Source of the DNA: Dehalococcoidia bacterium
GTDB lineage: Bacteria; Chloroflexota; Dehalococcoidia; Lucifugimonadales; UBA3495
DNA: 64,000 bases
NCBI GenBank assembly: GCA_034420475.1
Contig: DAOULH010000025.1
Location: forward strand, 1,593-65,592
Direction of reading: 5' to 3'
Position numbers and translations under genes: made by a program. The notes under the pieces were generated by a model. The model had not been told where the DNA came from. It saw only the letters and a program-made list of their open reading frames with translations, and ran no database searches. Positions 1-64,000 of this stretch are shown one piece after another (the stretch's first letter is position 1; every line of letters starts with the position of its first letter).

Positions 1-293
1 TGCTTTCCGACGGGAGTAGAATCAGTGCGACTGACGGCCCGCCGCAGCTGCAAATCCGGCGGGCGTGGTGACGGGCTACCGCATATGCCCGCCCGATGGA
101 GAAATGTGACATAACCGGCTGTTTGCCGGGAGATCGGCTTTCTGCTCCGCTCGCGGGAATGACTCGTGGAGAGGGGCAGCTTCCCGTTGGTCATGGCAAT
201 CACGCTCGGGGCGCCCGTGTGGCGCCGCGGGCGTTTCTGTTTTTCGTGCTCGATAAGGTCCCGTTTTCCTGATGTCTGCAAGGAGGTTTTGTC

Positions 294-986
294 TTGGAGT
301 CCATGGTTCCCACCGGTTCATCTCAACGCGTTTCCGCGACCGTGATCAGCGCCGTGATGGAGTGTCATGATGAGGCTTTTCTCCTCCTGGATAGCCTGGT
401 TTGGGGATCGGGCTTCGCCCGGTTCGAGGAAGCCTATGACCGCTGGCGGGATTTATCCGACCGCTGGCGGGCTTACCAGGATTCCAGAGGTCACGCGAAA
501 TTCGATGCCGCGCCTGGTTCGGGTCCTGTGGCCGAACGGGCGGGGGATTTCGCCGGCGATGGGGCCGGCGCGGAGTCGGCGGCTGAGGTTGGAGCGGTTC
601 GGCACCTGGTTGAACTGATGAGACTGGGAGACGAAGGGAAAATACGTTATTTGACCAATGCGGGGATGGCGGAGTCGGAGCTGGTCCGTTTGGTCGAGTT
701 GGCGATGGCCTGGAGGCATGATGCAGGGTTAGGGCGGCTGGGCGAACTGTCGAGGTTTGCGGCGGAGTCGGAGCTGGGCGCCGGGTGGGTGCTGCAGACG
801 TGGATAGACGCCGAGCACCGGGTCAGGCTGGCGCTGTTGTTAGAGGGTGAGGCCGTTGGGGAGTTGGGTCTGGCGGTCGCGCACGCGGTGTCCCGTACCG
901 CGGAGGTGGTGTTTGCGTCGTATTGGTTCGATCTGTACCGCGACGATAGCGAGATTGTTCTGGTGCCCGGCGATGAGCTGGAGTAG
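294..986 (+). CDS. hypothetical protein, 230 aa, no recognisable domain
   Basis: Longest ORF here. AAGGAGG at 280-286 lies 7 nt upstream of the TTG at 294 (ATG at 303 is an alternative start). Product is helical-looking and Ala/Glu/Leu/Arg-rich. Confidence 0.5.
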   Translation: MESMVPTGSSQRVSATVISAVMECHDEAFLLLDSLVWGSGFARFEEAYDRWRDLSDRWRAYQDSRGHAKFDAAPGSGPVAERAGDFAGDGAGAESAAEVGAVRHLVELMRLGDEGKIRYLTNAGMAESELVRLVELAMAWRHDAGLGRLGELSRFAAESELGAGWVLQTWIDAEHRVRLALLLEGEAVGELGLAVAHAVSRTAEVVFASYWFDLYRDDSEIVLVPGDELE

Positions 987-1096
987 CACGTCGTCGTGGG
1001 TCAGGTTGGGCTGTCGCGATCGTGGATGTCGCGTGACCGGGACAGTTGTTCAGGCGTGATTTCGGCGCCGAGAGCAAGTGTATATCTGCCCAGTGT

Positions 1097-1669
1097 TCAC
1101 TTGGGCCATCTGGCTACCTCGTCCTCGTACCCGCTGTCGGCCATTTCCTGGTCTCGCCGGCGCATCTCGTCACTGTAAGGGAGGACGTCTTCTACGGGTG
1201 GTAGATCGTCAATGATGGCCAGGTACAGGGCTGCGGCAGCCGTCTGGTATATCTGGCACGCTGCGTAGGCGTTGGCGAGGCTCTTCTGTTCGTTGGTCAT
1301 TCCGGCAAGCGCCGAGCTCAGCAGTTGGAAGTGGTGCGGTTCGGGCCATGCGCCCAGCAGTCTGTGGATGTCTTTCTTGGCGGTGGCGCACTCGCGCGCC
1401 GCCGAGCGCAGGGCGGGTTTGGCGGCTTTGCCGATGGTCTCCGCGACGGATTCGGTTATGAACCTGCTGGTTTGATCGTCGCCACCAACGACTTCCAGGT
1501 ACTGTATCCGTTTGTCGTTGCCCATTGGGGCCATGAGTTCGCAGTGCGCTTGCGATTTCATGACCCAGTCTGGTTGGTTGTCCTGGTCTTCGTAGTGGCC
1601 GTGTCGTTGGACGATGACTGCCGTGGTTTCGAACGTGGCCGGCGGCGGTGAGTCTATTTGGGTGGACAT
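1097..1669 (-). CDS. hypothetical protein, 190 aa
   Basis: Uninterrupted ORF, co-directional with and 34 nt downstream of the 1703-2479 frame. No motif recognised. Confidence 0.45.
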   Translation of the reverse strand: MSTQIDSPPPATFETTAVIVQRHGHYEDQDNQPDWVMKSQAHCELMAPMGNDKRIQYLEVVGGDDQTSRFITESVAETIGKAAKPALRSAARECATAKKDIHRLLGAWPEPHHFQLLSSALAGMTNEQKSLANAYAACQIYQTAAAALYLAIIDDLPPVEDVLPYSDEMRRRDQEMADSGYEDEVARWPK

Positions 1670-1702
1670 AATGATGTTCCGCTGATGTGGGTGTCCCTGC
1701 GT

Positions 1703-2479
1703 TCAGTCCTTGGCGGTGACCATGCTGATGGTGTAGGGGTGCCAGAGGCTGTTGAACGGGTTGTTGGTCCCGGCTTCGAGAGCATCGGCGAACAGATGCA
1801 GGGGGTTGACGGCGGCGGTGCCGACTTTGTCGTTCATGCCGACGGTGGTGTCGGCGCCGGGCAGCGCGATGCCGTATTTGCCGTTGACCTGACGGGCGAA
1901 CCCCATACCGAGGTCGAGGAGGTCAACGAACTTGGGCTGGCCGGTGAAGGGTTCGACGTCCATGCCGAACCACAGGCGCACTTCCGGCGGCGCTGCGGGG
2001 CCGTCCAGTTGGTCATCTTGGTACTGGAGGCCTTCGGGCAGGTCGCGGGCGGTGGCGTAGTCGAAGCTGACGGCTTCGCCGCCATCTTGGAGAATTGTTT
2101 CGATGCCGGTTGGCGGGTCGGCGGTTACGGTGCCGACGCCGTTTTCGGCGAGTTCCCGGCGTACGGTGTCGATGTCGAGTTCGCCGGTTTCCTCCGGGGT
2201 GATGACGTAGTATCCGGCATCGGACCAATCGCCGGCCAAGACGCCGTTTTCGTGGGCGACTTTGACCATGACGCCGTCGATGCAGTAGTAGTCCTGTCCG
2301 GCGATGCTGGCGTGGAGTGCCCCGGAAAGGGGTTGGAGGGTGCGGAGTTCGTCAACCAGCAGATCGATGCGGCGGAGCCACTCGCTCCTGGAGCCGGGCA
2401 GGAATTGGAGTTCGTAATCCAGGGTGGCCTGGTTGCCCTAGTAGTCGTAGCGTTGCGCCATTTGGAGAGGGGTGTTCAT
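1703..2479 (-). pseudogene. hypothetical gene interrupted by a single in-frame TAG (2438-2440)
   Basis: ATG at 2479 has GGGAGA 5 nt upstream. It is followed by 13 codons, a TAG, then 56 sense codons without any ATG/GTG/TTG before the ORF-track start at 2269. All are in one frame. Confidence 0.5.
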
Positions 2480-2660
2480 GACGTTCTCCCAATCTGGGGT
2501 GTTGGGGTAGGTGGGTCTATTTTCGTGGGTGTGGGGATTCCCGTAAACCCCTGTACGCAACTGATCTGCAAGATATTTGGCCTATGCCCCCGTTGTGGTG
2601 GTGGCGGTCACTCCGGCTGGGATCGCGTCGTCAATCCCATTGGTGGGCTGTTGTGGCCTG

Positions 2661-2780
2661 CCAAAAAAGCCAGCCGCCCCGTTAGTCGTGGGCGGCCGGC
2701 TGGTCGTCGTCGGTCGGCGACGGTGACATTGTGGCAGAGTCGGGCGGTTTCGCGCCACTGGCTGCTGTCATCGTTTTGAG
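2661..2780 (-). repeat. structured repeat element, copy A (three hairpins ending in an intrinsic terminator)
   Basis: About 80% identical to 12050-12165 and related to 12264-12381. Contains GTCGCCG-ACCGA-CGACGAC and a GC-rich stem 2669-2703 followed on the minus strand by a T6 run. Confidence 0.7.
2663..2703 (-). terminator. rho-independent terminator
   Basis: Minus strand reads CCAGCCGGCCGCCC-ACGACTAACG-GGGCGGCTGG followed by TTTTTT. Confidence 0.7.
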
Positions 2781-3041
2781 CATTGGACGGTCGTGGGCAG
2801 ACAGCGCAACGGTAAGGTATTGGACTATCACCAGGCGTTGACCGTGGAGCAGCAGATTTTCGGCTGGACGTAGCAGGTCCACCCGGTAGTCCCGGCGCCA
2901 GTCGCGGGACCTGAGACTGTCGAGCGACGTGCTCTCGACGTGCGCCGCCACGCGCTGGGCCGGCGAGCCGTGTGGGATGGCAACGTTGATGCTGGAAGTG
3001 GCGGTTGACATTCGCTGTGCGCCCTTGTAGGGTTTCATCAC
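2682..3041 (-). CDS. hypothetical protein (119 aa as drawn; C-terminal ~30 codons read into repeat copy A)
   Basis: ORF with a GTG/ATG start directly after a 9-nt G run (C run 3041-3049 on plus). No motif recognised. The 3' end is probably an artefact of reading through the repeat. Confidence 0.3.
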   Translation of the reverse strand: MMKPYKGAQRMSTATSSINVAIPHGSPAQRVAAHVESTSLDSLRSRDWRRDYRVDLLRPAENLLLHGQRLVIVQYLTVALSAHDRPMLKTMTAASGAKPPDSATMSPSPTDDDQPAAHD

Positions 3042-3562
3042 CCCCCCCCAGCGGGTAGTGCCGCTGGCCCGACGCCCCCCTGGCGGGGGCGTTTCTTTTT
3101 GTCGTCATCGTCGAGACGGCATGAAATTACCGCATCCCGAACTGCGCCGCAATCGCGCTACGGTTCTGGCGCCCGTGCTGCGCCTGCTTTGTACAGAGTT
3201 GACCGTGTTGGCGAAAACAGGCGTCCCCGGGGGTATCTGCGGGCGGTCCGAACTCAGACGGCTTCGATGCTTTGCAAGTGGGAGTGCTTGCGGTCACGCC
3301 ACTGGGCGATGCAAGCCTTACGGATGTTGCCTTTGGGTTCGGCGGCGTGTAGTTGGTGGCTGTCGCTAAACCAGAGAGTTCTGTTGAATGATGAGCGGCG
3401 TTGGCATTTTATTGCGAATTGCTTTGTTGACCGCTGGTGTGATGTCGCCGTGGATGCGTTGCGGGATGCCTGTCACGACCTTGGGGGTCTATCCACTGGC
3501 GGGATGCGTTGTCATGGAGCGATGCCCTTTCTGGCGTTTTGCAGCTATTCTGGCAGCGTCGG

Positions 3563-5314
3563 TCATTCGCTTTCCGGATACGGCCATGTGCGCACGGCGA
3601 TCTCTGCCATCCACACGGAGCGGTCGGTGATGTCCTGGTCTGTCCATTGGTCCTGATGGTGCTCCAGCAATTGCTTGGTGAGCATTACTTCGCTGCTGTC
3701 GCTCAGCGATGCTATTTTCTCTTCCCACGGGGCGTTGTTGTTCCGGTTCGTGGACCTGGTGACCAGCGTGAAGTTGCCGATGTACCGTAGGTGCTGTTGA
3801 CGCCGCTGGTGTCGTGCCTCTGTCCTGTTGCCCGTCATGGGGTAGTTGGTTTCTCCGGCTTCGCCGCTGGGCATCAGCTGTGTAGTTGTCACGCTCCTTT
3901 CCAGTGGTTCCAGCTCGGCGTCCCGCCTCAGTTGGGATTCCAGTGCCTTCAGAATGACATCGCGCCTGGTGGCGTTCATCTCGTGCGGTTGTGCACTCAG
4001 CCTGTCCATGATTTCCCGGTCACGGGGCCAGCGCGCCGCTTCTATGGTCAGCTGTTGCAGCGTTCTCCTGATTGCTTTTGCGGGGCTTTCGCCGGCGTCG
4101 GCGGCTTCCTTCAGCCGCGGCAACAGCATGTTAGTCATGATGTTGGTCATGATGTCGCCGATGCTCAGGTTGGCGATCACCCGACGTATGGCGTAGTTTT
4201 CTATCAGCCGGATGCAGGTCTGCCGCTCAATGCGGCTGACGCTGTTGTCGTCGTCCCAGAGCCACAGGATCACCGGCATAGTGGACGGTAGCCTCATGGC
4301 CATCAGCCGTTCGGAAGCTGGCATTGTGGCTGGGAAGTCGTTGTGCTGGACAGCTCGGTACATCTCGGCGGCGCGGTTCATGCGGTCTGTGATGTGTCGG
4401 ACGTCGCGTCCATTGGATTTGACTTCCTGGGTGTGCGCTCGGAACTCCGGGGCTACCCGTTGGGACCTGATCCGCCGGCGCTTCTGCGCCGTGAGCCAAT
4501 CGGCTAGGAAGTCGTTCAGCTTCCCGTCTTGCCACCAAGGTTCTTCCAGTGCTGGGCTCCACAGCGCGTCGGCTACTTGGTCATCTTCGGTGACGCCGCC
4601 TTCGTACATGATGGTGTTTTTCACCAGCTCAAAGGGATGCAGCGGCTCGCCTCGCCCGTTCAGTGTCTCGAATACGAGATTTGGCTGTTCATTGGCGTCC
4701 AGTTTCAGCAACGCTGTCTGCATTTTCTTGTCGAGCGTCGTGAGCAGGTTGACGCACTGTTCGGCGATGTCGTTGCCGTTGCGGATGTACCTTACAGCAG
4801 CGGTGTTGAAGTGGTCGTAGCACTGGTACATTCTGTTGTCGGCTATGTCCGTGCTGTTGATGCCTTGCAGCACCTCTCGCAAGTTCAAGCTGTCTTGTTT
4901 GCGAGTGTGGCGCACCTTTGGCGTTTTCTGCCCGTAGCCGATATTGTTCCAGATCCTTCCGAGGAATTCTTCGGCAAGTTCCGGTTGGCCGCATTCGCAG
5001 GCTGCGTCGCCGATGGCTTTCAGGATGATGAGCAGCGTGGTGATTCGCTGTTGCCCGTCTACTACGATGTAGCCCGGCGGTCTCCCGTCAGGATGGTGTG
5101 ATCTTTCCTGGATGACGATAGGCCCCATGAAGTGGGGTGGCACATCGTTTGGATCATCGGCGTTGCCGATGGCGTCGGCGACGTTGACGATGTCGTCCCA
5201 TAGTGGGGACCACTGGTTTTCTTCGTTCCAAGCGTAGCGACGCTGGAAGTACGGTATGACGTACTCCTCGTCGGTTTTCATCATTTCGGCCATTGTGGTG
5301 ACGTCTGCTTGCAT
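3563..5314 (-). CDS. GmrSD-like type IV restriction protein (DUF262 N-terminal, DUF1524-like C-terminal)
   Basis: DUF262 signatures IPYFQRRYAW and VVDGQQRITTL. C-terminal IGNFTLVTRSTNRNNNAPWEEK resembles the DUF1524 Asn-rich strand. The expected EH..P motif reads TQLMP. Confidence 0.8.
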   Translation of the reverse strand: MQADVTTMAEMMKTDEEYVIPYFQRRYAWNEENQWSPLWDDIVNVADAIGNADDPNDVPPHFMGPIVIQERSHHPDGRPPGYIVVDGQQRITTLLIILKAIGDAACECGQPELAEEFLGRIWNNIGYGQKTPKVRHTRKQDSLNLREVLQGINSTDIADNRMYQCYDHFNTAAVRYIRNGNDIAEQCVNLLTTLDKKMQTALLKLDANEQPNLVFETLNGRGEPLHPFELVKNTIMYEGGVTEDDQVADALWSPALEEPWWQDGKLNDFLADWLTAQKRRRIRSQRVAPEFRAHTQEVKSNGRDVRHITDRMNRAAEMYRAVQHNDFPATMPASERLMAMRLPSTMPVILWLWDDDNSVSRIERQTCIRLIENYAIRRVIANLSIGDIMTNIMTNMLLPRLKEAADAGESPAKAIRRTLQQLTIEAARWPRDREIMDRLSAQPHEMNATRRDVILKALESQLRRDAELEPLERSVTTTQLMPSGEAGETNYPMTGNRTEARHQRRQQHLRYIGNFTLVTRSTNRNNNAPWEEKIASLSDSSEVMLTKQLLEHHQDQWTDQDITDRSVWMAEIAVRTWPYPESE

Positions 5315-5416
5315 AGGGGTGGTGTCTCCTGCTCGCTTGGTCCTGGGGTGGTTTGGTTGGGCGTGACCGTCATGGTCACTCAGGTTGGGCGGCGGATATC
5401 GTTGTTGCGGCTTGTG

Positions 5417-8400
5417 CTAACCGGCGTACTGCCCGTAGCCGAGGCCGCGCACGTGCGGCTCCTGGTGTAGCAACAAGCGCAGGCGGGTGAGCTCGCTGGC
5501 GTCCCAGCCCATGGCGTCAGCGACGGCTTCGTCCCAGAGGCGTCGTACCTCGCACTCGCCTTCCCGGTACTGTGGGACGGTCATCCCTTTGGTGTGCTCC
5601 CAGCAGTCGGCGAGGATGCCGCGGATGCGGTCGACTTTGACGTTGGGGATTCGGATGTTTTCCAGCGGCTCGGGGTTGTACTGTGGAAATTCCAATGTGC
5701 GCCCGGCGTACCGTAGCAGTTGTAGCCTGCCCGCGGTTGAGTTGACGAACACGGCGATGGCTTTGGCTTCTTGGGCGTCTAGGCCGTTGATGGGTAGGCA
5801 CCCACGGCCTACGTACTTTTTGTCGTCGGCGATGGCAGTCAGGCGCGCCGTGTTAGTACGTTGTCCCGATGTGATTAGCAGGTAGCCGGCTTTTTGTAGC
5901 AGTTTGTCAGCCTGCGGGTAGGTTCCGCTGTTGAGGATGCGCTGCTCTTCGTCGGCGTTGTTTGGCGTCCAGTAGGCGTCAGGCGTGCTCTGGATGCTTT
6001 GCTGACCGTCGGCACCTTTGGAGCTGATGATAGGGAACTTGCCAGGGTCATCAGTGTCAGCAGGCACGAAATTGCTTTTCTTCAGGCTTTCCCTGGTGGT
6101 TTCGCATTCGCCGCCGTGTTCTCGGATGGTGAGCATTCTTGGGGATGTGTCGAGCTCGTACGCAGCATATGCGAGCTCTTGGCTGCGCAGGATCGCGGCT
6201 GACCAGTCGCCTGCTGTGATGCATTCCGCTGGCCAGTACGACACTGCTCCCCATCCGTTGGGGATTTTCCCTTCTTCGCACTGGCGCAGGGAGTATTCCA
6301 GTTCGTCTACTTCCGCTTCGTCTCTTGGCATCCAGTCAAGGTTGATAAATCTTGTAGGTGGTTTGTCACCCCTGTGCCTGCGCATGACGACGATGCTTTC
6401 ATTGATGCCGGTCTCTTGGCTCAAGTTGACGTTCTTCGGCTGGTGGCAGGTGAGGATCGTGTGGACGTGAAATTCTTGCGCCAGTGCTTGTCGTTCACTG
6501 AGACCCGATGGCGCGGACAGCGCGATTGTCGGGTTGATCATCGTTAGGATGCCGGTATCCCGGTTAACTATTCGCGCGGCTAGCATCACGAACAACGGTC
6601 GGACCGTTGTTCGTGATGCCATGAGTTTCAGGCTGATGTCGGCTTCAGTGGCTGTTTCTTCGAGCCAATCGACGCGCTTCCGTAGTCCTTGTTGGATGTC
6701 CTTGGGGAATTTCTCTCCCATCTTGTTCCGACTGGTGAACGGCGGGTTCATGATGACGATCTTGGCGCCCAATGCTTCGGATACCGTTTTGTCGGTTTTC
6801 GCGTCTGCGGTGTTGGACATCTGCAAATGGGCAGAGTTGACGGCTTCGTCGTCGATGTTCAGCTCGTTGCGCCGCGGCACGATTGCTTTCTGGCCCAGCA
6901 ACTCCAGCGTGCCGGCGGCTACGCGCTTGTTCTCCTGCGGGCCGTAGGACATCTGGTGCAGTCCCATCTGTTGGTAGCGGACTTCCGCGTTTCCAGCCGT
7001 CAGTTGTGCGGCTGCCAGTTGCAGTGAGACTGGGTTGATGTCAAGTCCTTTGATGGTGTCTTCCACGGCCAGCCGTTGCAGTCCGGCGATTTCCTCGTCG
7101 GTGGCTCCGGCTTCTCGGGCTCGGCGTTTCATGTCGGTGAGCATCGCCGCCAACAGGGTGCCGCTACCGCAGGCCAAGTCTACGGTCTTGTGCTCACCCC
7201 ATACTTCAGGGTCTCGCCAGTCCATGTCTCCGCAGACGTCCAGCGTAAGGCGCGCAGCTATTGATGCAGCCACGGGGCGGGTGAAGTAGGCGCCGTCTGA
7301 CGCCTGGTTGCCCATTACCTTGTTGAACAACGGACCCGCGTGGTCGGCGCCCATGTCCGCGTAGGCATGGGCGATGCGTTCTGCTTCCGCGCAGATGACG
7401 TGCAGCGCTTGGGTGAGTCCGTCCATCTTGCCGGTGGTTTCCACGGCGTAGATGGCTTCCAGTGCCGGCTCCAGCACGGGGTGGAAGTCGTGGCGCATGA
7501 TGCGTTCCCATTCTCTGGACAGGTTTCTGACCACGTTCTCGTCGTTCTTCAGTTGGGACAGGTCGCTGATGCCGGTGAGCCATTGGCCGGCGGCGATGCG
7601 CTGGTGCAGCATGGCAGCGTTCATCATCAGTAGTGCGCCGATGGTGCAGCCGTCGGCCTGCTTCTTGCGGCTTTCGCTGTCCAGATTGTCCAGGCTGAAG
7701 TGCGCGTCCAGCGTTGCCTTGAGGTGGTCCTCCCGCAGGCATCGGCCGGCTTCTCCCACGCCGTATTCCAGAAGGTTCAGGTCGCGGTCCACGCGGTTGC
7801 TGGTGAGCCCGGACTTGCTGAGCAGGTTCGCCGTGATGGCGTTGCGGTTCTGGTCGTCCAGGCCAATCATGTTCAGCATGAGCTGCGCGTGCTTGTCGCC
7901 GGGGTTGCGGCGGCGTTCCTGCTGTTTCCGGCGTTGCTCGGCGTTGGGAACTTTCACCCCAGTGCTGTTGTTGATCATGCCAGCCGCCTTTTTCTTGGTC
8001 GCCTGATAGTCAATCGGCGGCAGGCTTTCGCCGTTGGCGCTGTTGCGCTTCTGCCTGGCCGGGCTGTCACGACGCAGCTCCTTGCTGCCGTCGGCGTGCC
8101 TCTTGCCGGTGACCAGTGAGCTGGGCTCCGGCGGTGCCACTGCCGGTGCTTTGGGTTCTGCATTGGTGACCGCTGCGGTGGTTACCATGACTGGCGTCGG
8201 GGGCGGCGGTAGCAGTGTGCCCTGGTTGGGGTCGGCTGGCTTGGGCTGCGGCAGTCGCGGCTGGGCGTACTGTTCTGCCCAGCGCATGGGCTTGAGCCTG
8301 TCCAGCGGCCTCTGCCTGCCGTCCAGCACGGCTTCGATGATGTCCGGGACTTCCCTGGGATCGCCCACGTGGGCGTAGTATTGGATGTTCTTCTTGGCAT

Positions 8401-10573
8401 CGTCGGCGATGGCGATTGCCGTCGTCTCCTCTTCCGGCACCGGCGGGACGTAGATTTTCAGCAGATCGGCCAGGTTGTCCTCGATGCGGCTGTCGTGGGC
8501 GCGCAGTGCCAGCAGTATCTGCCCCAGCTCTTCCCAACCTTCCTCTTTGGACGAAGTCGCCAGCCAGGTTTCGGCATAGGCGTCGGCCGGAATCACGATT
8601 GGGCAGACGATGTAGCCCATCTCTTTGCCTGGGGATGTGCGCATGGCGCGTCCTACGGCCTGGATTACGTCCACCGGGCTTTTGCGGGGTTCCAGGAAGG
8701 CGACGGCGCTGAGCGACGGCGCATCGGTGCCTTCGCCGAAGATGCCGACGTTCAGGATGCCGTGGGGGTGCAGCTCGCTGGCCTGTGCTAGGCGCCGCTT
8801 GGCGTCCTCGCGCTTGAGCGCGTTGCTGGAAGCGTCCAGGTGTTCCAGCCGGAATTCGGCTGGCTGCTGTCCGTTGCGATTTTCCGCCATCCAGCGGTTG
8901 AGCCAGCGGCGCACGGTGTCCGACTGCAGTTGCTTGGCCATCTCCTTGGACTTCGCTACGGTGTTCATGAACCCGATGCAGGATTGCACCGGCGCGGGTT
9001 CTTCGGCGTCGGGGGAGTTGGTGGCGCCGGCCATGACCAGCGCTAGGGTCATGCCCTTCAGGAAATGGTCGGTGTGCAGCTGGTTGCGACCTCTGCCGCC
9101 GTACAGCTTGACGAGCTCATTGGCGGCCTGGTAGGTGTCCGGGTCGTTCACGCCCAATGCGATGATGCGGTAGTCGGAGAGCCAGCCGTTTTCAACGGCG
9201 TCACGGTACTCCCGGCGGTACAGTTCCACGCCGAAGGTGTTTTCGTCATCCATGTTGCGGACAATCCAGTTGGGATTGCGATGGCTGGGCTGGTTGGTGG
9301 TGTCGTACACCCGGGGGGTGGCGGTCTGGTAGATACGGAACCTGGCGGGGAACCGCTGGTTGTCGTGGCAGACGGTGAAGTCGCGGACCTTGTCGTTGGA
9401 CTCGTCCTTATTTACGCGGCGCAGGCCGGCGGTGCGGTGGGCCTCATCGGCGATCATCACGGCGGCTTCGGTGTTGCTGGCGATCAGAGCATCGGCAATG
9501 CGGTGGCTGCTCTGGTAAGTACCGAAGATCACGTTCAAGCGGTCTTTGCCGCGTCCGTCCTTGATCCACTGGGCGATTTCACCGGCGTCGGTGGTTACTT
9601 GTCCTTTGACGATGTCCGCGCTGGCGTTGCTGGTGTCCAGGGTAGGGTCGTTGGCCAAGTTCTGCCGGTCTTCGGATACGGGGTTTCCCACGGTTTCGTC
9701 GGAGCAGACGGCCAGTGCCCGGATGTCCCGGGTGGCGTGTTGCAGGAACTCGCGCCGTATCTGGGCAACCAGGGCGATGGATGGGCACAGGACGATGGAA
9801 GTATCGCCGGCGGGGGTTAGTTCCTGGACGAGCCGGAGTGCGATCCTGGTCTTGCCGGTGCCGCAGGGCAGGATGATTTTGCCGCGGGCTTGGCCCTTGG
9901 GGATGCCGCCGCTTCCGTTTTGCTCGTGGCGAAGCAGCAACGATTTAGCAGTGGCTACGGCTTTATCCTGCATACAGGAGCGGGTCTGTAGCTGGGTTTC
10001 ATCGTCGGGATAAAGGCAATGCGGACACTGATCGTCGGCGGGCGGCGGTTTGGCGGCGATGAGGTCGGCGTGGATGTTGACGTGCTTTACCGGCTTGCCG
10101 GTGACGTGGATCATCTGCATCGCCGGCCCTGCGATGGGAACGTCGCCGTTGGTGACCAGCCAGCGTTCGGCCCAGAGGTTGCCTGACGTGGCGGCGACGA
10201 ACTTGTCGAGCTCGCCTTTGTTTACGGCGGCGCCGGCGCCGTATTCATCCAGCTGTCGGGATTTGCACTGGATAGCGATGTATCGTTGGTCGGATCGTCG
10301 GACGGCGATGCAGTCGATGCCGATGTCCTGGCCGGTGGTGTCTGGGAACTCGGCTTCACGTTGCGGCCATTCGGGCCAGGTCCAGCACTCGCTGATGTCC
10401 CAATCGGGTATGTATGGGGCTATGGCTGCGGTCTGTCGTTCCAGCCATGATCCATCGGTGGCCTGCGGGTTCATCGTCTCCGTCTGGTTGATTGCGACGG
10501 AGATCATGGCTTCTGTATCGTTCAGTGCATGGAAATTGCGGTTGGGGTTTATCTGGTGCGATGTGGTGGGCAT
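5417..10573 (-). CDS. Type ISP-like single-polypeptide restriction-modification enzyme (Mrr-like nuclease + SF2 DEAH helicase + N6-adenine methyltransferase + specificity region)
   Basis: Nuclease: GIDCIAV...YIAIQCKS (D...QxK). Helicase: ILPCGTGKT, IADEAHR, QTATPR, VIQAVGRAMR. MTase: DLACGSGTLLAA, IVIMNPPFTS. The open frame extends to 10714, but a 14-bp perfect hairpin at 10585-10623 suggests the start is the ATG at 10573 or later. Confidence 0.85.
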   Translation of the reverse strand: MPTTSHQINPNRNFHALNDTEAMISVAINQTETMNPQATDGSWLERQTAAIAPYIPDWDISECWTWPEWPQREAEFPDTTGQDIGIDCIAVRRSDQRYIAIQCKSRQLDEYGAGAAVNKGELDKFVAATSGNLWAERWLVTNGDVPIAGPAMQMIHVTGKPVKHVNIHADLIAAKPPPADDQCPHCLYPDDETQLQTRSCMQDKAVATAKSLLLRHEQNGSGGIPKGQARGKIILPCGTGKTRIALRLVQELTPAGDTSIVLCPSIALVAQIRREFLQHATRDIRALAVCSDETVGNPVSEDRQNLANDPTLDTSNASADIVKGQVTTDAGEIAQWIKDGRGKDRLNVIFGTYQSSHRIADALIASNTEAAVMIADEAHRTAGLRRVNKDESNDKVRDFTVCHDNQRFPARFRIYQTATPRVYDTTNQPSHRNPNWIVRNMDDENTFGVELYRREYRDAVENGWLSDYRIIALGVNDPDTYQAANELVKLYGGRGRNQLHTDHFLKGMTLALVMAGATNSPDAEEPAPVQSCIGFMNTVAKSKEMAKQLQSDTVRRWLNRWMAENRNGQQPAEFRLEHLDASSNALKREDAKRRLAQASELHPHGILNVGIFGEGTDAPSLSAVAFLEPRKSPVDVIQAVGRAMRTSPGKEMGYIVCPIVIPADAYAETWLATSSKEEGWEELGQILLALRAHDSRIEDNLADLLKIYVPPVPEEETTAIAIADDAKKNIQYYAHVGDPREVPDIIEAVLDGRQRPLDRLKPMRWAEQYAQPRLPQPKPADPNQGTLLPPPPTPVMVTTAAVTNAEPKAPAVAPPEPSSLVTGKRHADGSKELRRDSPARQKRNSANGESLPPIDYQATKKKAAGMINNSTGVKVPNAEQRRKQQERRRNPGDKHAQLMLNMIGLDDQNRNAITANLLSKSGLTSNRVDRDLNLLEYGVGEAGRCLREDHLKATLDAHFSLDNLDSESRKKQADGCTIGALLMMNAAMLHQRIAAGQWLTGISDLSQLKNDENVVRNLSREWERIMRHDFHPVLEPALEAIYAVETTGKMDGLTQALHVICAEAERIAHAYADMGADHAGPLFNKVMGNQASDGAYFTRPVAASIAARLTLDVCGDMDWRDPEVWGEHKTVDLACGSGTLLAAMLTDMKRRAREAGATDEEIAGLQRLAVEDTIKGLDINPVSLQLAAAQLTAGNAEVRYQQMGLHQMSYGPQENKRVAAGTLELLGQKAIVPRRNELNIDDEAVNSAHLQMSNTADAKTDKTVSEALGAKIVIMNPPFTSRNKMGEKFPKDIQQGLRKRVDWLEETATEADISLKLMASRTTVRPLFVMLAARIVNRDTGILTMINPTIALSAPSGLSERQALAQEFHVHTILTCHQPKNVNLSQETGINESIVVMRRHRGDKPPTRFINLDWMPRDEAEVDELEYSLRQCEEGKIPNGWGAVSYWPAECITAGDWSAAILRSQELAYAAYELDTSPRMLTIREHGGECETTRESLKKSNFVPADTDDPGKFPIISSKGADGQQSIQSTPDAYWTPNNADEEQRILNSGTYPQADKLLQKAGYLLITSGQRTNTARLTAIADDKKYVGRGCLPINGLDAQEAKAIAVFVNSTAGRLQLLRYAGRTLEFPQYNPEPLENIRIPNVKVDRIRGILADCWEHTKGMTVPQYREGECEVRRLWDEAVADAMGWDASELTRLRLLLHQEPHVRGLGYGQYAG

Positions 10574-10584
10574 GTGTGACGTCG

Positions 10585-10623
10585 TCCCTGGCGAAAGTAA
10601 GTTGAACCCACTTTCGCCAGGGA
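10585..10623. promoter_or_regulatory. perfect 14-bp inverted repeat with 11-nt loop in the Type ISP leader
   Basis: TCCCTGGCGAAAGT-aagttgaaccc-ACTTTCGCCAGGGA, ending 12 nt upstream of the ATG at 10573 on the minus strand. Confidence 0.5.
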
Positions 10624-11189
10624 CTGCGTTGCCCCGTTTTGCGCGGCCGTTACCGTGGTCTTCGGCTTTTGTGGAGGGCGGTTTGCGCGGCGGTAAACGG
10701 CGCGTGTGGGCCACGGTGGTGCTGGAACGTCGGGCAGAGCCGCTGGTCGGGGATGAACACCGTGGGCAGGTGGCGAGGGTAGAAGTCGGTTGGAGTTGCC
10801 ATCGCGTGACGCGGACAGTGGCGGTGTGTGCCTTGGAAGCGGCGGGAATTGTCGCACTGGAACCACCCTGGTGATGTGAGGATAGCGAGGTCTCCCTGTT
10901 CGCCGGTTTCGGCGGTGAGGGTGGGGCTTGTTCCTCTCACCGGGGGATGTTCAGTGTGTCCCGGTCACACGGTCGGGAGCAGGCTACCCGCCGTCTTGGT
11001 CAACGTGACCGGAGGCGTCGAAGTGCCCGAGGGTGTTTTGCTGACGGTGGAGCCGCGACTGGCCGTGCGCTTCTGGTTTATTCTCAGTGGCGCGTGGTGC
11101 AGACGGTGAAATCGGACGGTTTGAAACCCAGTGGCGCAACTCGTCAAGGCGAGGACGCTCTGTGTCGTTCCGACGGGGATTTGAGGCCA

Positions 11190-11831
11190 ATGCTGGAGCG
11201 CAACGTCAGGCACAAGATGGACGGTCTGGACCTGCTGGGAACCCTGGCGGATGATTCCGTGCCGGCGGCGTTCTTCGACCCCCAATACCGGGGCGTCCTC
11301 GATAAGTTGGCGTACGGTAATGAGGGGAAGGCGCGGGGTCAGGCCAGGGCATCGTTGGTTCAGATGACGGAACCGGTCATTCTCCGGTTCTTGGGCGAGA
11401 TAGCGAGGGTGTTGCGCCCGAGCGGCCACGTTTTCCTGTGGACGGACAAATACCACCTCTGCTCGGGTGCCATCGGCTGGTTTGAGGAGTTCCCGCTGGA
11501 GGTGGTCGATCTGATCACCTGGGACAAGATGAGGATGGGGATGGGTTACCGGACGCGTCGTTATGGGGAGTACCTGCTGGTGGTGCAGAAGCCGCCCCTG
11601 GTGGTGTATGGGGGTTGGAAGGGTAGTGACGTTCCCGATTTTTGGTCGGAGAAGCTGTCCGGCCGTAGGGGACATACTCACCGGAAGCCGGTTGGGCTGC
11701 AGTCTGCGCTGATAGAAGCGGTGACGGAGCCGGGGGATGTGGTGGTGGATCCGGCGGCGGGGAGTTTCTCCGTGATGGAGAGCGCGCTTGCGGTGGGGAG
11801 GAATTTCCTGGGCGGGGACCTGAACGGGTAA
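11190..11831 (+). CDS. beta-class (N6A/N4C) DNA methyltransferase, no cognate nuclease gene adjacent
   Basis: Motif IV variant FFDPQYRG precedes motif I VVDPAAGSFS, which is the beta-class order; also HRKPVGLQ. The ORF is open from 10947 but the first 81 codons look non-coding. ATG at 11190 or 11217. Confidence 0.8.
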   Translation: MLERNVRHKMDGLDLLGTLADDSVPAAFFDPQYRGVLDKLAYGNEGKARGQARASLVQMTEPVILRFLGEIARVLRPSGHVFLWTDKYHLCSGAIGWFEEFPLEVVDLITWDKMRMGMGYRTRRYGEYLLVVQKPPLVVYGGWKGSDVPDFWSEKLSGRRGHTHRKPVGLQSALIEAVTEPGDVVVDPAAGSFSVMESALAVGRNFLGGDLNG

Positions 11832-12049
11832 TGCCGGTTGGCGGATGGTGGCAACGGCGCAGGAGTCGGTGTTGGTTGGAGTAGCCCGCTTCGACGTGCC
11901 CGGTGCGAGCTAGGCGTTGCATCGGTTTTCCCGGGGTCCACCGGTCGCGCAGGTGGGTGTTTGGTTTGCCGCAGTATGGGAATGCCCGCGGTGCCTTGCA
12001 GTGCTGTCACCGTGGCTGTACGGCCGTAACTTGGGCGGCGGTGGTGATT

Positions 12050-12165
12050 AAACCTTCCGCCCCGTCAGTCGGGGCGGCCGGCGTCGCCGTGGGTCGGCGA
12101 CGGTTCCATTGTGCCAGTGAGCGGCGCTTGTACGCCACTGGCTGGTGTCAACAATTCAGAAGTTG
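12050..12165 (-). repeat. structured repeat element, copy C
   Basis: Aligns with copy A: CCAGCCAGTGGCG...CACAATG...GTCGCCGACCCACGGCGAC...CCGCCCCGACTGACGGGGCGG. Confidence 0.65.
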
Positions 12166-12263
12166 GCGGTGGCGATTTCGGTCGACTGGTAGGGTTCCGT
12201 GATGATGTTGGAAGTGCAAGGTCTGATGTCTGGCCGCGGCACTGGAGGGCGTGTGCGGCGGCC

Positions 12264-12381
12264 AGAAAGGCCAGCCACCCCGTTAGTCGCGGGCGGCTGG
12301 CTTGTCGCCGTCGGTCGGCGACTTGTTGATGATGCCACGCGGGAACTGGCCGGCGCGACCGGTTGGTGTCATCAATTTTGA
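12264..12381 (-). repeat. structured repeat element, copy B
   Basis: Shares the GTCGCCG-ACCGA-CGGCGAC hairpin and the GCCAGCCGCCC...GGGGTGGCTGGC terminal stem with copy A. Starts at the TGA of the TPR frame. Confidence 0.65.
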
Positions 12382-12671
12382 GTTGGTGACGGCTCGCTGT
12401 TCGGGGGCTGTTGAATGGCGAGCTGCCGGTCTCGTTCGGCTTCGGCATGGTTGCCGAGGTTGTCGTGGATCCAGGCGCGCATCCTGTAAGCCTCAGCGTC
12501 GTGCTGGGGATGCAAGGGAATCGACCTGTCCATGTCTTCCAGGGCAGCCTGCCAATCCGGCGTAGGGAGGAGGGTGTAACCGACGGCGCGGTGCCCGTAG
12601 CCCATGTGGTGGGCCGGGTCAAGCTCTATGGCCCGGGTGGCGTCGTCGATGGCCGATTGCGGGTCCGCTGG
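12372..12671 (-). pseudogene. TPR-repeat fragment without its own start
   Basis: ADPQSAIDDATRAIELDPAHHMGYGHRAVGY...AEAYRMRAWIHDNLGNHAEAERD is TPR-like. The frame opens right after the TAG of the upstream ORF, in the same frame. First ATG is at 12605. Confidence 0.4.
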
Positions 12672-13199
12672 CTATTCGACGATGCTCTGTCGGTATGGTG
12701 GTGAGGAAAACCTCTTGGGGCTTCTGATGTGCCTCTTGATGGTCGGGCTTGGTGACGTGTTCAACGTAATCTCCAATGTTAGGTGGCAATCTGGTGCGTC
12801 GGGGTGCAAGAATATCGCGATCGCTGCCTGCTGGGTTTCGTATGTGATATGTCGTTGCCAGCGGCCTGTACGCTGGGTTATTGGAATGATTTCTCCAGTC
12901 TCAATCTGGTCATGATCTATCACTTCTCCATGGTCCAGATGATGCCGACGGCGCCAGTTGCTCCGCGTTCGCTTGATTGTGGCTTTTGTGAACACCCAAT
13001 CCGGGCGGTTGGATTCCGGCTCGAAAGTGATGTACAGGTCACGTTCTCCTGTGTCGGACCATCCGTGTGATATGGAGAGCCTGGGCCGGGCCTGAATTGC
13101 TGAAATCTGCTGAGTTCTGAGGCTGACCCACAGGGAGCCGGCAGCAAAAAATGCTGCGATTGCGGCGAAAGCGATCGAAAGGATTTCCAAGGAAAGCAT
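12672..13199 (-). CDS. hypothetical membrane-anchored protein, 175 aa
   Basis: N-terminal hydrophobic helix LSLEILSIAFAAIAAFFAAGSLWV. Lies in a lower-GC segment. No motif recognised. Confidence 0.45.
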   Translation of the reverse strand: MLSLEILSIAFAAIAAFFAAGSLWVSLRTQQISAIQARPRLSISHGWSDTGERDLYITFEPESNRPDWVFTKATIKRTRSNWRRRHHLDHGEVIDHDQIETGEIIPITQRTGRWQRHITYETQQAAIAIFLHPDAPDCHLTLEITLNTSPSPTIKRHIRSPKRFSSPPYRQSIVE

Positions 13200-13631
13200 A
13201 ATCGTGGTCTGACGCCAAAAGTTGTTGGTTGGCGTGGGATCTGCGGATTGATCGTCGTGAGCCGGTTAAACCGCCATGCCCATGTCTTTTAGTCGGGCTA
13301 TGAAGAACTATTGCGTTCTTCCGCCGTCGACGCGGTTGTAGTGAGCGCAAAGCAGCGTGGTTCGCGATTAGCCTTGGGGGGTTGAAGGTTGGGCGGGATG
13401 ATAGCACGATGAGGAACGGCGATAGCGGCGCTGATGTCGTTGACAGTGCAGTAGGCGCGTCGGGCTATGGTGGCCAGGGTCTGAAGGAGCGCTCGTTCGT
13501 TGAAATCCGGCGTGCCGGCAGCTTAGGAGGGCATATCGGTCATTTGTTGGATGCTGGTGCGGTTGTAGGCCGCGGGAATCGGAATGCTGGCGCCAGAGGA
13601 AACCGGCCTTTTGACCGGTGAGATACTGAAG

Positions 13632-14111
13632 TTAGGGAGTTGTGGGCCGCTTCATGAAAACTGCCGCTGTCCCGTATTGGTCGCCCTCGATGCACTCCAA
13701 ATTGTCGTGTTCAATGTCAACACCGTCAAATCCCATCTTGCTGGTCCATTTTTGAGAAGGGAGTTGCCGGCACGCATGAGTCGGGTAATCGTCCTTCACG
13801 AAGATGGCCACTTTCAGGTAGCCATCTTCGGATTCCGGGTTGTCGCACGGCACGTACCCGGTGCTTGTAAAATACTCGACGATGGCTTCGACTGATTCGT
13901 CGTTGCGGATGCCGTCGGGCCAGGTAACCTCTGGTTCCGTCATTACACCCTCTGCACCACTGGGCCAAAGGTGCTGATTTTCGATCCCGGCAGCCCACGC
14001 CACGCAGTTGTACGCGCGTGACGCAGGGCTGGTGACCCTGTGATTGTCGGGCCCTAAACGCGGAAAGTATTGCAACGGGTGTCTGGAGGATTCCGGTCTA
14101 GGCGTAGCCAT
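13632..14111 (-). CDS. papain-fold (CHAP/NlpC-P60-like) candidate protein, 159 aa, coupled to the DISARM-like operon
   Basis: The ATG at 14111 overlaps the last 14 nt of the 1821-aa gene. Candidate Cys (AYNCVAWAAG) and His (PTHACRQ) motifs are in the usual Cys-then-His order. Confidence 0.55.
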   Translation of the reverse strand: MATPRPESSRHPLQYFPRLGPDNHRVTSPASRAYNCVAWAAGIENQHLWPSGAEGVMTEPEVTWPDGIRNDESVEAIVEYFTSTGYVPCDNPESEDGYLKVAIFVKDDYPTHACRQLPSQKWTSKMGFDGVDIEHDNLECIEGDQYGTAAVFMKRPTTP

Positions 14112-17100
14112 TGTCCCGCCCCCATTGCAGCCATGCTTCGTCGTTGAGCGGCGGACTGCCTTTGGCGGATTCGGGAACGGGATTAGCTCCGGTAAGGGTG
14201 CGTAGCGCTGGGTACCACCATCCGCCGTTGTCTTTCATATCCTGCAGGATGAAAGGAATGACGGGTTTCCCCATGGCGATGATTTGCTGATATGCGTGGT
14301 GTCCGGCGATGGCTCGGGGCGACGACAGGCCGGCTGTTTCTGCTCGCCATTCGGTTACGAGTTTTGAGAATTGTCCGCGCAGCGACGCCGTATGTCCGTT
14401 GGTCTCGGCAATTGGGATGAACACGTGCGGGTACTCCCTGAGTTGTTCGATGATTGGTCGGTCATACCTGATGGCGATGACCCCAAAGCCAAAATCCTGC
14501 AACTCTTCACGGGTGTGACTGTCGGCTCTTTGCCGGTCAGGGTCGTCGTGGTGCGGGCCGTCGATGAAAATGCATATGCCCGGACGATTTTCCCGCTCGT
14601 AGTAGAAGTCGGGTTGGACCAGGACTTTCGATGAAGGGCGGTTCTGCGCGCTGTCGGGCAGACGCATTCCGTTGTCCCGCAGCGCTTGGAGGAATTCCCT
14701 TTCCAGCGTCGAGTTTGGGTCAGTGAGATTCATCAGCCGTTGGTATTGTTCGTCGTAGTCTGGCTCTTGTTCCAGCTTGGTTGTTGATGTCGCCAACAAC
14801 CGCAGGTAGTCCAGAATTTTGCGGCGGTCGATCAGCCGGTGTTCCAGTTGGTTGGAGTAGGTGAGCAAGCACTCATAGCAGGCTGAGACGCAGGCGGTTA
14901 TCTGAGCGTCATCGCCGTTGCCTGATGGGTCCTCGTGGCAAAGTCTGATGGCCATGCGGGCTACTGCGGAGAAGGCGTTGGGTTGAGTGACCAGGTGTTC
15001 CCAGACTCCGATGCCGCCTTCGGCGGCTTCCCAAAATATCATGCGGCGATGCTCGTTCTCGCCTATGAGCTCGGCGGAGATTTCCTGATCTTCAACTTGG
15101 TAAACGAACTGTATCGCGCGCTTGATGGCGTGGAGCAGGGTAACCTCGAATTCCGCCGAGGAATTCTCACTGTGGTGTTTCAGGAAAAGAACGTTTCTGG
15201 AGTCCTGTACGTAGGGCCTTACGCCCGATATCGTTGCTGGAACGCCAAGGTCGGAAATCGTTTCGTCCTCGCCGTTTCGAGCCTGCCAACGGCCGGTCGT
15301 TGGGTCAACTCTGAACCCGGGTTCCTCTTCGTTGCTCTGACGGAAGCCGTTGTTGATGCGCCAAAGGCGGGTTCCAGGAGCGTACTGGGCGGTGAGGATA
15401 ATTTCTTCGTCCGCGGACAGCACTTCAGCTGACAGACTTCGGCCTAGACCGAAGTTGAAGTGGGTGGTGACACGGTATCCGTTCCGAACTCGCTCCTCTT
15501 CCTCGGAAGAGATCCGTTCGCGCCTTCTGGCACGCATGGTGGGCTGTTCCAGTAGCTTCTGGATGTAGTCCGAGGATCCATCCAGCCTGGTCCCGCAATT
15601 CAGGCAGAGTTCCAGGTCGGCGTCAGCCCCGTCGTGGGCGTAACCGCAGTTTTGGCAGAGGCGTGCACGCCTGAAGGCTGCTTCGAAGCCTGATGGCGGC
15701 ACGATGGCGGCGTCGATCCGGTACTTCCGCCCCTCGTGATAAACCTGATTGCCGGGAGCGAATTCAGTGAGCCCGAGGAAACGTGGGCGGTCGATCATTT
15801 GGGTGGATTCTCTCATCGGCACGGATACGCGCACGGGTAGCCTGGGGAAGTTGTACCCGGGCAGGAATCCTTCGCTGGCGAGGTAGCGGTACGGGTAAAA
15901 ATCGGATTCTTCCTGTCGGTTGGTCCGGTTTAGCAGCAGGTCGATTTCTCGACGAGCTCCCCGTTCTCGGTGTTCAGCCTGCTGTTTGGCCGATCGGGTA
16001 GCATTGGGATCATCCATCTCTCTTCTGGCGTCGTCGCGTTCGTCGCAGGCTGCTTGATACAGCTCGCGCCACCGTAGGAAAGCCGCGTCGAACTCATCGG
16101 GCGCGGCGCGGAGCGTGTCATTGACCCAGTTGTGGGAGAACCAGGGAGCGTACTGGACTTCCGGTGTACGGTCGATGATGTTCTGTGCTCGTTGGACTGC
16201 CTGCTGGAAATAACGTTCTCTGCGGATTCCTTCGAACTCGGCGGCGAGGTCCTCCTTGATGGGGAAGCTGGGGTCATTCAGGTCGAGGATTTCCTGCATT
16301 CCGCGGCCCAAAGCGATGCCCGTGGTGGCGAGCCAGGTTGAATAGAGGTGGGCCTTCAGGAGTTCCTGATTACGCAGATCCATCCGAGCCGGTTTAACCG
16401 CGCCGGAGATCATTTCATGGCGCCGTCCGAAGTAATACTGATCGTGGGCATTACCCTGGGCCGCGAACGCAACGATAAGTGCTGGCCTGCCCCCGCGACC
16501 TGCGCGACCGCTGCGTTGGGCATAGTTGGCCGGCGTTGGCGGTATGTTTCGCAGGTGTACTGCGTCCAAGTCACTGATGTCCACGCCCAGTTCCATGGTG
16601 GGTGAGCAAAAGAGGGCGGGAAGTGTTCCTTCTCTGAACTCCCTCTCGCGGTCTTCGCGGTCCTTAGCGCTGACCTGGCCAGAGTGAGGTTGGGCTAGGA
16701 TGCCGCGCAATTGGAGCGATCCTCGGTCGTAGAGGTTGGTGAAGTAACTGTTTGGTTGTTGCGTTGCACGGGTCTGACGTCGGAGGTGCAGAGATCGACT
16801 CCGCACCGGGTCGGGACTTGCGGGCGTGGCGTTGCCGGCGACCCATTGCATTCCGGCTGCCAGTAGTCGCACTCCGCGCGCTGCGCCGTTGTTATCGTTT
16901 ACTACGGACAGGAACTGCCCACGGAGTTGTTCGACGATACCGTTGACCAAGGCCTCGCCTTCTGCAACCGATAGGTTTTGGTCAATGCCCCAGGTGTGTT
17001 GGGACCGCAAGTATCGAAGGATCGCGGAACGAGCTCCCAGGCTCATAACGGCCCGCCCATTGCCTTCGTAACGGGTGCGCTGCTTGCCTGGCAGAAGAGC

Positions 17101-19563
17101 GAGACCCGGCCTAGCCAGGATGTCGTTCTCCTCTAGTCGCCAAGGGTCTTTCAGCCACTGATCCGCTCGGTGCGTCAGACTACGTTGAGCGTCTGTGGTC
17201 AACGGATTGGCGTCGATGACGAGGTTCATCCGCAGGTGGTCCAGAAAAGCTTTCAGGACATTCTCGCGCCGGTTAGCATCAGCGTCGGCGATTACCGGTA
17301 AGGGCTGCCATCGGTGATGCTCCAAGGCTAGTTGATCCAGTCCGGGGTACGCGATGCGCAAAAGGCCAGTCTGTTCAAGATTGGGTTGCGTTATCCGCCA
17401 CCCGCGGCTCAGGTCTTCGAGCAGCAGGTACTCCAATAGATCGACCATGGCCCGCTTGCTCTGGTCATATCCAGGCCCGCTGTCGACGGGTTGTAGCAGA
17501 AAGTCGTTGGGTCGGAGTTCCAGGGCGTCAAATACTTTCGGACCCACTTGGTCGAAGGTAAGTTGACCGTTGCGGCGTAGTGCCGAGACTACGCCGGCTC
17601 GCAACATGGCCACTTGGACAAAGTCGTTGAGGTGTCCCGCTTGCAAGGATGCGTCCTGTCGGTTGTCGGTGAAGCTCAGGGCCTTGGCTTCACCGGTTGG
17701 CAGGCCTTGACCTGCCATGCCGGATACGGCGGCGTTTACGGAAATGGTCGTTGCTGTGGAACGGCCGGTCTGGCTCAGTGAGGAGAGTTTGCGGTATTCG
17801 CCTTGCCGGCGGTCATAGACCGCGCGGCAGCGGAGGCATATCAGGAAGGGTTGGGGCTGATACCAACCGAAGACGGCGCCATTTGCGCCTGGTGATTCCT
17901 CTTCCTTGAGCGTTGACCCACTCGTGGTGGGATCCGTCAGCGCACCGTTGGCGGTGGCGGCGTATTTATGTGGAATGAATTGTGCGTAATCGGATTTGAC
18001 AGCCCGGCCTGATCGACGTTCGTTGAACCACTCCTCGGGGAGTTCGTCGGGGTCGCCTGCCCAGATGCCATCGGTGTCCAGGGCGAAGAATCCTCCCTCG
18101 CCTTGGATGCTCTCATCTGCGGCGCCGACGGTTGGAGAGCGCGGCAGGAGCAGTTGCTGCCCCTCAACTTGAGTGAGGATGACCAAGTAATATTCTTGAC
18201 CGCATTCGCGGCAGAAGGCGAGGGGGAATAGCAAGCGCTCGTCGTCGAGCCGGTACTGGCCGTCCATGGTGAACTGCCGGGTTTCAGCGTGTTCGAGGGT
18301 GGCGGAAACGCTGCCACCCGAGGAAAGCCATTGGTGCAGTCTGAAGGCTAGGACGGGTTCTTGTCCTTCAGAAAACGATTGGCTTCCGACGTCCAGTATC
18401 CCTTGCAACTGCTTTCCACATTGTTCGAGTGGAAGGCGGGTTTGTTCGCTGAGGCGGCGTGTGGCATCAGCGAATGTCTCCGGCCGGCGGCGCACTAGGC
18501 GGTCGCCGTGGCTGGTAATGCCGAAGGCTTCTTCCACCCATGCGGTGAGAGGATGGGTTTTCACGGCTTGGGGGGTTGGGACCGGTAGTGGCAGCTCTAC
18601 CGCCGCTCGTAGTTCCGCTTCACCTTGCGGTGTCGGAACTTCGGCGACGTGGCGCAGGGTTTCGTCCACGACGTTGGTTGAAGGTATTTCTTGGCCAAAG
18701 AAGTTGGAGGCGAATCGTGCGACCGTTGCTTTCTGCTCTTCGCGCGTGATGTTTTGGTTCCCGTTGGAAGCTATGGTTGCGCTGGTCGCGATGGTTTGCA
18801 GTTCTCTGCCTGCCGCTTCCTGGAGCCGTCGCGTGAGCATGGCGACGTCGGCGCCTTGCCGGCCCCGGTAGAAATGAAGTTCGTCCATTACCAGGGTTTG
18901 CAAATTGCGGGTTGCAGTTTGAAGCATCGGGCGTTCGCTGGGTCGAAGCAGGAGGTATTCGGCCATCATGTAGTTGGTCAGCAGGATGTGTGGTGGTTCC
19001 TGCTGGATGCGATTTCGTTCGTCCTCACTGGTTTGCCCGGTGTAACTGGCGAAACGCACTGGCGAGTCGGGCCAGTTGCGAGCTTTGAAGCGTTCCAGTG
19101 CCTCAAGCTGGCTGTTGATGAGGGCGTTCATCGGGTAGATCAGTAGAGCCCTCACGGAGTGATGCGACGGTTCGTTGCGGATGATGGCGTCGAAGATGGG
19201 CAGGAGGTAGGTCAGGCTTTTGCCGGATCCGGTGCTGGTGGTGACGACATAGGACTCCCCCTTCAAGCCGAGATCCAAAGCTTCGCGCTGATGCTGGTAG
19301 AGCTGGAGTTCAGGCCCAAAGAACTTGGCGGTTTGCCCGGTCAACAGGCCTTGCTCGGCCAATTGGCGCAGGTTCAGTTCCATTTCGAAGGCCGGGTTTA
19401 GCTGGAGCACTGCGTCTGGCCACAGTGCGCCTTTGCCGAGCATCTCCGCCACGTAATCGTCGATTCGCGGGTCCAGCACTTGGACGAAACTCTGCAAGTA
19501 GTCTTGGTATTCGGAGACTACGGAGTCTTTCAGTTGGAATACGTCCAGCGGCATGATGCTCAC
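14098..19563 (-). CDS. DrmA+DrmB-like fusion (DExH helicase + DUF1998, DruE-like architecture) with C-terminal Vsr/DUF559-like nuclease module
   Basis: Helicase: TSTGSGKSLTY, VMDELHFY, QRSGRAGRGG. DUF1998-type Cys ribbon: CQNCGY...CLNCG and ACYECLLTYSNQ. Nuclease-like: VQPDFYYE...ICIFIDGPHHD...GVIAIRYD. Start is 1 nt after the methylase stop. Confidence 0.85.
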   Translation of the reverse strand: MSIMPLDVFQLKDSVVSEYQDYLQSFVQVLDPRIDDYVAEMLGKGALWPDAVLQLNPAFEMELNLRQLAEQGLLTGQTAKFFGPELQLYQHQREALDLGLKGESYVVTTSTGSGKSLTYLLPIFDAIIRNEPSHHSVRALLIYPMNALINSQLEALERFKARNWPDSPVRFASYTGQTSEDERNRIQQEPPHILLTNYMMAEYLLLRPSERPMLQTATRNLQTLVMDELHFYRGRQGADVAMLTRRLQEAAGRELQTIATSATIASNGNQNITREEQKATVARFASNFFGQEIPSTNVVDETLRHVAEVPTPQGEAELRAAVELPLPVPTPQAVKTHPLTAWVEEAFGITSHGDRLVRRRPETFADATRRLSEQTRLPLEQCGKQLQGILDVGSQSFSEGQEPVLAFRLHQWLSSGGSVSATLEHAETRQFTMDGQYRLDDERLLFPLAFCRECGQEYYLVILTQVEGQQLLLPRSPTVGAADESIQGEGGFFALDTDGIWAGDPDELPEEWFNERRSGRAVKSDYAQFIPHKYAATANGALTDPTTSGSTLKEEESPGANGAVFGWYQPQPFLICLRCRAVYDRRQGEYRKLSSLSQTGRSTATTISVNAAVSGMAGQGLPTGEAKALSFTDNRQDASLQAGHLNDFVQVAMLRAGVVSALRRNGQLTFDQVGPKVFDALELRPNDFLLQPVDSGPGYDQSKRAMVDLLEYLLLEDLSRGWRITQPNLEQTGLLRIAYPGLDQLALEHHRWQPLPVIADADANRRENVLKAFLDHLRMNLVIDANPLTTDAQRSLTHRADQWLKDPWRLEENDILARPGLALLPGKQRTRYEGNGRAVMSLGARSAILRYLRSQHTWGIDQNLSVAEGEALVNGIVEQLRGQFLSVVNDNNGAARGVRLLAAGMQWVAGNATPASPDPVRSRSLHLRRQTRATQQPNSYFTNLYDRGSLQLRGILAQPHSGQVSAKDREDREREFREGTLPALFCSPTMELGVDISDLDAVHLRNIPPTPANYAQRSGRAGRGGRPALIVAFAAQGNAHDQYYFGRRHEMISGAVKPARMDLRNQELLKAHLYSTWLATTGIALGRGMQEILDLNDPSFPIKEDLAAEFEGIRRERYFQQAVQRAQNIIDRTPEVQYAPWFSHNWVNDTLRAAPDEFDAAFLRWRELYQAACDERDDARREMDDPNATRSAKQQAEHRERGARREIDLLLNRTNRQEESDFYPYRYLASEGFLPGYNFPRLPVRVSVPMRESTQMIDRPRFLGLTEFAPGNQVYHEGRKYRIDAAIVPPSGFEAAFRRARLCQNCGYAHDGADADLELCLNCGTRLDGSSDYIQKLLEQPTMRARRRERISSEEEERVRNGYRVTTHFNFGLGRSLSAEVLSADEEIILTAQYAPGTRLWRINNGFRQSNEEEPGFRVDPTTGRWQARNGEDETISDLGVPATISGVRPYVQDSRNVLFLKHHSENSSAEFEVTLLHAIKRAIQFVYQVEDQEISAELIGENEHRRMIFWEAAEGGIGVWEHLVTQPNAFSAVARMAIRLCHEDPSGNGDDAQITACVSACYECLLTYSNQLEHRLIDRRKILDYLRLLATSTTKLEQEPDYDEQYQRLMNLTDPNSTLEREFLQALRDNGMRLPDSAQNRPSSKVLVQPDFYYERENRPGICIFIDGPHHDDPDRQRADSHTREELQDFGFGVIAIRYDRPIIEQLREYPHVFIPIAETNGHTASLRGQFSKLVTEWRAETAGLSSPRAIAGHHAYQQIIAMGKPVIPFILQDMKDNGGWWYPALRTLTGANPVPESAKGSPPLNDEAWLQWGRDNGYA

Positions 19564-19564
19564 C

Positions 19565-22500
19565 TTAGTGGTTCAGGTTGGGTGGGTGGCCTTGGGCCAG
19601 CAGATCGTAGGCTTGCAGGACATAGCGCTGGGTGCGGTATTCACCGAACTGTCGCTCTTCGTTGCGTTTCAGTCCGGGAAAAGACTGTGACGGCTCTGGG
19701 GCGTCAAGGATCCACTCTAAATCTTCGCGTTCCAGCTGGTAAAGATGGGCGTAAATGGCGTCCAGTTCGCACTTGAGCCGGTGTCGGCGGTCTTCGTCCC
19801 AGGCGAAGGGCGGGCCGTCGTAGCCCAGGTCTTGGGCGAATGACTGCAAGTCCCATGCAGTGTAGGTTAGTTCCAATGCTCTGGGCACAACGAGTTCGAT
19901 CCAGGTATGGCCTGGCGGTGCGGTTTCGATGTAGACATCGGGCGGTAGCACGGGCAGTTGCTTGACGATGAAGAAGCTCATGTGGGTGCCGCCCACGGAA
20001 AGGCGGGCAGCCCAGTCAAATGGCAGGCTGTTCATGTTGGCAAGCACGAGTACCGAGGCAACAGCGCGCTCGTTCTGGTAGTCGAGGACTGGAGCATTGT
20101 TTCCAACGCCATGGCCGGGTACGTTGGCAGGGACCATGGTGCTGGCGTTGGTGCTGTTCGTGATGTCCCGAAAGACTTGATGCCAACCTGCGTAATTCAT
20201 GCGCGCAATGGGAGCTCCTCCGTCAACGGCGGTTGTTCGTAACAGGGTCGAGATCGAAGTTCGTTGGTCGGTGGCACGGGCGACGTTTCTGAAACCTATG
20301 AACCAATCGTAACTATGGTTGCGGTGTGGCCTACCCCGAACGAGGGAATGACCGACAACATCATGGTGCGTTCGTTGGTTGCGTTGGTGATGTCCCGGAG
20401 AACGAGTTGCGAGCCAGCTCGGCAAGTTTGTAGAACGTCTGATCGGGGGGGGGGGGGTAGAAGTTAAATCGGATTCCGATGCACCAAGCCGCTGAGAGAC
20501 TTCCTCTGCGGGAACCCAGTATCTGGGGATCACGACTGCACTAGGGTCAGCTTTTTCGTGGCTTGCCATTTCCCTGGCGTTGCCGGCGGAACGCGCGCGT
20601 TCATCTACGTCTTCGAATGTGGCGAAGCGGTGGTCGTACTGGTGGAACAGCTTGGCCTCGTAAAGCGGAAGGTAGCGTTCGTCGCCCTTGACGAATTCGT
20701 TGCCGTCCAAGTGCCAACCGTTTAGTTCCAGCTGTTCCCGGGTTTGGAACAGGCCCGAGTCGTTGGACATATGGAACATAGCGGAGAATCTAACACCCCA
20801 CGGGTTGCGCTCTGGCTCGCCGGCTTGGGCTTCTTTCCAGAATACCCCGGCTCGTCGGTATAGTTTGGCGGCGATGTCCGCATCCCGCCGGGTGCGAAAG
20901 ACGGGGCAGGTGCGCGTGTTGGGGTTGAACAATGCAAAGTCTGCTGGCTGAAGGATGAAGCGGCGGCCATCGTCTTGGAGTTGCTCAGTGCGGTATAGGA
21001 AGAAGGCAAATTCTGCCTGATGCGATGGGCGATCTGTTCCAGTCATGGTCAACAGGCAGAACTTAATTCGGCTGTCTATACCTGGGAAAACACGCTCGCG
21101 GTTTTCGAAGTCGTACAGGCTCACCAGTGATTGGTGGTTCACGAGGTCGGCGAAAAACACCTTCGTCGTATCGTCGGTGGCTATCCCAGAAGGGACGATC
21201 ATGCCTGCTTTGCCGGAGGGATTGCAGATGCCTCGCGCGGTTTCGGCGAAGATGGAGTAGGTGTTGACATCACCTCGTCCGGTCATCGGAAAACGCTCGC
21301 TGCCACGGACGAAGCGGCTGATTGATTCTGCCTGGTGTAGGGCGTCAGAAAATTCCTGCGCTAAGTGTGGGTTCTCTTGAGGTAACGCCTGGATGAGTCT
21401 GTCCCTGGCAGCTTTGTTGGGGGCGTCGGCAATTTCTTGGTCCCTGGTTTCGAAGAATTCCTTCTCCTGCAGCTTGATCCGCTCCCACGGTGGATTTCCC
21501 AACACGACGTCGAATCCGCCGGTGTGGAACACATCGGGAAATTCGAGGGGCCAGTGAAAGAATGTGTTGGCTTGTGAAGCAGCGATCGCTGCGGCTTCGA
21601 GTTGGGGTTGCGTGGCCCGATTCGCCAGGGCCTGACGGATGTTATCCGTGGTGGGAACACGGGCCGGGCTACCCGATGCCTGCGGTTGTAGCGGGGCAAA
21701 GAAAGCGTAGGTCCAAAGGTCGCAGGCAACCTTTTGTTGCCACCAATGGGTATCTGGGCCCCGCAGCTCTTCGTAGAGGTTCTCTTTGGCCTGCACTTCG
21801 GCAGGGCTGTGTTCTTCCAATTCAGTGAAAGCCGTCCATTCGGCTGCGATGGCATCGACGTCTGGTTGATCAGCGAACATCGCGGCCTGCCCTGGTCGCT
21901 CCCGTCTGTTGCGCCTACGGAAGTATGTGGCTTCGGTTCTATCGTCACCGGTGACGGCCTTGTAGGCGTCGTCGGGAATGCCGGTGTGTAGGACGTCCAA
22001 GTCCTTGACGCCCACCAGGCTGTCGCCGCATTTGATGTGGTGGTCGAGGAACCCAAGTGGGAAGCCTGCGGCGTGACTTTCGATCCACAGAGCGACTTTG
22101 CACAGGTCCACCGCCAGGGGGTTCTTGTCGACGGCGTAGATGCAGTTGCGCACGACGTCGCGGAGGGCGGTGCGGTACTCGGTAGGTGGTGGTTCTTCCT
22201 CGCTGGAGCGTGCGCGCGCGAGCTCTCGGGCGATGCGCCGGGCGGCGGCCAGTAGGAAGTGGCCGGACCCGGCGGCGGGGTCGCATACTTTGAGTGAAAG
22301 GAGGGCCTGTTCCTTGGCTTCCGCAGTTCGGCTGTCATGCAGTCTTTCGTTGATGACTGGAACGAGGGCACTGTCCACAAGTTCGCGGACCAGTTCTGGC
22401 GGCGTGTAATAGGATCCTGTCTGTTTGCGCTCGGTGCCGGGCGCCAACTGGAAGTTGGGTCTTCGACCAGTTACTTCGTTTTCGGCGAGTACCAGCGGGC

Positions 22501-23779
22501 GGTAGTCCAATAGGCTTTCGTAAACGGAGCCGAATTCCTCGACGTCTAGGTGGGCGTAGTTGACGCGGCGTACGACATCACCATCGCGGAAGGTGGACAG
22601 GTTGCGCAACGCATTGAGGAAGTCTTCGTTGGGGCAAACGGCGTTTTCGAGGTCCCGACAGGTGGACTCCTTGAACAATTCACCATTCATGGGGAACAGG
22701 TTCAGGGCGTCGGCCGCGGCGGGATTGCGGAATAAACGGAACGTTTGGGCGAGGCCTTGCCAGAGGTCGGTGTGGGTGTCGCCGGCATACCGGCGTTCTG
22801 CGCGCTCTCGCAAGCTGGCGACGCTGTAATAGCGGTGGTAGATGTTGTGGCGCTCGGTGTCGTCGCCGGTGGTGAAGAGTATCTTCCTCTCCTCGCTCAC
22901 CATCAGGAAAAGCAGGCGGTACACGAAGCTGAGCAGTTGGCGATAGTAGGCGTTCTCCGTCAATCTCCCGTTGCGGAAGGATTCACGGAGCGCGGCGTTT
23001 TCTGGGTGGCGCAGAAGAGCGGCGCCCAGGATTTCGAGGGCGTTTTTGACGCCATCCCGGAGTTTCTCACGGACCCTGCCGCCCTCTTCGACTCCTTGAT
23101 TGTAGTAGCTTTCCAGGAGGCAGTCGTGGGGTTCTGCACCTGGTTGTGGAAAACGTGTGGAGTGGACCAGCCGGTAAAGCGCGGTGAACTCTGCGTAGGC
23201 GTTACCTTCCAGCATCGCCTGGAGGTCGAATTCAAGGTAGGTCGGCTTCGATAGTCGAGCGCTGTCCCGTAGCAGGCGCAGCTTGGCACCGTTGGTGACG
23301 ACGCCCCAAAGGGTCTCGGAGCGGTTCAGGTATTCCTGTACCAGCGCGTGGGGGGAACGGCGGGTGGTGCGGCCGCGTTGATCCAAGGTCTGGTCCGGAG
23401 AGACGACGTGGACCGGCGGCGCGTGTTCGTCGCTGTAAGCGAAATGGGAAATCGGGAAGGTCGTCCCGCCGAGGTCTATGCCGGTTCGTTGAAGCTCCAG
23501 AGGCGGAAATCCGAGGATCTCAAAGAAGGGAATCGCCCAGTCTTGGCGAGTGAGCGTGGTGAGGTTTTGCCGGGACCGGTCTCTGCGCCGGTTGAAAGCG
23601 TCCCAGCGCAGAGCGGCGTCGCTGAAGCCGCTCTGGATTTCGTCCAGGAGAGTGCGGTTGGGGCGCAGCCCGAAGTCTCTGGCTGTCTGGCCTGCGACGT
23701 TGCTGTTGGGTTGGGAAATTCGTTCCAGCAGGTCAGGATTGAACAGTCCGCCTTCAAGGCTGATGGTTGAGTAATTCAA
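19565..23779 (-). CDS. DrmMI-like N6-adenine DNA methyltransferase, 1404 aa
   Basis: PglX/DrmMI-like N-terminus (LWGVVTNGAKLRLLRD). GSYYTPPELV, VCDPAAGSGHFLLAAA, VLGNPPWERIK. Contains a C13 tract (G13 on plus, 20445-20457). Confidence 0.85.
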   Translation of the reverse strand: MNYSTISLEGGLFNPDLLERISQPNSNVAGQTARDFGLRPNRTLLDEIQSGFSDAALRWDAFNRRRDRSRQNLTTLTRQDWAIPFFEILGFPPLELQRTGIDLGGTTFPISHFAYSDEHAPPVHVVSPDQTLDQRGRTTRRSPHALVQEYLNRSETLWGVVTNGAKLRLLRDSARLSKPTYLEFDLQAMLEGNAYAEFTALYRLVHSTRFPQPGAEPHDCLLESYYNQGVEEGGRVREKLRDGVKNALEILGAALLRHPENAALRESFRNGRLTENAYYRQLLSFVYRLLFLMVSEERKILFTTGDDTERHNIYHRYYSVASLRERAERRYAGDTHTDLWQGLAQTFRLFRNPAAADALNLFPMNGELFKESTCRDLENAVCPNEDFLNALRNLSTFRDGDVVRRVNYAHLDVEEFGSVYESLLDYRPLVLAENEVTGRRPNFQLAPGTERKQTGSYYTPPELVRELVDSALVPVINERLHDSRTAEAKEQALLSLKVCDPAAGSGHFLLAAARRIARELARARSSEEEPPPTEYRTALRDVVRNCIYAVDKNPLAVDLCKVALWIESHAAGFPLGFLDHHIKCGDSLVGVKDLDVLHTGIPDDAYKAVTGDDRTEATYFRRRNRRERPGQAAMFADQPDVDAIAAEWTAFTELEEHSPAEVQAKENLYEELRGPDTHWWQQKVACDLWTYAFFAPLQPQASGSPARVPTTDNIRQALANRATQPQLEAAAIAASQANTFFHWPLEFPDVFHTGGFDVVLGNPPWERIKLQEKEFFETRDQEIADAPNKAARDRLIQALPQENPHLAQEFSDALHQAESISRFVRGSERFPMTGRGDVNTYSIFAETARGICNPSGKAGMIVPSGIATDDTTKVFFADLVNHQSLVSLYDFENRERVFPGIDSRIKFCLLTMTGTDRPSHQAEFAFFLYRTEQLQDDGRRFILQPADFALFNPNTRTCPVFRTRRDADIAAKLYRRAGVFWKEAQAGEPERNPWGVRFSAMFHMSNDSGLFQTREQLELNGWHLDGNEFVKGDERYLPLYEAKLFHQYDHRFATFEDVDERARSAGNAREMASHEKADPSAVVIPRYWVPAEEVSQRLGASESDLTSTPPPPIRRSTNLPSWLATRSPGHHQRNQRTHHDVVGHSLVRGRPHRNHSYDWFIGFRNVARATDQRTSISTLLRTTAVDGGAPIARMNYAGWHQVFRDITNSTNASTMVPANVPGHGVGNNAPVLDYQNERAVASVLVLANMNSLPFDWAARLSVGGTHMSFFIVKQLPVLPPDVYIETAPPGHTWIELVVPRALELTYTAWDLQSFAQDLGYDGPPFAWDEDRRHRLKCELDAIYAHLYQLEREDLEWILDAPEPSQSFPGLKRNEERQFGEYRTQRYVLQAYDLLAQGHPPNLNH
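20445..20457. repeat. 13-nt G homopolymer (C13 on the coding strand) inside the methylase gene
   Basis: Direct count in gatcGGGGGGGGGGGGGtag. Encodes TPPPP in the drawn frame. Confidence 0.95.
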
Positions 23780-23780
23780 T

Positions 23781-26648
23781 TTACACCCCCGATGGCGTCA
23801 ATACGTAGCAGCCGATGATGTCTGGAGGACGGTGGGGTGTCACGGTGGCGTGTCGTCCGGGGACGGCTTGACGGAGCCGGGTGTGAGCTGCTTCCAAAGT
23901 TGCTGCCCGGTGGGTGACGATTTCGGTGTCCCATCCATCACTTAAGCGGTCTAGCGCCCAACTTACGTGTTCGGCACGCTCCTCCGGCGATAGGTTGGCC
24001 ACCGGTTGTGCATCGGCGACGAGGCGTAGTATGCGATTTTGGCTGTCGTCGGTGTGGTCACCAGTCCAGTTTAGGCCGTCTGCCCGGCTGGAGAAAGCGG
24101 CGACGACGACTTCCTCGGCGAATTGTTGGCTTTCGGCACTCTGATCTGAGGTCTGTATCAGAAAACGGAGCCGTAGGAGAAATACTGCGGTCCTGCGTTC
24201 GACCGCTGGGGTAACGATGGCGCCTGCCCTGGCGAAAAGGGGTTCTTGTGCCTGCAGTGCCTTGGCCAGGACGGCGTCGGCGGCGGTGCTGACCACTGGG
24301 TGGTTGCGCCCGATGAGGGCTACGCCGTTCTGTGGTACGCCTTCGAAAGCTACGGTCATTGGGAAATTGAGGCGGTTATCGCGATCTGCGATGTGGTCTT
24401 TAAGGTCGCCTGGGGTTAGCCTGAATACGCCCGCTCGGTTGGTGGGGTTGAGTTCGCCGTTGAATCTTTGCAGAGCATTGGTGAGGAATCTTTTTACGTC
24501 GGCGGCACTGCCGAGGACTGGTTCCATTTCCTGGAGTTCGTTGGATATCGCGTCTGGGTGGATGCCATGTTGGGCGAAGTATGTGCGGGTTCGGTCTTCC
24601 CGATCGGCGACCTCATCCCACGCTTGGTGCAATCGGCTGACTTCAGCGGTTTGTAGCGGAAGGGTTGCTTGTCTGCCTTGGGTTCGTCCGCGGAGTAGAA
24701 CGCTGTCGACCAGGGTGTTGACCACCTGTTCAGGCTGCACTGGAACCGGGACCGTGATGCCCAAACGTTGGCGGATGGTTTGTGCCTTTCGCAGGAGAAC
24801 GTCGAGCACCACGAGGTCCACTTCATTGTCCGCACCGTAAAGGAGGACGGTTTTGATTGTTGGTTTGGGTTGACCATAGCGGTCAACTCGGCCCTCTCGC
24901 TGCTCCAAGCGGTTGGGGTTCCAGGGCAAGTCGTAGTGGACGACCGCGTCGTAATGGTCCTGGAGGTTGACGCCTTCGCTGAGGCAATCGGTTGCCACCA
25001 GCACTCGTGCGGGGTGTTGGGCCAGGTCGAGGACAATCTCCTTGCGCTGTTCGCTGTCGCCGTCGTTGCCGGTGACCGCGCTGACGCGGAGACCTGGATG
25101 GCGCGATGTCAGCTCGTTCCTGATCTGTTCTGCGACGTAATAGGCGGTTTGGATGAATCGGCAGTAAACGATGGGGCGGTATCCGTCATCGAGGAGTTCG
25201 GATACCGCGGAAATAGCCTCGCGGACTTTCGCATCATGCTCTGGTCCGGCGAGCGTGTTGGCGCGCCGTAAGAAAGCGCTGAGGCGCCGATCTTCGCTGG
25301 AGGACGTTGTGTCGTCGTCTTCCAGCGTGATTGCGGGTACGTAGTCGGCGGCCTGGTCTTCCTCGGCAGAGTCAACTATCTGGGTGCCGAGGAGATCGTC
25401 GGGGATCTGCCCTCCATTTGCGGGATCGTCCTCGTGCGTCCCGTTGTGGGCCGGGCGCCTGTTTTCAAGGGCCGCTCGTGCTGCCGAGGGGCTGGATAGC
25501 ACGCATCGCAAGATGGACAGCGCTGCCCAGTAGCGGACTCGCTGGCGTTGTTCAGCCATGCCGCTGGTGTCAACGTACTCTCGGCAATAGGCCAGGATGT
25601 CTTGATAAAGGCGGTGGTAATCAGCCGACATACGGTAGCTGCGTTCCACGGCCACGCGGTCTGGGAAGGGCGTCTCTACGTCGAGCCATCGTTTCAGGTC
25701 GGCGCGTTTGCGCTGGATGATGTGGGGCGTCAACTCCGCGCGGGGCAGGTCGTCGTCGTTAGCGGAATCGAACTCGGGGTTCAGCAAGCCGAGTAGTGAC
25801 TGGAAACTCTGCTCTATCCCACTGTGTGGGGTTGCGGTGGCCAGGATGACGTGGCGGCGCGGATCGATGGCGAGGTCTTTGGCAAGGGCATAACGCTGTT
25901 GCTGAGCAGCGCCGCGGTCGCTTCTGGGGCGCGCGGCGGTGTGGGCTTCGTCCACGATGACCAAATCGGGTGCGTTGGCTAGAAAAAGGTGCCTGTTGCG
26001 GTCGGATTTCGCGAAGTCGATGCTGACTACCATGTGGCGGTAATGCTGGTATAGCGAGACATCGTTTCGCGGCAAAGCGCGCTCCAGCTTGCTGATGGTG
26101 GAGGACTGGATGACCGCGGCGTCGATATTGAATTTGGTTCGGAGCTCTTCGTCCCATTGCTCGCACAGATGTGGAGGGCATAGAACGCATAAGCGGCGGG
26201 CGGTGCCCCGGTCCAATAATTCTCGGGCGATCATGCCGGCCTCGATGGTTTTTCCCACGCCCACGTCATCGGCGATCAAGAGGCGGACCGGGTCCAGGCG
26301 CAGAGCCATGATCAGAGGGACGAACTGGTATGGCCGTGGCGTTACGGATATACGACCCATCGACCGGAAAGGGCCGGCTCCGCTGCGTAGGTTGAGACGT
26401 ACGGCGTCCCTGAGCAAACTGGCTCCAGAAGAGTCTCCGGCTTTATCCGGGTCGGGTGGCAGGTACTGCGTCGGCTTGAGGGCGTCTGGCTCTAATGGCA
26501 GGTAGATGCCGATGGTATCGGTCTCGGTGCCGTCAATGGGTCGGAGACGAACGATTTCGGGTTCGTCTTGAGGCAATACGACCCAGTCCCGGTTGCGGGC
26601 TCGAGCCAGTTGTCCTGGCGCCCATTCGTATGCAGCTGTCGCTGTCAC
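23781..26648 (-). CDS. DrmD-like SNF2-family helicase
   Basis: RPYQ, ADDVGVGKTIEAG, VIVDEAHTAA, HYDLPWNPNRLEQREGRVDRYGQ. The frame is open to 26813, but that start lies upstream of a TGCTACAAT promoter-like box. GTG at 26648 has AAGGTGA 4 nt upstream. Confidence 0.85.
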   Translation of the reverse strand: MTATAAYEWAPGQLARARNRDWVVLPQDEPEIVRLRPIDGTETDTIGIYLPLEPDALKPTQYLPPDPDKAGDSSGASLLRDAVRLNLRSGAGPFRSMGRISVTPRPYQFVPLIMALRLDPVRLLIADDVGVGKTIEAGMIARELLDRGTARRLCVLCPPHLCEQWDEELRTKFNIDAAVIQSSTISKLERALPRNDVSLYQHYRHMVVSIDFAKSDRNRHLFLANAPDLVIVDEAHTAARPRSDRGAAQQQRYALAKDLAIDPRRHVILATATPHSGIEQSFQSLLGLLNPEFDSANDDDLPRAELTPHIIQRKRADLKRWLDVETPFPDRVAVERSYRMSADYHRLYQDILAYCREYVDTSGMAEQRQRVRYWAALSILRCVLSSPSAARAALENRRPAHNGTHEDDPANGGQIPDDLLGTQIVDSAEEDQAADYVPAITLEDDDTTSSSEDRRLSAFLRRANTLAGPEHDAKVREAISAVSELLDDGYRPIVYCRFIQTAYYVAEQIRNELTSRHPGLRVSAVTGNDGDSEQRKEIVLDLAQHPARVLVATDCLSEGVNLQDHYDAVVHYDLPWNPNRLEQREGRVDRYGQPKPTIKTVLLYGADNEVDLVVLDVLLRKAQTIRQRLGITVPVPVQPEQVVNTLVDSVLLRGRTQGRQATLPLQTAEVSRLHQAWDEVADREDRTRTYFAQHGIHPDAISNELQEMEPVLGSAADVKRFLTNALQRFNGELNPTNRAGVFRLTPGDLKDHIADRDNRLNFPMTVAFEGVPQNGVALIGRNHPVVSTAADAVLAKALQAQEPLFARAGAIVTPAVERRTAVFLLRLRFLIQTSDQSAESQQFAEEVVVAAFSSRADGLNWTGDHTDDSQNRILRLVADAQPVANLSPEERAEHVSWALDRLSDGWDTEIVTHRAATLEAAHTRLRQAVPGRHATVTPHRPPDIIGCYVLTPSGV

Positions 26649-26764
26649 TAGATCACCTTCAGGTGGCGGCGCGGGCGGCTCGTTGTCGTCGCGGACCGCC
26701 AGGCAGTTACGATGTGCTGAGCCGTGGGATGCGATGGGGTGAGGGGAGGAGGCCGGAATCCGCT

Positions 26765-26855
26765 CGCGCGTTGCTCGTATGTCGGGCGGATTGTAGCACC
26801 AGCCGCTTGTCACATACAGTGCCGCCGGCGGGTATGGAGGGTGGAAGTTGTGGTG
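26765..26855. repeat. ~90-bp direct repeat, copy 1 (contains TGCTACAAT on the minus strand at 26790-26798)
   Basis: About 80% identical to 28362-28452. The shared core is GCGGATTGTAGCACCAGCCG. Confidence 0.75.
26790..26798 (-). promoter_or_regulatory. extended -10 promoter candidate (TGnTACAAT) for the DISARM-like operon
   Basis: Minus strand reads TGCTACAAT about 140 nt upstream of the GTG at 26648. The same box recurs in repeat copy 2, and TGnTATAAT boxes flank dnaN/alaX. Confidence 0.45.
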
Positions 26856-27035
26856 GAGCTTACCGGTTGGTGTTCACCGTGATTGACCTGGAGGTCGATG
26901 TGCTGGGGAACTTATCCCTCGCGTACCCTGCCGTCGTCGCCTTCTGTGGCGCTAGGCACGGTCCACTTTGGGAAGTCTGTGCCGCCGCCCTTGCTGCCTT
27001 GGATGCGCCGTTCGCCGGCCGTCTGGGCGGGGTCA

Positions 27036-27053
27036 CAGGACATATATGTCCTG
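27036..27053. promoter_or_regulatory. perfect 18-bp palindrome CAGGACATATATGTCCTG
   Basis: Read directly. Lies in a 600-nt stretch with no convincing ORF. Confidence 0.4.
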
Positions 27054-27459
27054 GTCTCTCGCGTCGGGTGTGCTGATCGTTTGGTGAGTGCGGGCGCTTG
27101 TCCAGATTGGGCGAGTTAGCGAACCGCCGCGTGGATATCGGTCGTGTCGCGAGCCGGGCTAACGGCGGCGACAAGATACCTGGCCCCGGTTGCTTCGCAA
27201 CTGGTCTGCTGTGACCGCATCGGTCTCGTCGATGCGCTGGCCGGCTACTTAGCAGCGATCCATTCTCGGACTGTTTTCGTGACTGCGTGGGGTATTCGGT
27301 GCGTTTCGGGTTCAGCTTGAGCAACAAGCCCAGAGGGTTACGGTGCGCGAAGAAAGCTGGGCCATTAGGTGGTGCTCGGGCTCAGCATGGGCCGATGGTG
27401 CCTACGGGTCCGAGGCGGAAAAGACCATGAAACGGATCAGATGAACTGGCCGCCACGGT

Positions 27460-27885
27460 TTAGAACCACCATTGGTGTTCGCGTTGCCGTCTCGCTCTGG
27501 ATTGCCTAGCTTTCTTGCTCGCTGTGGTTTTCGCCACGGCGTCGAATTTGCTCTGTGGAATGGCCTTGGATGGCGGGGCCTGTGTCTGAGGTACGCCGAT
27601 GGACTTGAACTTGGTTCGGAACTGGCGGTCCGTGGTGGCGCCTTTACGCGTGTTACATGAGCGGCAGAGCAGTTGGAGGTTGCGTTTCTGGTCGGAACCG
27701 CCTTTGGCCACCGGGTTCTTGTGGTCGATGTCCATCAAGTCGATGCCGGGTTTGCGGCCGCAGTACATACACTTGCCCGCTTGCTTTTTGTGCAACTCGC
27801 GCTTCAACGAAGCTGGGAATGTCTTTCGGCTGCGCCGCGGCTCTTCATCGTAGAAAAGCATTTGCTTGCTCCTGCTTGGCGTCAT
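27460..27885 (-). CDS. HNH endonuclease, 141 aa
   Basis: CMYCGRKPG...DIDHKNPVAKGGSD...NLQLLCRSCNTRKG is a canonical HNH/His-Me motif with two CxxC pairs. Confidence 0.8.
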   Translation of the reverse strand: MTPSRSKQMLFYDEEPRRSRKTFPASLKRELHKKQAGKCMYCGRKPGIDLMDIDHKNPVAKGGSDQKRNLQLLCRSCNTRKGATTDRQFRTKFKSIGVPQTQAPPSKAIPQSKFDAVAKTTASKKARQSRARRQREHQWWF

Positions 27886-28079
27886 CGCGTGTCAGTTGAT
27901 CTTCGGCGCCGATGTTTGTGCTTGCCGATTTGGCTTTGATTCACTTGCCAAACATAATCTTTGGATTTGCAGGTGCTCCACGCAGCGTGGGCGTGACTGC
28001 CACTAAACGGAAGAGCCAGCTTGCGCTGGAAGTGAGCCCCAGTGGCCCGCGTCAACCATTCTTGCCGATTTATCGTCGA

Positions 28080-28365
28080 TTAGTTTTGCCGGTTCACTTC
28101 CTCGGCCGCAGCAGTCTCACCGCGTTGCTGCGCTGCGTGAGTCTGGTAGCTGGGGACGTCGAATTCCAGGATGACGACGTGGTGGACGACCCGGTCGATG
28201 GCAGCGGCGGTGGCCATGTGGTTGGCGGTTATGCGCTCCCCCTCGGAGAGGGCCAGGTTGGACGTGATCCCCAGAGACCTGCGTTCGGCGACGAGGGTTA
28301 AGAGGACCTCGTACTCCTCGTTGCCTTGGGGCAGGTAGCCCAGGTCGTCTAGTAGGCAGACTGCT
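28080..28365 (-). pseudogene. istB: 5'-truncated IS21-family istB (ATP-binding helper) remnant
   Basis: The minus frame reads LLDDLGYLP (Walker B region) ...ITSNLALSE...AAAIDRVVHHVVILEFDVPSYQ. It has no start and no Walker A, and abuts repeat copy 2. Confidence 0.7.
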
Positions 28366-28452
28366 CACGCGCTGGTCGTATGTGGCGCGGATTGTAGCAC
28401 CAGCCGTTGGTCCAATACAGTAGCACCGGAGGGTAATGTGGGTGGAATTCGT
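28362..28452. repeat. ~90-bp direct repeat, copy 2
   Basis: Matches 26765-26855, including TGCTACAAT (minus strand, 28392-28400). Confidence 0.75.
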
Positions 28453-29252
28453 GCCAAGGCGTTGGGACGGTGCGATAGGTCGTGGAATGAAGAGAATGGC
28501 AATGACGGATTGGTGTTAGATCATTACAGGCAACCTCTCGTGGGGACCGACTGTGCCGCGGTAATTGCGTAAGGAAGTTTGGTTGTGGCTGGGGCGGCGT
28601 GTACCGTCATGTATGTGATAACTGAGATATGCCGGTACTATTGGTGTCGGTGGCGGGTTATGACTATGTAGGCGCGCTTCCGGGCGCCAGGTGTACGAAA
28701 ATATCCTGCGCATCATCTTGATCGGCATCGCGGGCTCGAAAAAAGCCGCGGGCAAGCACCTTGCACGGCCGTTGTTGGTTCGAACTGCTAGCTGGACGAG
28801 TTCGACCCAAAAGGCAGTTTTTGCGTGGTGGTTACCCAAGGTGATCCGACTTTTGCGCTTGGGGTCTCGATCGACTGTGAAGTCGTTGATTTGCTGGGCG
28901 AGAAGAGCGCTTAGGTTTGCTGCGCTGGCATTCTTCGGCACAGCCTATGCACGATCCAGTTGCTTTGGGCTGCTGGATTGGGTTTCGTTGCCATGGTTCG
29001 ACGGGTTGGTCTTTACGAACATTAATTGGCGTCGGCCCTCGGTGGCGACCAATTCTGCCTTGGCTGGAAACGGCGGTGGGTTTTTACCGTTCGATTGGGT
29101 CGGCTATGATGCGGGCAGCGGTTCGAGGAGTAAAATGCGTGTATGTCGTGGCACTCGCCATGCCATTGATGCGTTTGGTCCGCTGTCGTCGCTATACTAT
29201 GTTTTTGCTCTGTCGCTCAACTTTGCTGCGTCTTCGCCAGGTGCTGTGGCGT

Positions 29253-31862
29253 ATGATGGGATCGCTCACAGAAACCGATCTTCCATCCAGTCGGGATGCT
29301 CTGTCGGCGTTGTCTTTAGCGGCGGCGGTCGTGATCGCTGGGATTGTTCCAATATGGCTGGTCCAGATGGAGCCCATCGGTGGATTAGATAGGTCGGGTG
29401 GGTCTGCCGCATTACTCGGTGGTGTGCTGGGTGCCCAGGCTGCCATAGCGGCGCTGACGCTTGCCGTCACGCTTTTTGTGATGCAGGGAGTCAGCAATAG
29501 GAGAGATGCCGACGACAGGGTTTACGCTGAGTACGTTCGCCGGTCGTGGGTGCGTCCCATCTTCTGGGTCAGCATAGGTGCCGTTGCCACTACCGGTGCC
29601 GTGTTGACCGCGGTGGAGTTGGTCAGTGTATCTGAAACCACAGCTGCGATTGCACCTGGGATGCCCAATCTTGCCTTGATAGCTGTGGTTTGTTTAGCGG
29701 TGAATCTGGTTGCTGCCCTTTCGCTCTTCGAGCGGGCGATTAGGCTCGCGGAGCCGGAGCATTGGCGACGGCTACGACTGGATGTGAACAAGCGTGATGT
29801 TCGTGAGGCGGTGCGCGTGTTTCTGGGTCGGGCCGAACGTGCAGCCACGTCGCAGGCGAACAGTGAGGCTGACTTGAGCACCTGGTTTCCCGATCTGGGT
29901 GAGGGATCTGCGGATGAGGCGGTCCGAGCGTTGTTGGATGACGCTCGGAGGGCAATGGATGAACGTAGGCACGGAGAGGTTCAGCGAACGTTGAGTTCAA
30001 TTCAAGAACTTGTCTCGTACGCGGTTGACGAAATGGACAAAACCGGTGTGGTATGGGGCGTTCATGGGTCTCGAGCTGAGTGGCCACCGCTGCGGGAATT
30101 GGGTAGGAATCTGTTCTCATTCAGAGAGGAGGTGATCCGCACGGACAACCGGGAGTTCTTGGACGAGTTGCTGAAGCTGGATCTGTGGCTGGTACGTACG
30201 GGGTTCAGGCGATCTATCGGGGAATTGGTCACGGCTGGTCTCGATGGTTACAGGTGGAACTACCGGATAGGGACTCGGATCGGTAGTCCAGATACCCAGA
30301 GGGTCCTTCGCGATGGCGTGTTACCTCATTTACTCATACTAACTCTCGTTGGCGAAACCGAGGAGTTGTTGTCGTTCTTAGTCGCGGTGGTACGACACGT
30401 AAGCAACGTGTTGTCTGATGCGTTGCATTCTGATCGCGGCGATGACTTTCGATGGGTGCAACGGGAGTTCGGAAGGATATTGTCCGACATCCTCGAATAT
30501 AATGGCAGATATGATTCACCTTTTGGGAGAGAATCGGAAATGTCCGAGGGCGTAGCCCAGGAATACCGCATCGCGTTGATGGGGTTGGGCGGACGCGCAG
30601 TGCTTCTTGCAGAGTCGGGTGAACTATCTGACGCCGAACCATATTTGGACGCTGCGCGTGCTGTGTATGGAGACTCTGAATGTCTCGCTGGCGACATTTC
30701 GGCCGCTCTCGCTATGGAGCGATCTGATGCACACTCTCAGTGGCAGGATTGGGAAGTTCCAGAGCATATTGGCTCTTGGTCTGGCATGGTGTCGGCGGAT
30801 CGCTACCCGCTGACGTGTTTTGCTGTGCTGCTGATGGAGCGTACCTACGACGCGTCTCTGGCCCTAAATTTGCGTGGAGATGCAAGGCACACCTTGGATT
30901 GGTTCAACGCGAACTCTGAGCGGCTGGAACGGTTTGTCGTCGAAACTCCATCGGCCAGTGCTGAGCAGCGACGTCAATTCTCGACCGAAGTCCTGGAGAA
31001 GGCAGCCCGCCGCGATGAAGTGGAAGAGGACCTCGAAATTATCGGTCGGCCGCTCAGCACTGAGAAACTAAACAATTTGCGGTCTGGGGTTCAGGCTGGT
31101 TGGATTAGATCTGGTGTCGTGGAGAGGTTGTTTGATGAGGCGAAAGCGGTTCTGCGCGTTGATGGTGATGGGGTCCTGGCGCCCAACGAGCGAAGCATTC
31201 AGGATTGGTTTGGCAAAGGTCATTTTGTCGACGCGAAAGACTATGACCGCATCGGTTACTCGGCTGTCGGCGGGGAATTATGGGGCCAAGGGTTGTCTCG
31301 GGACGCTGTGCCACTTTTGTGGGAAGCGCTGGCGGGCGCTCCACGTATGTTGGCACCTTTGGATTCCGCTGAATCGCTTTTCCAAGCGATTGAAAGTGCT
31401 GCAAGCGACCTCGGTGTAGACAGCAATTTAGCTGTTGTGTTGGGAGGAAACATGGCCGGTCTCTTACACCACGCCCGAGTGGGTCTGGTGGAGGGATATG
31501 AGCCATTGAGGCGGTCGCCGGACTCGGATCCGTCAGTGGAGTTAGCCCGTTATCACGGTTACCCAATTCTGCGAGGACCGGAGAGTGGCAAACCTGAGGC
31601 TTGCGTCGTCGACGTGGGCACATGGGGAAACTACGTTCGCGCGCCGTTCGACGATGGAGAGGAATTACGCGTCGACGTCGAAGTAATCTCCCAGGAGCAG
31701 GCGCGCGAAATTTTGGATGGAAACCCCGACTATGGGGCCGACCAACTGGACGATGAGTCCCGGGTGCGGAAGATTCAGACTATGGTGTTGGTGAAAGTCG
31801 GCGTCCGACATGGTTTCCGGGTTGTTGATCCCACGCGAGCGCGAACCATCGTGTCCGAATAA
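29253..31862 (+). CDS. large membrane protein of unknown function (about 869 aa, four predicted TM helices then a ~680-aa soluble region)
   Basis: Hydrophobic segments: ALSLAAAVVIAGIVPIWLV, ALLGGVLGAQAAIAALTLAVTLFV, IFWVSIGAVATTGAVLTAV, LALIAVVCLAVNLVAALSLF. No P-loop or nuclease motif seen. The frame is open from 28917, so the start is uncertain. Confidence 0.6.
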   Translation: MMGSLTETDLPSSRDALSALSLAAAVVIAGIVPIWLVQMEPIGGLDRSGGSAALLGGVLGAQAAIAALTLAVTLFVMQGVSNRRDADDRVYAEYVRRSWVRPIFWVSIGAVATTGAVLTAVELVSVSETTAAIAPGMPNLALIAVVCLAVNLVAALSLFERAIRLAEPEHWRRLRLDVNKRDVREAVRVFLGRAERAATSQANSEADLSTWFPDLGEGSADEAVRALLDDARRAMDERRHGEVQRTLSSIQELVSYAVDEMDKTGVVWGVHGSRAEWPPLRELGRNLFSFREEVIRTDNREFLDELLKLDLWLVRTGFRRSIGELVTAGLDGYRWNYRIGTRIGSPDTQRVLRDGVLPHLLILTLVGETEELLSFLVAVVRHVSNVLSDALHSDRGDDFRWVQREFGRILSDILEYNGRYDSPFGRESEMSEGVAQEYRIALMGLGGRAVLLAESGELSDAEPYLDAARAVYGDSECLAGDISAALAMERSDAHSQWQDWEVPEHIGSWSGMVSADRYPLTCFAVLLMERTYDASLALNLRGDARHTLDWFNANSERLERFVVETPSASAEQRRQFSTEVLEKAARRDEVEEDLEIIGRPLSTEKLNNLRSGVQAGWIRSGVVERLFDEAKAVLRVDGDGVLAPNERSIQDWFGKGHFVDAKDYDRIGYSAVGGELWGQGLSRDAVPLLWEALAGAPRMLAPLDSAESLFQAIESAASDLGVDSNLAVVLGGNMAGLLHHARVGLVEGYEPLRRSPDSDPSVELARYHGYPILRGPESGKPEACVVDVGTWGNYVRAPFDDGEELRVDVEVISQEQAREILDGNPDYGADQLDDESRVRKIQTMVLVKVGVRHGFRVVDPTRARTIVSE

Positions 31863-32385
31863 ATGGTTCCCGATTTGCAGGCGTCAATTCGGCATTCGTC
31901 GCCGATTCTGGGGGCGTGCCGCTGGAGGCCAGTCGTTGGTCGTTATGCTGGTGGGTGATTACGCGAATGCTATCAGAACTCGTGGGTGTTTCTGTCTTGG
32001 GAGCGTGGTCCTCGTTGACCCGATCCGGGCAGTCTGCGGTGCTGATTTCGCAGAAACGGCACTCTTGCGAGCTGGGAGCGTGGCTCGGGGGCCTGTCCGC
32101 AGCCGGGTGTCGGATCAGGGATGAGAGGTGCTCGACGAACGTGGTGGGTTATACGATCTCGCCGGATATCTAGGCGTCGCGGTACTGGTGCTAGCAGCAA
32201 TCGTCAGGCATTTTGCTGCTCTGACTCGAGGTCGTTTCCGAGGGAAATGTCCACAGCCTTCCGGGATGCGTCCTGGTAGATTGTTCGGAGCGCCGGAATG
32301 GGTTCGAGCTCGCTCTGCCAGAATGGGAAACGGCCCAATTGCTGGGGCAGGGCAGTATGCAATCCGGGTGCCGGGATGGCGCCGT

Positions 32386-33039
32386 TCAGAAATCGCTGGT
32401 CCGTTCTTGGGAAACCTCGTTGGGTTGGTCGACGCGTTCGGGACAATCGGCCGCCGTGATGTCGCAGAAGCGACACTCCTGGAAGCTGGGCGTCGGCTTC
32501 GGCGGGTCAGGGGCGGCGAGGCGGCGGATGGTCGAGCCGAGTTGGTTGATGAACTGACCGGTCAGGGCGCCCCTGGGCACGCGGGCGATGCGGGAGGGAT
32601 AGACGACCTCGCCGGACAGCCTGGCGTGACGGAAGTGCTCTGGAATGGCCTTTGGGAGGGCGTACTGGTAGATCTGGAGTTGGACTGTGTGCCAGGGCTG
32701 TTCCTGGCCGGTTTTGACGTCGATGATGAGGGCGTCGTTGCCGCGGTCGACGATGAGGTCGGGCCGGCCGGCGAGAGTGGCGGTGCGGCCACGGAGCTGG
32801 AAGCTGTTCTGGGCTTCGACGTAAACGTCGCAGCCGCGTTCTTGCCACTCGGCTTTGGTCTGATTCAACAGTGCGGTGTGGTCCAGCAGCCACTGGGATT
32901 GGTCAAAGTCGCGGGGCGGCCTGTTCCAGTGCTGGTAGTGGGCTTTGAACCAGATGGCCCACTCACAGGACCGTTCGCCGGTGAGGAGGCGGGGCAGCCA
33001 GGTGGCCCAGATGTAGGGGTGTTCGCGTTGTTGGGGCAC
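32386..33039 (-). CDS. Cas4/RecB-like PD-(D/E)xK nuclease with Fe-S-type cysteines, not linked to any CRISPR
   Basis: GRPDLIV...ALIIDVKTG...QLQIYQYAL (D, DxK, QxxxY). One N-terminal Cys (ERSCEW) plus C-terminal CRFCDITAADC. Confidence 0.75.
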   Translation of the reverse strand: MPQQREHPYIWATWLPRLLTGERSCEWAIWFKAHYQHWNRPPRDFDQSQWLLDHTALLNQTKAEWQERGCDVYVEAQNSFQLRGRTATLAGRPDLIVDRGNDALIIDVKTGQEQPWHTVQLQIYQYALPKAIPEHFRHARLSGEVVYPSRIARVPRGALTGQFINQLGSTIRRLAAPDPPKPTPSFQECRFCDITAADCPERVDQPNEVSQERTSDF

Positions 33040-33132
33040 TGCACGGCTCCGGTAGGGGGAGTAGCCGTGGTCGGCTCCATTGGATGATATGTGCTGAAGA
33101 TTCAGGCGGGCAATGGCCGGCTGTCATCAAAT

Positions 33133-34257
33133 TCAAATTGAGTGAGAGTCGGCGTCCTGCGGGCTCAGGCTGACGGTGCGGTCTGGGTTGATGACCAGGG
33201 TGTCTCGGTCTGCTTCCTTATAGAGTGCGGTAATCAGGGCGCCGTCGGTGACCTCGAACCGTTTGCGGATATGCTCTTGCAATTCGGTGATTGGAAGGGG
33301 GTGCGGTGATTGTTCAAGGAGGTGGAAAACCTCGTCTGAGAGGGTGAGGCGTAGGCCACGTTGATTGCCGGGATCGGAGTGGCCTACTGGCCATGATGAA
33401 AGGCCGTACTTGCTGGGGCCGACCCATTTGAAGTCTGGTTTGTTCTGGAGGGTACCCAGGACTTGCCACCAGGTGATTGGTCGTTCGAAGCCGTCGTCTC
33501 TGGCGATTTGGTTGGCGATCTGTAACGTCTCTTTGACGGTGAGACAACGGTTGGCGTGTTCCAGGGCCTTGGCGGTGTAATGAACGGTGAAGTGAGGGTC
33601 TGAGGCGAGGCGGATATCCCAGCCCATTACCGGGTGATACCGGCCGGTTGCCTGTAGGGGAACGATTGTGGTCATGGCCTGGATGTGCAGGGCGAGGTTG
33701 AGTTTGGGCCACTGGGTGAATGCATCGTGCCAGTGGGTCAAGTGTCGGCGGATGTGATGGGGAGTAGCGCCGTTGCGGTGTTGGCCGGCGATCTGGCGCG
33801 CGTCGCGGGCCAGACGACGTAGGGATGGCCGTGGTTGCGCTGGTTTGGGCATGGCGTCGAGAATCGCCAGGCCCCAGGATTCTTCATTGGAGTGGATGGC
33901 GCCGATATTGGTGAGTTGCCGGATTACGGCGGACTGTTGTTTGGGGCTAAGCCTGATCCGCTGTAGCGCGAGCTCAAGGCCGGCCATGTTGGTTATTTCA
34001 TCCGCGTTGACGATGGCTGCGCAAACGGGATTCCGTGTGTCCCGGCGGGCCTGGTCGAGTAGTCGTGTCAACCCTTGGTTAGCAACCTGGCGGGCGCGTT
34101 CCCGGGTGATGCCGTGATGTTGGGCGATTTCGACAAGGGACTGGCGGTCGTGGAGTGATGCGTGCACGATGTCTCTTTGGTTCTGAGTCAGATTGGTCTG
34201 CGCGTCGTACCAGGCGGTAACGAACTGGTCGAGGTCGGCAAAGATTCTGTGGTCCAT
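33133..34257 (-). CDS. sigma-70 region 4-like HTH protein with HARE-HTH-like winged helix, paralog 1 (374 aa)
   Basis: LTQNQRDIVHASLHDRQSLVEIAQHHGITRERARQVANQGLTRL is region-4-like. DFKWVGPSKYGLSSW is HARE-HTH-like. The start is taken at the conserved MDHRIF, and the upstream part of the ORF overlaps a terminator. Confidence 0.7.
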   Translation of the reverse strand: MDHRIFADLDQFVTAWYDAQTNLTQNQRDIVHASLHDRQSLVEIAQHHGITRERARQVANQGLTRLLDQARRDTRNPVCAAIVNADEITNMAGLELALQRIRLSPKQQSAVIRQLTNIGAIHSNEESWGLAILDAMPKPAQPRPSLRRLARDARQIAGQHRNGATPHHIRRHLTHWHDAFTQWPKLNLALHIQAMTTIVPLQATGRYHPVMGWDIRLASDPHFTVHYTAKALEHANRCLTVKETLQIANQIARDDGFERPITWWQVLGTLQNKPDFKWVGPSKYGLSSWPVGHSDPGNQRGLRLTLSDEVFHLLEQSPHPLPITELQEHIRKRFEVTDGALITALYKEADRDTLVINPDRTVSLSPQDADSHSI

Positions 34258-34324
34258 GGTTCGACGGTATCCGTGATTTGGGAATCCGGTTGGCGGAAAT
34301 AGAGTGGTTTGGGGTTTGGGCAAC

Positions 34325-34347
34325 AAAAAAGCCGCCTGTGGGCGGCT
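34325..34347 (-). terminator. rho-independent terminator after paralog 2
   Basis: Minus strand reads AGCCGCCCACAGGCGGCT followed by TTTTTTG. Confidence 0.7.
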
Positions 34348-34397
34348 CCGTTGGATGATATGCGCTGAAGACTCAGCCGGGCAATGGCCGGCTGTCA

Positions 34398-35522
34398 TCA
34401 AATGGAGTGAGGGTCGGCGTCCTGCGGCTTCAGGCTGACCGTGCGGTCCGGGTGGATGGTGAACCGCTGTCCGCCGCGCTTTCCTGCCAAAGCGTAGTAA
34501 ACCGCACCGGGGGTGACGTTGAATCGTCCGAGGATATGTTGCTGGATGTCGTCGTACGCAACCGGTTCAGTTGACTTGAGGAGCAGGTAAACGATCTCCT
34601 GGGTGATCTGGGTTCGCTCGGAGGTGGGTTGGCTGTCGGAGGAATGGCCGACGTCCCATGATTTGAGCCCGTAGGTGCTGGGCCCGGCCCATTTGTAGCC
34701 CTGGTGGGTGTGGATGGTCCCGGCGACCTGCACGTTGGTGTAGGTGCGGTCGATGCCGTCGAGTCGGGCTAAGCGGTTGGCGGATTGAACGATTTCCGGG
34801 ATGGTGAGAGGTTGGCCGGCTTTGTCCAGGGCCCGGCTGATGTAGTGTTTGGTGAAGATCGGGTCGTTCTTGATGGGTATGGTCCAACCTTTTATGGGGT
34901 GGAAGGCGCCGGTCTTTGGATCGGTAGCGGTGCCGGTCATGGCCTTGATGTGGAGAGCGATGTTGAATCTGGGCCACTGGGCGATGGTGTCGTGCCATTG
35001 GGTGAGGTGAGCACGGAGGTGACGGGGGGTAATGCCGCGGTGGTGGGTTCCGGCTACTTGGCGTGCATCATGGGCGAGGCGACGGAGGGATGGGCGCGGG
35101 CGTCTGGGTTTGTGCATGGTGTCCAGGATCACCAGGGCCCAGGAAGTTTGGTCGGGCGAGATGGCTCCGATGTTGGTGAGCTGCTGGATGACGGTTTCTG
35201 ATGCCTTGCCGGAAAGGCTGCGTGGCCGTAGTGCGATCTCTAGTCCTGCCCTATCGGCTATCTTTTCGGCTTTGGCAACAGCGATGCGTACGGGATTGCG
35301 GGGGTCCTTGCGAGCCTCGCGGAGCAGGCGTCTGGCTCCTTTCTCGGCGATCTGTCGCACGTATTCGCGGGTGATGCCGTATCGTTGAGCGATTTCGGCC
35401 AACGTCTGTCGGTCGTGCAGTGATGCGTGGACGATGTCCCTTTGCATCTGAGTGAGATTGGCCTGTGCCTCGTACCAGGCGGTGACGAACTGGTCGAGGT
35501 CGGGAAAGATTCTGGAGTCCAT
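34398..35522 (-). CDS. sigma-70 region 4-like HTH protein with HARE-HTH-like winged helix, paralog 2 (374 aa)
   Basis: Collinear with paralog 1 from MDSRIF to the shared C-terminus RTVSLKPQDADPHSI. Same length. Confidence 0.7.
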   Translation of the reverse strand: MDSRIFPDLDQFVTAWYEAQANLTQMQRDIVHASLHDRQTLAEIAQRYGITREYVRQIAEKGARRLLREARKDPRNPVRIAVAKAEKIADRAGLEIALRPRSLSGKASETVIQQLTNIGAISPDQTSWALVILDTMHKPRRPRPSLRRLAHDARQVAGTHHRGITPRHLRAHLTQWHDTIAQWPRFNIALHIKAMTGTATDPKTGAFHPIKGWTIPIKNDPIFTKHYISRALDKAGQPLTIPEIVQSANRLARLDGIDRTYTNVQVAGTIHTHQGYKWAGPSTYGLKSWDVGHSSDSQPTSERTQITQEIVYLLLKSTEPVAYDDIQQHILGRFNVTPGAVYYALAGKRGGQRFTIHPDRTVSLKPQDADPHSI

Positions 35523-35670
35523 GGTTCGATGGTATCCGGGTTGTGGAAATGGGGTTGCGAATGAATCGTTGTCAAGGAAGTGGTTGTCGGTGGAGGCGCC
35601 GGGAGGGGTCGATGCGGTATGGGTTCCGGTGTCGGGATGACACGAGAAGAGGCCGACGGTTGGAGGCATC

Positions 35671-35694
35671 AAAAAAAGCCGCACTTGGCGGCTT
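35671..35694 (-). terminator. terminator vestige upstream of paralog 2
   Basis: Minus strand reads AAGCCGCCAAGTGCGGCTT followed by TTTTTT. Resembles the 34325-34347 terminator and its flank (GGATG). Confidence 0.5.
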
Positions 35695-35900
35695 GGATGT
35701 GGTTCCCGGTAGCGGGAGTCGATTTCAGGGTTTCCCTGAATCGGAGACTGTGAGCGTGGCGGAGGTCGAGGAACCCGGTGTTGGGGTTAGGTTGGAAACC
35801 TGAGAGGTGGTGGTGAACGCGGTTTCGCGTTTGGGTTTAGGCGGTGTAAAACGTGTCAAAAATTGCCACGTATTCAGAAGGAAATACGTCATTATTGGCG

Positions 35901-35929
35901 TTGACAAGGCGTCAAGGCTCCAGTAGGAT
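35901..35929 (+). promoter_or_regulatory. sigma-70-type promoter candidate (TTGACA-17 nt-TAGGAT) overlapping a TTGACnnnnnGTCAA palindrome
   Basis: Read directly. About 75 nt upstream of the ATG at 36007. A second small inverted repeat ACGTATT...AATACGT lies just upstream. Confidence 0.5.
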
Positions 35930-36006
35930 ACGCGCAGTAGAAAAGCCCGGGGGTAGCCGGAAAGTCGGGCCCTGGGCTTCCAGAACGACGGAGGCTACTC
36001 GGAGAG

Positions 36007-36582
36007 ATGGAAAATTCTGGGGATGAAAGCGGTCTCTCGACAGACGAAGAAAGGCTGCGTGAGCACGAACTGATTATGCGGGACATGGCATGGACGGCGC
36101 TCGCGCGGATTAACGAGCATCTGCGGGATCTGGAGATGTGGGTGAATCTGTACGAGATGTATGACGGGATTCTGGGTGGCCTCACGCATCTCACATCCGC
36201 TGATGCTGAGAGGAAAAACCTGGCGGAGGAAATAGCAAAATGCAGGAATCAGCGTGAGGGAGTAAGGCGTGTCGCCGAATTGCAGGGTGGGACGGTGCGC
36301 GTGCGGGATGTGGCTCGACTGATCCATGAGTCTGCTCTGAGCAGAGGAAGTCTGTCGAGCGTAAGATCTGCGTTGCTGAGGTACGTTAAAGGCAGCGACG
36401 AATGGGAGGAGATGGGAGACGGGTACTTCCGTCTGGTGGGTAGGGGGCGGGTGGACGGTCCCAGACAAGGAGGATTGCCGTCGTTGCCGCCGAGATTGTC
36501 GCCAGTGATGGCAAAAGCCAGGGCTTTACGGCAGGAGGCGGAAGTCACGGTCGGTGGGGACGATGCGGCCGACGATGTCTAG
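36007..36582 (+). CDS. hypothetical protein with C-terminal winged-helix-like segment, 191 aa
   Basis: GGAGG lies 12 nt upstream. VRDVARLIHES...LLRYVKGSDEWEEMGDGYFRLVG resembles the HARE-HTH-like ending of the two paralogs. Confidence 0.5.
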   Translation: MENSGDESGLSTDEERLREHELIMRDMAWTALARINEHLRDLEMWVNLYEMYDGILGGLTHLTSADAERKNLAEEIAKCRNQREGVRRVAELQGGTVRVRDVARLIHESALSRGSLSSVRSALLRYVKGSDEWEEMGDGYFRLVGRGRVDGPRQGGLPSLPPRLSPVMAKARALRQEAEVTVGGDDAADDV

Positions 36583-36886
36583 GGGACCAGGGTTGGAATT
36601 GAGGTCTTTGCACATGATGGAGGGACGAAAGCGGCTTCGGGTGACGCATTTGATGACACGCTACGGGTTAGGTTGGGTGGCGTGAAATGGTATAGTGTGA
36701 CCGACATGCCAACGGTGTGTACGTGTCTGGAAAGCACGCTTTGGAAGCGCATTCGGCGGCGTTTTGACCGCATTGAGGAGGTGCCTGTGATCTGAAATGT
36801 CGGAATCACCCTGGTGGATTGGTCCGCTGGATCAGCGGAATGTACCGGGGAGATCGAGCACGATGACACGATATCGGAGGTGATCC

Positions 36887-38099
36887 GTGAGGGATCAAAA
36901 AAATCCGGGCCGTGAGTGGCCCGGGAAATCCGAGCCGCGGGAGATTGCGACGCCGCCCGCAGCTCGTGACCAAACCAAGGCGTCTCCCCAGCCGGTCCGT
37001 TTTAATGATACCGCACCCAATTCTGTGGTGCAAATCGCCGGCGGTGACCGGTTTGGGCAATCTGAGAGTGACGGCGGTTCTGGAGATTCGGTTGGTAACC
37101 CGGTGATGGTGCGCGCGGCGGTTTACGCGCGCACCGCGACCCCGAAGGGATCCGGTGAGGCCGGCCTGGATATGCAGGTGGCACGATGCCTGCGGTACGC
37201 GGCGGAACACCAATACGACGTGTCGCCAGAGCATATCTGGAGGGTAGTGGGATCCGGCGTGGATCCGCGCCTTGATGGTCTGACCGAGTTGATGGAGGTG
37301 ATAGACGCTGGCGAGCTGGACGTGGTGATGGTGTGTGGAGTCGGCAGGCTGTCACGGTCCATGGTCCGGTTGGTGTTCGTGGCCCAGTTGATGAGGGCCA
37401 AAGGCGTGCACGTAGTGGACGTGGGGGAGAGTGGTGGGAGACATCTGACGTCTCCTGTGGAAGTTGCAAACGCTGGACGATCGGGATCCGACGATCGGTG
37501 GTCTTTTGAAAATGTCACGACAGTCTTGGACCGGTAAGTGGCCCGTTTCAAGCACAAGGATACGGGTCCGCCGGCTGAAACGGTGATCGTTTCGAGGAGT
37601 GACAATCATGGAAGAGACGCGAGATAACACGGATCGAGCCATGCGCGCGAAGAGGAAGCGTGTGTCGGAAGAGATGAAGCCGGTGGTGGTTGGCGGTCCC
37701 GGTATCTACGGGTACGACTGCGACCCGGTGACCGGGGAGCGCACGATAAATGATGAGGAAGCGCTTGTCGTGCGGCGAATCTTCGAGTGGGACGCAGCGG
37801 GGTGGACCTGCAAAGCGATTGCTCAGGAGCTCAACGAACGGGGTGTGCCGACGCGGAGCGGGGCTCCGTGGAGCGCACGAATGGTGAGGTGCGCCTTGAG
37901 GCACAGGCCATACACCGGCAGATGGCGGTACGGCAAGTACCGTTGCTCGGGCGTGTCCCCCAGGTCGAAGAATGCACAAGGAGGGTGGATAGATATTGAG
38001 GTGGGCGGTCTGAGGATCGTCAGTGACGAGGCATTCGAGAACGCTGCGAGGCGTGGCGTATCCCGCGCGATACGGCGGGGGCGCCATGACGTTCAGTGA
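36887..38099 (+). pseudogene. decayed large serine recombinase (resolvase domain and recombinase domain in two frames; no zinc ribbon or coiled coil)
   Basis: The first ORF has AAVYARTAT where the intact paralog has YRRVSD, so the catalytic Ser position is Ala. The second ORF (37599-38099) has GIYGYDCDPVTGERTINDEEALVVRRIFEW, matching GIYGYDYDTVTQIRTVNEVEAAVVVMMFEW of the intact gene. Confidence 0.7.
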
Positions 38100-38708
38100 A
38101 CAAGACGCCTACGACCCCTGCTGTGGCTCTGCAGCGACGGCAAAAAAAGCATCCTTGGTGGAAAGGAGGTGATGGTGAACTGAAACTTTCGGCATCGTGG
38201 CGGCGTGGTATTCGGAATGCATGGTCGCGGCGATGCGATATGGAGAGAACGCAAAGTTGGAGGTGATCCGATATGGATCGAATGACGTCGTTGGACCGCA
38301 AGCGGTCCGCAGATAAAGCGGCACCGCGGGAGATCGAAGAGTCCACCGCGGCGCCAGACCCGGACGAGGCTCAACTCGGACCGGCTACAGATGATGTTAA
38401 CAGCACTGGAGGGGAATTGTCCACCGGGGTTGAGGACGTCGATGGATGGAATGAGGAGGGGCGCGATGTGGTGGTGGATAGCGGTCGGTACCGAGACCAG
38501 GGAATGACGGTTCGCGTGGTCGTGTTGGGTGGTGTCCCTGATCGACGGCGATGGTCCTGGCTGCAAAGGAGTGTGCAGCGCGGGTAGAAGGAAATCGGGC
38601 GGTGATGCCGGTTGCGCTGGAAGTTCAGTGTTGCGGTTTTCACCGCCCGGTCGAAAAGGTGCGACAGCCTCGCAATGTTCGGGGGCAAATGGCTTTAGGA
38701 GGAATCCG

Positions 38709-40397
38709 ATGCCTGGAAAGAACGAATTCAACGATGACGTGACGACTGGGGCGGGATCGCCGGCTGACCCTGACGAAGGGCCGGTGGTGAAGTACGCAGA
38801 GTTGGTCTTGCCGGTAGAGGAAGGGGGGCGGCAACCGTTTCTGGGGAACATGGCAGGGTATAGGCGCGTGAGCGACCCGAATCAAGCGAGGGACGGGACA
38901 TCCTTGGATACCCAGGGAGAAGAGCTGATGCGGTATGCGGCCGATCAGGGCTACCAGATGCGCCCTGAGTGGCTCTTCACGGATGTGGTGACTGGGGCTT
39001 CTACCGTGAGACGTGGATTCACGGAATTGCTGGAGTTCTTGGATACGGGCGTGATCGACGCGGTGAGCGTCTATGACCCGGACAGATTGGCGAGGGACCC
39101 GCTGGTGCTGCTCACGCTGAGCAACGAGATTTTGGAAAGGGGGGTGTCCCTGGAATTTCTGCGAGGTCCGTCGGGCGATAGCGACGAGGCCCAGATGATG
39201 AGGGTAATCATGGCCTATGCGGCCAAGAGAGAGCGTGCGCAGATCGCGGAGCGTACGATGCGTGCGAAGAGGCGGGTTGCCCGAAACGGGCGGATGCCGG
39301 TCGGTGTTGGCGGGAACGGGATTTACGGGTACGACTACGACACGGTGACGCAGATACGCACGGTGAACGAGGTGGAAGCTGCGGTGGTGGTGATGATGTT
39401 CGAGTGGTACGTGGGGGGTTGGTCAACCTACGCGATTTCGGAGGAATTGAACCGACGCGGACTGGTGACGAAGCGGGGAAAACTATGGCATCCCCGAACG
39501 GTGCGGAACATTCTGACGCATACCTCGTATGTGGAATGGGACGTGTACGGGAAATACCGTTGCCAGGTCTGGTTTGAGAACCAGGGCAAGCCCAATGAGA
39601 AGAAGCGCATCAAGCGTACGCTGAGGCCGGAAAGCGAGTGGGAGTGGATCTACGGATTCTCTCCGAGGATCACGGAAGATGATTTGTGGGGAGCTGCGCA
39701 AGCTCGTTTGGCGATGCCGAGTGTGCGGACGGGTAACCAGGATCTGTACCTGTTGACCGGGTACACGCGGTGCAGTGTGTGTGGTCAGCCGGTGAACGGC
39801 GGCAGCAAGTACAACGGAAGGCGGAGGTATCGTTGCCAGGGTACTCAGAAGCGGGGTAAATTGATTCCGAAGACGTGCAGCGCGTCATACATTCCTGCGG
39901 ACGAGTTGGAGGCAGCGGTGTGGGGCGGCCTGGTGAACGCTCTGAAGAATCCCGTGGTGCTGATGGCGGATTTGGAAGAACACTTTGATACTGGTGGGGG
40001 CGATGTGGGCCCGGAGATCCGAGACTTGAAGAAGGCTGTTGGTGAGTGTGAGAAGCAGGAGTCCAGGCTGAGGGAGGTGTTTTCGAGGGATCATGAATAT
40101 GAGCTGGATCAGCTGATGAGGGATCTGGCGCCGATCAGGGTAATGCGGTCGGAGCACCAGCGTGAGCTGGAGAGGTTGGAGAGGCAACGGGAAGTTGCAG
40201 GCTCTGCCGACGAGTGCAAGGCGCTGGTGCAAGCCAAACTGGAGGAACTGTCGGTGGGTCTGGAAGAGCTGGACTTCGATGGTAAGCGTCAGGTGATGGG
40301 TGCGCTGGACATGAAGGTGAAAGCAGTGCTGGGTGACGTGTCGATGTCGATCGTGGTGGGATTTAATCCCACTACCATTGGACGTACATCGGCATGA
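38709..40397 (+). CDS. large serine recombinase (integrase)
   Basis: Has YRRVSDPNQ with the catalytic Ser, a recombinase domain, the zinc ribbon CSVCGQPVNGG...YRCQG and a C-terminal coiled coil. AGGAGG at 38697-38702 lies 6 nt before the ATG at 38709 (ATG at 38850 is an alternative). The last 26 nt overlap dnaN. Confidence 0.85.
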   Translation: MPGKNEFNDDVTTGAGSPADPDEGPVVKYAELVLPVEEGGRQPFLGNMAGYRRVSDPNQARDGTSLDTQGEELMRYAADQGYQMRPEWLFTDVVTGASTVRRGFTELLEFLDTGVIDAVSVYDPDRLARDPLVLLTLSNEILERGVSLEFLRGPSGDSDEAQMMRVIMAYAAKRERAQIAERTMRAKRRVARNGRMPVGVGGNGIYGYDYDTVTQIRTVNEVEAAVVVMMFEWYVGGWSTYAISEELNRRGLVTKRGKLWHPRTVRNILTHTSYVEWDVYGKYRCQVWFENQGKPNEKKRIKRTLRPESEWEWIYGFSPRITEDDLWGAAQARLAMPSVRTGNQDLYLLTGYTRCSVCGQPVNGGSKYNGRRRYRCQGTQKRGKLIPKTCSASYIPADELEAAVWGGLVNALKNPVVLMADLEEHFDTGGGDVGPEIRDLKKAVGECEKQESRLREVFSRDHEYELDQLMRDLAPIRVMRSEHQRELERLERQREVAGSADECKALVQAKLEELSVGLEELDFDGKRQVMGALDMKVKAVLGDVSMSIVVGFNPTTIGRTSA

Positions 40398-41532
40398 CCA
40401 CATGTACGTACCGGTCGGAGTCGGCGGGCCGGAACACGCCGGGGCTGGAGGAGTTGGTCACCTCGATGGCGACCTTGCCCCGTCCCAGCACGTTCACGAT
40501 GTCCTGGAGGTAGCGGACGTTGAAGGCGATCTTGGCGTCCGCGCCGTCCAACTGATCGATGTCCAGCTCGTCCAGGCTGTCGCCCACCTCCTCGGAACGC
40601 GCCGAAACCTTGAGCTGGCCGCCGTCGCTGGCTTCCTGGGGCATCATCTCCAGCCGGACGATGTTGCTGCCGTCACGGGCGAAGACCGACGCCGACTGCG
40701 TGGCGCGCTTCAGGTCGTCCAGTTCCATCACGGCTCGGGTCTCGTATCGCTCGGGGATGAGTTGCTCGTAGTTGGGGAAACTGCCCTGGAGCAGTTGGGA
40801 AACGATCTCAACGTGTTCCAGCTTGAACATGGCCTGCCCGCGGTCGGGGGACAGGGTCATGTGAACGGGACTGCTCTGTTCCGAAGCCAGACGCTGCACT
40901 TCCTGCATAGTTCGCGCCGGAACGATTACCTTGATTTCCTCTTCCACCGACTGCGAAATCTGGCCGGAATAGACTGCCAGACGGAAGCCGTCGGCGGCGG
41001 CCATCACCACGCTGGATTCGCTGAGCTTGAGTTCCACCCCGGTCAGCACCGGGCGCGATTCGTCGGTCGCGGCCGAGAATGCCACCAGGCTGATCCCGGA
41101 GCGCAGGACGCTGGGGTCGATGTCAATGGCGGTGCCGGTATCGACCTGGGGAACGGGCGGGAAGTCTGCGGCGTCGGCTCCGTTGATATGGGTCACGGCG
41201 CGACCGCAGGCCAGGTGCAAAACGCTGCCCCCGCTGGCCGGCCCGTCAGCGTCGGGTCCGCCCAGATCGAGGTCAATCCGGTCACTGGGACGGGTGTTGA
41301 CCCAGTCGGCCAGGAGGCGGTGCGGAACCGTTATCGCTCCTTCTTCCTCGATCATCGCGCCGATCCACGTGGTGATGGCGATTTCGAGGTTGGTGGCGGA
41401 CAGCATCAGCATGCCCTGGTCGGTCCGGAGCAGGACGTTTTGGGTTATGGGCAGCGTCGATCTGCTGGCCACCGCCCGGCTGACTACGCTGAGGCCACGG
41501 GCCAGATTCTCCTGAAGGCACGACAGTTTCAT
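40372..41532 (-). CDS. dnaN: DNA polymerase III beta subunit (sliding clamp)
   Basis: MKLSCLQENLARGLSVVSRAV...TNLEIAI and a C-terminal VVMPM motif. Length is 386 aa. Confidence 0.95.
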   Translation of the reverse strand: MKLSCLQENLARGLSVVSRAVASRSTLPITQNVLLRTDQGMLMLSATNLEIAITTWIGAMIEEEGAITVPHRLLADWVNTRPSDRIDLDLGGPDADGPASGGSVLHLACGRAVTHINGADAADFPPVPQVDTGTAIDIDPSVLRSGISLVAFSAATDESRPVLTGVELKLSESSVVMAAADGFRLAVYSGQISQSVEEEIKVIVPARTMQEVQRLASEQSSPVHMTLSPDRGQAMFKLEHVEIVSQLLQGSFPNYEQLIPERYETRAVMELDDLKRATQSASVFARDGSNIVRLEMMPQEASDGGQLKVSARSEEVGDSLDELDIDQLDGADAKIAFNVRYLQDIVNVLGRGKVAIEVTNSSSPGVFRPADSDRYVHVVMPMYVQW

Positions 41533-41564
41533 CTCTAATCAACCCGACGTTCAAATTGGGCGAA

Positions 41565-41573
41565 ATTATAGCA
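41565..41573 (-). promoter_or_regulatory. extended -10 candidate (TGCTATAAT) for dnaN
   Basis: Minus strand reads TGCTATAAT about 33 nt upstream of the dnaN ATG. Confidence 0.45.
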
Positions 41574-41583
41574 TGGGGACGCT

Positions 41584-41592
41584 TGTTATAAT
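41584..41592 (+). promoter_or_regulatory. extended -10 candidate (TGTTATAAT) for the alaX-like gene
   Basis: Plus strand reads TGTTATAAT about 49 nt upstream of the ATG at 41641, back to back with the dnaN box. Confidence 0.45.
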
Positions 41593-41640
41593 GTTCGACA
41601 TCCCGGGAAAAGTCGCACTGCGACCCACGATGAGGCTACC

Positions 41641-42360
41641 ATGACCGAGTTGCTGTTCCTGACCGACGCCTACGTGTCCGAGTTCGACGCCACCGTAACG
41701 GAGATTACGGACGACGGAGGCGTGGCGCTGGACCGTACCGCCTTCTACATCGGAGGGGGCGGGCAGCCCTGCGACGTGGGCACGCTGACCGATGCGTCGG
41801 GAGCCGAGTTTCGCGTTACCAAGGCGTCCCGCGCCGGCGGTTCCATCGTGCACGCCATTGACGGCCCCGACCGTCCGGCCGTCGGAACTGCCGTACACGG
41901 CGTCATCGACTGGGAACGTCGTTATCTTCTGATGCGAACTCACACGGCCCTGCACATCCTGTGCGGCGTCGTGTGGCGCGACTACGGGGCGCTGGTGACC
42001 GGGGGCGACATGCAGCCCGGCCGCGCGCGCATGGATTTCGAGCTGGAGAATATGTCCGCCGAGTTCGCCGACGAGGTCGAGGCGCGCATCAACGCCGAGG
42101 TGTCGGAAGGGAGGGACATCGGAGTGGGCTTCCTGAGCCGGCACGAGGCCGACGCCCACCCGGACCTGATTCGCACCAAGATCAACCTGCTGCCGGCGGC
42201 GGTCACCGAAGTCCGCACCATTGACATCCAGGGTCTGGATCTGCAGGCCGACGGCGGCACACACGTGCGCAACACCGCCGAGGTTGGCCGCATCCAGGTC
42301 GTAGGCCACGAGAGCAAGGGACGGATCAACAAGCGGCTGCGCATCGCCCTGGCCGAATGA
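41641..42360 (+). CDS. alaX: AlaX-type alanyl-tRNA editing protein (threonyl/alanyl-tRNA synthetase second additional domain)
   Basis: LFLTDAYVSEFDATV, the RTHTALHIL HxxxH motif, GGTHVRNT, and a length of about 239 aa. Confidence 0.8.
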   Translation: MTELLFLTDAYVSEFDATVTEITDDGGVALDRTAFYIGGGGQPCDVGTLTDASGAEFRVTKASRAGGSIVHAIDGPDRPAVGTAVHGVIDWERRYLLMRTHTALHILCGVVWRDYGALVTGGDMQPGRARMDFELENMSAEFADEVEARINAEVSEGRDIGVGFLSRHEADAHPDLIRTKINLLPAAVTEVRTIDIQGLDLQADGGTHVRNTAEVGRIQVVGHESKGRINKRLRIALAE

Positions 42361-42373
42361 TTTGGGGGTCTGG

Positions 42374-42889
42374 ATGAACCCACGGCGGCGATTGTATATA
42401 CTGGCTTTCGCCGCGTACACAACCACACTGGCATTGATGACGGCGCTGGCGTGGCTGGCGTTCCAGCATAGTACGGCTGCCGGCATCGCCCAATTGACTG
42501 TTTCCCTCAGCGGAAATGCCCTGGGAGGTTTCGCTTTGGTACTGGGGATCTTGCGAGACGACCGCGCCGAACGTGAACGGCAACGCGCCGACGAAGCCGT
42601 GGAGTCGGCCCGGAAATCCGAACAGAAAGCCAATGAGGCCCGTCAACTGGCCGATCAGTTGCAAAAACAGGTCGAGCAATCAAAGAAGGAAGCCGAGCAG
42701 TTGCATGCCCAGGCCGAGCAGGAACGTCGGCAAACCGAGTTGGAACGTCAGCGGGCCGACCGGGCCGAGGCGGAGCTGCGTCGTGTGCGCGATGAGCAGC
42801 AACTGGAGGCCAGGTTCCGACGCCTCGAGGAGGCGCTGGGCCTCATACCGGAAACCGGGACGTCCGACGATCAAGTCGAAGAGAGCTGA
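42374..42889 (+). CDS. membrane-anchored coiled-coil protein
   Basis: Two hydrophobic helices, then a Glu/Gln/Arg/Ala-rich heptad-like tail (QLADQLQKQVEQSKKEAEQLHAQAEQERRQTELERQRADRAEAELRR). Confidence 0.5.
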   Translation: MNPRRRLYILAFAAYTTTLALMTALAWLAFQHSTAAGIAQLTVSLSGNALGGFALVLGILRDDRAERERQRADEAVESARKSEQKANEARQLADQLQKQVEQSKKEAEQLHAQAEQERRQTELERQRADRAEAELRRVRDEQQLEARFRRLEEALGLIPETGTSDDQVEES

Positions 42890-42895
42890 TAGCGA

Positions 42896-44902
42896 ATGGC
42901 AACCACCGTAGTCGGCATTGATGTCGGCGGCACTTTCACCGATATAGCCGTCCTCCGGGACGGCGTTCTTTCCGTCCACAAGCTCCCTTCGACGCCGGCC
43001 GACCCGTCGGTTGGCATCACTGCGGGGGTGCGCGACACCGGCGTCGACATTGCCGGCGCCGACTTTATCCACGGGAGCACCGTGGCGACCAACGCCCTGC
43101 TGGAGGGCAAGGGAGGGCGTACTGCCCTGGTCACCACCATGGGCTTCGAGGATGTCCTCGAAATCGGCCGGCAGAACCGCGCCGACCTGTATGACCTGTC
43201 CATGGAGAGGCCCGAGCCCCTGGCCCCCTGGCAGTTGCGCTTCGGGTTGCCGGAACGGGTCGATTACACGGGAACCATACTGGATGATCTGACGCCGGAA
43301 TCGATTGACGCCCTGGTGGATCTGCTGGACGAGGCCGAGGTGGACGGGATAGCGGTGTCGTTCCTGTTCTCGTTCCTGAACCCGGCGCACGAGGAGATAC
43401 TGGCCGAGCGGTTGGCCCGGCTGCCCAGCCGGCCGTTCATCTCGATATCATCCCGGATCCTGCCGGAATTCCGGGAGTACGAGCGCACCAGCACGGTGGT
43501 GGTCAACTCCTACGTGGGTCCGGTGATGGCGCGTTACCTGACACAGCTGGAATCGGCGTTGGGCCACGGGTTGCGCATCATGCAGTCGTCGGGCGGCAGC
43601 ATCACCGCCAGCCTGGCGGCGGACCAGCCGGTGCGCACGATCCTCAGCGGGCCGGCCGGCGGCGTGGTCGGCGCGTTTTACACCGGCGTTCAGGCGGGGT
43701 ACCCCGACATCATCACGCTGGACATGGGCGGCACCTCCACCGACGTGTCGCTGTGTCCGGGGCGCATCAAGGAGACCACCTCGGCCAACCTGGGCGGCTA
43801 TCCGGTCAGCGTGCCGATGATCGAGATCCACACCGTGGGAGCCGGGGGCGGCTCCATCGCCCGGGTGGACGCCGGCGGCGCTCTGGTAGTCGGCCCGCAG
43901 TCGGCCGGCGCGGACCCGGGACCGGCGTGCTACGGTCGGGGCGACCGGATCACCGTCACCGACGCCAACCTGACGCTGGGACGCCTGCGGTCGGATGGGT
44001 TCCTGGGCGGACGCATGACGCTGGACCAGGAACGCTCGCAGTCGTTGATGACCGACCTGGCATCCGGCGTGGGAGCGTCGGCTACGGATACGGCGTTGGG
44101 CATCATTCGCGTGGTCAACTCCAACATGGAGCGCGCCATCCGCGCCATCTCGCTGGAGCGGGGTTATGACCCACGGGAGTTCACGCTGGTTCCCTTCGGG
44201 GGCGCGGGTCCCATGCACGCCTGCGAGTTGGCGGCGGAGCTGGGCATCCCGCGCGTGCTGGTGCCCGGGCATCCCGGCATCCTGTCGGCGCTGGGGGTCG
44301 CCATCGCGGACGTGGTCAAGGATTACTCGCGCACCGTGATGCTGCGGGGCGATGACCTGGACAAAGCGCGTCTGGAGGAAGAGTTCCACGGCATGGAACA
44401 GCTGGCCCGGGCCGAGTTGGTGGAGGAGAGTCTGCCCGCGGATGCCATGGCGGCGCGCCGGTTCCTGGACGTCCGTTACGTGGGACAGTCCTTCGAGCTG
44501 ACCGTGGACTGCCCGTCACTGACCGGGCGCGGTGACCTGACCCGGAGCATTGCCGCGGAGTTCTACGCGGCCCACCTGCAACGGTTCGGGTACGCCGACC
44601 GCGCGCTGCCCGTGGAAGTGGTCAACCTGCGGCTCAAGCTGGAGCTGGCGGTGGACAAACCGCACCTGGAGCCGGCTCCCGACGGCGGCAGCGACGCGGC
44701 GCACGCGGCCGTCGGCAACGTCGAGGTGGTGTTCGCGGAAGGCTCGATGGACACGACGCTGTACGACCGGGACCGGCTGCAAACCGGCAACCGGATTGCC
44801 GGGCCGGCGTTGCTCTTGCAGTTGGACACCACCATCGTGGTTCCGCCGGGCTGGGCGGGCGAGGTTGACCCTTACGGCAACTTGCTGCTGGAACCGAGCT
44901 AA
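42896..44902 (+). CDS. hyuA: hydantoinase/oxoprolinase family protein, A subunit
   Basis: N-terminal VVGIDVGGTFTDIAVL, SGPAGGVVG and DMGGTSTDVS ATPase motifs. 668 aa. Confidence 0.85.
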   Translation: MATTVVGIDVGGTFTDIAVLRDGVLSVHKLPSTPADPSVGITAGVRDTGVDIAGADFIHGSTVATNALLEGKGGRTALVTTMGFEDVLEIGRQNRADLYDLSMERPEPLAPWQLRFGLPERVDYTGTILDDLTPESIDALVDLLDEAEVDGIAVSFLFSFLNPAHEEILAERLARLPSRPFISISSRILPEFREYERTSTVVVNSYVGPVMARYLTQLESALGHGLRIMQSSGGSITASLAADQPVRTILSGPAGGVVGAFYTGVQAGYPDIITLDMGGTSTDVSLCPGRIKETTSANLGGYPVSVPMIEIHTVGAGGGSIARVDAGGALVVGPQSAGADPGPACYGRGDRITVTDANLTLGRLRSDGFLGGRMTLDQERSQSLMTDLASGVGASATDTALGIIRVVNSNMERAIRAISLERGYDPREFTLVPFGGAGPMHACELAAELGIPRVLVPGHPGILSALGVAIADVVKDYSRTVMLRGDDLDKARLEEEFHGMEQLARAELVEESLPADAMAARRFLDVRYVGQSFELTVDCPSLTGRGDLTRSIAAEFYAAHLQRFGYADRALPVEVVNLRLKLELAVDKPHLEPAPDGGSDAAHAAVGNVEVVFAEGSMDTTLYDRDRLQTGNRIAGPALLLQLDTTIVVPPGWAGEVDPYGNLLLEPS

Positions 44903-45255
44903 AGGCTTTCCAGCAAGCGTATGAAGTCGGCTATCTCGCCTTTCCCATGGTGAATTATTCTTTCGTCGGGTGGGCCGTCGTAAAATCGCGAGTGGAACCA
45001 GTTTGCCAGGGCATAGTAGGTGTACAGAACTGCCGGAGCGCCTTCGTCATCAACCAAGCGCATCACCACTTCTTCCAAGTCCCGGTGTGCGCCGTGGGGC
45101 CAATTGCGCTTCATCGCAACCCATTTGATGGCATGAGCAGCCGCACCCCACAACTTGTTGCCGGCTTCTTCCAACTCGCCACGTTCTACCTCATCATCCA
45201 CCAATCCCAGGAAGTGCCAGCTACGCTCCAAGTGGTAGTCAACAGTTGTGGTCAT
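44899..45255 (-). CDS. PaREP1/HEPN-like small protein, 118 aa
   Basis: AGNKLWGAAAHAIKWVA...WFHSRFYDGPP matches the helical PaREP1-type pattern shared with 62195-62578. Confidence 0.55.
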   Translation of the reverse strand: MTTTVDYHLERSWHFLGLVDDEVERGELEEAGNKLWGAAAHAIKWVAMKRNWPHGAHRDLEEVVMRLVDDEGAPAVLYTYYALANWFHSRFYDGPPDERIIHHGKGEIADFIRLLESL

Positions 45256-45359
45256 TGAGATGATCCTCGCGCTGATAGCAGTATCTTACTGTAACATTGA
45301 ACGCGTTCGACTGTAAAATTTGTTTGTCACCAGTTACCGGTTGCCCCGAATGTGATGCC

Positions 45360-46172
45360 ATGACTTTTCCTGATATTTCGCGCCTGTCGGTGCTGGCGTG
45401 CTATGCCCATCCGGACGACGAGGGGTTCGCCTCGGGCGGGCTGTTGGCGCTGCTGGCGGCCGGCGGCGCGCGGGTCACGCTGGTGTGCGCCACCAACGGC
45501 GACATCGGAGAGATCAGCGACCCCGCGCTGGCCACACCGGAAAACCTGTGGCAGGTCCGCAAGCAGGAACTCCGCAACGCCATGGACATCACCGGCATCA
45601 GCGACGTGCGGTTCCTGGACTACCGGGACAGCGGCATGGAAGGTTGGGATGACAACCGCCATCCTAACGCCTACTGCAACGCCAGTACCGAAACGGTGGT
45701 GGAGCGGTTGCGCGGCATCATCGCCGAGGTCAACGCGCACGTCGTCATAACCCACGACCCCACCGGCGGCTACGGCCACCCCGACCACAAGACCATGTGC
45801 GCCCACGCCACCGCTGCCGCCGAGCGCGCCTCGGATCCTGACGCGGCCACGCCCCTGCTGTATTACGTCTGCTTCCCCCGGAGCGTGTTCCAGCGCATGT
45901 GGCAGGAGATGACCGACCGGAACATCACCCCGCCCTTTGCCGTTGACGCGGTGGACACCCTGGGCACGCCCGACGACGAGGTGGCCACCACGCTGGACAT
46001 CTCGCCGTGGGTGGAGACCAAGATCGCGTCCCTCTCGTGCCATCGCACCCAGATCAGCAGCGACGGCCCCTTCGAGCAACTGCCGCCGGAGGTGATGCGC
46101 CGGCTGATGGGAACGGAGTACTACCAACTGGCTGCGCCGGCGGGGGCGGTGGATTTGCTGGCGGCGCTGTGA
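45360..46172 (+). CDS. PIG-L/LmbE family deacetylase
   Basis: Has the LACYAHPDDEGFASGG signature, followed by HPDH. Confidence 0.85.
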   Translation: MTFPDISRLSVLACYAHPDDEGFASGGLLALLAAGGARVTLVCATNGDIGEISDPALATPENLWQVRKQELRNAMDITGISDVRFLDYRDSGMEGWDDNRHPNAYCNASTETVVERLRGIIAEVNAHVVITHDPTGGYGHPDHKTMCAHATAAAERASDPDAATPLLYYVCFPRSVFQRMWQEMTDRNITPPFAVDAVDTLGTPDDEVATTLDISPWVETKIASLSCHRTQISSDGPFEQLPPEVMRRLMGTEYYQLAAPAGAVDLLAAL

Positions 46173-46187
46173 CGACTGTGGAGTTTC

Positions 46188-46751
46188 GTGATGACGACTG
46201 AGCAGAGTTTCTCCCAGGACATGGGCAAGTTTATCGAGGCGGCGCTGTACATTGGCGAGCGGTCGGAAGACGACCCGCACTTTGGGGTGAGCAAGCTGGT
46301 GAGGCTGCTTTACTACTCCGACTGCGGGGCCTACGCCGCGTGGGGTAAGCCCATCACCGGCACTACCTACCTGCATTTTCCCCACGGCCCCTACCCGGAG
46401 AACTGGTATCAAGCTCGGATGAAAATGGAACAGTCCGGCTCCATAACCGTGCTCCGCGACCAGCACGCCCAAGGCTACCACCGCTACGGCCTGCTCACCA
46501 ACCGCCCGGCCAATCGGGAGGCGCTGGCCCCGGAGGACCTGGAGGAAATGGATTTACAGATGGAGCGGTTCGCCGATTACAGCGCGGCAGCCATTGAGAA
46601 CCATTCCCAGTACGAAGCTGCCTGGCTGACCACCGAGGATGGGCAGCCCATGCCCTACGAGATGGCCGGCTTTACCGCCCCGCCGCTGAGCCAGAACTCC
46701 ATCCGCCACGGATTGAAAGTCGCCGATGAATTCGTTGCCCGGACAAGGTGA
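46188..46751 (+). CDS. Panacea (SocA/DUF4065) domain antitoxin candidate
   Basis: KLVRLLYYSDCGAYAAWGKPITGTTYLHFPHGPYP fits the Panacea-domain pattern. It overlaps the next small ORF by 26 nt. Confidence 0.7.
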   Translation: MMTTEQSFSQDMGKFIEAALYIGERSEDDPHFGVSKLVRLLYYSDCGAYAAWGKPITGTTYLHFPHGPYPENWYQARMKMEQSGSITVLRDQHAQGYHRYGLLTNRPANREALAPEDLEEMDLQMERFADYSAAAIENHSQYEAAWLTTEDGQPMPYEMAGFTAPPLSQNSIRHGLKVADEFVARTR

Positions 46752-47037
46752 GCCTTACCGCATCGTGCGGAGCGTCGCTTTTCATACCGATTGGGACGCC
46801 GGTGTGGCCGCCGGCTGGCTCAACGCAATGGTCCATCCCGCCCAGGTGGAATACTTCACTCGCTCCGTGCTGCCCACTAATCCCTTTTTCGGACAGACTG
46901 TGCCAGGTGCGGCGGCGAACGTCAGAAAGATCAGCTTCCCGCATTCTCCGAACAGTAGAAACGTCATTGAAGTGACTTATGCGGTAATCGAGGATGACCG
47001 CGTCATAGCTTTGCAAGCAATCCGTTTGTTGGCCTGA
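46726..47037 (+). CDS. candidate toxin partner (RelE/ParE-like ending), 103 aa
   Basis: Overlaps the Panacea gene. The C-terminal NVIEVTYAVIEDDRVIALQAIRLL resembles RelE/ParE-fold toxins. Confidence 0.45.
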   Translation: MNSLPGQGEPYRIVRSVAFHTDWDAGVAAGWLNAMVHPAQVEYFTRSVLPTNPFFGQTVPGAAANVRKISFPHSPNSRNVIEVTYAVIEDDRVIALQAIRLLA

Positions 47038-47060
47038 AACAGCCAGGAGTTATACTCACC

Positions 47061-48644
47061 ATGCCCGTTGACGCCATCAGCCTGGAAGTTTTCAAGAACA
47101 TGTTCATCTCCGTTTCCGAGGAGATGGGCGTGGCCCTGCAACGCACCAGCTACTCCACCAACATGAAGGAGCGGCAGGACTTTTCCTGCGCGCTGTTCAA
47201 TCCCGCCGCCGAAATGGTGGCCCAGGCCGCCCACCAGCCGGTGCATCTCGGAGCCATGCCGGCCTCGGTGCAGGCGGCGCTGCAAACCTTTCCGCGCGGT
47301 TTGCGCCCCGGGGACATCATCATCCTCAACGACCCCTACCTGGGCGGCTCGCACCTGCCGGACATCACGCTGGTAGCGCCGGCGTACATTGATACTGAAG
47401 ACGGCAAGCAGCTCATCGGCTACGTCAGCAACCGGGGCCATCATTCCGACGTGGGCGGCATGGCGCCCGGCTCCATGCCCCTGTCCACCGAGCTTTACCA
47501 GGAAGGGATGATCATCCCGCCCCTGAAGCTGGCCCGGGGCGGGCGCATCAACCACGAGGTCATCGCGCTGATCTGCCGCAACTCCCGCACGCCGGACGAC
47601 CGGCAGGGCGACCTGGCCGCGCAGATCGCGTCCATCCGGGTGGGAGACAAGCGTCTGACCGAAATCGCGGAACGGTACGGCCTCGATGAAACGCTGGAGC
47701 ACATGGACGCCCTGCTGGACTACTCGGAGCGGCTGACCCGCCGCCGCATCACTGAAATACCCGACGGCACCTACAACGTGACCGACTACATGGACGATGA
47801 CGGCCTGACCGAGGAGCCAGTGCGCATCTCGGTGGCGGTGACCGTGGACGGCGACCGGATGAAGATCGACTTCACTGGAACCGCCGAGCAGCGGCCCGGC
47901 TGCATCAACGCGCCCCGCGCCGTCACGGTGTCCGCCAGCCTGTACGTCGTCCGCTGCGTCGTCGGCGACGAGGCGCCGGCCAACCAGGGTTGCCTGCGGC
48001 CGGTGGAGGTCATCACGCCCCGGGGCAGCCTGGTGGACCCGCTGCCCCAGCGCGGAGTGGCCGGCGGCAACGTGGAGACGTCCCAGCGCATCACCGACGT
48101 GCTGCTGGCGGCCATGAGCCAGGCCATGCCGGATCGTATCCCGGCATCGTCTCAGGGCACGATGAACAACATGATCATCGGCGGGCACGACATCTCCCGG
48201 GACAAGCCCTACGTCTATTACGAGACCATCGGCGGCGGCATGGGCGCCCGCCCCGATAAGGACGGCGTGTCCGGCATCCACACCCACATGACCAACACCA
48301 TGAACACACCCGTGGAGGCGCTGGAGTTCGCCTTCCCGCTGCGTTTGCGCCGCTACGCCCTGCGCCGGGGCTCCGGGGGCGACGGTCTGCACAAGGGCGG
48401 CGACGGCCTGATCCGGGACGTGGAGTTTCTGAGCCCGGCTCGCGTCACCGTGTTGTCCGAGCGTCGGCGGTACGCTCCGCCCGGCTATCATGGTGGACAC
48501 CACGGCGAGCACGGCGAGAACGTCCTGCTGAAGGGCGGTTACGAAGAGGTCCACCTGGCCGGCAAAGAGACCCTGGACGTCGAGGCCGGCGACGTGCTGA
48601 GCATCCGCACGCCCGGCGGCGGCGGCTGGGGCGCGCCCGCGTAA
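47061..48644 (+). CDS. hyuB: hydantoinase B/oxoprolinase family protein
   Basis: ISLEVFKNMFISVSEEMGVALQRTSYSTNMKERQDFSCALF is a typical N-terminus. 527 aa. Confidence 0.85.
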   Translation: MPVDAISLEVFKNMFISVSEEMGVALQRTSYSTNMKERQDFSCALFNPAAEMVAQAAHQPVHLGAMPASVQAALQTFPRGLRPGDIIILNDPYLGGSHLPDITLVAPAYIDTEDGKQLIGYVSNRGHHSDVGGMAPGSMPLSTELYQEGMIIPPLKLARGGRINHEVIALICRNSRTPDDRQGDLAAQIASIRVGDKRLTEIAERYGLDETLEHMDALLDYSERLTRRRITEIPDGTYNVTDYMDDDGLTEEPVRISVAVTVDGDRMKIDFTGTAEQRPGCINAPRAVTVSASLYVVRCVVGDEAPANQGCLRPVEVITPRGSLVDPLPQRGVAGGNVETSQRITDVLLAAMSQAMPDRIPASSQGTMNNMIIGGHDISRDKPYVYYETIGGGMGARPDKDGVSGIHTHMTNTMNTPVEALEFAFPLRLRRYALRRGSGGDGLHKGGDGLIRDVEFLSPARVTVLSERRRYAPPGYHGGHHGEHGENVLLKGGYEEVHLAGKETLDVEAGDVLSIRTPGGGGWGAPA

Positions 48645-48725
48645 GTCATCTCACATCGATGGACAGGATAGACATGATATTGATTTGGTTATCCTGTTCA
48701 TCCTGTATATCGATGTAAAAATAAT

Positions 48726-49415
48726 ATGCTGGATACAATTGCCGACGTTCAGGAGCGGGTGGTAGCCTGCCGGGCCTGCCCTCGCCTGGTGGAATGGCGG
48801 GAGGAAACCGCGCGGGTCAAGCGGCGGATGTACCGCGAGGAGGACTACTGGGGTCGCCCGCTGGCGGCCTTCGGCGACCCCAACGCCCGCCTGCTCATCG
48901 TCGGCCTGGCGCCCGCCGCCCACGGCGGCAACCGCACGGGCCGGATGTTCACCGGCGACCGCAGCGGCGACTGGCTGTTCGGCGCGTTGCACCGGGCCGG
49001 TTTCGCCAACCAGCCGGAGTCGGTTCGACCGGGTGACGGTCTGGAGCTTCGAGGCGCGCTGATCACGGCTGCGGCCCGCTGCGCTCCGCCGCAGAACAAG
49101 CTGCGGCCCGATGAACTGACCGCCTGTCGTCCCTACATCACCCGCGAGATCGAGTTGCTCACCGACCTGCGCGCGGTGGTAGCCCTGGGGCGCATTGCCT
49201 TCGATGCCTTCCTGCGGGCCTATGCTGCGGCCGGACGCAAGCCGCCGGAGCGCAAGCCTCCCTTCGGCCACGACGTGGCGACCCTGTTACCGGACGGCGG
49301 GCCGATGCTCATCGCCTGCTACCACCCCAGCCAGCAGAACACCCAAACCGGCCGGCTCACCGAGCCGATGCTTGACGCGGTGTTTGCCCGGGCGCGCGAT
49401 GCCTGCGGGTTCTGA
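48726..49415 (+). CDS. uracil-DNA glycosylase, family 5-like
   Basis: CRACPRL, VGLAPAAHGGNRTGRMFTGD, CYHPSQQN. Confidence 0.8.
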   Translation: MLDTIADVQERVVACRACPRLVEWREETARVKRRMYREEDYWGRPLAAFGDPNARLLIVGLAPAAHGGNRTGRMFTGDRSGDWLFGALHRAGFANQPESVRPGDGLELRGALITAAARCAPPQNKLRPDELTACRPYITREIELLTDLRAVVALGRIAFDAFLRAYAAAGRKPPERKPPFGHDVATLLPDGGPMLIACYHPSQQNTQTGRLTEPMLDAVFARARDACGF

Positions 49416-49429
49416 GTTCGTTTCGTGCC

Positions 49430-49489
49430 CCGCTCATGGTGAGCCGGTCGAACCACGAGCGGGTCCTTCGACAGGCTCAGGACGAGCGG
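49430..49489. repeat. REP-like imperfect palindrome just after the UDG stop
   Basis: The arm CCGCTCATGGTGAGCCGGTCGAA pairs with TTCGACAGGCTCAGGACGAGCGG. One copy in the window. Confidence 0.6.
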
Positions 49490-49642
49490 AATGTTGAGTG
49501 ATGTGGAACTTTGGAGGTGCCTGTCTGCCGGGGGTCTCGGCGGTTTTACACCCCGACGCCTAGCGGGTATCATGCCTGCACCATCCAGAAATCCCGCCGG
49601 CCTCGTTGACGCCGGCGTTTTCCGCGACCCAAGGAGGCCGTC

Positions 49643-50842
49643 ATGAGAGGAGTAGCCATAGTTTCCCCGGTCCGCACCGCCGTCGGCAATTTCGGCGGAG
49701 CGCTGCGTGACGTGCCCGCCGCCGAGCTGGCCTCCACCGTCATCCAGGCCGCGTTGGAACGCAGCGGCGTGGACCCCGCCCAGGTTGATGACGTGATCCT
49801 AGGCCACGGGTACCCCTCGGGCGAGAACCCCGCGATTGGCCGCTTGGCCAGTCTGAAGGCGGGACTGCCCATCGAGGTGCCCGGCTACCAGTTGGACCGC
49901 CGCTGCTCCTCGGGTCTCCAGGCCATCCTCAACGCCTCCATGCTGATCCAGACCGAGAACGCCGACGTGGTCATCGCCGGCGGCGCCGAGAGCATGAGCA
50001 GCGCCGAGTTCTACAGCAACGAGTCCCGCTGGGGCGCGCGGTTCGGCTCGGTGACCTTCCATGACCGCCTGGCCCGGGCGCGTGTCACCATCGCGCCGGA
50101 CGAGCGCTTCGGGCCCATTCCCGGCGGCATGGTCGAGACCGCCGAGAACCTGGCCCGCGAGTACGAAATTCCCCGCGAGGAACAGGACGAGTACGCCCTG
50201 CGCAGCCACCAGCGCGCCGTGGCCGCCCGCGACTCGGGCAAGTTCGCTGATGAGATCGTGCCGGTGAGCATCCCCCAGCGTCGCGGCGACCCCAAGATCT
50301 TCGACGCGGACGAAGGCCCCCGCGCCGACACCACCATGGAGGTCCTGGGTCGGCTGCGCCCGGTGATGCGCGACGGCGTGGTCACCGCGGGCAACGCCAG
50401 CAGCCAGAACGATGCGGCGTCGGTTTGCCTGGTGGTGGCCGAGGACAAGCTGGAGGAGCTGGGCCTGGAACCCATGGCATTCCTGCGCGGTTGGGCCGTC
50501 ACCGGTTGCCATCCGGCGACCATGGGCATCGGCCCGGTGCCGGCGGTGAACAAGGTCATGGACAAGATCGGCATGACCCTGGGCGACATGGACATCATCG
50601 AGCTGAACGAGGCCTTCGCGGCCCAAGTGCTTGCCGTGCTGCGCGAGTGGCAGTTGCCCCACGAGGACAACCTGAACGTCAACGGCTCCGGCATCTCCCT
50701 GGGCCATCCTATCGCGGCCACCGGCGCCCGCATCCTCACCACCATGCTCCACGAGATGCAGCGTCAGGACGCCCAGTGGGGCCTGGAGACCATGTGCGTC
50801 GGCGGCGGCCAGGGCGTGGCGGCAGTGTTCGAGCGTAAGTAG
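49643..50842 (+). CDS. acetyl-CoA C-acetyltransferase (thiolase)
   Basis: VAIVSPVRTAVGNFGG, the active-site Cys region DRRCSSGLQA, and the C-terminal CVGGGQGVA. Confidence 0.9.
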   Translation: MRGVAIVSPVRTAVGNFGGALRDVPAAELASTVIQAALERSGVDPAQVDDVILGHGYPSGENPAIGRLASLKAGLPIEVPGYQLDRRCSSGLQAILNASMLIQTENADVVIAGGAESMSSAEFYSNESRWGARFGSVTFHDRLARARVTIAPDERFGPIPGGMVETAENLAREYEIPREEQDEYALRSHQRAVAARDSGKFADEIVPVSIPQRRGDPKIFDADEGPRADTTMEVLGRLRPVMRDGVVTAGNASSQNDAASVCLVVAEDKLEELGLEPMAFLRGWAVTGCHPATMGIGPVPAVNKVMDKIGMTLGDMDIIELNEAFAAQVLAVLREWQLPHEDNLNVNGSGISLGHPIAATGARILTTMLHEMQRQDAQWGLETMCVGGGQGVAAVFERK

Positions 50843-50934
50843 AATTCCGGTTGCTGCATCAGCGTGTAAGGGCGAGCCTGTTGACTACAAGTTCGCCCTG
50901 TTTCATTAGGTACTGCAAGTGCCGGCACGCGCCC

Positions 50935-53900
50935 ATGATGGAATTCAATCAGGAATACACCGCTATGACCCCCTCCGATTTTCGCGCTTACATTCAAACC
51001 CTGCGGGTCAACATCTCCCAGGGCAATGCTACCGAGCATACCCACCGCTCGGCCCTGCAAGCGTTGGTGGAGGCGAACGCCGGCATCAGCGCTATCAACG
51101 AGCCCAGGCGCATCGACTGCGGCGCGCCCGATTTCGCCATCGTCAAATCCGGTGATAACCCGTTGTCCATTGGCTATATCGAAACCAAAGACGTTGACGC
51201 CAATTTGGACAACGTCGAAAACGATGAACAACTGAAACGCTACCGTGCCGGCCTCTCTAACCTGATACTGACCAACTATACCGAATTCCGCTGGTACGTG
51301 GACGGCGAGTTGCGAGGATCAGCGGTCCTGGCCAATATTGACGGTAACGGTCGCCCATCCATCACCGCCGATGGTATCAGCGATACCGGCGTGCTGCTGG
51401 GAAACTTTCTCAGCCGCAGCCCTGAATCCGTCGGCGACTCCGTGGAACTGGCCCGACGCATGGCGCGCCTTACTCACATTGTCCGCGACGCGGTGCGCGC
51501 CGGTTTTGAGCAGGGCCTGGTATCGTCGGACGTACAGGACCTCTACCTGGCCTCGCAGGAATGCCTGGTGCCCGACCTTTCTGCCGACGCCTTCGCCGAT
51601 ATGTTCGCCCAGACTCTGGCCTACGGCCTGTTTGCAGCCCGAGTCAATCATCCGGCCCGCGACTTCAGCCGTCACACCGCCGCTCACTTCATTCCCCCCA
51701 CCAATCCCTTTATACGCCGGATTTTCGGTATGGTGGCCGGCCCCAGCCTTGATGATGAGCCCTTCGTGAGCTTCGTGGACGACCTGACGCAACTGCTGGG
51801 CAACGCCGATATGTCGGCGATACTGGCCGACTTCGGCAAGCGGACCATCCGCCAAGATCCGATAATGAACTTCTATGAGACCTTCCTCGCCGCCTATGAC
51901 CCGGCCCTGCGGGAACGTCGGGGCGTCTATTACACGCCGGAGCCGGTAATTGGCTACATCGTCCGTTCCGTAGATCACCTGCTGCGGGAAAGTTTCGGCT
52001 GCGCCGAGGGACTGGCGGACTACGCCATGACCAATTATCGCTGCGATGACGGCGCCGGAAACGTGAAAACGGGCGAGGCGCACCGTGTCCTTGTGCTGGA
52101 CCCGGCCTGTGGCACCGGTTCCTTTCTGTACGCCGTGATTGACCACATCCGAGAGCGCTATCACGACGCGGGTCTCGGTGGCATGTGGAGCGGCTACGTC
52201 AAGGAACATCTGCTGCCCCGCCTGTTCGGGTTCGAGTTGCTGATGGCCCCCTACGCCATGGGACACCTCAAGCTCGGTATGCAGTTGGCGGCACGGGACT
52301 TGCCTGACGAGCAGCAGGCCGGTTGGGCCTATGAGTTTGACAGCAACGAGCGACTGCGGGTGTACCTTACCAACTCTTTGGAGCAGACCGACCGACAGAC
52401 GCCGGTCATGTTCGGCCCGTTGCGCGTTATCACCGAAGAAGCCAACGCGGCCGCCGAAGTCAAGCGTGACTTGCCCATTATGGTGGTGCTGGGCAACCCG
52501 CCCTATTCCGGCCATTCCTCCAACAAGGGCGAATGGATCAGCGGGCTGATTGACGACTACAAGCGGGTTGACGGCCAGCCCCTGGGTGAAAGAAACACCA
52601 AGTGGCTGCAAGATGACTACGTGAAGTTCATACGGTTCGGGCAGTGGCGCATCAAGCAGTCCGGCAGCGGCATACTGGCGTTCATCACCAACCATGCCTA
52701 CCTGAACAACCCCACCTTCCGGGGGATGCGCCAGCAACTGCTGGACACCTTCACGGACATTTACCTGCTGGACCTGCACGGCAATTCCCGCACCAGAGAA
52801 CGCGCTCCGGACGGCGGCGTTGACGAGAACGTTTTTGACATCCAACAGGGCGTGGCCATCGCAATATTCGTGAAAGCGCCGGACAGGCCGGGGCCGGCCG
52901 CGGTTCATCACGCTGACTTGTGGGGTACGCGCGACGCCAAGTACGCGGCCCTGTCCGAACTGGAAATATCAAACACCGATTGGGAAGAGCTCCGTCCGGC
53001 GTCTCCTGATTATCGGTTCAAGCCCTGGGACAATGAACTTGAGGCTCAATACCTGCAATGGCCCAAGATTTCAGACGTTATACCGATTCATTCCGCAGGT
53101 ATCGTAACTGCACGAGATAGTTTGACTATTCGCTGGTCGCGTGATGAGGTAATGACGGTAGTACGCGATTTCGCTGGGATTCCGTCCGAAACGGCCAGAG
53201 GCAAGTACAACCTGGGTGGAGATGTCCGGGACTGGAAGGTTCAGTTGGCGCAGGATGACCTGAATGCCGCCGGCGTAAATGACGAACTGGCTGTGCCAAT
53301 CCTGTACCGGCCATACGATACCCGCTATACCTACTACACCGGCAAAACTCGCGGTTTTATCTGTATGCCGCGCCCGGAAGTAATGCGGCATTTGCTCGCA
53401 GATGGAAACCTAGCGCTCATAACGACCCGTCAGACTACCGATCAATGGGGAGCGTTAGTCACCCAATACATTTGCGGACATAAAACGTGCGCTGCACAAG
53501 ATATCAACACTGCATTCCCTCTTTACACCTACCCCGCCGAACAGGAAATCGCCGCTGGCCTGTACGACACTGGCTACCGGGAACCTAATCTTGCTCCCGA
53601 CTTCACTGCCGCTATGGAGAGTGGCCTCGGCCTGCGCTTTATCGCCGACGGACCCGGCGACTTGCAGGCTACGTTCGGGCCGGAGGACGTGTTCCACTAC
53701 ATCTACGCCGTGTTCCACTCGCCCGCCTACCGGGAGCGTTACGACCAGTTCCTGCGGGCCGATTTTCCCCGCGTGCCATTTCCCCGCGACGCGGCGCAGT
53801 TCCGCGCCCTGGCCGGCTTGGGGCAGCGGCTGACCGATACCCATCTGCTGCGTTCGCCGGAATTGGCGGCATCGACGGTAGCCTTTCCCATCGCCGGTGA

Positions 53901-54483
53901 CAGCGCCATCGCCAGGGGTTACCCCAAATACACGGAACCCAACCCCGCCGGCGGCGTTGTGCAGGGCCGCGTCAATATCAACCGCCGCCAGTATTTTGAG
54001 GGCATCGCGCCGGAAGTCTGGCAGTTCCGCATCGGCGGCTACCAACCCATGGATAAATGGCTGAAAGACCGCCGAGGTAGAACGCTGTCTTTTGACGATA
54101 TCGACCACTATCGCCGTATGGCGGCGGCGATTGGCGAAACCATCAACCTGATGGAGCGGGTTGACCGGGCAATTGAGGAAACGGGCGGGTTGTTCGGGAC
54201 GAAAACCGAACAGACGCCAACCAATGAGAGCATCCCCTACCCTGAAAAGCAGCGTGAGGCGCACGCGATTTATGATGCACAGATCCGCCCTTTGCTGGCG
54301 CCGGGCGACGAGGACAAGTACGTGATGATTGACATTGTCTCCGGAGACTACGAAATAGGCGAAAATCGAGCCACCCTGGTTCGCATATTGCGGGAGCGTC
54401 GCCCTGACGCGATTATGCACACCATACACCGCCACCAATCTTACCAGGGACGTATCCGCAGCCCGCGCCGCGTCGTCCGTTAG
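50935..54483 (+). CDS. type IIG / Type ISP-family restriction-modification enzyme (PD-(D/E)xK-like N-terminus + N6A methylase + ISP-type C-terminal domain) with an extra ~92-aa C-terminal extension
   Basis: ATEHTHRSAL...CGAPDFAIV...IGYIETKD. GVYYTPEPV, VLDPACGTGSFLYA, VLGNPPYSGHS. FHYIYAVFHSPAYRERY, IGGYQPMDKWLKDR. The extension spans 54205-54483. ATG at 50965 is an alternative start. Confidence 0.8.
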   Translation: MMEFNQEYTAMTPSDFRAYIQTLRVNISQGNATEHTHRSALQALVEANAGISAINEPRRIDCGAPDFAIVKSGDNPLSIGYIETKDVDANLDNVENDEQLKRYRAGLSNLILTNYTEFRWYVDGELRGSAVLANIDGNGRPSITADGISDTGVLLGNFLSRSPESVGDSVELARRMARLTHIVRDAVRAGFEQGLVSSDVQDLYLASQECLVPDLSADAFADMFAQTLAYGLFAARVNHPARDFSRHTAAHFIPPTNPFIRRIFGMVAGPSLDDEPFVSFVDDLTQLLGNADMSAILADFGKRTIRQDPIMNFYETFLAAYDPALRERRGVYYTPEPVIGYIVRSVDHLLRESFGCAEGLADYAMTNYRCDDGAGNVKTGEAHRVLVLDPACGTGSFLYAVIDHIRERYHDAGLGGMWSGYVKEHLLPRLFGFELLMAPYAMGHLKLGMQLAARDLPDEQQAGWAYEFDSNERLRVYLTNSLEQTDRQTPVMFGPLRVITEEANAAAEVKRDLPIMVVLGNPPYSGHSSNKGEWISGLIDDYKRVDGQPLGERNTKWLQDDYVKFIRFGQWRIKQSGSGILAFITNHAYLNNPTFRGMRQQLLDTFTDIYLLDLHGNSRTRERAPDGGVDENVFDIQQGVAIAIFVKAPDRPGPAAVHHADLWGTRDAKYAALSELEISNTDWEELRPASPDYRFKPWDNELEAQYLQWPKISDVIPIHSAGIVTARDSLTIRWSRDEVMTVVRDFAGIPSETARGKYNLGGDVRDWKVQLAQDDLNAAGVNDELAVPILYRPYDTRYTYYTGKTRGFICMPRPEVMRHLLADGNLALITTRQTTDQWGALVTQYICGHKTCAAQDINTAFPLYTYPAEQEIAAGLYDTGYREPNLAPDFTAAMESGLGLRFIADGPGDLQATFGPEDVFHYIYAVFHSPAYRERYDQFLRADFPRVPFPRDAAQFRALAGLGQRLTDTHLLRSPELAASTVAFPIAGDSAIARGYPKYTEPNPAGGVVQGRVNINRRQYFEGIAPEVWQFRIGGYQPMDKWLKDRRGRTLSFDDIDHYRRMAAAIGETINLMERVDRAIEETGGLFGTKTEQTPTNESIPYPEKQREAHAIYDAQIRPLLAPGDEDKYVMIDIVSGDYEIGENRATLVRILRERRPDAIMHTIHRHQSYQGRIRSPRRVVR

Positions 54484-54501
54484 CAAGGAGGAAATGCCCT
54501 G

Positions 54502-54912
54502 ATGCATCGCGGCACGGTCAACGAATCCCTCGAACCGTGCGTTCGCCTCACATTGTCAGACTTCGGCAACACAACGCGCGCCGTCGATTTCGTTATCGAC
54601 ACCGGAAGCAACGAGGAGATAGTGCTTCCCCGAACCATCATCGACCAATTCAATCTGATACCGGGGGATAAAACGTCCGTTATCATGGGCGACGGGAGAA
54701 CCACCATCTGCGCTACGTACAGCGCTCAGGTTGAATGGCATGGACAGCCTAGAGACGTGATGGTCACAGAGGGGTTTGAGCCGCTAATCGGGATGCTGCT
54801 GCTCGAGGGGAGCAATCTCAGCGTTGACGCAACTCCGGGAGGCGCGGTAACCATCTCCGAACTGCCCTGGCGTGCCGTCAATTTACCCCAACCGCCCCCG
54901 CCGCCGTTATAA
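54502..54912 (+). CDS. retropepsin-like (clan AA) aspartic protease
   Basis: FVIDTGSNEEIVLP has the DTG motif. AAGGAGG lies 8 nt upstream. 136 aa. Confidence 0.7.
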   Translation: MHRGTVNESLEPCVRLTLSDFGNTTRAVDFVIDTGSNEEIVLPRTIIDQFNLIPGDKTSVIMGDGRTTICATYSAQVEWHGQPRDVMVTEGFEPLIGMLLLEGSNLSVDATPGGAVTISELPWRAVNLPQPPPPPL

Positions 54913-54947
54913 TGTGCCGCAACCTCCATACGCAGGAGCAAACACTT

Positions 54948-56543
54948 ATGGGCAGCAAGCACAATATCGCCGACGTCCTGGTCATCGGGGCCGGGGCTTC
55001 CGGCGGGGCTTTCACCTGGAGCCTGACCCAGGCCGGCGTCAAGGTGGTGTGCCTGGAGCAGGGCGGCTGGGTGCCGCTCAACGCCTTTCCGGTAAACGAG
55101 CCACAGGCGCAACTGCACTGGCAGACTGACTTCCATCCCAACCCCAACTTCCGCGGGTTGCCGGAGGACTATCCGGTCAACGAGGATGACACCCCCATCG
55201 CGCCGTACATGTACAACGCGGTGGGCGGCAGCACCATCCACTGGGGTTCCCACTTCCCCCGGTTCCATCCGTCGGACTTCCGCCTGAAATCGCTGGACGG
55301 CGTGGCCGACGACTGGCCCATGGACTACTTCGAGCTGGAACCGTACTACGACCAGAACGACCGCGCCCACGGCGTCAGCGGATTGCAGGGCGACCCGGCC
55401 TACCCGCCGAAGCCGGCCCGGCCCACGCCGCCGCTGCCCATCGGCCCGGGCGGCGAGAAACTGGCGCGAGCCTTCAACCAGCTGGGTTGGCACTGGTGGT
55501 CATCGGACAATGCCGTTGCCTCCACTGCCTACGACGGTCGGCCGGCGGACGTGGGTGAGTACCTGCGCTCTCCGTCCAGCAGCGACATCATCTTCTGGCC
55601 CGCCGCTCTCAAGCAGGGCGCGCGCCTCATCACCCACGCCCGCGTGCGGGAGATCCTGGTGGATGCCGCTGGTCGAGCCACCGGGGCCGCCTACTATGAC
55701 CGCAACGGCAATCTCCAGGCGCAGCACGCGAAAGTCGTGGTGCTGGCCGGCAACGGCATCGGCACCTCGCGGCTGCTGCTCAACTCCAAGAGCGCGCTGT
55801 TCCCCGATGGGCTGGCCAACAGCAGCGGGCAGGTGGGACGCAACCTGATGCACCATCCCTGCGGCTATGCGCTGGGCCTGTTCGACGAGGACCTGGGCCC
55901 CGACGACGGGCCACGCGGTTCCTCCATGCTGAGCCAGGAATTCTACGAGACCGACCCGCGGCGGGGATTCGTGCGCGGGTACGACATGCAGATTTCCAAC
56001 GTGGGCGGCGCTCCGTTGCAGATCGCGTTAGGCGGATTGGTCGGCCAGCAAGTGGAATGGGGCGAAGGACACCACCGTGACTTCGCGGAACGTTTCCGGC
56101 ACCAGATGGGCATCGTCATCATGACCGAGGACCTGCCGGAAGAGCACAACACGGTGACGCTGGACCCCACGCTCACGGACAGCCACGGCATCCCCGCGCC
56201 CAAGATCGACTACACGGTGAGCGACAATACCTGGGCCATGCTGGACCATGGCATCGCCCGCGCCACCGAGGTTCTGGAAGCGGCCGGCGCCAAAAAGGTC
56301 GTCTCCTCCCGGCTGCGTCGCAACGCGGGCTGGCACCTGCTGGGCACCGCGCGCATGGGTTCCGACCCCGACCGCTCGGTGGTTGACCGCTGGGGCCGCG
56401 CCCACGACGTGCCCAACCTGTTCATCATCGACGGCAGCATCTTCACCACCGGGGCCTGCATCAACCCGACTACCACGATCCAGGCGCTGGCGCTGCGCAC
56501 CGCCGACTACCTGAAGGGAGAGGGTTCTTCCGCAATCTCCTAG
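54948..56543 (+). CDS. GMC family oxidoreductase
   Basis: DVLVIGAGASGG FAD fold and a typical C-terminal GTARMG...NLFIIDGSIF. AGGAG lies upstream of the ATG at 54948. Confidence 0.85.
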   Translation: MGSKHNIADVLVIGAGASGGAFTWSLTQAGVKVVCLEQGGWVPLNAFPVNEPQAQLHWQTDFHPNPNFRGLPEDYPVNEDDTPIAPYMYNAVGGSTIHWGSHFPRFHPSDFRLKSLDGVADDWPMDYFELEPYYDQNDRAHGVSGLQGDPAYPPKPARPTPPLPIGPGGEKLARAFNQLGWHWWSSDNAVASTAYDGRPADVGEYLRSPSSSDIIFWPAALKQGARLITHARVREILVDAAGRATGAAYYDRNGNLQAQHAKVVVLAGNGIGTSRLLLNSKSALFPDGLANSSGQVGRNLMHHPCGYALGLFDEDLGPDDGPRGSSMLSQEFYETDPRRGFVRGYDMQISNVGGAPLQIALGGLVGQQVEWGEGHHRDFAERFRHQMGIVIMTEDLPEEHNTVTLDPTLTDSHGIPAPKIDYTVSDNTWAMLDHGIARATEVLEAAGAKKVVSSRLRRNAGWHLLGTARMGSDPDRSVVDRWGRAHDVPNLFIIDGSIFTTGACINPTTTIQALALRTADYLKGEGSSAIS

Positions 56544-56553
56544 CCCCACGCAC

Positions 56554-57111
56554 ATGCGCATCACTACCGAGCGACTGTTCCTGCGGGAGTTCGGGGAAGA
56601 CGACTGGCGGGTCGTGCTGGATTACCAGCGCGACCCGCTTTATCTTCGCTACTACCCGTGGGAAGACCGCAGCGAAGCCGACGCACGGGCATTCGTCGAT
56701 ATGTTCCGGCTCTGGCAGACGGAACAACCAAGGCGCCGGTTCCAGCTGGCCATCATCCATCGGGAGAACGGCGAGTTGATCGGCAACTGTGGTCTCCGCC
56801 GCAAGCCGGACAACGAGTGGGAGGCCGATGTCGGTTACGAACTGTCTCCGCGCTACTGGGGATGCGGCTATGCTACGGAGGCAGCCTGGGCCATGGTGGA
56901 TTTCGGGTTCCGTGAACTGGGTCTGCGGCGGATCTCATCCTGGTGCATCGCCGACAACGTGGCCTCTGCCCGGGTGCTGGAACGGCTGGGGTTCCGGCAG
57001 GAAGGAAGGTTGCGCAGCAACGAATTCTTCAAGGGCCGATGGTGGGATACACTATTGTATGCGCTGCTGGCGGAGGAGTGGCAATGTACTCCGGAATCTG
57101 CCGGCAGCTGA
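56554..57111 (+). CDS. GNAT family N-acetyltransferase (RimJ/RimL-like)
   Basis: TERLFLREF...GNCGLR...WGCGYATEAA...ADNVASARVLERLGF. Confidence 0.85.
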   Translation: MRITTERLFLREFGEDDWRVVLDYQRDPLYLRYYPWEDRSEADARAFVDMFRLWQTEQPRRRFQLAIIHRENGELIGNCGLRRKPDNEWEADVGYELSPRYWGCGYATEAAWAMVDFGFRELGLRRISSWCIADNVASARVLERLGFRQEGRLRSNEFFKGRWWDTLLYALLAEEWQCTPESAGS

Positions 57112-57138
57112 ACCTGACCATCAGCCTACGGAGGAACC

Positions 57139-57516
57139 ATGCCCAAGATCGTGCACTTTGAACTGCCCTTTGACGACGCCGAGCGTGCCAACAAGTTCTA
57201 CGCCGACGTGTTCGGCTGGCAGTCCAGCAAGTGGGACGGGCCGGAAGAGTACTACCTGCAACAGACGGGCGGGGACGACGAGCCCTACGGCATCGGCGGC
57301 GCGCTCATCGCCCGCGCTTCCGCATGGAACGGAGGCGGCGCCCTCGTTATCATCGGCGTGGATGACCTGGATGCCTACACGGAAAAGGTGAGCGCAGCCG
57401 GATGTGAAATCGTCACGCCCCGGACCGCAGTCCCCGGTGTCGGCTGGTTCGTCAACTTCCGCGATACCGAGGGCAACGTAGTGGGGATGTTCATGGACGA
57501 CAACAGCGCGGCGTAG
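57139..57516 (+). CDS. VOC (glyoxalase/bleomycin resistance) family protein
   Basis: IVHFELPFDDAERANKFYADVFGW...VNFRDTEGNVVGM. Confidence 0.8.
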   Translation: MPKIVHFELPFDDAERANKFYADVFGWQSSKWDGPEEYYLQQTGGDDEPYGIGGALIARASAWNGGGALVIIGVDDLDAYTEKVSAAGCEIVTPRTAVPGVGWFVNFRDTEGNVVGMFMDDNSAA

Positions 57517-57517
57517 G

Positions 57518-58057
57518 TTAGTCATCCGCGGGAGTGGCTTCCGGCTCCCGCGTTGTCGGGTCGGGCTGGCTTGCTGGAGGCGGTGCAACGAACACGGGAG
57601 GGCCGCCGGGCTCGGGATGGGAATGATTCACCAGCGCGTTGATGATGTCACCTTTCATCTGCGCCATCTGTTGCATCAGCTCCCGGTGCGACTGGTCGAT
57701 CTTATCGCTCAGATCCCGGTGCGAGTGGTCGATTTTGTCGCTCAGTTCACTGCGGGTTTGATCGATCTTCTCGTTCAGATCATTGCGGGTCCGAACGATT
57801 TTATCGCTAAGGTCACTGCGGGTCTGATCGATCTTCTCGTTCAGATCATTGCGGGTGTGATCAATTTTACCGCTAAGTTCACTGCGGGTCTCGCCGATCC
57901 TTTCGTTGGTTTCCCCCAGCTTGTCGGCAAGCTGGTCAACCCGGTTGAACAGCCGGAAAACGAATATCGCCCCAATAGTGATGAACGCCACGATGATCGC
58001 AATCAAGCCGCCGATGATGGCGATTTCGAGCGCGTTGCCGGCTAAAGCGCTTTCCAT
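57518..58057 (-). CDS. membrane-anchored protein with six to seven 11-residue repeats
   Basis: An N-terminal TM helix, then SELSGKIDHTR / NDLNEKIDQTR / SDLSDKIVRTR and further units with strict 33-nt periodicity. Confidence 0.6.
   Translation of the reverse strand: MESALAGNALEIAIIGGLIAIIVAFITIGAIFVFRLFNRVDQLADKLGETNERIGETRSELSGKIDHTRNDLNEKIDQTRSDLSDKIVRTRNDLNEKIDQTRSELSDKIDHSHRDLSDKIDQSHRELMQQMAQMKGDIINALVNHSHPEPGGPPVFVAPPPASQPDPTTREPEATPADD
57652..57883. repeat. 33-nt tandem repeats inside the 57518-58057 CDS
   Basis: The near-identical block ctgcgggtYtgatcgatcttctcgttcagatcattgcgggt occurs twice, 66 nt apart. Confidence 0.8.
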
Positions 58058-58286
58058 ATCAATCTCTCTTGCTATCGGGATTATCGGGCGGTACTGTAAA
58101 CGCTGTCAACCGCAACTTTCCCAATATTTCAAGCGCGTAAGCCTTATGACAATTTTGCACGATCTGGGATGAACTGGGTCGGACATTCTACGAACACCTG
58201 CCGCCGCTGGTTGAGCAGTTGCAGGCGATCATCGACGAAAACCTGCCGGCGAAATTGACCCGCCGGCTTTTCACGGGAGGTAAATC

Positions 58287-59063
58287 ATGGGCCGAATGGA
58301 TGGCAAGGTAGCGATCATCAGCGGCGGCGCACGCGGCATGGGCGCCGAGGAAGTGCGCCTGTTCGCCCGAGAGGGAGCGGAGGTTGTCTTCGGCGACATC
58401 CTGGACGATCTGGGGCAGCAGGTAGAGGCGGATTGCCGTGCCGAGGGCCTCGACGTGGCCTATGCCCACCTGGACGTTACCAGCGAAACGGACTGGCAGG
58501 CCATCGTCGCATTAGCCGAAGAACGCTACGGCAAGCTGGACACGCTGGTGAACAACGCCGGCATCAGCATCTCCGTGGAGGGCGGCGCGCGGAATATCTC
58601 GCTGGAAGACACCAGCGTTGAGCAATGGGATCGAGTGATGGACATCAACTCCAAGGGCGTGTTCCTGGGAACCCGGGCGGCTATCCCGGCCATGCGGCGG
58701 GCCGGCGGCGGGTCGATCATCAACATCTCTTCCATCGCGGGGATGACCGGAGCGTGGTCCCGGTCGCATCCGTACAACGCATCCAAGGGCGCGGTGCGCT
58801 TGTTCACCAAGGCTACCGCCGTGCAGCACGCCCACGAGGGCATCCGCGCCAACTCGGTGCACCCCGGGCCGATAATGACGCCCATGAGCGAATCGACCTA
58901 CGCCGACCCGGAGGTCGCGGCGCAGCGGCTGGCGCTGGTGCCCCTGGGACGGCGCGCGCATCCCATCGAGGTGGCGTATGGCGTGCTGTACCTGGCGTCG
59001 GATGAAGCGTCCTTCGTGACGGGCGCGGAACTGGTCATCGACGGCGGGTGTATTGCCCAGTAG
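58287..59063 (+). CDS. SDR family oxidoreductase
   Basis: KVAIISGGARGMG, NNAG, YNASKGAV (YxxxK). Confidence 0.9.
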   Translation: MGRMDGKVAIISGGARGMGAEEVRLFAREGAEVVFGDILDDLGQQVEADCRAEGLDVAYAHLDVTSETDWQAIVALAEERYGKLDTLVNNAGISISVEGGARNISLEDTSVEQWDRVMDINSKGVFLGTRAAIPAMRRAGGGSIINISSIAGMTGAWSRSHPYNASKGAVRLFTKATAVQHAHEGIRANSVHPGPIMTPMSESTYADPEVAAQRLALVPLGRRAHPIEVAYGVLYLASDEASFVTGAELVIDGGCIAQ

Positions 59064-59106
59064 TGCGGCGGCAAGTAAGATAGCCCCGACGAGCCGGGTC
59101 GGTTGA

Positions 59107-59212
59107 CTGTCATGGCGAGGAGCGCAGCGACGTGGCAATCTCGCAACCAATCAGTGACCGCTACCGTTCCCGTTGCGTCGACGAGATTGCCGCGCTGCGC
59201 TCGCAATGACAG
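59107..59212. repeat. long imperfect inverted repeat (REP/MITE-like) between the SDR and NHL genes
   Basis: CTGTCATGGCGAGGAGCGCAGCGACGTGGCAATCTCG pairs with CGAGATTGCCGCGCTGCGCTCGCAATGACAG across a 38-nt spacer. Confidence 0.65.
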
Positions 59213-59263
59213 TCGGGTTTGGCCGCGCACAACTTACAACACGCATCTGCAAGGGAGAAGATT

Positions 59264-60211
59264 ATGCCTGAAACTTATGGCCAGGGAGATTTTCAGTACA
59301 CCTTCGTCGAGGACTGGCTGAAGCTGCCGGACGGCATGCGCCTGCTGGAGTGCCCCGGCGTGGCCGTGGACGGCGACGACCGCGTGTTCATCCTGACCCG
59401 CGGCGAACATCCCATCATGGTCTTCGACAAGGACGGCAACTTCGAGCGGTCCTTCGGCCAGGGCCACTTCAGCGAGAACCGCACCCACGGGCTGTACTAC
59501 AGCGCTGCGGACGACACCCTGCTGGCCGCCGACGATGGCATCCACACTATCCAGAAGTTCAGCGTCACCGGCGAGAAGCTGATGGAGATCGGCGAGAAGA
59601 ACCATCCGGCGCCCCGCTGGAGCGGCCAGCCCTTCAACCGGCCCACCTCCGCGGCCATCCGGCCCAGCAACGGCGACATCTACGTCTCCGACGGGTACGG
59701 GAACTCGCGCATCCACGTGTACACCGCCGAGGGGCAGTACAAGTTCTCCTGGGGCGAGCCGGGCATCGACGCCGGCCAGTTCATCCGCCCGCACAACATC
59801 GCCTTCGACGAGGACGAGCGCGTGTACGTGGTGGACCGGGAGTGCCACCGCATCCAGCTGTTCGACACCGACGGCAACTTCACGGAGATGTGGAGCAACA
59901 TCCACCGTCCGGACGCCATGGTGTACTGGGGCGGCCATATCTATGTAGGTGAGCTCAACGGCATGGGCGGTGTGGACGACGCGCCGGGACTGGGCCACCG
60001 GGTCACGATCTATGACCGGGACGGCAACCGCGTCTGCGTATTCGGCGCTCCCGAAGAAGGCGAAGGAGCTGGCCAGTTCATCGCGCCGCACGGGATTGCC
60101 GTGGACAGCACCGGCGCCGTGTACGTGTCCGAGGTGTCCTACACCATCCGCGGCAGCCACATGGACCCGCCGCGCGAACTGCGCAGCTTCTCCAAGTACG
60201 CCAAGGCATAG
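59264..60211 (+). CDS. NHL-repeat beta-propeller protein (peptidyl-alpha-hydroxyglycine lyase-like)
   Basis: Repeated blades of the form F..P..iA.d..g.iYVsD/VVD. GGGAGA lies upstream of the ATG at 59264. Confidence 0.75.
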   Translation: MPETYGQGDFQYTFVEDWLKLPDGMRLLECPGVAVDGDDRVFILTRGEHPIMVFDKDGNFERSFGQGHFSENRTHGLYYSAADDTLLAADDGIHTIQKFSVTGEKLMEIGEKNHPAPRWSGQPFNRPTSAAIRPSNGDIYVSDGYGNSRIHVYTAEGQYKFSWGEPGIDAGQFIRPHNIAFDEDERVYVVDRECHRIQLFDTDGNFTEMWSNIHRPDAMVYWGGHIYVGELNGMGGVDDAPGLGHRVTIYDRDGNRVCVFGAPEEGEGAGQFIAPHGIAVDSTGAVYVSEVSYTIRGSHMDPPRELRSFSKYAKA

Positions 60212-60266
60212 ACTTTGCGCCCGCAGTACCGCAGTATAGGGGCGAAAGATCTTTCGCCCCTCGTCT

Positions 60267-60722
60267 GTGTCGGGTGATAACATGGGAAATCCGATGGAAA
60301 ACCGTGATGCTTCCAGAGCAATCGTGATGGCTACCACCGAGACCGACGTCAACGAGACCGTGACAATCAACCGCCAGGTAAAGGCGCATCTGGATGCTGC
60401 CGACCGGGAGTTGATGGTTCCCGACACTGTGAAAAGCTCCGCTGAACTGTGGTCTGCCGTCCGCTTGGCCGCAGTTCTGACGCTCAAACAGCGCGGGTTG
60501 CCCCACGGGACCGACGACGATATTCTGGCATCCATCGACATCCTGGATGATCAGGAAAAGGCTGCCGGGAAGATCAAGCTGAAATACGGCGCCGCGGGCA
60601 TATTCCGCGATAACGCCAGCCACGACTTTATGGAATTGCACGAGTTCTTGTTCTGCCGTCCTTCTGCCACCGAATTCGCGGACTGGATGCAGGCCCTGCT
60701 GGAAAAGAAAATGCCATGCTGA
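60267..60722 (+). CDS. PaREP1/HEPN-like small protein, 151 aa
   Basis: SAELWSAVRLAAVLTLKQRG...FRDNASHDFM pattern. Its stop overlaps the next start (ATGCTGA). Confidence 0.45.
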   Translation: MSGDNMGNPMENRDASRAIVMATTETDVNETVTINRQVKAHLDAADRELMVPDTVKSSAELWSAVRLAAVLTLKQRGLPHGTDDDILASIDILDDQEKAAGKIKLKYGAAGIFRDNASHDFMELHEFLFCRPSATEFADWMQALLEKKMPC

Positions 60723-61087
60723 CCGGAGCGGAGCACGCCAGAGAAGCGTTGGACTGCATCCAGATCAGCCATCAACTAATGGCGCGCGGACGCCGTCGGC
60801 CTGCCTCCGATGTCCTCTGGTTGGCCGTAAAGCACGCCATCAGCGTGATCGGCATCGCAAACGGACAAGATTATGGCAAATATCAGCACAAGCGGGCTGT
60901 AATTCGCAGACTGGCTGACGAGACCAACAATGCTGAACTTAATGACTCCCTAAAAGTGGCGATGCGCATTCACGCCGATGCGGACCAAGGGTTTCTGTCT
61001 GTTTTGGAATTGATTGTACGGCAGCAGCAAACTTTGGACTTTGCTGAACAGCTGCTTGCCATAGCCAATGTAACCAGCGACCACTAG
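60716..61087 (+). CDS. PaREP1/HEPN-like small protein, 123 aa
   Basis: ASDVLWLAVKHAISVIGIANG...RIHADADQGFL pattern. Confidence 0.45.
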   Translation: MLTGAEHAREALDCIQISHQLMARGRRRPASDVLWLAVKHAISVIGIANGQDYGKYQHKRAVIRRLADETNNAELNDSLKVAMRIHADADQGFLSVLELIVRQQQTLDFAEQLLAIANVTSDH

Positions 61088-61098
61088 AGGCAACCAAA

Positions 61099-62166
61099 TT
61101 GACCACTAATTTCACCGACATAACCACCACCACCTGGGACGACGCCCTGTCCGCCATCGAGAAGGGCTACGAGCTGGGCTGGAGCGACGGCCTGCCCGTG
61201 GTGCCTCCCACGACCGCTCGCGTGGCCGAGTTCATCGGTTACTCCGGCCGAAATCTCGACGACGTGATTGGTGAACTGCCGGAACGTCGCCGGGTGATAA
61301 CGGTGGAAAAGGCGGCGGCCAACTCCGTGATGGCCGGCTGCCTGCCCGAGTATTTCCCCGTGGTGCTGGCCGCCACCGAGGCCATGCTGGACCCCGTGTT
61401 CAACCTGGTGGGGCCGTCGTCCAGCATGGGCGGCGCGGCGGTGCTGTGCATCGTCAACGGCCCGATCCGGGAGCAGATCGGGCTGAACAGCCGCAACAAC
61501 CTGTTCGGACCGGGCAACCGCGCCAACGGCACCATCGGCCGCGCCATTCGGCTCATCCTGATGAATGCCTGCGCCGCCATCCCCGGCCTGTTCGACCGGA
61601 GCGTCATCGGACACCCCGGCAAGTACACCTACTGCATCGCCGAGGCGGAGGGCGAAACCCATTGGACTCCCCTGCACGTTGACCGCGGCTTCGACGCCGG
61701 GGACAGCACGGTTACGGTGTTCGCCAGTGAAGCTCCGCGCCAAGTGAGGTCGGTGGGGCGGCCTGAGGCCATCCTGTACGCTATTGCGGACGTGGCGTCG
61801 TCGTTGGGAACGTCGATGTCCACCTCCGGATCGGTGGGCGACGTTTCCGTGGGCATCCGCCAGGGGCAGGTGGGGATCACCATCGCCGGCAACAGCAACC
61901 TGTGGCGGGACTGGACGAAGCAACAGGTCAGGGAGTACCTGCACGCCAACATCCAGCGCTCCGTGGCCGACCTGAAACGCGGGCTGGTTCTGCGCGGCGA
62001 CGTGGAGCCGGGCGATGAGGCGGAGATGGTTCCCCTGATTCCCGAACCGGACGATATTCTGGTAGTATTCGCCGGCGGTGAGGAGTCCAACTCCTCGTCG
62101 GTGATACCCAGCTGGGGACCGAAGGTGGGCTCAACCGCCGTCACCAAGGCAGTCCGTCCCGTCTGA
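61099..62166 (+). CDS. conserved-looking hypothetical protein, 355 aa
   Basis: Long ORF with coding-like composition. Contains GWSDGLPVVPPT, which I cannot assign to a family. Confidence 0.55.
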   Translation: MTTNFTDITTTTWDDALSAIEKGYELGWSDGLPVVPPTTARVAEFIGYSGRNLDDVIGELPERRRVITVEKAAANSVMAGCLPEYFPVVLAATEAMLDPVFNLVGPSSSMGGAAVLCIVNGPIREQIGLNSRNNLFGPGNRANGTIGRAIRLILMNACAAIPGLFDRSVIGHPGKYTYCIAEAEGETHWTPLHVDRGFDAGDSTVTVFASEAPRQVRSVGRPEAILYAIADVASSLGTSMSTSGSVGDVSVGIRQGQVGITIAGNSNLWRDWTKQQVREYLHANIQRSVADLKRGLVLRGDVEPGDEAEMVPLIPEPDDILVVFAGGEESNSSSVIPSWGPKVGSTAVTKAVRPV

Positions 62167-62194
62167 TCATAAACGCCCGGGAACAGGTGAACGC

Positions 62195-62578
62195 ATGACC
62201 TCCCTCAGCCACCGAGCCGACGCCATTTTTGCCGACGCTCGCACGCTCCAAGAAGACGCCTTGGAAATGCTGGAGCTGGGCACAATACGGAACGCTGCCG
62301 AAAAGGCCTGGGGAGCGACCAAGCGAGCCACTGACGCCCTCATCCTGGCGCGTACCGGCAATGAACCTGAAAGGACGCCGGAAACCTCTGCTGAATTGCG
62401 GGCCCTGGCGGGTCGAAACCCCGAAGTGCAGAGCCTGGTTGGGCGCTATTATTCGAGGCAGGGCGTATTGCATGGCGATTGTTTCTATCTGGGCCTTTGC
62501 GAACCTCTGGAGGATACGGAACGTCGCATCCGGGAAACAGCCACTTACATCAACGACGCTGAACGATTGGCTGCATAA
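62195..62578 (+). CDS. PaREP1/HEPN-like small protein, 127 aa
   Basis: AAEKAWGATKRATDALILA...VLHGDCFYLGL. Confidence 0.55.
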   Translation: MTSLSHRADAIFADARTLQEDALEMLELGTIRNAAEKAWGATKRATDALILARTGNEPERTPETSAELRALAGRNPEVQSLVGRYYSRQGVLHGDCFYLGLCEPLEDTERRIRETATYINDAERLAA

Positions 62579-62591
62579 AGGAGAACTGAAC

Positions 62592-63128
62592 ATGGCAACC
62601 CAACAATACACGCTGGTCAACCCGACCACCGAGCCGATCATTGCGCCTTTCGACGGCGCGCCGCGCCTGCCCACCCTGGCCGGCACTCGGGTGGGCCTCA
62701 TCGACGACAGCAAGCGCAACGCGGACGTGCTGCTCGAAGAGTTGGCCGAAGTCCTGCGCAACCGCTACGAGATTCGCGAGGTGCGTTGGCTCCGCAAGCC
62801 CAGCGCGTCGCGACCCGCCGACCCGCAGGAACTGGAGGAATTGGTGGCCAACGTCGACTCGGTGGTGGTCGCCATCGGCGATTGAGGGAGCTGCAGCGCG
62901 TGCAGTGTGCACGACGGAATCCACGTTGAGAAGGCCGGCCTCCCCTCCGCCACCATCTGCACCGACCGGTTCATCCCCACGGCCAACGCCATGGCCAAAA
63001 TGTGGGGGGCGGAAGACTATCCGACGATCTTCACCCAGCATCCCATCGAGAACCTGGACCGTCCCGCCCTGCGGGAACGCGCCGAGGGTCTGGCGACCGA
63101 GGTGGCGGCGATCCTGACGAGCGGCTAA
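62592..63128 (+). CDS. UGSC-type selenoprotein candidate (178 aa) with TGA at 62883-62885 read as selenocysteine
   Basis: AAGGAG lies 9 nt before the ATG at 62592. The ORFs ending at 62885 and starting at 62907 are in the same frame, giving ...VVAIGD-U-GSCSACSVHDG... GC-rich hairpins begin 5 nt after the TGA. Confidence 0.65.
62890..62913 (+). promoter_or_regulatory. candidate bacterial SECIS hairpin(s)
   Basis: Either GCUGCA-gcgcg-UGCAGU (62890-62906) or CGUGCA-gug-UGCACG (62899-62913), directly downstream of the in-frame UGA. Confidence 0.4.
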
Positions 63129-63199
63129 CCCCGCACGTATCGATTTCTCGGCAGGGGCGAATGATCATTCGCCCTTGTTTTTTGCAATGGGTTTGGCTG

Positions 63200-63622
63200 T
63201 CAGTAGGCGACCAATTCTATCCGGTCGCCAAACCGGCGAGAGTCGGCGGTGTTGAACGTGAGAAGACGACGCTCTCCGTGGGCCAGCATGGTTGCGACAA
63301 TGTTGGCGTCGTGGATCTGCCTCCCGCCAATGGGGATTTCTCGAAGCAGCGTGAGTAGCCACCCAGTTGCCGCTATCCCGTCTTCGAGTATCTCGAAGTC
63401 GTTGAGTAGCCAGTTCACGTCATGGAGGGCCTCATTGGAAGTTAATGGCCCTGACCAAATTTGCGGGCGGGTGACCACCGCCAGATACTCACGTACAACT
63501 TGGCGGCTGATCCTCAACGGTTCCGCTCCCTGACGTGCAGTGGTCAACAGTTCCCTGGCGATTTCGTGATGCGGTGCTCCGGCAGCACGAGAATTTACCA
63601 GCACGTTGGTGTCAACAAACAT
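63200..63622 (-). CDS. vapC: PIN-domain toxin VapC
   Basis: MFVDTNVLV..., the later acidic residue in FEILEDG, and DANIVATML...LLTFN. The start is taken at the ATG at 63622, 8 nt after the upstream stop. Confidence 0.8.
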   Translation of the reverse strand: MFVDTNVLVNSRAAGAPHHEIARELLTTARQGAEPLRISRQVVREYLAVVTRPQIWSGPLTSNEALHDVNWLLNDFEILEDGIAATGWLLTLLREIPIGGRQIHDANIVATMLAHGERRLLTFNTADSRRFGDRIELVAY

Positions 63623-63629
63623 CGGGGAG

Positions 63630-64000
63630 CTAAAGCCTCTCGTCGTAGAGGTCTTCACGTCGCAGGCTCAAGTCTTCTGGCCATGGGCCCAAGGAACGGG
63701 CTGGCCACACTTCATCGAGACCGCGATTCCGGAAGGCCGGCGAATCCTTCCGCCAGAACAACACTGTCTCAGCCTCTATGTCAACTTTCGCCACCTTCCA
63801 TCCGGCGGCTAGGCAGGCCCTGACTTGATCAAACCCGCTGTCGTACCACCAGGGGCTGTATTCACGCGCCCACGGGGGTAATTTGAACCCGACAATGGCC
63901 TCGACTTGGCTGAAAGTGGCGCACCACTCGGATTCCGTAATCTTGCAGAGATGCTCGTACAGCTTGCGGTATTCGCCTTTTAGCGCGTGTTCCAGGTACA
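63630..64000 (-). CDS. partial CDS (5' end outside the window): putative antitoxin partner with a non-canonical N-terminal domain
   Basis: The minus frame is open to the window edge: ...YRKLYEHLCKITESEWCATFSQVEAIVGFKLPPWAREYSPWWYD...GWKVAKVD...PWPEDLSLRREDLYDERL, then a stop 8 nt before the vapC ATG. It is absent from the ORF track because it has no start in the window. Confidence 0.55.
   Translation of the reverse strand, partial: YLEHALKGEYRKLYEHLCKITESEWCATFSQVEAIVGFKLPPWAREYSPWWYDSGFDQVRACLAAGWKVAKVDIEAETVLFWRKDSPAFRNRGLDEVWPARSLGPWPEDLSLRREDLYDERL

Follow-up and report, generated by a model that had tools for sequence, protein, structure and literature searches.

Sequence analysis of the window, the whole 64,000-nt stretch of DNA considered here, indicates that it likely contains an ARMADA type I anti-phage defence operon that has captured an X/DUF7689 cassette and carries a proposed, hypermutable C13 switch in its methylase gene, armB. 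The locus comes from a Chloroflexota/Dehalococcoidia-like genome. Its basic gene mix is already known, and the X/DUF7689 cassette and the armB repeat are features of this copy. A first-pass annotation of the same DNA had proposed four coupled genes, and direct reading of the ORFs and their junctions confirmed both the genes and their positions: four tightly packed ORFs, all on the minus strand (Table 1).

Table 1. Features of the operon, with window coordinates, strand and identifying evidence.
Feature	Coordinates	Strand	Evidence or remarks
armA, SNF2/BrxHII/RapA-like helicase, 955 aa	23781..26648	-	Pfam, PADLOC, BLAST-type identity, orthologue
armB, PglX/DrmMI-like N6-adenine DNA methyltransferase, 1404 aa ('long' state)	19565..23779	-	Pfam, PADLOC
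Homopolymer in armB, proposed slipped-strand phase-variation tract	20445..20457	-	C13 on coding strand, G13 on + strand
Copy 1 of [FL]R.I..AT.ERT segment, QLVLRDITNATNERTMMLSVIPSFGVGHTATIVTIGS	20296..20409	-	Frame other than current armB frame; stop at end
Copies 2 and 3 of [FL]R.I..AT.ERT segment, WFIGFRNVARATDQRT... (aa 1159) and WHQVFRDITNSTNAST... (aa 1199)	20066..20305	-	
ArmB C-terminal domain, ~205 aa, 'long' state only	19565..20185	-	L004 ORF match, tblastn
armC, YprA-family DExH helicase-nuclease, 1818 aa from ATG 19554 (1821 aa from GTG 19563, 14098..19563)	14098..19554	-	
ArmC RecA1/DExH domain	18763..19296	-	Walker A GSGKS, DELH box; Pfam DEAD aa 90-267, E = 2.2e-26
ArmC DUF1998/MZB zinc-binding module, aa 1477-1566	14866..15135	-	PF09369, E = 7.8e-8
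ArmC Vsr/DUF559-like PD-(D/E)xK nuclease domain	14419..14706	-	LEREF...QPDFYY...CIFIDGPHHD...D..R
X domain, ArmC C-terminal ~100 aa, all-helical	14101..14400	-	GLSSPRAI...NGGWWYPAL...NPVP...AWLxWGxxNGY
DUF7689 gene, 159 aa, 14-nt overlap with armC	13632..14111	-	PF24738, E = 1.8e-32

The maximal armA ORF spans 23781..26813 (-), with a likely GTG start at 26648, preceded by GAAGGTGA; this start is supported because the orthologue in locus L004 aligns with the 955-aa product over its full length (76% identity). The armA stop and the armB start are separated by one nucleotide (TAA-a-TTG at 23781/23779), as had been described, and the armB stop and the start of the armC ORF read TAA-g-GTG at 19565/19563. 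The second 1-nt gap that had been reported does not hold equally well: ATG 19554 is the more likely start of armC, since it is preceded by AGGTGA, the database copy of the protein is 1818 aa long and homologues align from MxLDVF, and the armB-armC gap is therefore 10 nt. The 14-nt overlap between armC and the DUF7689 gene (14098-14111) stood as described.

Profile searches corroborated the assignment of the first two genes to an SNF2 helicase and an NPPW methylase. ArmA matches Pfam SNF2-rel_dom, ResIII and Helicase_C and is recovered by the PADLOC models for DpdE (PDLC02853, 4e-187) and DrmD (2e-95), with an NCBIfam DrmD score of 367 bits, below the cutoff of 610; its identity to ArmA of E. 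coli ATCC 8739 is 27% (E = 1e-47). ArmB presents motif I as DPAAGSGHFL and motif IV as NPPW (around aa 763), and matches Pfam Eco57I and N6_Mtase and PADLOC DrmMI (1.3e-87); it is 75% identical to the L004 orthologue and 25-29% identical, in a patchy alignment, to E. coli ArmB.

ArmC has more than 7000 homologues and matches Pfam DEAD, Helicase_C and MZB, as well as the PADLOC DruE models (5e-93) over partial stretches only, the best matches being DruE3 models. Its Walker A and DELH motifs are invariant in an alignment of 37 homologues, PF09369 scores 33.3 bits against a cutoff of 24.2, and the Cys columns of the DUF1998 region are likewise invariant (alignment A4), in accordance with the earlier reading of one DruE-like protein carrying both a DExH helicase and DUF1998. 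The DUF1998 module and the invariant CxxC pairs upstream of it correspond to the OB-CON-DUF1998 'canopy' of YprA helicases. The profile evidence for the Vsr/DUF559 module that had been assigned to this protein is weak (E = 0.05 in a single-sequence search and 0.23 to PDB 3r3p; PF04480 matched by 16 of 21 homologues, best E 8.6e-4), but its catalytic-type motif is invariant. No PLD gene was found by profile searches among the scanned ORFs, as had been claimed for the region following the fused protein.

The first-pass annotation had also described two extra modules, an additional C-terminal domain in the fused protein and a coupled, predicted papain-like ORF downstream. Both were read correctly, but they are really one captured cassette: X and DUF7689 constitute a widespread two-gene module, with X directly upstream of DUF7689 in 73 of 73 distant metagenome loci. 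X is missing from ArmC homologues of ~1700 aa and is homologous to stand-alone proteins of 95-165 aa; its AlphaFold model (pLDDT 93.4) is composed of six helices, and it matched neither PDB folds nor Pfam families. The DUF7689 family comprises 4442 clusters at 50% identity, with N35, C36 and H135 invariant and H112 almost so. The predicted fold (pLDDT 87.6) is papain-like or NlpC-P60-like, with Cys36 at a helix N-terminus and the conserved His112 and His135, and its best Foldseek matches in the PDB, all weak (E of at least 0.046), include Josephin deubiquitinase, NlpC/P60 hydrolases and a papain-like toxin.

At the sequence level, a conserved X/DUF7689 cassette has been captured at the 3' end of armC. 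X now ends ArmC as a domain fused in frame, and DUF7689 is translationally coupled to it by a 14-nt overlap identical to that of the free-standing cassette; loci L008 and L009 present X ahead of DUF7689 with the same overlap as the window. Apart from the window, just two ARMADA I loci, both close relatives, carry the module, and all three X-bearing ArmC proteins are followed by DUF7689. Its absence from 80 other ARMADA I loci, its overwhelmingly free-standing occurrence and its presence near prophage genes and other toxin genes would also fit a selfish toxin-antitoxin or addiction cassette that landed at the 3' end of armC by chance, and a relic locus (L093), in which the break falls precisely at the Vsr/X junction, points to a recombinationally active island. 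The in-frame fusion would then be accidental, without a role in ARMADA defence beyond perhaps stabilizing the island. We regard this explanation as possible but distinctly less likely, given that X occurs in three independent in-frame fusions, each at the C-terminus of a restriction- or defence-type DNA enzyme: ArmC, a Type ISP-like methylase (L007) and a protein with N6_Mtase and Methylase_S domains (L143). ArmC relatives at 72-80% identity have also kept the fusion, and the conservation of X at least equals that of the rest of ArmC (between the window and L001, 91% for X, 85% for DUF7689 and 80% for ArmC overall).

Following capture, X may bind and restrain DUF7689 much as an antitoxin does its toxin, as suggested by the gene arrangement, by analogy and by the FitA-like RHH antitoxin domain found on one of the 33 X proteins scanned, no other of which has a recognisable antitoxin DNA-binding domain. 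If so, ArmC would carry a latent second effector whose activity is tied to the state of ArmC. One natural protein (P0302) holds X and DUF7689 in a single polypeptide, which is unusual for a toxin-antitoxin pair and counts against such a reading. The EcoprrI Type I R-M enzyme holds a latent toxin, the PrrC anticodon nuclease. The X/DUF7689 arrangement resembles such latent toxins and type II toxin-antitoxin modules in its small upstream gene, which overlaps that of a downstream putative enzyme, in the attachment of the partner domain to a restriction- or defence-type enzyme and in a possible back-up role if the primary defence is inhibited. It differs from them in that X has no known fold, in the rarity of the RHH domain and in the occurrence of the single-polypeptide form.

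The first-pass annotation gave the anatomy of the methylase correctly but overlooked a simple-sequence-repeat switch inside its gene. No other homopolymer in the 64 kb comes near the C13 tract in length, the next being one C9 and G6 runs. In-silico changes in tract length show that C13 encodes 1404 aa, C12 or C15 1160 or 1161 aa, and C11 or C14 1138 or 1139 aa. Downstream of the tract, copy 1 of the repeated segment forms the C-terminus of a would-be 'short' ArmB and is crossed by the current frame as a 46-aa stop-free linker, and copies 2 and 3 lie in the current frame, which continues into the C-terminal domain. This domain has no match in Pfam but is kept across ARMADA I loci (tblastn segment Bc), and in relatives in other frame states it is a separate ORF of 189-244 aa, as in L004, where the 220-aa product is 73% identical.

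The same site holds repeats in 11 relatives, with units of 1, 4, 5 or 8 nt and never a multiple of three: C13, C12, (GACAC)36, (AGCC)27, (GACAG)10, (CAGA)21, (AGAC)15, (CAGA)30, (GCAG) in at least 13 copies, and 8-nt units, in tracts reaching 180 nt. Across loci, two or three segment copies in differing frames follow the repeat, and in L006 and L059 they are spread over all three frames, one in each; the repeat is absent from two three-copy loci, L016 and L013. Copy 1 is conserved at the protein level in relatives independently of the upstream reading frame in use, and 3 of the 11 scorable relatives are in the long state, 5 in the short state and 3 in the truncated state.

The armB repeat and the out-of-frame copies thus bear the sequence signature of a phase-variable ArmB C-terminus. 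Gain or loss of one base in the C13 tract would toggle ArmB among three forms: long with the C-terminal domain (the present state), short and ending at copy 1, and truncated. We infer that such toggling could bring about stochastic phase variation of methylation, of the whole defence or of both, the effect of switching being a guess. That the region is instead no switch, and reflects a homopolymer artefact of assembly or sequencing or the decay of the methylase into a pseudogene in some lineages, appears improbable. Assembled homopolymer lengths are error-prone, the contigs of L001-L003 end at the repeat, and armB is out of frame with its C-terminal part in 8 of the 11 scorable relatives; an artefact, however, is at odds with differing repeat units at the same codon position in independent assemblies, and decay would not keep the one-copy-per-frame layout of L006 and L059. 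Furthermore, in 13 of 13 three-copy loci no stop interrupts the long-form frame between the repeat and the C-terminal domain, and copy 1 is open and conserved in the same loci, which amounts to dual-coding conservation.

Phase variation of methyltransferases is known from pglX of the Streptomyces coelicolor Pgl/BREX defence system, which has a poly-G tract, and from Type III mod 'phasevarions'. As in phase-variable defence methyltransferases, the proposed armB switch relies on a simple-sequence repeat within the gene; its unit length is not divisible by three, and the frame shifts when the tract changes length. It differs in that several armB frames would give a structured product (long or short), beyond an on/off choice, in the variation of the repeat unit among orthologues and in its host, an uncultivated Chloroflexota lineage. 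Repeat-mediated 'C-terminal sequence switching' has been described in Helicobacter canadensis (PMC2823697).

ARMADA was described in September 2025 (Bell et al. 2025, PMC12458937), explicitly as the 'missing link' joining DISARM to Druantia, and its set is given there as an SNF2 protein, a PglX-like methylase and a fused YprA helicase ending in a Vsr nuclease. The window architecture, including the fused OB-CON-DUF1998 and C-terminal Vsr, fits the published type I description, and Table S1 of the same article lists as 'ARMADA Type I helicase' three proteins (P0083, P0084 and P0100) that are 52-53% identical to ArmC at 94% coverage. The E. coli ARMADA II proteins that have been tested experimentally include homologues of ArmA, ArmB and ArmC, and ArmC resembles E. 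coli ArmC more closely than it does E. coli DruE. The first-pass annotation was upheld in treating the locus as distinct from both canonical DISARM and canonical Druantia. Its further claim, that the mix falls outside the described classes, fails: an undescribed class that joins DISARM class 1 parts (DrmD, DrmMI) to a DruE-type core from Druantia, with the nuclease swapped, is in accord with the labels given to the three large proteins by the 2023 PADLOC models (DpdE/DrmD, DrmMI, DruE), with the lack of a complete DISARM or Druantia gene set and with an NCBIfam DrmD score below cutoff, but it is very improbable in the face of the identical combination named ARMADA in 2025, the catalogued type I homologues of the core protein and the calling of ARMADA II by DefenseFinder in a 2026 paper. 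Scarcely credible is a Druantia type III-B-like system, a kind whose DruE sometimes bears a Vsr nuclease, that adjoins an unrelated SNF2 helicase and methylase by chance. Despite the DruE3 matches of ArmC and the Vsr domain of some Druantia III-like helicases (Bell et al., PMC12458937), the DruE matches are partial, the similarity to E. coli DruE is confined to helicase motifs, ArmC homologues are listed as ARMADA I, the locus lacks DruH and every other Druantia partner, and in 56 related loci the SNF2 helicase, methylase and YprA-type helicase genes form a conserved, tightly linked trio.

As an ARMADA type I operon, the locus shares with the published description of that type a BrxHII/RapA-like SNF2 helicase, a PglX-like NPPW methylase, a YprA-like helicase with OB-CON-DUF1998 and Vsr, the lack of ArmD and an ArmC of ~1700 aa once the add-on is discounted. 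It differs in the X domain and coupled DUF7689, in the armB repeat with three out-of-frame copies and in presenting the A-B-C order in Chloroflexota, an order reported as 'reversed' for archaea and cyanobacteria (Bell et al. 2025, bioRxiv 10.1101/2025.09.15.676423; PMC12458937). The 56 complete related loci present A-B-C (32), C-A-B (22) and B-C-A (2). Neither of two ARMADA papers mentions phase variation, and DUF7689 and an X-like domain are missing from the sections of Bell et al. consulted and from its Table S2.

Experimentally tested ARMADA systems are of type II only, validated as armABCD of E. coli NCTC 12900, ATCC 8739 and EDL933. The window resembles them in its A, B, C order, in its homologous proteins (27% for ArmA; 24-31%, patchy, for ArmB and ArmC) and in a toxin-like add-on, ArmD of type II joining a RelE-like domain to a GajB-like helicase. 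In contrast, it lacks ArmD, its fourth gene encoding DUF7689 rather than a UvrD-type helicase; its ArmC is shorter (1818 versus 2113 aa), without the extra inactive EEP and Vsr domains, as is its ArmB (1404 versus 1642 aa). By analogy with DISARM structures and ARMADA type II genetics, ArmB would probably methylate host DNA at adenine, and ArmA (SNF2) and ArmC (YprA helicase) would load on and translocate along invading DNA, which the C-terminal Vsr-type nuclease of ArmC would cut, providing direct, non-abortive immunity.

The window and DISARM class 1 (DrmD, DrmMI, DrmA, DrmB, DrmC) both place an SNF2 helicase and an N6-adenine methylase, in matching order, ahead of a YprA-family helicase function with DUF1998, whereas helicase and DUF1998 are here in one protein instead of DrmA plus DrmB, a fused Vsr-type nuclease is present, PLD DrmC is lacking and the DrmD equivalog falls below cutoff. 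Druantia DruE (types I-III) is likewise a large YprA-family helicase fused to DUF1998 and ending in a nuclease-like domain, but the partners in the window are an SNF2 helicase and a methylase instead of DruH, DruA-D or DruM/F/G, and the nuclease is Vsr-type where type III-A has PLD. The neighbours of the operon in its defence island are a GmrSD enzyme, a Type ISP-like restriction enzyme and an orphan methylase.

The operon consists of four tightly packed minus-strand genes at 13.6-26.8 kb, and direct reading of their junctions confirmed this part of the first-pass annotation. The armA TAA codon at 23781 is separated by one base from the armB TTG codon at 23779, and the DUF7689 gene begins at 14111, 14 nt inside armC. 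At the armB/armC junction, the armB TAA codon at 19565 is followed by a GTG codon at 19563 and by an alternative ATG codon at 19554 that comes after AGGTGA. The ATG is the more likely armC start, because the database copy of the protein has 1818 aa and 37 homologues align from MxLDVF, and the armB-armC spacer is probably 10 nt. The 1-nt armA/armB gap and the 14-nt overlap described previously therefore stand, and the second 1-nt gap, placed between armB and armC, probably does not. The likely armA start has GAAGGTGA upstream and is backed by a full-length alignment with an orthologue. A promoter and terminator scan returned sites no more numerous than those in shuffled controls. The operon lies in a defence island, other members of which are listed with it in the table.

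Genes of the operon, of the surrounding defence island and just upstream of armA, in window coordinates
Feature	Position	Strand	Remarks
armA ORF	23781..26813	-	maximal ORF; likely GTG start at 26648
armB ORF	19565..23779	-	1404 aa in present state
armC ORF	14098..19563	-	1818 aa from ATG 19554 (1821 aa from GTG 19563)
DUF7689 gene	13632..14111	-	159 aa
GmrSD type IV restriction enzyme	3563-5314	-	GmrSD_N + GmrSD_C; Pfam/PADLOC
Type ISP-like single-polypeptide restriction enzyme	5417-10714	-	1765 aa; Mrr_cat_2 + ResIII + Eco57I; PADLOC REase_MTase_IIG at 2e-95
Divergent N6_N4 methylase	10947-11831	+	Pfam/PADLOC
Small HNH endonuclease gene	27460-27885	-	just upstream of armA; PF01844, E = 4e-14

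Pfam searches bore out the domain content proposed in the first-pass annotation. The armA product, read there as an SNF2 helicase, matches SNF2-rel_dom and Helicase_C; the armB product, read as an NPPW methylase, matches Eco57I and N6_Mtase; and the armC product carries DEAD, Helicase_C and PF09369 (MZB/DUF1998) in one 1818-aa ORF, as expected of a fused DExH-DUF1998 protein. Using the 2023 model set, PADLOC labeled the three products DpdE/DrmD, DrmMI and DruE, respectively, the mixture of DISARM- and Druantia-type labels that had been anticipated. The claim that this combination is not one of the described classes did not hold, since ARMADA, described in 2025, already covers it. The hybrid class is hence already in the literature, and this aspect of the locus is ordinary.

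In Bell et al. (2025; PMC12458937), ARMADA is presented as a "missing link" between DISARM and Druantia, with a core composed of a BrxHII/RapA-like SNF2 helicase, a PglX-like methyltransferase and a YprA-like helicase. The YprA-like helicase has a fused OB-CON-DUF1998 region and a C-terminal Vsr-type nuclease, whereas DISARM has separate DrmA and DrmB proteins. According to the same paper, type II has a further gene, ArmD, in which a RelE domain is joined to a GajB-like helicase; this gene is missing from type I, whose helicase gene usually comes first, with reversed order in many archaea and cyanobacteria. Defence by ARMADA II is reported there to need ArmB and its NPPW motif. For type I helicases, the insertions described are BrxA-like, zinc-binding beta-barrel and MarR-like, and the C-terminal nuclease is predicted to be active; phage protection is presented as experimentally tested for type II only.

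To place the locus within this class, we relied on homologues of ArmC named in Table S1 of PMC12458937. A homology search with the 1821-aa protein returned more than 7000 homologues, including P0083 (HZP58428.1), P0084 (HXH21153.1) and P0100 (MBI3979122.1), which align to ArmC at 52-53% identity and 94% coverage and are all named "ARMADA Type I helicase" in that table. The three genes are linked in 56 complete loci among 80 related loci from reference genomes, in the orders A-B-C (32), C-A-B (22) and B-C-A (2). Its nearest relatives are found among metagenome-assembled genomes of Chloroflexota/Dehalococcoidia, some of them sponge-associated or SAR202 bins. The window probably comes from an organism of this kind. 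An alignment of 37 homologues shows invariant Cys clusters in ArmC, and the CxxC pairs C448/C451 and C573/C576 are conserved. No ArmD, PLD, DruH or Dpd biosynthesis gene was found among the ORFs scanned. On all these grounds we assign the locus with high confidence to ARMADA type I, in A-B-C order. As a separate observation, gene orders in ARMADA I loci L013-L092 are seen only as three cyclic permutations, and the published description gives only two orders.

One alternative identity is ARMADA type II, for which the annotated and experimentally studied E. coli ATCC 8739 locus served as reference. Its ArmA is homologous to the window ArmA (E = 1e-47), its ArmB aligns with the window ArmB in patches in which GNPPW is visible, and its ArmC aligns through the helicase and the DUF1998 region into the start of the nuclease domain; a blastn search of armC against 5,426 E. 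coli genomes gave no match. Type II was rejected: there is no ArmD, the gene downstream of armC encodes the 159-aa DUF7689 protein, and the ORFs beyond it (12672-13199 and 12065-12622) gave no helicase match in Pfam, PADLOC or NCBIfam. DISARM class 1 was likewise rejected. Where it has separate DrmA and DrmB proteins the window has a single ORF, which PADLOC DrmA models match at ~1e-14 in the Helicase_C region only; the DrmD equivalog NF038317 of NCBIfam scores 366.9 bits against a cutoff of 610; and no PLD match corresponding to the DrmC nuclease was found in the ORFs scanned in or adjoining the operon, as the first-pass annotation had stated. Druantia types I-III were discarded as well, since DruE models match partial stretches only. 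E. coli DruE has only the helicase motifs in common with the window ArmC, and PADLOC found none of the partners DruH (type III), DruA-D (type I) or DruM/F/G (type II) among the neighbours. Finally, Dpd/BRIGADE was dismissed, with no dpdA/B/C or deazaguanine genes among the ORFs scanned and a score for the NCBIfam DpdE model (197 bits, cutoff 500) far below its cutoff. The best PADLOC match of ArmA is nonetheless the "DpdE" model PDLC02853, which matches over the full length (E = 4e-187), well ahead of the DrmD models. Since this strong match contrasts with the NCBIfam result, PDLC02853 probably takes in proteins of the ArmA type, and a locus annotated with it could be called Dpd when it is in fact ARMADA.

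In the putative Vsr-type region of ArmC, the homologue alignment reveals an invariant QPDFYY...C.F.DG..H...D...R motif, including D...D-G..H. Profile matches in this region are weak: DUF559 is matched by 16 of 21 ArmC homologues (best E = 8.6e-4), and MTES_1575 is also matched weakly, alongside DUF559, in most. The comparison with PDB 3r3p is marginal (E = 0.23), and hhalign places the region in register with the Vsr domain of E. coli ArmC at E = 0.0033 with a probability of 9.6%.

The methylase gene departs from the published picture in the organization of its 3' part. The relatives compared encode a methylase of 1164-1211 aa and a separate ORF of 189-244 aa, versus the 1404 aa of the window ArmB. 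We rejected the view of the latter as a methylase fused with an unrelated small ORF: the small ORF of the relatives proved to be ArmB's own C-terminal domain, split off by the frame state at the repeat. The break falls at a C13 tract (G13 on the plus strand; 20445-20457), which is by a wide margin the longest homopolymer in the 64-kb window. Downstream of it, a conserved ~40-aa segment (motif [FL]R.I..AT.ERT) occurs three times in tandem; copy 1 is in another frame than the current armB and is terminated by a stop, and copies 2 and 3 are in the current frame and run into the C-terminal domain. Varying the tract length in silico gives a 1404-aa product for C13, products of 1160/1161 aa ending in copy 1 for C12/C15, and products of 1138/1139 aa for C11/C14.

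Relatives carry repeats at the same site, namely C13, C12, (GACAC)36, (AGCC)27, (GACAG)10, (CAGA)21, (AGAC)15, (CAGA)30, at least 13 units of GCAG, and two arrays of 8-nt units. Across 11 relatives the unit lengths are 1, 4, 5 and 8 nt, never a multiple of three. Every one of the 13 loci with the multi-copy layout keeps the long-form frame free of stops between the repeat and the C-terminal domain, and in each of them copy 1 is conserved irrespective of the frame in use; L006 and L059 even have a separate segment copy in each of the three frames. Frame states could be scored in 11 loci: three are long, that is, include the C-terminal domain (the window, L016 and L037), five are short, ending in copy 1 (L004, L006, L019, L020 and L059), and three have a shorter, truncated product (L005, L014 and L021). 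In the 46 ARMADA I loci that are more distant, the segment is present once, no repeat occurs, and the gap at this position measures 43-196 nt (~95 nt in most).

At the sequence level, the armB repeat region thus bears the signature of a classic contingency locus combined with multi-frame redundancy, and we consider it likely that the repeat truly serves phase variation. In S. coelicolor, the Pgl system phase-varies through a poly-G tract in pglX. Switching of armB would turn methylation, or the whole defence, on and off or alter its activity. Repeat-driven C-terminal switching is already known as a general idea (PMC2823697), and phase variation goes unmentioned in both ARMADA papers. With its multi-frame layout and a repeat unit that varies among orthologues, armB provides an exceptionally clear example of selection for hypermutable switching, found here in uncultivated environmental bacteria, whereas phase variation is usually studied in pathogens. 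Furthermore, the natural on, short and off ArmB alleles could reveal the role of the methylase and its C-terminal domain in ARMADA I. The C-terminal 411 aa and the N-terminal 460 aa of ArmB had no Pfam match at E <= 10, and a phmmer search of the C-terminal half against PDB sequences returned noise only.

Several other features were observed in armB of related loci. L017, L068 and L079 have an in-frame insertion of ~370-410 nt at the position of window ~20050-20500, with no repeat and one segment copy, which makes it a different insertion at the same hotspot. In L021, the armB interval (8422-9979) contains a G12 tract besides its (AGAC)15 array, and this gene may have two slippage sites. L004 has an extra 224-aa ORF (9274-9948) between the armB C-terminal ORF and armC, with no counterpart in the window and no Pfam match.

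The 3' end of armC holds the second distinctive feature. The "two extra modules" of the first-pass annotation, an additional C-terminal domain and a coupled ORF, are both real, and jointly make up one cassette. Most ArmC homologues have ~1700 aa; the extra ~100 residues, here termed X, occur only in the window ArmC and two relatives (80% and 72% identity), and the same three loci have the DUF7689 (PF24738) gene downstream. Neither X nor DUF7689 was found in any of the 80 related ARMADA I genome loci. Free-standing homologues of X have 95-165 aa. Directly upstream of DUF7689, X is found as a small ORF in L008 and L009 and, in L007, as the C-terminal part of a 1232-aa Type ISP-like methylase, in each case with a 14- or 20-nt overlap. 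A DUF7689 profile scan of metagenomes added 80 distant loci (39-49% identity to the window DUF7689), and in 73 of the 73 with enough upstream sequence the directly preceding ORF encodes X at its C-terminal end, one of these ORFs being a 1049-aa N6_Mtase + Methylase_S protein. In the natural fusion protein P0302, X and DUF7689 form a single polypeptide. These associations show X and DUF7689 to be an obligate pair, and armC has captured this pair at its 3' end, where X has become an in-frame extension of ArmC.

A related genome without ARMADA sheds light on the cassette boundary. Its locus L093 (9946-10362; L094 2229-2645) matches window 14063-14478 and retains only the last 380 nt of armC, starting exactly at the Vsr/X junction, together with 48 nt from the start of the DUF7689 gene; a DUF433 gene comes next. 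The shared pieces have ~90% nucleotide identity to the window, and other pieces of the island are shuffled in L093. Because the relic breaks exactly at the Vsr/X junction, we place a recombination joint at the cassette boundary. The 108-aa X protein P0241 (96% identity) was considered as an unfused ancestor, an idea that was rejected once it proved to be what recombination had left of the 3' end of armC in a related genome.

Structural predictions were obtained for both members of the pair. The X model (pLDDT 93.4) has six helices and no Foldseek match in the PDB below E = 4, and X has no Pfam match at E <= 10. In the DUF7689 model (pLDDT 87.6), the invariant Cys36 starts a helix (36-40) and His112 lies on a strand (109-116); the top Foldseek matches in the PDB are a Josephin deubiquitinase, NlpC/P60 hydrolases and a papain-like toxin, all non-significant (E >= 0.046, TM <= 0.35). 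Neither protein matched PHROGs, PADLOC or NCBIfam. Among 33 X proteins scanned, one has a FitA-like RHH antitoxin domain and one a zinc ribbon, and most N-terminal extensions of X proteins gave no domain match. No mention of DUF7689 or PF24738 was found in the literature searched, and a search for papain-like toxin/antitoxin pairs gave nothing relevant.

As in type II toxin-antitoxin modules, X and DUF7689 are encoded by small neighbouring genes in the same orientation, and the pair is conserved. X might bind and restrain a DUF7689 effector in a toxin-antitoxin-like manner, and its fusion to ArmC would couple that effector to the defence enzyme. The natural fusion protein P0302 gives indirect support to the idea of a toxin neutralised through binding. 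PrrC is held by EcoprrI, and a DUF7689 protein held by ArmC would recall this arrangement, as well as ArmD of ARMADA II with its RelE-like domain. The chief alternative is that X and DUF7689 form a selfish cassette travelling as a passenger. Pure accident, however, sits poorly with three independent X fusions, all to restriction-type enzymes. Whether the pair is functionally integrated with ArmC rather than a passenger is, in our judgement, finely balanced and slightly short of probable. Their repeated fusion to restriction-type enzymes makes X and DUF7689 a candidate toxin-like back-up arm of DNA-targeting defences. The two-gene module was previously unrecognised and is very widespread, with DUF7689 comprising 4442 clusters at 50% identity.

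The ArmC-X fusion with its coupled DUF7689 gene and the probable repeat-driven ArmB switch, both of which have comparative sequence evidence behind them, make the locus a new variant of ARMADA type I. Tentatively, and as a reading that we judge rather unlikely, a Chloroflexota sub-clade of ARMADA I may have added two control layers to a direct-acting defence. The first would be a "gearbox" in armB, a repeat followed by a copy of an essential segment in each usable frame, in which slippage would yield alternative ArmB isoforms with or without the C-terminal domain instead of a simple on/off switch, stochastically reprogramming methylation and immunity. The second would be a latent effector, the putative papain-like DUF7689, held by the helicase-nuclease through the X fused to ArmC and released or activated once ArmC is engaged, or disabled by phage; the same plug-in has been fused independently to other restriction enzymes. 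On this reading, X and DUF7689 would be a new module that serves restriction-type defence systems as an accessory or back-up.

Elsewhere in the window, the second-longest homopolymer is a C9 tract (3041-3049) in a region of overlapping ORFs (2608-3108, minus strand; 3099-3656, plus strand), which could be another slippage site. Two adjacent, overlapping minus-strand ORFs (33133-34401 and 34398-35684) encode paralogous proteins of ~425 aa each, in which only a Sigma70_r4 helix-turn-helix near the N-terminus is recognisable. The window contains no tRNA that would define the island borders. Base composition shifts between positions 1-40000 and 40000-64000: GC skew is strongly positive as far as ~40 kb (between +0.1 and +0.28), AT skew is negative as far as ~36 kb (between -0.1 and -0.33), and past 40 kb both are near zero, while G+C climbs from ~0.59 to ~0.64 along the window. 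This shift may reflect the strand bias of genes or the edge of a foreign island.

What the first reader, a model, noticed from the sequence alone, without database searches (positions are those of the whole stretch)
20080..20460. C13 homopolymer in the methylase gene followed by a triplicated, frame-offset 36-40-codon unit
G13 on plus (20445-20457) encodes TPPPP. In the open frame the next ~45 codons give an odd His/Arg-rich peptide (RRSTNLPSWLATRSPGHHQRNQRTHHDVVGHSLVRGRPHRNHSY). Shifted by one nt, the same DNA encodes LVLRDITNATNERTMMLSVIPSFGVGHTATIV and then a TAG at 20296-20298. That peptide is a near copy, also at the DNA level, of FRDITNSTNASTMVPANVPGHGVGNNAPVL (from about 20185). A third, more diverged unit DWFIGFRNVARATDQRTSISTLL (from about 20308) lies between them. 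A tract of 12 or 15 C would put the first unit in frame and truncate the enzyme by ~230 residues, and 14 C gives an early stop. This looks like a slipped-strand phase switch acting on the target-recognition end of a defence methylase. The alternative is a homopolymer assembly error.
Basis: seen in the sequence. Interest (0 to 1): 0.75.

Follow-up and report, generated by a model that had tools for sequence, protein, structure and literature searches.

The report
Three-frame repeat switch in defence methylase
A run of 13 C in a large anti-phage DNA methylase gene is a conserved slippage switch: depending on run length, the cell makes a full-length enzyme or one of two shorter versions, and each version ends in its own evolutionarily maintained tail.

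Summary
G13 sits at 20445-20457 inside a 1404-aa N6-adenine methylase gene (19565-23779, minus strand) of a DISARM-like operon. Simulated tract lengths give three products: n=1 mod 3 gives 1404 aa, n=0 gives about 1160 aa ending in unit A, and n=2 gives about 1139 aa.

Assembly error does not explain it. All 16 relatives of this clade carry a repeat at the same site, against none at that site in 143 canonical homologues. The repeat units differ (C/G runs, AGAC, CCAG, ACCG, GCACA, GGCCAGG; 5-, 7-, 8- and 10-nt units inferred from proteins), and none is a multiple of 3. AGAC copy number is 2, 3, 4, 8 and 15 between similar or near-identical flanks. All three reading states occur in nature.

The off-frame unit A is under purifying selection in its own frame (pN/pS 0.48), and the full-length reading of it is a neutral spacer (1.1). 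The 14 codons before it are selected in the third frame (0.44).

AlphaFold models place the tract-encoded stretch as disordered. Unit A or B forms strands in the target-recognition region, and the helical C-terminal domain is absent from the short forms.

Verdict: a new variant of repeat-driven phase variation, acting as an isoform switch rather than on/off. What each isoform does is not known.

The parts
23781..26813 (-). SNF2-family helicase gene (DrmD/DpdE-like), first gene of the operon. Its stop abuts the methylase start.
   Evidence: Pfam SNF2-rel_dom, Helicase_C and ResIII. PADLOC DpdE 4e-187 and DrmD 1.8e-95. NCBIfam DISARM_DrmD scores 366.6 bits, below the 610 cut-off.
19565..23779 (-). 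Methylase gene (DrmMI-like gamma-class N6-adenine methylase), 1404 aa as assembled with C13. Motif I DPAAGSGHF starts at aa 500 and motif IV NPPW at aa 762.
   Evidence: ORF and translation. Pfam Eco57I 3e-20 and N6_Mtase. PADLOC DrmMI 1.3e-87. Motif positions.
20445..20457 (-). The repeat itself: C13 on the coding strand (G13 on plus). Length mod 3 selects the downstream frame.
   Evidence: Relatives carry C11, C13, C14, C15, C29, G9, (AGAC)2-15, (CCAG)4, (ACCG)4.8, (GCACA)>=11 and (GGCCAGG)33 at the same site.
20394..20435 (-). Helix-like segment FYKLAELARNSFSG, read in the third ('X') frame used when n=2 mod 3. The X-frame tail runs 20361-20444, with TGA at 20361-20363.
   Evidence: Coordinates. 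X-frame pN/pS is 0.44 [0.24-0.66], against S 1.4 and L 0.8. X third positions are the most variable (permutation p=0.027).
20299..20412 (-). Unit A (SQLVLRDITNATNERTMMLSVIPSFGVGHTATIVTIGS), read in the 'S' frame used when n=0 mod 3. The stop TAG is at 20296-20298. In the assembled frame the same DNA is a spacer.
   Evidence: S-frame pN/pS over the 32 codons from DITNATNERT to TIGS is 0.48 [0.38-0.60], against 1.09 and 1.12 in the other frames. S third positions are the most variable (p<0.0002). The equivalent stretch in P0021 is modelled as beta strands.
20309..20443 (-). Spacer of the long isoform (aa 1113-1157, IRRSTNLPSW...HRNHSY). This is the off-frame reading of the helix segment and unit A.
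   Evidence: AlphaFold pLDDT is below 50 for aa 1101-1157. There is no purifying selection in this frame.
20186..20308 (-). Unit B (aa 1158-1198). Its N-terminal half, with the TDQRT motif, is the structured copy in the long isoform.
   Evidence: AlphaFold strands at aa 1159-1163 and 1177-1181. The family-wide near-invariant T..RT aligns here (T470, R473, T474 of alignment A2).
20084..20185 (-). Unit C (aa 1199-1232). Its N-terminal half is degenerate (TNAST instead of TNERT) and modelled as disordered. Its C-terminal half (GVGNNAPVL) leads into the C-terminal domain.
   Evidence: C is also degenerate in P0005 and P0042.
19568..20083 (-). Conserved, mostly helical C-terminal domain (aa 1233-1404). 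It is present only in the long isoform.
   Evidence: AlphaFold block-mean pLDDT is 84-98 over most of this domain, with one lower block (64) near its start. The domain stays intact and open in relatives that are in the S or X state.
14098..19563 (-). Downstream 1821-aa helicase with DEAD, Helicase_C and MZB (DUF1998) domains, like a DrmA-DrmB fusion or DruE. Its start lies 2 nt after the methylase stop.

Best explanation
The C13 tract is an evolved contingency repeat. Slipped-strand mispairing during replication changes its length, and length mod 3 decides which of three C-termini the methylase receives.

- **n=1 mod 3 (as assembled).** A 1404-aa enzyme is made. The DNA of the helix segment and unit A is read out of frame as a disordered spacer. 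Units B and C and the conserved helical C-terminal domain follow.
- **n=0 mod 3.** An enzyme of about 1160 aa is made. It ends in unit A, a full copy of the family's near-invariant T-N/D-x-R-T strand element in the recognition region. It lacks the C-terminal domain.
- **n=2 mod 3.** A protein of about 1139 aa is made. It ends in a short conserved helix and has neither a unit nor the C-terminal domain.

Shown here: the architecture, the repeat polymorphism across relatives, the frame-specific selection, and the structural placement of the units. Inferred: that switching is reversible and frequent in this organism.

Also inferred is that the three isoforms differ in function. The most likely split is a full methylation-plus-defence-coupling form, a DNA-binding or methylating form uncoupled from the partner helicases, and an inactive or scaffold form. 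This would split the population into immunity and methylation states.
For: - **Site-specific repeats.** All 16 loci of the clade (anchor identity 62% or more) have a repeat starting about 5-41 nt after the end of the conserved 100-aa anchor match. Of 143 canonical single-unit loci, one has an incidental A8 200 nt away.
- **Unit lengths.** DNA shows units of 1, 2 (a short (TC)6 beside the C29 run in L006), 4, 5 and 7 nt. Protein periodicity implies 4, 5, 7, 8 and 10 nt. None is a multiple of 3.
- **Length polymorphism.** (AGAC)n is 8 and 4 in near-identical flanks (L169, L170). It is 3, 2 and 15 in related flanks (L171, L164, L004). Clusters at 90% identity hold long, S and X forms together, for example P0163/P0167, P0160 and P0165. 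C-tracts are C13 (long), C14 (X) and C15 (S).
- **Contig breaks.** Three of the fetched MAG contigs end exactly in the repeat: L003, L013 and L058.
- **Frames stay usable.** The downstream long frame remains open and conserved in loci that are currently S or X.
- **Frame-specific selection.** Unit A: S 0.48, X 1.09, L 1.12. Helix segment: X 0.44, S 1.4, L 0.8. Control unit C: true frame 0.40, off frames 1.2-1.5.
- **Relatives with two short forms.** L002 has three units in three different frames. Its two short forms are both seen as called proteins elsewhere, P0019 and P0151.
- **Structure.** The tract plus spacer is disordered. Unit B (long model) and unit A (P0021 model) form strands. The fold matches M.TaqI, CamA and BrxX.
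- **Tract simulation**.
Against: - There are no reads, so neither the tract length nor heterogeneity in this organism is verified.
- Many close relatives come from low-coverage long-read assemblies. Genes in the 90% clusters from these assemblies are visibly fragmented, so C13/C14/C15 differences there could be errors. The argument rests on the 4-7-nt repeats and on selection.
- The selection tests use 12-14 phylogenetically non-independent loci and short segments, with pS near saturation. The X-frame signal is modest (p=0.027).
- AlphaFold confidence for the units is only about 57-73.
- There is no direct evidence that the short proteins are stable or active.
Confidence: 0.8

Rival explanations
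1. This is a homopolymer assembly or sequencing error in an otherwise ordinary methylase gene. On this view the frame-offset unit is meaningless.
For: A run of 13 C is error-prone on all platforms. Relatives from long-read assemblies show fragmented genes.
Against: As assembled, C13 already gives the intact 1404-aa ORF, so no error needs to be invoked. The same architecture occurs with non-homopolymer repeats, including a perfect (GGCCAGG)33.7 and (AGAC)15. It also occurs in clade members from different assemblies and phyla (L009, L166). Unit A is selected in its own frame.
Confidence: 0.03
2. The isoforms are made simultaneously from one template, by RNA polymerase slippage on the C run or by programmed ribosomal frameshifting. 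On this view there is no heritable DNA-level switching.
For: Long homopolymers can cause transcriptional slippage (established knowledge, mostly for A/T runs). The helix segment (X frame) and unit A (S frame) look like one ancestral helix-plus-unit now 1 nt out of register, which one could read as a frameshift site.
Against: Most clade members use 4-10-nt repeats, which do not support polymerase slippage or ribosomal frameshifting. Inspection of the helix/unit junction in 14 loci shows no slippery heptamer. RNA folding around the site is no better than shuffles (z=+1.0). Copy number differs at the DNA level between relatives.
Confidence: 0.1
3. This is a decaying gene. The extra units and the repeat are debris from duplications and indels, the short ORFs are pseudogene fragments, and only the long form ever matters.
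For: Unit C is degenerate in the window (TNAST) and in P0005 and P0042. Some loci have decayed repeats: L164 and L167.
Against: Purifying selection acts on unit A in the S frame and on the helix in the X frame. The S-specific tail (GLSDSGTTI.VGSS) is conserved between relatives at about 46% identity in different phyla. Repeats of unrelated sequence occupy the same site. L002 has a unit in every frame.
Confidence: 0.05
4. The repeat marks a flexible, hypervariable linker or a recombination junction for swapping C-terminal cassettes. Frame changes would be incidental.
For: C-terminal modules are mosaic among close relatives. P0007 and P0008 carry a different recognition module, and P0151 carries another short-unit type inside a 90% cluster. 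The tract-encoded stretch is disordered.
Against: A mere linker would tolerate or favour 3n repeat units, and none is seen. Selection on off-frame segments needs translation in those frames.
Confidence: 0.04

Closest known systems
Cj0031/Cj0032 of Campylobacter jejuni NCTC11168, a Type IIG enzyme with a polyG tract (PMC4889913)
   Same: It is a single large gamma-class methylase polypeptide with a G/C homopolymer about 70-80% along the gene. Conserved domains lie on both sides, and slippage splits the reading frame.
   Different: Cj0031 is described as ON/OFF. Only a subset of alleles have the tract. No alternative, selected C-terminal modules in the other frames are described. Here the repeat type varies widely, and each frame has its own maintained tail.
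NgoAV Type I system of Neisseria gonorrhoeae, polyG in hsdS1 (PMC9577141; Adamczyk-Poplawska 2011)
   Same: It is a three-outcome homopolymer switch. It gives a truncated but active subunit, a fused full-length subunit with a different specificity, or an inactive form. This is the closest functional analogy to a long/short/third-state switch in the recognition part.
   Different: The enzyme class differs: a separate Type I specificity subunit made of two recognition domains. The truncated form works by dimerising. There is no duplicated structural unit offset in frame.
PglX of the Streptomyces coelicolor Pgl (BREX-2) system, G tract (PMC4365076; Sumby and Smith 2003)
   Same: It is a phage-defence methylase of the same broad fold class. 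Its expression phase-varies through a G-tract, and this switches the defence phenotype. The BrxX/PglX structures are fold matches to the window protein.
   Different: It is a simple 8G/7G ON/OFF frameshift in a different defence system, with no alternative isoforms.
Programmed inversions in Class 1 DISARM and DISARM-like DrmMI genes (Milman et al. 2023, PMC9881135)
   Same: The kind of system and the target gene are the same. DrmMI-like methylases sit next to a helicase-plus-DUF1998 protein encoded as one CDS, and their coding sequence is altered by a programmed switch.
   Different: The mechanism there is site-specific inversion swapping coding segments. Here it is repeat slippage choosing among overlapping frames.
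Type III mod and Type I hsdM/hsdS phasevarions with simple sequence repeats (PMC5909438, PMC7383803)
   Same: Repeats of 1-5+ nt inside methylase ORFs change length and frame.
   Different: These are mostly host-adapted pathogens. The repeats generally give ON/OFF. Here the hosts are environmental lineages (Chloroflexota, Rhodothermales, Arenicellales and others), and the output is a set of isoforms.

Membership tests
Repeat-mediated phase-variable (contingency) locus | A hypermutable simple repeat lies inside the ORF, with a unit length that is not a multiple of 3 | tested here: met
   C13 at 20445-20457. Clade-wide units of 1, 4, 5, 7, 8 and 10 nt, none a multiple of 3.
Repeat-mediated phase-variable (contingency) locus | A change in tract length changes the product | tested here: met
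   Simulating C9-C17 gives 1404-, about 1160- and about 1139-aa products. Natural relatives occur in each state.
Repeat-mediated phase-variable (contingency) locus | Tract length is polymorphic among closely related genomes or within a population | tested here: met
   This holds among relatives. (AGAC)8 and (AGAC)4 lie in near-identical flanks, with 3, 2 and 15 in related ones. C13, C14 and C15 also occur (long-read caveat). Within-population heterogeneity is not testable here; contig breaks at the repeat in L003, L013 and L058 are only suggestive.
Repeat-mediated phase-variable (contingency) locus | Reversible switching at high frequency in a clonal lineage | not testable with these tools
   This needs reads or culture. 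Indirect support: downstream frames stay intact in S- and X-state loci.
Class 1 DISARM | DrmD SNF2 helicase next to the DrmMI adenine methylase | tested here: inconclusive
   PADLOC gives DrmD 1.8e-95 (but DpdE 4e-187) and DrmMI 1.3e-87 over part of the protein. NCBIfam DISARM_DrmD scores 366.6 bits, below the 610 cut-off.
Class 1 DISARM | DrmA helicase and DrmB (DUF1998) present | tested here: met
   Both are present but fused in one 1821-aa protein with DEAD, Helicase_C and MZB domains. PADLOC ranks DruE above DrmA. Milman et al. call such loci 'similar to Class 1 DISARM'.
Class 1 DISARM | DrmC phospholipase-D nuclease | tested here: not met
   None of the flanking ORFs scanned has a PLD domain. 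The locus is therefore filed as DISARM-like, not as a member.
Gamma-class N6-adenine DNA methylase (Eco57I/Type IIG-IIL-like, M.TaqI fold) | SAM-binding motif I and catalytic NPPW, in gamma order, followed by a recognition domain | tested here: met
   DPAAGSGHF at aa 500 and NPPW at aa 762. Pfam Eco57I 3e-20. Foldseek matches CamA, M.BseCI, M.TaqI and BrxX with E 1e-8 to 1e-5.
Type IIG restriction-modification enzyme | An endonuclease domain fused to the methylase | tested here: not met
   Pfam and NCBIfam find no nuclease family in the 1404-aa protein. The N-terminal approx. 440 aa were not examined by fold search.
Programmed ribosomal frameshift | A slippery heptamer plus a downstream stimulatory RNA structure | tested here: not met
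   No conserved X_XXY_YYZ at the helix/unit junction in 14 loci (by inspection). RNA fold z-score is +1.0.
Phasevarion (phase-variable regulon) | Switching of the methylase changes genome methylation and gene expression | not testable with these tools
   This needs methylome and transcriptome data from locked variants.

The most novel reading that the evidence does not exclude
This may be a triple-coding, three-isoform switch. After the repeat, each reading frame would encode its own selected module: an X-frame helix, the S-frame recognition-region unit, or the L-frame unit plus C-terminal domain.

On this reading the repeat does not turn the methylase off. It re-wires a DISARM-like system among three functional configurations. 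A conserved internal ATG/GTG in unit B may also let the C-terminal domain be made as a separate protein in the short states, and keep translation coupled to the downstream helicase.

The design is shared by horizontal transfer among unrelated environmental phyla.
Probability: 0.3. Interest if true: 0.85.

Novelty: new variant of a known kind. Interest (0 to 1): 0.72.

Why it matters
Phase-variable methylases are known mainly from host-adapted pathogens, and mostly as on/off switches. This clade differs in three ways.

- It is a widespread clade of DISARM-like defence methylases in uncultured environmental bacteria (Chloroflexota, Rhodothermales, Arenicellales, Aestuariivita, Binataceae).
- Repeats of many unrelated sequences occupy one codon-precise site.
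- The DNA behind that site is maintained in more than one reading frame.

That makes it a natural case of overlapping-frame coding used for stochastic isoform choice. It also gives a direct handle on an open question for DISARM and BREX-type systems: what the non-catalytic C-terminal parts of the methylase do in coupling methylation to defence. Locked short and long variants are ready-made separation-of-function alleles.

There is a practical point for annotation as well. The many 'truncated' 1140-1180-aa homologues and the 210-230-aa ORFs that follow them in databases are states of one gene.

Tried and rejected
- **Tandem repeat search.** Tandem Repeats Finder on 19500-21000 found nothing. 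The units are too diverged to form an array.
- **PDB sequence search.** The sequence search with the whole protein gave no hit. Only the fold search was informative.
- **Metagenome scan.** The scan returned mostly distant relatives of 57% identity or less. None of those loci had a repeat at the site in the scan. It added controls but no clade members.
- **Window's own contig.** Exact look-up failed, so the source organism and the sequencing technology are unknown. Only 'NCBI, 138-kb contig' is known.
- **Ribosomal frameshifting and RNA structure.** Both were considered because the helix and unit A are 1 nt out of register. They were rejected: no slippery site, and fold z=+1.0.
- **Terminators and promoters.** No terminator-like site lies on the coding strand and no promoter-like site was found in 19300-20700. 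The ideas of polarity or an internal promoter therefore have no sequence support.
- **First anchor regex.** My first regex missed most loci and was replaced by tblastn anchors.
- **N/N versus R/D residue pattern.** I considered whether 'TNATNERT' versus 'ARATDERT' marks different specificities. I judged it a structural covariation, because both occur in canonical single-unit enzymes. This was not tested further.
- **Model coordinates.** They were not available to the script sandbox, so contacts between the unit and the rest of the recognition region could not be measured.
Full report
**1. What is at the coordinates**

The plus strand carries G13 at 20445-20457. The only other homopolymer of 8 or more in the 64-kb window is C9 at 3041-3049. 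The tract lies in a 1404-aa ORF on the minus strand, 19565-23779, and encodes TPPPP at aa 1108-1112.

- The odd His/Arg-rich peptide is aa 1113-1157.
- One nucleotide out of frame, the same DNA reads RSDVLQTCRAGSQLVLRDITNATNERTMMLSVIPSFGVGHTATIVTIGS and stops at TAG 20296-20298.
- Unit B is 20186-20308 and unit C is 20084-20185.
- Simulated tracts of C9/12/15 give about 1160 aa ending in unit A. C10/13/16 give about 1404 aa, and C11/14/17 give about 1139 aa.

The one overstatement is 'near copy'. A and C share 15 of 37 residues and a 57-nt core at 72% identity. B shares only 8 of 37-38 residues with either. Tandem Repeats Finder reports no array.

**2. The gene and its neighbourhood**

The protein is a gamma-class N6-adenine methylase. 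Pfam gives Eco57I at 3e-20 and N6_Mtase, with DPAAGSGHF at aa 500 and NPPW at aa 762. The best PADLOC match is DrmMI.

It sits between two helicase genes. Upstream is an SNF2 helicase (DrmD/DpdE-like, 23781-26813). Downstream is an 1821-aa DEAD/Helicase_C/MZB(DUF1998) helicase (14098-19563), which starts 2 nt after the methylase stop.

No phospholipase-D gene was found nearby, and the DrmD model scores below NCBI's cut-off. I therefore call the operon DISARM-like rather than Class 1 DISARM. It matches the 'similar to Class 1 DISARM, single CDS with helicase and DUF1998' loci of Milman et al..

The surroundings are a defence island. They include a Type ISP-like Mrr-helicase-methylase (5417-10714), a GmrSD gene (3563-5314) and another methylase.

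**3. Relatives show a conserved switch, not an error**

A protein search returned many close homologues. They fall into three groups:
- lengths of about 1400 aa;
- lengths of about 1160-1210 aa;
- lengths of about 1140 aa, whose similarity to the window protein stops at residue about 1107, the position of the tract.

Their sequences explain this.
- The long ones share the same off-frame 'odd' peptide followed by units B and C.
- The mid-length ones read unit A in frame and end at the equivalent stop. An example is P0021: ...TPPPPRSDVLFTRRAGPQLALRDVTNATNERTVMLSVIPLSGVGHTATIVTIGL.
- The shortest read the third frame (...PPPPDQTFYKLAELARNSLSG...).

The DNA of P0021 (L001) has C15, and the rest of the gene is intact in the other frame. 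L168 has C14 and is in the third frame. L165 has C13 but one base fewer upstream, and is in the unit-A frame.

These contigs come from long-read assemblies. Genes in the 90% clusters drawn from these assemblies are visibly fragmented, so I do not rest the case on homopolymer counts.

**4. The decisive comparative evidence**

The same site, within about 40 nt of the end of the conserved 100-aa anchor match that contains IPRYWVP, carries quite different repeats in other clade members:
- (GGCCAGG)33.7, perfect, in an 8-Mb contig (L002);
- (AGAC)15 in a Dehalococcoidia chromosome (L004);
- (AGAC)8, 4, 3 and 2 in L169, L170, L171 and L164;
- (CCAG)4 in L163 and (ACCG)4.8 in L166;
- (GCACA)>=11 in L058;
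- G9 in an Arenicellales MAG (L005);
- C29 in a Rhodothermales chromosome (L006);
- C11 in an Aestuariivita MAG (L009).

Protein periodicities of 4, 5, 7, 8 and 10 residues in at least 17 further homologues imply repeat units of those lengths in nucleotides. For example, TRHDT x12 corresponds to ACACG. No unit is a multiple of three.

In a scan of 159 loci, all 16 clade members have a repeat at the site. The 143 canonical single-unit homologues have none there. L169 and L170 have near-identical flanks but 8 and 4 AGAC copies. Single 90%-identity clusters contain long, unit-A and third-frame forms side by side. Three of the fetched MAG contigs end inside the repeat.

Some loci have decayed repeats and are fixed in the long state (L164) or the short state (L167).

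**5. Which frames are read**

On 12 loci I compared substitutions in all three frames of the same DNA (Nei-Gojobori counts, codon bootstrap).

| Segment | S frame | X frame | L frame |
|---|---|---|---|
| 14-15 codons after the repeat (FYKLAELARNSFSG in X) | 1.4 | 0.44 [0.24-0.66] | 0.8 |
| Unit A proper, 32 codons | 0.48 [0.38-0.60] | 1.09 | 1.12 |

As a control, unit C gives 0.40 in its true frame and 1.2-1.5 in the off frames.

With 14 loci, site variability peaks at S-frame third positions over unit A (permutation p<0.0002). Over the helix-like stretch it peaks at X-frame third positions (p=0.027, with many X-synonymous changes).

Unit A is therefore maintained as protein in its own frame, and the full-length reading of it is an unconstrained spacer. 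Unexpectedly, the stretch just after the repeat shows the signature of selection in the third frame.

That helix resembles the one preceding the single unit in canonical long-linker homologues, for example P0105 PLAEELVERFSPHWFLDWRDIARSTDERT. The ancestral helix-plus-unit probably lay in one frame. Why both halves stay selected while 1 nt out of register is unexplained. I found no slippery site and no RNA structure.

The caveats are that the loci are not phylogenetically independent, the segments are short, and pS is high.

**6. Structure**

An AlphaFold model of aa 701-1404 has mean pLDDT 73.5.
- aa 1101-1157 (tract plus spacer) are disordered.
- The first half of unit B forms two strands (aa 1159-1163 and 1177-1181).
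- aa 1183-1228 (the rest of B and the degenerate first half of C) are disordered.
- The end of C plus a helical C-terminal domain are mostly confident, with block-mean pLDDT of 84-98 over most of it.

In alignment A2, the canonical homologues' near-invariant T..R-T aligns to unit B.

A model of the short homologue P0021 puts unit A into strands at the equivalent place, with pLDDT about 65-73. Foldseek matches the long model to CamA, M.BseCI, M.TaqI and BrxX/PglX. The switch therefore lies in the recognition region downstream of the catalytic domain.

In BrxX, the domain after the recognition domain contacts DNA non-specifically and is proposed to mediate interactions within the BREX complex. 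By analogy, and this is inference only, the short isoforms would keep the catalytic and most recognition parts but lose the coupling domain.

**7. Mechanism**

I take the DNA-level model as best supported. Slipped-strand mispairing changes repeat length, and length mod 3 selects one of three C-termini.

The relative L002 has a unit in each of the three frames. Both of its short forms occur as called proteins elsewhere. This argues for an isoform switch rather than on/off.

Polymerase slippage could add to this on homopolymers, but it cannot be the general mechanism. What each isoform does is not shown.

**8. Comparison with known systems**

- Repeat-driven phase variation of methylases is well known for Type III mod and Type I hsdM/hsdS genes, and for Cj0031.
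- NgoAV already shows a three-outcome polyG switch in a specificity subunit.
- PglX of Pgl phase-varies by a G tract.
- DrmMI-like genes are known targets of programmed inversions.
- I found no paper describing repeats in DrmMI-like genes in the searchable library. This is not proof of absence.

What is new here:
- the system and the hosts;
- the many unrelated repeat types found at one codon-precise site;
- the frame-offset paralogous unit that lets the truncated enzyme end in a complete, selected structural element;
- signs of selection in all three frames.

I rate it a new variant of a known kind.

**9. Side observation**

The unit-B codon that aligns with the V of the canonical G-V-G-N is ATG in 6 and GTG in 4 of 12 clade loci. 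In canonical homologues it is ATG in 0 of 72 and GTG in 21 of 72 (p=1.6e-4, uncorrected for phylogeny). It often has an AGGAG-like core 6-8 nt upstream. Gene callers start the downstream ORF of about 220 aa there in short-state loci.

The window itself has GTT at that codon, but GGAGGA and then an ATG at 20198-20200. This may allow separate expression of the C-terminal part, and continued translational coupling to the helicase, in the short states. It is untested.

Noticed in passing
window 20394-20435 (X frame), compared across L001, L004-L006, L009, L163-L169 and L171: The 14 codons right after the repeat are under purifying selection in the third frame: X pN/pS 0.44, against 1.4 in S and 0.8 in L. 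Unit A, immediately after, is selected in a different frame. The X-frame helix LAELARNSLSG resembles the helix that precedes the unit in canonical long-linker homologues (P0105, P0082). The '14 C early stop' product may therefore be a third isoform rather than a null.
   Followed up: partly
window 20198-20227 (unit B); L164-L168, L005 and L006 at the equivalent positions: There is a candidate internal start. The unit-B codon is ATG or GTG in 10 of 12 clade loci; canonical homologues have ATG in 0 of 72 and GTG in 21 of 72. It often has an AGGAG-like core 6-8 nt upstream. Gene callers begin the downstream 213-227-aa ORF there in short-state loci. The window has GTT at 20225-20227, but GGAGGA followed by ATG at 20198-20200.
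   Followed up: partly
L002:9322-9557 and the following 400 nt: A relative carries a perfect 7-nt repeat, (GGCCAGG)33.7. It has three units, one in each reading frame: two short isoforms and one long. No frame lacks a unit.
   Followed up: partly
L003 (3' end), L013 (3' end), L058 (3' end): Three MAG contigs terminate inside the repeat: polyG of 51 or more, (AGAC) of 6 or more, and (GCACA) of 11 or more. This is consistent with length heterogeneity breaking the assembly. The polyG in L003 could instead be a two-colour sequencing artefact.
   Followed up: no
window 3563-5314, 5417-10714, 10947-11831: The operon lies in a defence island. It holds a GmrSD-type restriction enzyme, a 1765-aa Type ISP-like protein (Mrr nuclease, helicase and Eco57I-type methylase), and an N6_N4 methylase.
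   Followed up: partly
window 13632-14111(-); L002:16182-16452: A small DUF7689 gene directly follows the big helicase, both in the window and in relative L002. It may be a further conserved component of this DISARM-like operon.
   Followed up: no
window 3041-3049: This is the second-longest homopolymer of the window (C9 on plus). It lies in a stretch with only unannotatable ORFs (2608-3108(-) and 3099-3656(+), neither with a Pfam hit), downstream of the GmrSD gene.
   Followed up: no
proteins P0005, P0006, P0026 versus P0003; P0007, P0008, P0029; P0151: Close relatives are mosaics. The segment after NPPW, and separately the recognition region from about aa 960-1290, are swapped for unrelated versions, while the extreme C-terminus stays nearly identical. 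One 90% cluster contains both the window-type and the L002-type short unit.
   Followed up: no
clusters of P0021, P0026 and P0065: Many cluster members are 120-1075-aa fragments on long contigs. Examples are P0122 (770 aa) and P0132 (521 aa), and the contig names have the form ctgN_3x..42x. These long-read assemblies carry many frameshifts, so homopolymer lengths taken from them are unreliable.
   Followed up: partly
L002:533-2817; L164 and L167 5' ends: Mobile or defence neighbours sit next to the operon in relatives. L002 has an IS21-type transposase pair (Mu-transposase C-terminal domain plus IstB). L164 and L167 have an AbiEii toxin gene. The clade is scattered over several phyla, which fits horizontal transfer.
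   Followed up: no

Follow-up and report, generated by a model that had tools for sequence, protein, structure and literature searches.

Genomic islands of Dehalococcoides that are specific for ssrA carry a DsiB/DsiA integration module (McMurdie et al. 2011, PMC3146451). The locus analysed here lies in a 64-kb stretch of DNA from a Dehalococcoidia bacterium (the window) and comes from the same bacterial class and shares several features with them: a serine recombinase of ~540-560 aa adjoins the 3' end of an essential gene present in one copy, a smaller second serine recombinase-like gene adjoins it, and a syntenic integration module stands beside exchangeable cargo with signs of accretion. The target, however, is dnaN here and ssrA in the described islands, and no direct-repeat att pair was found here. 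The accessory genes also differ, being p191, arrays of sigma-4/winged-helix proteins and a Cas4-like nuclease in this locus and RecF-like, ParB-like and Mom-like genes in the ssrA islands, as does the cargo, which is anti-phage defence here and reductive dehalogenases there.

Solo-Cas4 nucleases are present and monophyletic in many Chloroflexi, where inheritance is mostly vertical, and have been repeatedly recruited by mobile elements, with dN/dS values of 0.06-0.18 (Hudaiberdiev et al. 2017, PMC5704561). The window nuclease resembles these solo-Cas4 and MGE-Cas4 proteins in being a small four-cysteine PD-(D/E)xK nuclease encoded away from CRISPR-cas, and in its pattern of inheritance, recruitment and dN/dS. 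Unlike them, it scores below the curated Cas4 cut-offs and is better fitted by PF12705; its multi-copy state, conserved leader and position at the cargo boundary are not described in that study.

The 374-aa proteins encoded next to the nuclease have a sigma-4-type HTH, and they recall the KorA/TrfB-type plasmid-backbone repressors through the matches of three family members to the KORA model and through matches to KorA-operator folds, but they are ~300 residues longer than KorA, contain three winged helices and form tandem mosaic arrays. In contrast to sigma-70 factors, they are without regions 2 and 3. As in HARE-HTH proteins (the delta subunit and endonuclease fusions), the winged helix ends in F/Y-K/R-W-x-G-x3-Y/F-G-L-x2-W; unlike the HARE-HTH-endonuclease fusions, the 374-aa proteins have no fused nuclease. 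They carry two to three such domains each, and those of the window fall below the Pfam cut-off. SaPI Stl and the BrxR/CapW-type regulators are HTH proteins at the edges of islands or defence loci, divergent from integrase/excision genes and highly variable between related elements, and they are not known to form arrays of tandem copies. The 374-aa proteins are similar to these in position and variability, but show no sequence relationship and have no WYL or sensor domain.

Organisation of the locus

The original prediction described two collinear 374-aa paralogs upstream of a nuclease on the same strand. All three ORFs were indeed recovered on the minus strand (Table 1), and BLASTP aligned the paralogs at 55% identity over 374 residues with zero gaps (E = 2e-138). 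Both open with MD(S/H)RIF, and at the DNA level the duplication has a period of 1265 nt. On balance we consider it probable, if not strongly so, that paralogs and nuclease form the backbone, specific to this lineage, of an island that a large serine recombinase (LSR) has placed at the 3' end of dnaN, the paralogs being regulators and the nuclease an independent solo Cas4-like enzyme. They do not look like a self-contained three-gene immune system.

Table 1. Features of the locus, with positions counted from the first letter of the window
Feature	Coordinates	Strand	Description
Nuclease 3'-end pseudogene fragment	31996..32175	-	Residues 139-210, with stops; G000:C25:33588-33767
Nuclease	32386..33039	-	217-aa Fe-S PD-(D/E)xK protein, Cas4/AddB-like; PDDEXK_1, PADLOC and PHROG matches
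Nuclease leader	33040..33132	-	Motif, promoter-like site and short hairpin; promoter scan
Short hairpin AGCCGACCACGGCT	about 33076-33063	-	In nuclease leader
Promoter-like TTGCCC-18-TATCAT	33113-33084	-	In nuclease leader; promoter scan
TTTGATGACAGCC motif	33131-33119	-	Within nuclease leader
Paralog 1	33133..34257	-	374 aa; architecture as paralog 2
Intrinsic terminator after paralog 2	34328..34349	-	9-pair stem, T run; -17.7 kcal/mol, z = -2.6
Paralog 2	34398..35522	-	374 aa; sigma-70 region 4 HTH and winged helices
Divergent control region	35523..36006	.	Between paralog 2 and recombinase operon; ~92% identical to L006 counterpart
Terminator-like vestige, then TTTTTTTGATGCC	35694-35676	-	In divergent control region
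Promoter-like TTGACA-17-TAGGAT	35901-35929	+	In divergent control region
p191	36007..36582	+	191 aa, first gene of recombinase operon; no family match
Second serine recombinase-like gene, split	36887..38099	+	Resolvase domain 36887-37537; Recombinase domain 37599-38099
Large serine recombinase (LSR)	38529..40397	+	Resolvase, Recombinase and Zn_ribbon_recom domains
Host dnaN	40372..41532	-	All three DNA_pol3_beta domains; 3' end is the integration site

The 374-aa proteins

The proposed sigma-70 region-4 HTH was confirmed by profile search: Sigma70_r4 (PF04545; gathering cut-off 24.1 bits) scored 30.9 bits in paralog 1 and 37.8 bits in paralog 2, and matched 15 of the 21 family members. The HTH, of the region 4.1-4.2 type with a TRERxRQ recognition helix, occupies the N-terminal 70 residues; this helix aligns with GLTRERVRQI of RpoS/RpoH, and its -35-reading form GITRER(V/A)RQ is retained. 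The KORA model matched 3/21 members (best E 2.8e-7). The HARE-HTH-like winged helix claimed for both paralogs stands in part. An AlphaFold2 model of paralog 1, built on alignment A1 and of moderate confidence (pLDDT 70.8, below 60 in the first winged helix), shows a winged helix at residues 221-290 whose wing bears the F/YKW..G..YGL..W motif, and HARE-HTH (PF05066) matches one of the 21 aligned family members at E = 2.3e-6; the window proteins themselves, however, reach 16.3 bits against a gathering cut-off of 25.9. A precomputed PF05066 match exists for two homologs, and one sub-family carries an extra C-terminal XRE-type HTH. The architecture of a sigma-70 region 4.2 HTH with about three winged helices is new and rare, and the proteins would be multi-module DNA binders in which a helical linker joins the HTH to the HARE-HTH-type domains.

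A fold search with the whole 374-aa protein gave nothing at E <= 0.001. Its matches were single-domain with E > 0.01, the domain-level similarities being to sigma region 4, RNA polymerase delta, Rok and Z-alpha; KorA-operator structures, sigma-4/beta-flap chimeras and the RpoE-RpoC model 9a6y were also listed. Alternatively, the proteins might bind RNA polymerase instead of specific operators, with a sigma region 4 (which contacts the beta-flap and the -35 element) joined to delta-subunit-like HARE-HTH domains, and so divert or damp the host's transcription of island DNA. The delta-subunit and chimera matches agree with this, as does the near-identity of the region 4.2 helix to that of group 1/2 sigma factors. 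We consider it very unlikely all the same, given that those fold matches are at the level of domains only and that there are at least four sigma-4 allele types, 30-40% identical to one another, which fit poorly with one invariant polymerase surface. Models of sigma regions 2 and 3 had zero matches in both paralogs and in the 21 family members, and NCBIfam sigma-factor models scored 16-24 bits against cut-offs of 43-617; lacking these regions, a 374-aa protein cannot act as a sigma factor.

The 374-aa genes form tandem arrays of 1-4 copies, and identity among the paralogs swings from ~30% to ~95% between segments, indicating domain-wise mosaicism. Their dN/dS values of 0.29-0.53 show purifying selection; paralog 1 is 93% identical to copy 4 of L004 (dN/dS 0.42), and for paralog 2 the L004, L005 and L006 islands contain copies of 93-96% identity. 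It is likely that the arrays evolve through exchange of whole domain alleles. We infer that the proteins are transcription regulators encoded by the island, acting as repressors or switches in the manner of KorA or of chromosomal-island master repressors, with the recombinase operon and/or the promoters of the nuclease and cargo as putative targets. Regulators would not obviously need one to four diverged tandem copies.

The nuclease and its leader

The nuclease gene starts with GTG, 8 nt after GGAG. Its product had been assigned the Cas4/AddB cysteine pattern, and this was upheld at the level of motifs: the translation contains C25, C189, C192 and C199, a C…CxxCx6C set of the Fe-S type, and RecB-type catalytic motifs (D94, D107-x-K109 and Q120xxxY124), and it aligns with the Cas4 structures 4ic1 and 4r5q across the D-x-K and QxxxY motifs. 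PDDEXK_1 (PF12705) matches at 39.4 bits (E = 8.8e-10; gathering cut-off 22), but the curated Cas4 models PF01930 (15.2 bits, cut-off 22.7) and TIGR00372 (34.1 bits, cut-off 65) do not reach their thresholds. A PHROG exonuclease also matches (4e-9), and PADLOC returned only generic Cas4 (6e-9) and DruK nuclease models. The predicted absence of CRISPR and cas1/cas2 held, with no CRISPR-like repeat array in the 64-kb window and one weak Cas1-like match in the genome (23.9 bits, on another contig, C67).

The hairpin after paralog 1 keeps just 5 pairs and lacks a T run, in agreement with the original prediction, which had proposed on this basis that paralog 1 and the nuclease may be co-transcribed. 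The same region is, however, the nuclease leader with its promoter-like site. A leader of ~110 nt is common to the island-type nuclease paralogs, including copies without an upstream 374-aa gene, so that co-transcription with paralog 1 is possible but not required. A terminator of the paralog-2 type is kept after the inner array copies of L004 and L005, and between the last 374-aa gene and the nuclease it is absent in five loci; this gives the nuclease an operon-like appearance with the last HTH gene and speaks against its independence. Folding energies do not mark the leader hairpin as a conserved RNA structure (z ~0 to -1 across the window clade; z = -1.0 for AGCCGACCACGGCT), and a palindrome after each paralog, CAGCCGG-N7-CCGGCTG, was rejected as an operator, its copies in L004 and L005 being degenerate. 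Rfam gave chance-level matches only over positions 31800-36700.

The genome holds 3 intact island-type nuclease copies and 2 fragments, and G402 holds 6 and 6. The fragments are 5' or 3' pieces, one of them ~210 nt downstream of the intact window gene. Similarity among the island paralogs stops at the stop codon or no more than ~20 nt past it. Repeats of TTTGATG(A/C)C border each 374-aa unit, with a vestige upstream of the array. Such diverged intact copies and fragments, sharp homology edges at leader and stop codon, and repeats could be expected if nuclease and leader were a selfish homing-type or recombination-anchor unit that moves from one variable region to another, and into whose leader the HTH array had inserted. 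We find this improbable: nuclease copies in other genera are single, cluster by taxonomic family and have housekeeping neighbours (including EF-G, ribosomal protein S7, LigD and ZnuA in the 13 loci scanned), neither target-site duplications nor pairs of intact and empty sites were found, and a dN/dS near 0.1 (0.09-0.21 for the window nuclease) is typical of ordinary cellular genes and solo cas4 (PMC5704561). Close homologs were found in tyrosine-integrase islands and beside a type IIG restriction-modification gene. Under the backbone reading that we prefer, the nuclease would belong to a Dehalococcoidia-wide solo Cas4-like Fe-S family, expanded here into several island copies with their own conserved leaders. 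Its putative substrate would be DNA ends, processed for the island during recombination or cargo exchange; otherwise it may be a stand-alone nuclease.

The recombinase operon and dnaN

p191 had zero matches in Pfam, NCBIfam and PHROG, and its homolog occupies the equivalent position in 6/6 related loci. The Recombinase-domain part of the split gene is 85% conserved in L004 and L005. For the LSR, the longest ORF begins at 38529; the L005 copy, 97% identical, is called as a 562-aa gene, which would put the start at ~38709. The LSR gene shares its last 25 nt with the 3' end of dnaN, and GC skew shifts sharply at this junction. The junction is shared with L005, L007, L008 and L009, and in these five of the seven loci it lies at the dnaN stop codon. 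It is probable that the LSR placed an integrative island here, bearing exchangeable anti-phage cargo. Neither a second copy of the junction (att site) nor the far island end was found in this genome, and elsewhere in G402 only core matches of 22-26 nt to the junction sequence were found. A search for an empty dnaN site found none, the dnaN of the closest sampled genome being only 63% identical; in G401 the site holds a different LSR. A phage origin is unsupported, since PHROGs contained nothing for paralog 1 or p191.

Comparison of the seven island loci

The 374-aa family was compared in the seven loci that contain it, the window and L004-L009. The order is common to all seven: the LSR, small genes and a homolog of p191 share one strand, and are followed by one to four genes of the 374-aa family, the nuclease and a variable cargo of anti-phage or toxin-antitoxin genes. 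In the window the cargo is defensive, comprising a DpdE/DrmD-like helicase, a DrmMI-like methylase, GmrSD and an Mrr-helicase-methylase fusion. The nuclease gene would thus be the point at which conserved backbone yields to variable cargo. The paralog types are 92-96% and the nuclease 89-97% identical to the window copies in L004, L005, L006 and L009, whereas identities are lower in L007 and L008 (nuclease 68%, paralog 55-57%), where 2-6 unrelated genes lie between the 374-aa genes and the nuclease.

The 374-aa genes are always divergent from the LSR operon and within about 2-3.5 kb of it. Serine integrases use a wide range of directionality factors, which often go unannotated, and this position would suit proteins that control directionality or excision for the island LSR. 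Across the loci, however, the LSR is 97%, 50% or 31% identical to the window copy, and the same paralog types occur with LSRs of just 31-50% identity to each other; dnaN-targeting LSR islands in other genera (G439) lack the 374-aa proteins, and no recombinase lies near the remote relatives examined. An LSR-specific role of this kind is therefore highly improbable. Since the paralog types and nuclease persist while LSR identities differ, modules appear to have been shuffled between islands, and since the islands of the other genera lack all three genes, paralogs and nuclease are not needed for integration. The seven loci come from a few related metagenome populations, so that the shared layout may reflect one ancestor and is uninformative on functional coupling.

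Distribution of the two families

We next consider the alternative that the three genes are a new defence or exclusion system, in which shuffled sigma-4/winged-helix proteins serve as subunits for specificity or sensing, possibly using their HARE-HTH domains to read modified DNA, and direct or license the nuclease against foreign DNA. The genes sit in a defence island, in the five loci mentioned the nuclease follows the last paralog on the same strand with no terminator in between, and the shuffling of domain alleles with tandem diversification recalls the evolution of specificity subunits. REase-HARE-HTH fusions are reported to be among the effectors of conflict (defence) systems (PMC12839542), and winged-helix-endonuclease fusions are described as 6mA-dependent type IV restriction enzymes (PMC11037411).

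The distribution argues otherwise. A co-occurrence check found the nuclease family in 45 of 401 Dehalococcoidia genomes, mostly as a single copy, and the full-length 374-aa family in one, so that a linked three-gene module does not extend beyond one island lineage. Within 10 kb of 18 more distant nuclease loci there was no HTH protein or recombinase, and none of the three remote 374-aa relatives examined (of 31 that are full-length) had a nuclease or LSR in the same range; the other nuclease paralogs of the same genomes have no intact HTH partner beside them. No relative was found in IMG/VR viral contigs scanned with the family alignment, or in JGI metagenomes, for which the sub-family with the XRE-type HTH was used. 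A supposed p191-like gene near another G402 nuclease copy was discarded, as the interval holds IS genes only. With the HTH genes in a mobile backbone and divergent from a serine recombinase operon, this is largely the pattern of mobile-element regulators without nuclease linkage elsewhere that the original prediction had named as evidence against its module.

PADLOC-DB 2.0 gave no match for paralog 1 and only mad1 for paralog 2 (E = 0.003 across 24 residues), and thus no defence-system match for the HTH proteins; as predicted, no PADLOC model fits the module as a system. Together with the genes that intervene in L007 and L008 and the nuclease's own promoter-like leader, these results make a three-gene defence system unlikely. 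It is conceivable, though distinctly doubtful, that the 374-aa proteins are interchangeable specificity subunits, each recognising particular sequences or modifications of foreign DNA and then recruiting or licensing the nuclease. Recombination between array copies would in that case reset the targets of a defence or island-exclusion system not yet described, as happens with the specificity subunits of type I restriction. In our view the HTH proteins do not direct the nuclease as their effector.

Significance

For now, the locus falls short of a new immune mechanism. If the backbone reading is correct, it would represent a family of serine-recombinase islands that target dnaN and mobilise anti-phage systems in uncultured Dehalococcoidia. 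In these islands a captured sigma region 4.2 would have been combined with about three HARE-type winged helices and would diversify by domain swaps in tandem arrays. Swapping of whole DNA-binding domains would be an unusual mode of regulator evolution, and offers a testable case of how islands set the specificity of immunity or expression. A vertically inherited solo Cas4-like gene would likewise have been recruited and multiplied as the fixed boundary of variable cargo, and as a landmark the nuclease could help to find defence hotspots in these genomes.

Domain composition of the 374-aa paralogs and the nuclease

The window derives from a Dehalococcoidia metagenome-assembled genome, and its features are listed in the table below. 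The two 374-aa proteins had been described as collinear paralogs, and this was confirmed: their ungapped alignment spans all 374 residues at 55% identity (E = 2e-138), the period of the duplication at the DNA level being 1265 nt. Both exceed the Pfam cut-off for Sigma70_r4, as expected from the predicted sigma-70 region-4-type helix-turn-helix (HTH). Since the family profile aligns their recognition helix to the "GLTRERVRQI" of RpoS/RpoH, this HTH is a genuine region 4.2. Sigma regions 2 and 3 are absent from the 374-aa proteins, which are therefore not sigma factors.

An AlphaFold2 model built from 16 family members was of moderate quality (pLDDT 70.8). In it, residues 9-71 form a sigma-4 domain of four helices (pLDDT 80-93), which a helical linker separates from the winged helices. 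Of these, the one at about 147-215 is poorly resolved and those at 221-290 and 306-363 are clearer. The suggested HARE-HTH identity of the winged helix was only partly borne out: winged helices are present in the model and one aligned relative matches the Pfam family (E = 2.3e-6), but the proteins of the window fall below its cut-off. Foldseek returned no global match to the model, and matched it only at the level of domains, to sigma region 4, KorA, the RNA polymerase delta subunit, Rok and Z-alpha.

The nuclease passed the cut-off for PF12705 and did not reach the curated Cas4 cut-offs. It carries D94, D107-x-K109 and Q120xxxY124, together with cysteines 25, 189, 192 and 199, in agreement with a PD-(D/E)xK nuclease of the Cas4/AddB cysteine pattern. 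The reported lack of CRISPR or cas1 nearby also stands, as no CRISPR-like array was found within the window and the genome has a single Cas1-like match, a weak one on a different contig. The dN/dS of the nuclease (0.09-0.21) is enclosed by the range reported for solo cas4 (PMC5704561).

Features of the island in the window and its junction with dnaN
Feature	Position	Strand	Remarks
Defence cargo	left-hand		DpdE/DrmD-like helicase, DrmMI-like methylase, DEAD/MrfA-type helicase, Mrr-helicase-methylase fusion, GmrSD
Nuclease 3' fragment	31996-32175		210 nt downstream of the intact gene
Nuclease	32386-33039	minus	217 aa
Paralog 1	33133-34257	minus	374 aa
Paralog 2	34398-35522	minus	374 aa
p191	right of the module, first in order	plus	191-aa gene, no family match
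Split serine recombinase-like gene	second in order	plus	
Complete large serine recombinase (LSR)	third in order	plus	last 25 nt overlap the dnaN 3' end
dnaN	fourth in order		convergent with the LSR

Distribution of the two families

The original prediction joined the paralogs and the nuclease in a linked three-gene module, which their distribution supports only within a single island lineage. Nuclease homologs occur in 45 of 401 genomes of the class (19 of 223 genera), whereas a profile search of the 400 other genomes recovered no full-length 374-aa member; a broader profile otherwise matched only region 4 of true sigma factors in the class. Nor were the two families found together at further loci that were inspected: within 10 kb, none of 18 nuclease loci in other genera had an LSR, p191, a 374-aa gene or dnaN, and none of three loci of XRE-bearing remote relatives had the nuclease or an LSR. 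Members of the 374-aa family are rare: a set of 5.8 billion proteins contains 10 clusters of them, and one of 1.84 billion contains 31 representatives at E < 1e-30. Among the remote relatives of full length, one sub-family has an extra C-terminal XRE-type HTH.

Among the best 25 of 72 neighbour families at the 13 of 18 other-genera loci scanned, the nuclease is accompanied, among others, by EF-G, ribosomal protein S7, LigD, ZnuA and ribonucleotide reductase. At two scanned loci (L047/L048 or L051/L053) the primase-polymerase, phosphoesterase and ligase domains of LigD lie near a chromosomal nuclease homolog; the LigD neighbours hint at a role in DNA-end repair for the ancestral nuclease family. 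In a maximum-likelihood tree, copies from other genera group by taxonomic family and those from the window's lineage form one group (support 86/87), with the LSR-linked copies as a nested subclade. Three intact copies and two fragments are present in the window's genome, and six of each in the complete genome G402. Other copies adjoin Uma2, PemK-like pairs, tyrosine-integrase islands, M78/DUF4411 pairs and a type IIG restriction-modification gene.

Further associations were observed. A nuclease paralog stands beside a conserved 249-aa protein of no known family in three places (L006 4005-5487; L073 9894-11349; L076 8017-9454), and a 181-aa protein with a PemK-like protein is a recurrent pair 3' of other copies. 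On contig C51 of the window's genome (L044, 6847-9833), a 60%-identical nuclease paralog and a Uma2 nuclease accompany a truncated relative of the 374-aa family, which corresponds to residues 229-447 of the XRE-bearing relative P0143 (88% identical); the set adjoins an MTase-HNH fusion and a 944-aa fn3 protein.

Comparison of seven island loci

The window and six other loci (L004-L009) share one layout. One strand carries the LSR together with small genes and a homolog of p191; the other carries one to four tandem 374-aa genes, followed by the nuclease and then by variable cargo. Among this cargo are SNF2/DUF3670 with SWIM, type I restriction-modification, PemK-like pairs and VWA genes. Five of the seven loci have dnaN directly next to the LSR. 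All seven come from a few related populations and are not independent. Compared with the window, LSR identity is 97% in L005, about 50% in L006-L008 and 31% in L004 and L009, while in L004, L005, L006 and L009 the paralog types are 92-96% and the nucleases 89-97% identical. L007 and L008 are more distant (nuclease 68%, paralog 55-57%), and in them two to six unrelated genes (Uma2, ParE-like, HicB-like, TPR) separate the HTH gene from the nuclease. Modules are reassorted between islands.

LSRs targeting dnaN were also found in two other genera. In genomes G439 and G447 an LSR adjoins the 3' end of dnaN, and the 40 kb alongside that of G439 contain neither the paralogs nor the nuclease. This 3' end may be a hotspot of integration that is widespread in the order. 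In many fragmented assemblies of the order, dnaN lies about 0.1-1.5 kb from a contig end. A core, ACCATTG(G/C)ACGTACAT(C/G/T)GGCAT, is situated where the LSR and dnaN stop (window 40370-40400), flanked in the window by the inverted repeat ACGTACAT...ATGTACGT. Another copy marks the end of a 34%-identical LSR also abutting dnaN (G401:C13:1383204). G402 has two (G402:C1:987184 and 834879), one where a 31%-identical LSR ends and one with no LSR nearby. These copies may represent att half-sites or have been left behind by island accretion. A search for copies of the junction sequence did not find the far end of the island.

GC skew is +0.15 to +0.30 over window 1-40400 whatever the gene orientation, the G+T-rich strand being the plus strand, and stays near 0 for most of the host flank (40400-64000); over the islands of the window, L004, L007 and L008 its magnitude is 0.15-0.33. 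Its onset is sharp at the dnaN/LSR junction, as it is at the LSR in L004, L007 and L008. This skew suggests that the element underwent asymmetric replication or single-stranded transfer in the past.

Array evolution and the nuclease leader

Identity between array copies shifts block by block. Over four successive segments, L004 copy 2 is 93%, 58%, 48% and 90% identical to paralog 1 of the window, and L004 copy 1 is 31%, 56%, 80% and 71% identical to paralog 2; each 374-aa protein is thus assembled from discrete domain alleles. The dN/dS of orthologous pairs, 0.29-0.53, indicates that the genes are maintained.

Inner array units each terminate in TTTGATGACAGCC, which contains the stop codon and is followed by a promoter-like TTGCCC-18-TATCAT and a strong terminator. 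It had been proposed that the terminator of paralog 1 lost its T run. There is indeed no terminator before the nuclease, but the sequence in question is an ordinary nuclease leader, because the same leader is common to all island-type nuclease copies, with or without an upstream 374-aa gene. It consists, in order, of TTTTTGATGACAGC, a -10-like TAGACT or TATCAT, AGCCGACC(C)ACGGCT, a ribosome-binding site and the start codon. Nuclease paralogs cease to resemble each other at the stop codon or at most about 20 nt beyond. We infer that the 3' flanks of the array are copies of the nuclease leader whose hairpin turned into a true terminator.

The missing terminator between the last paralog and the nuclease would be compatible with the two forming a defence system, as would the domain shuffling, which resembles the evolution of specificity subunits. 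We consider such a system improbable.

A probable mobile-island backbone

The evidence points to a mobile-island backbone, and not to a three-gene system that works autonomously. Among described cases, the integration module of the Dehalococcoides ssrA islands comes closest; in it a large serine recombinase and a small recombinase-like gene are found with accessory genes and exchangeable cargo alongside (PMC3146451); the target and accessory genes of the window island differ. In the ssrA islands the small DsiA partners DsiB, and the second recombinase of the window (window 36887-38099; L004 6302-6961; L005 6288-6947), which appeared decayed, parallels DsiA. Its Recombinase-domain frame is open and 85% identical across islands. 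With the frame kept and the parallel to DsiA, it may be functional and not debris.

We read the 374-aa proteins as probable transcription regulators of the island, since their recognisable parts are all DNA-binding modules, some members match KorA, an XRE-type HTH is present in addition in one sub-family, and the genes are divergent from the recombinase operon. They would regulate island transcription at putative DNA targets. The nuclease, in turn, is read as a solo Cas4-like enzyme, presumably expressed independently and taken up by the islands, where it may serve in end processing or recombination, act in defence, or spread selfishly.
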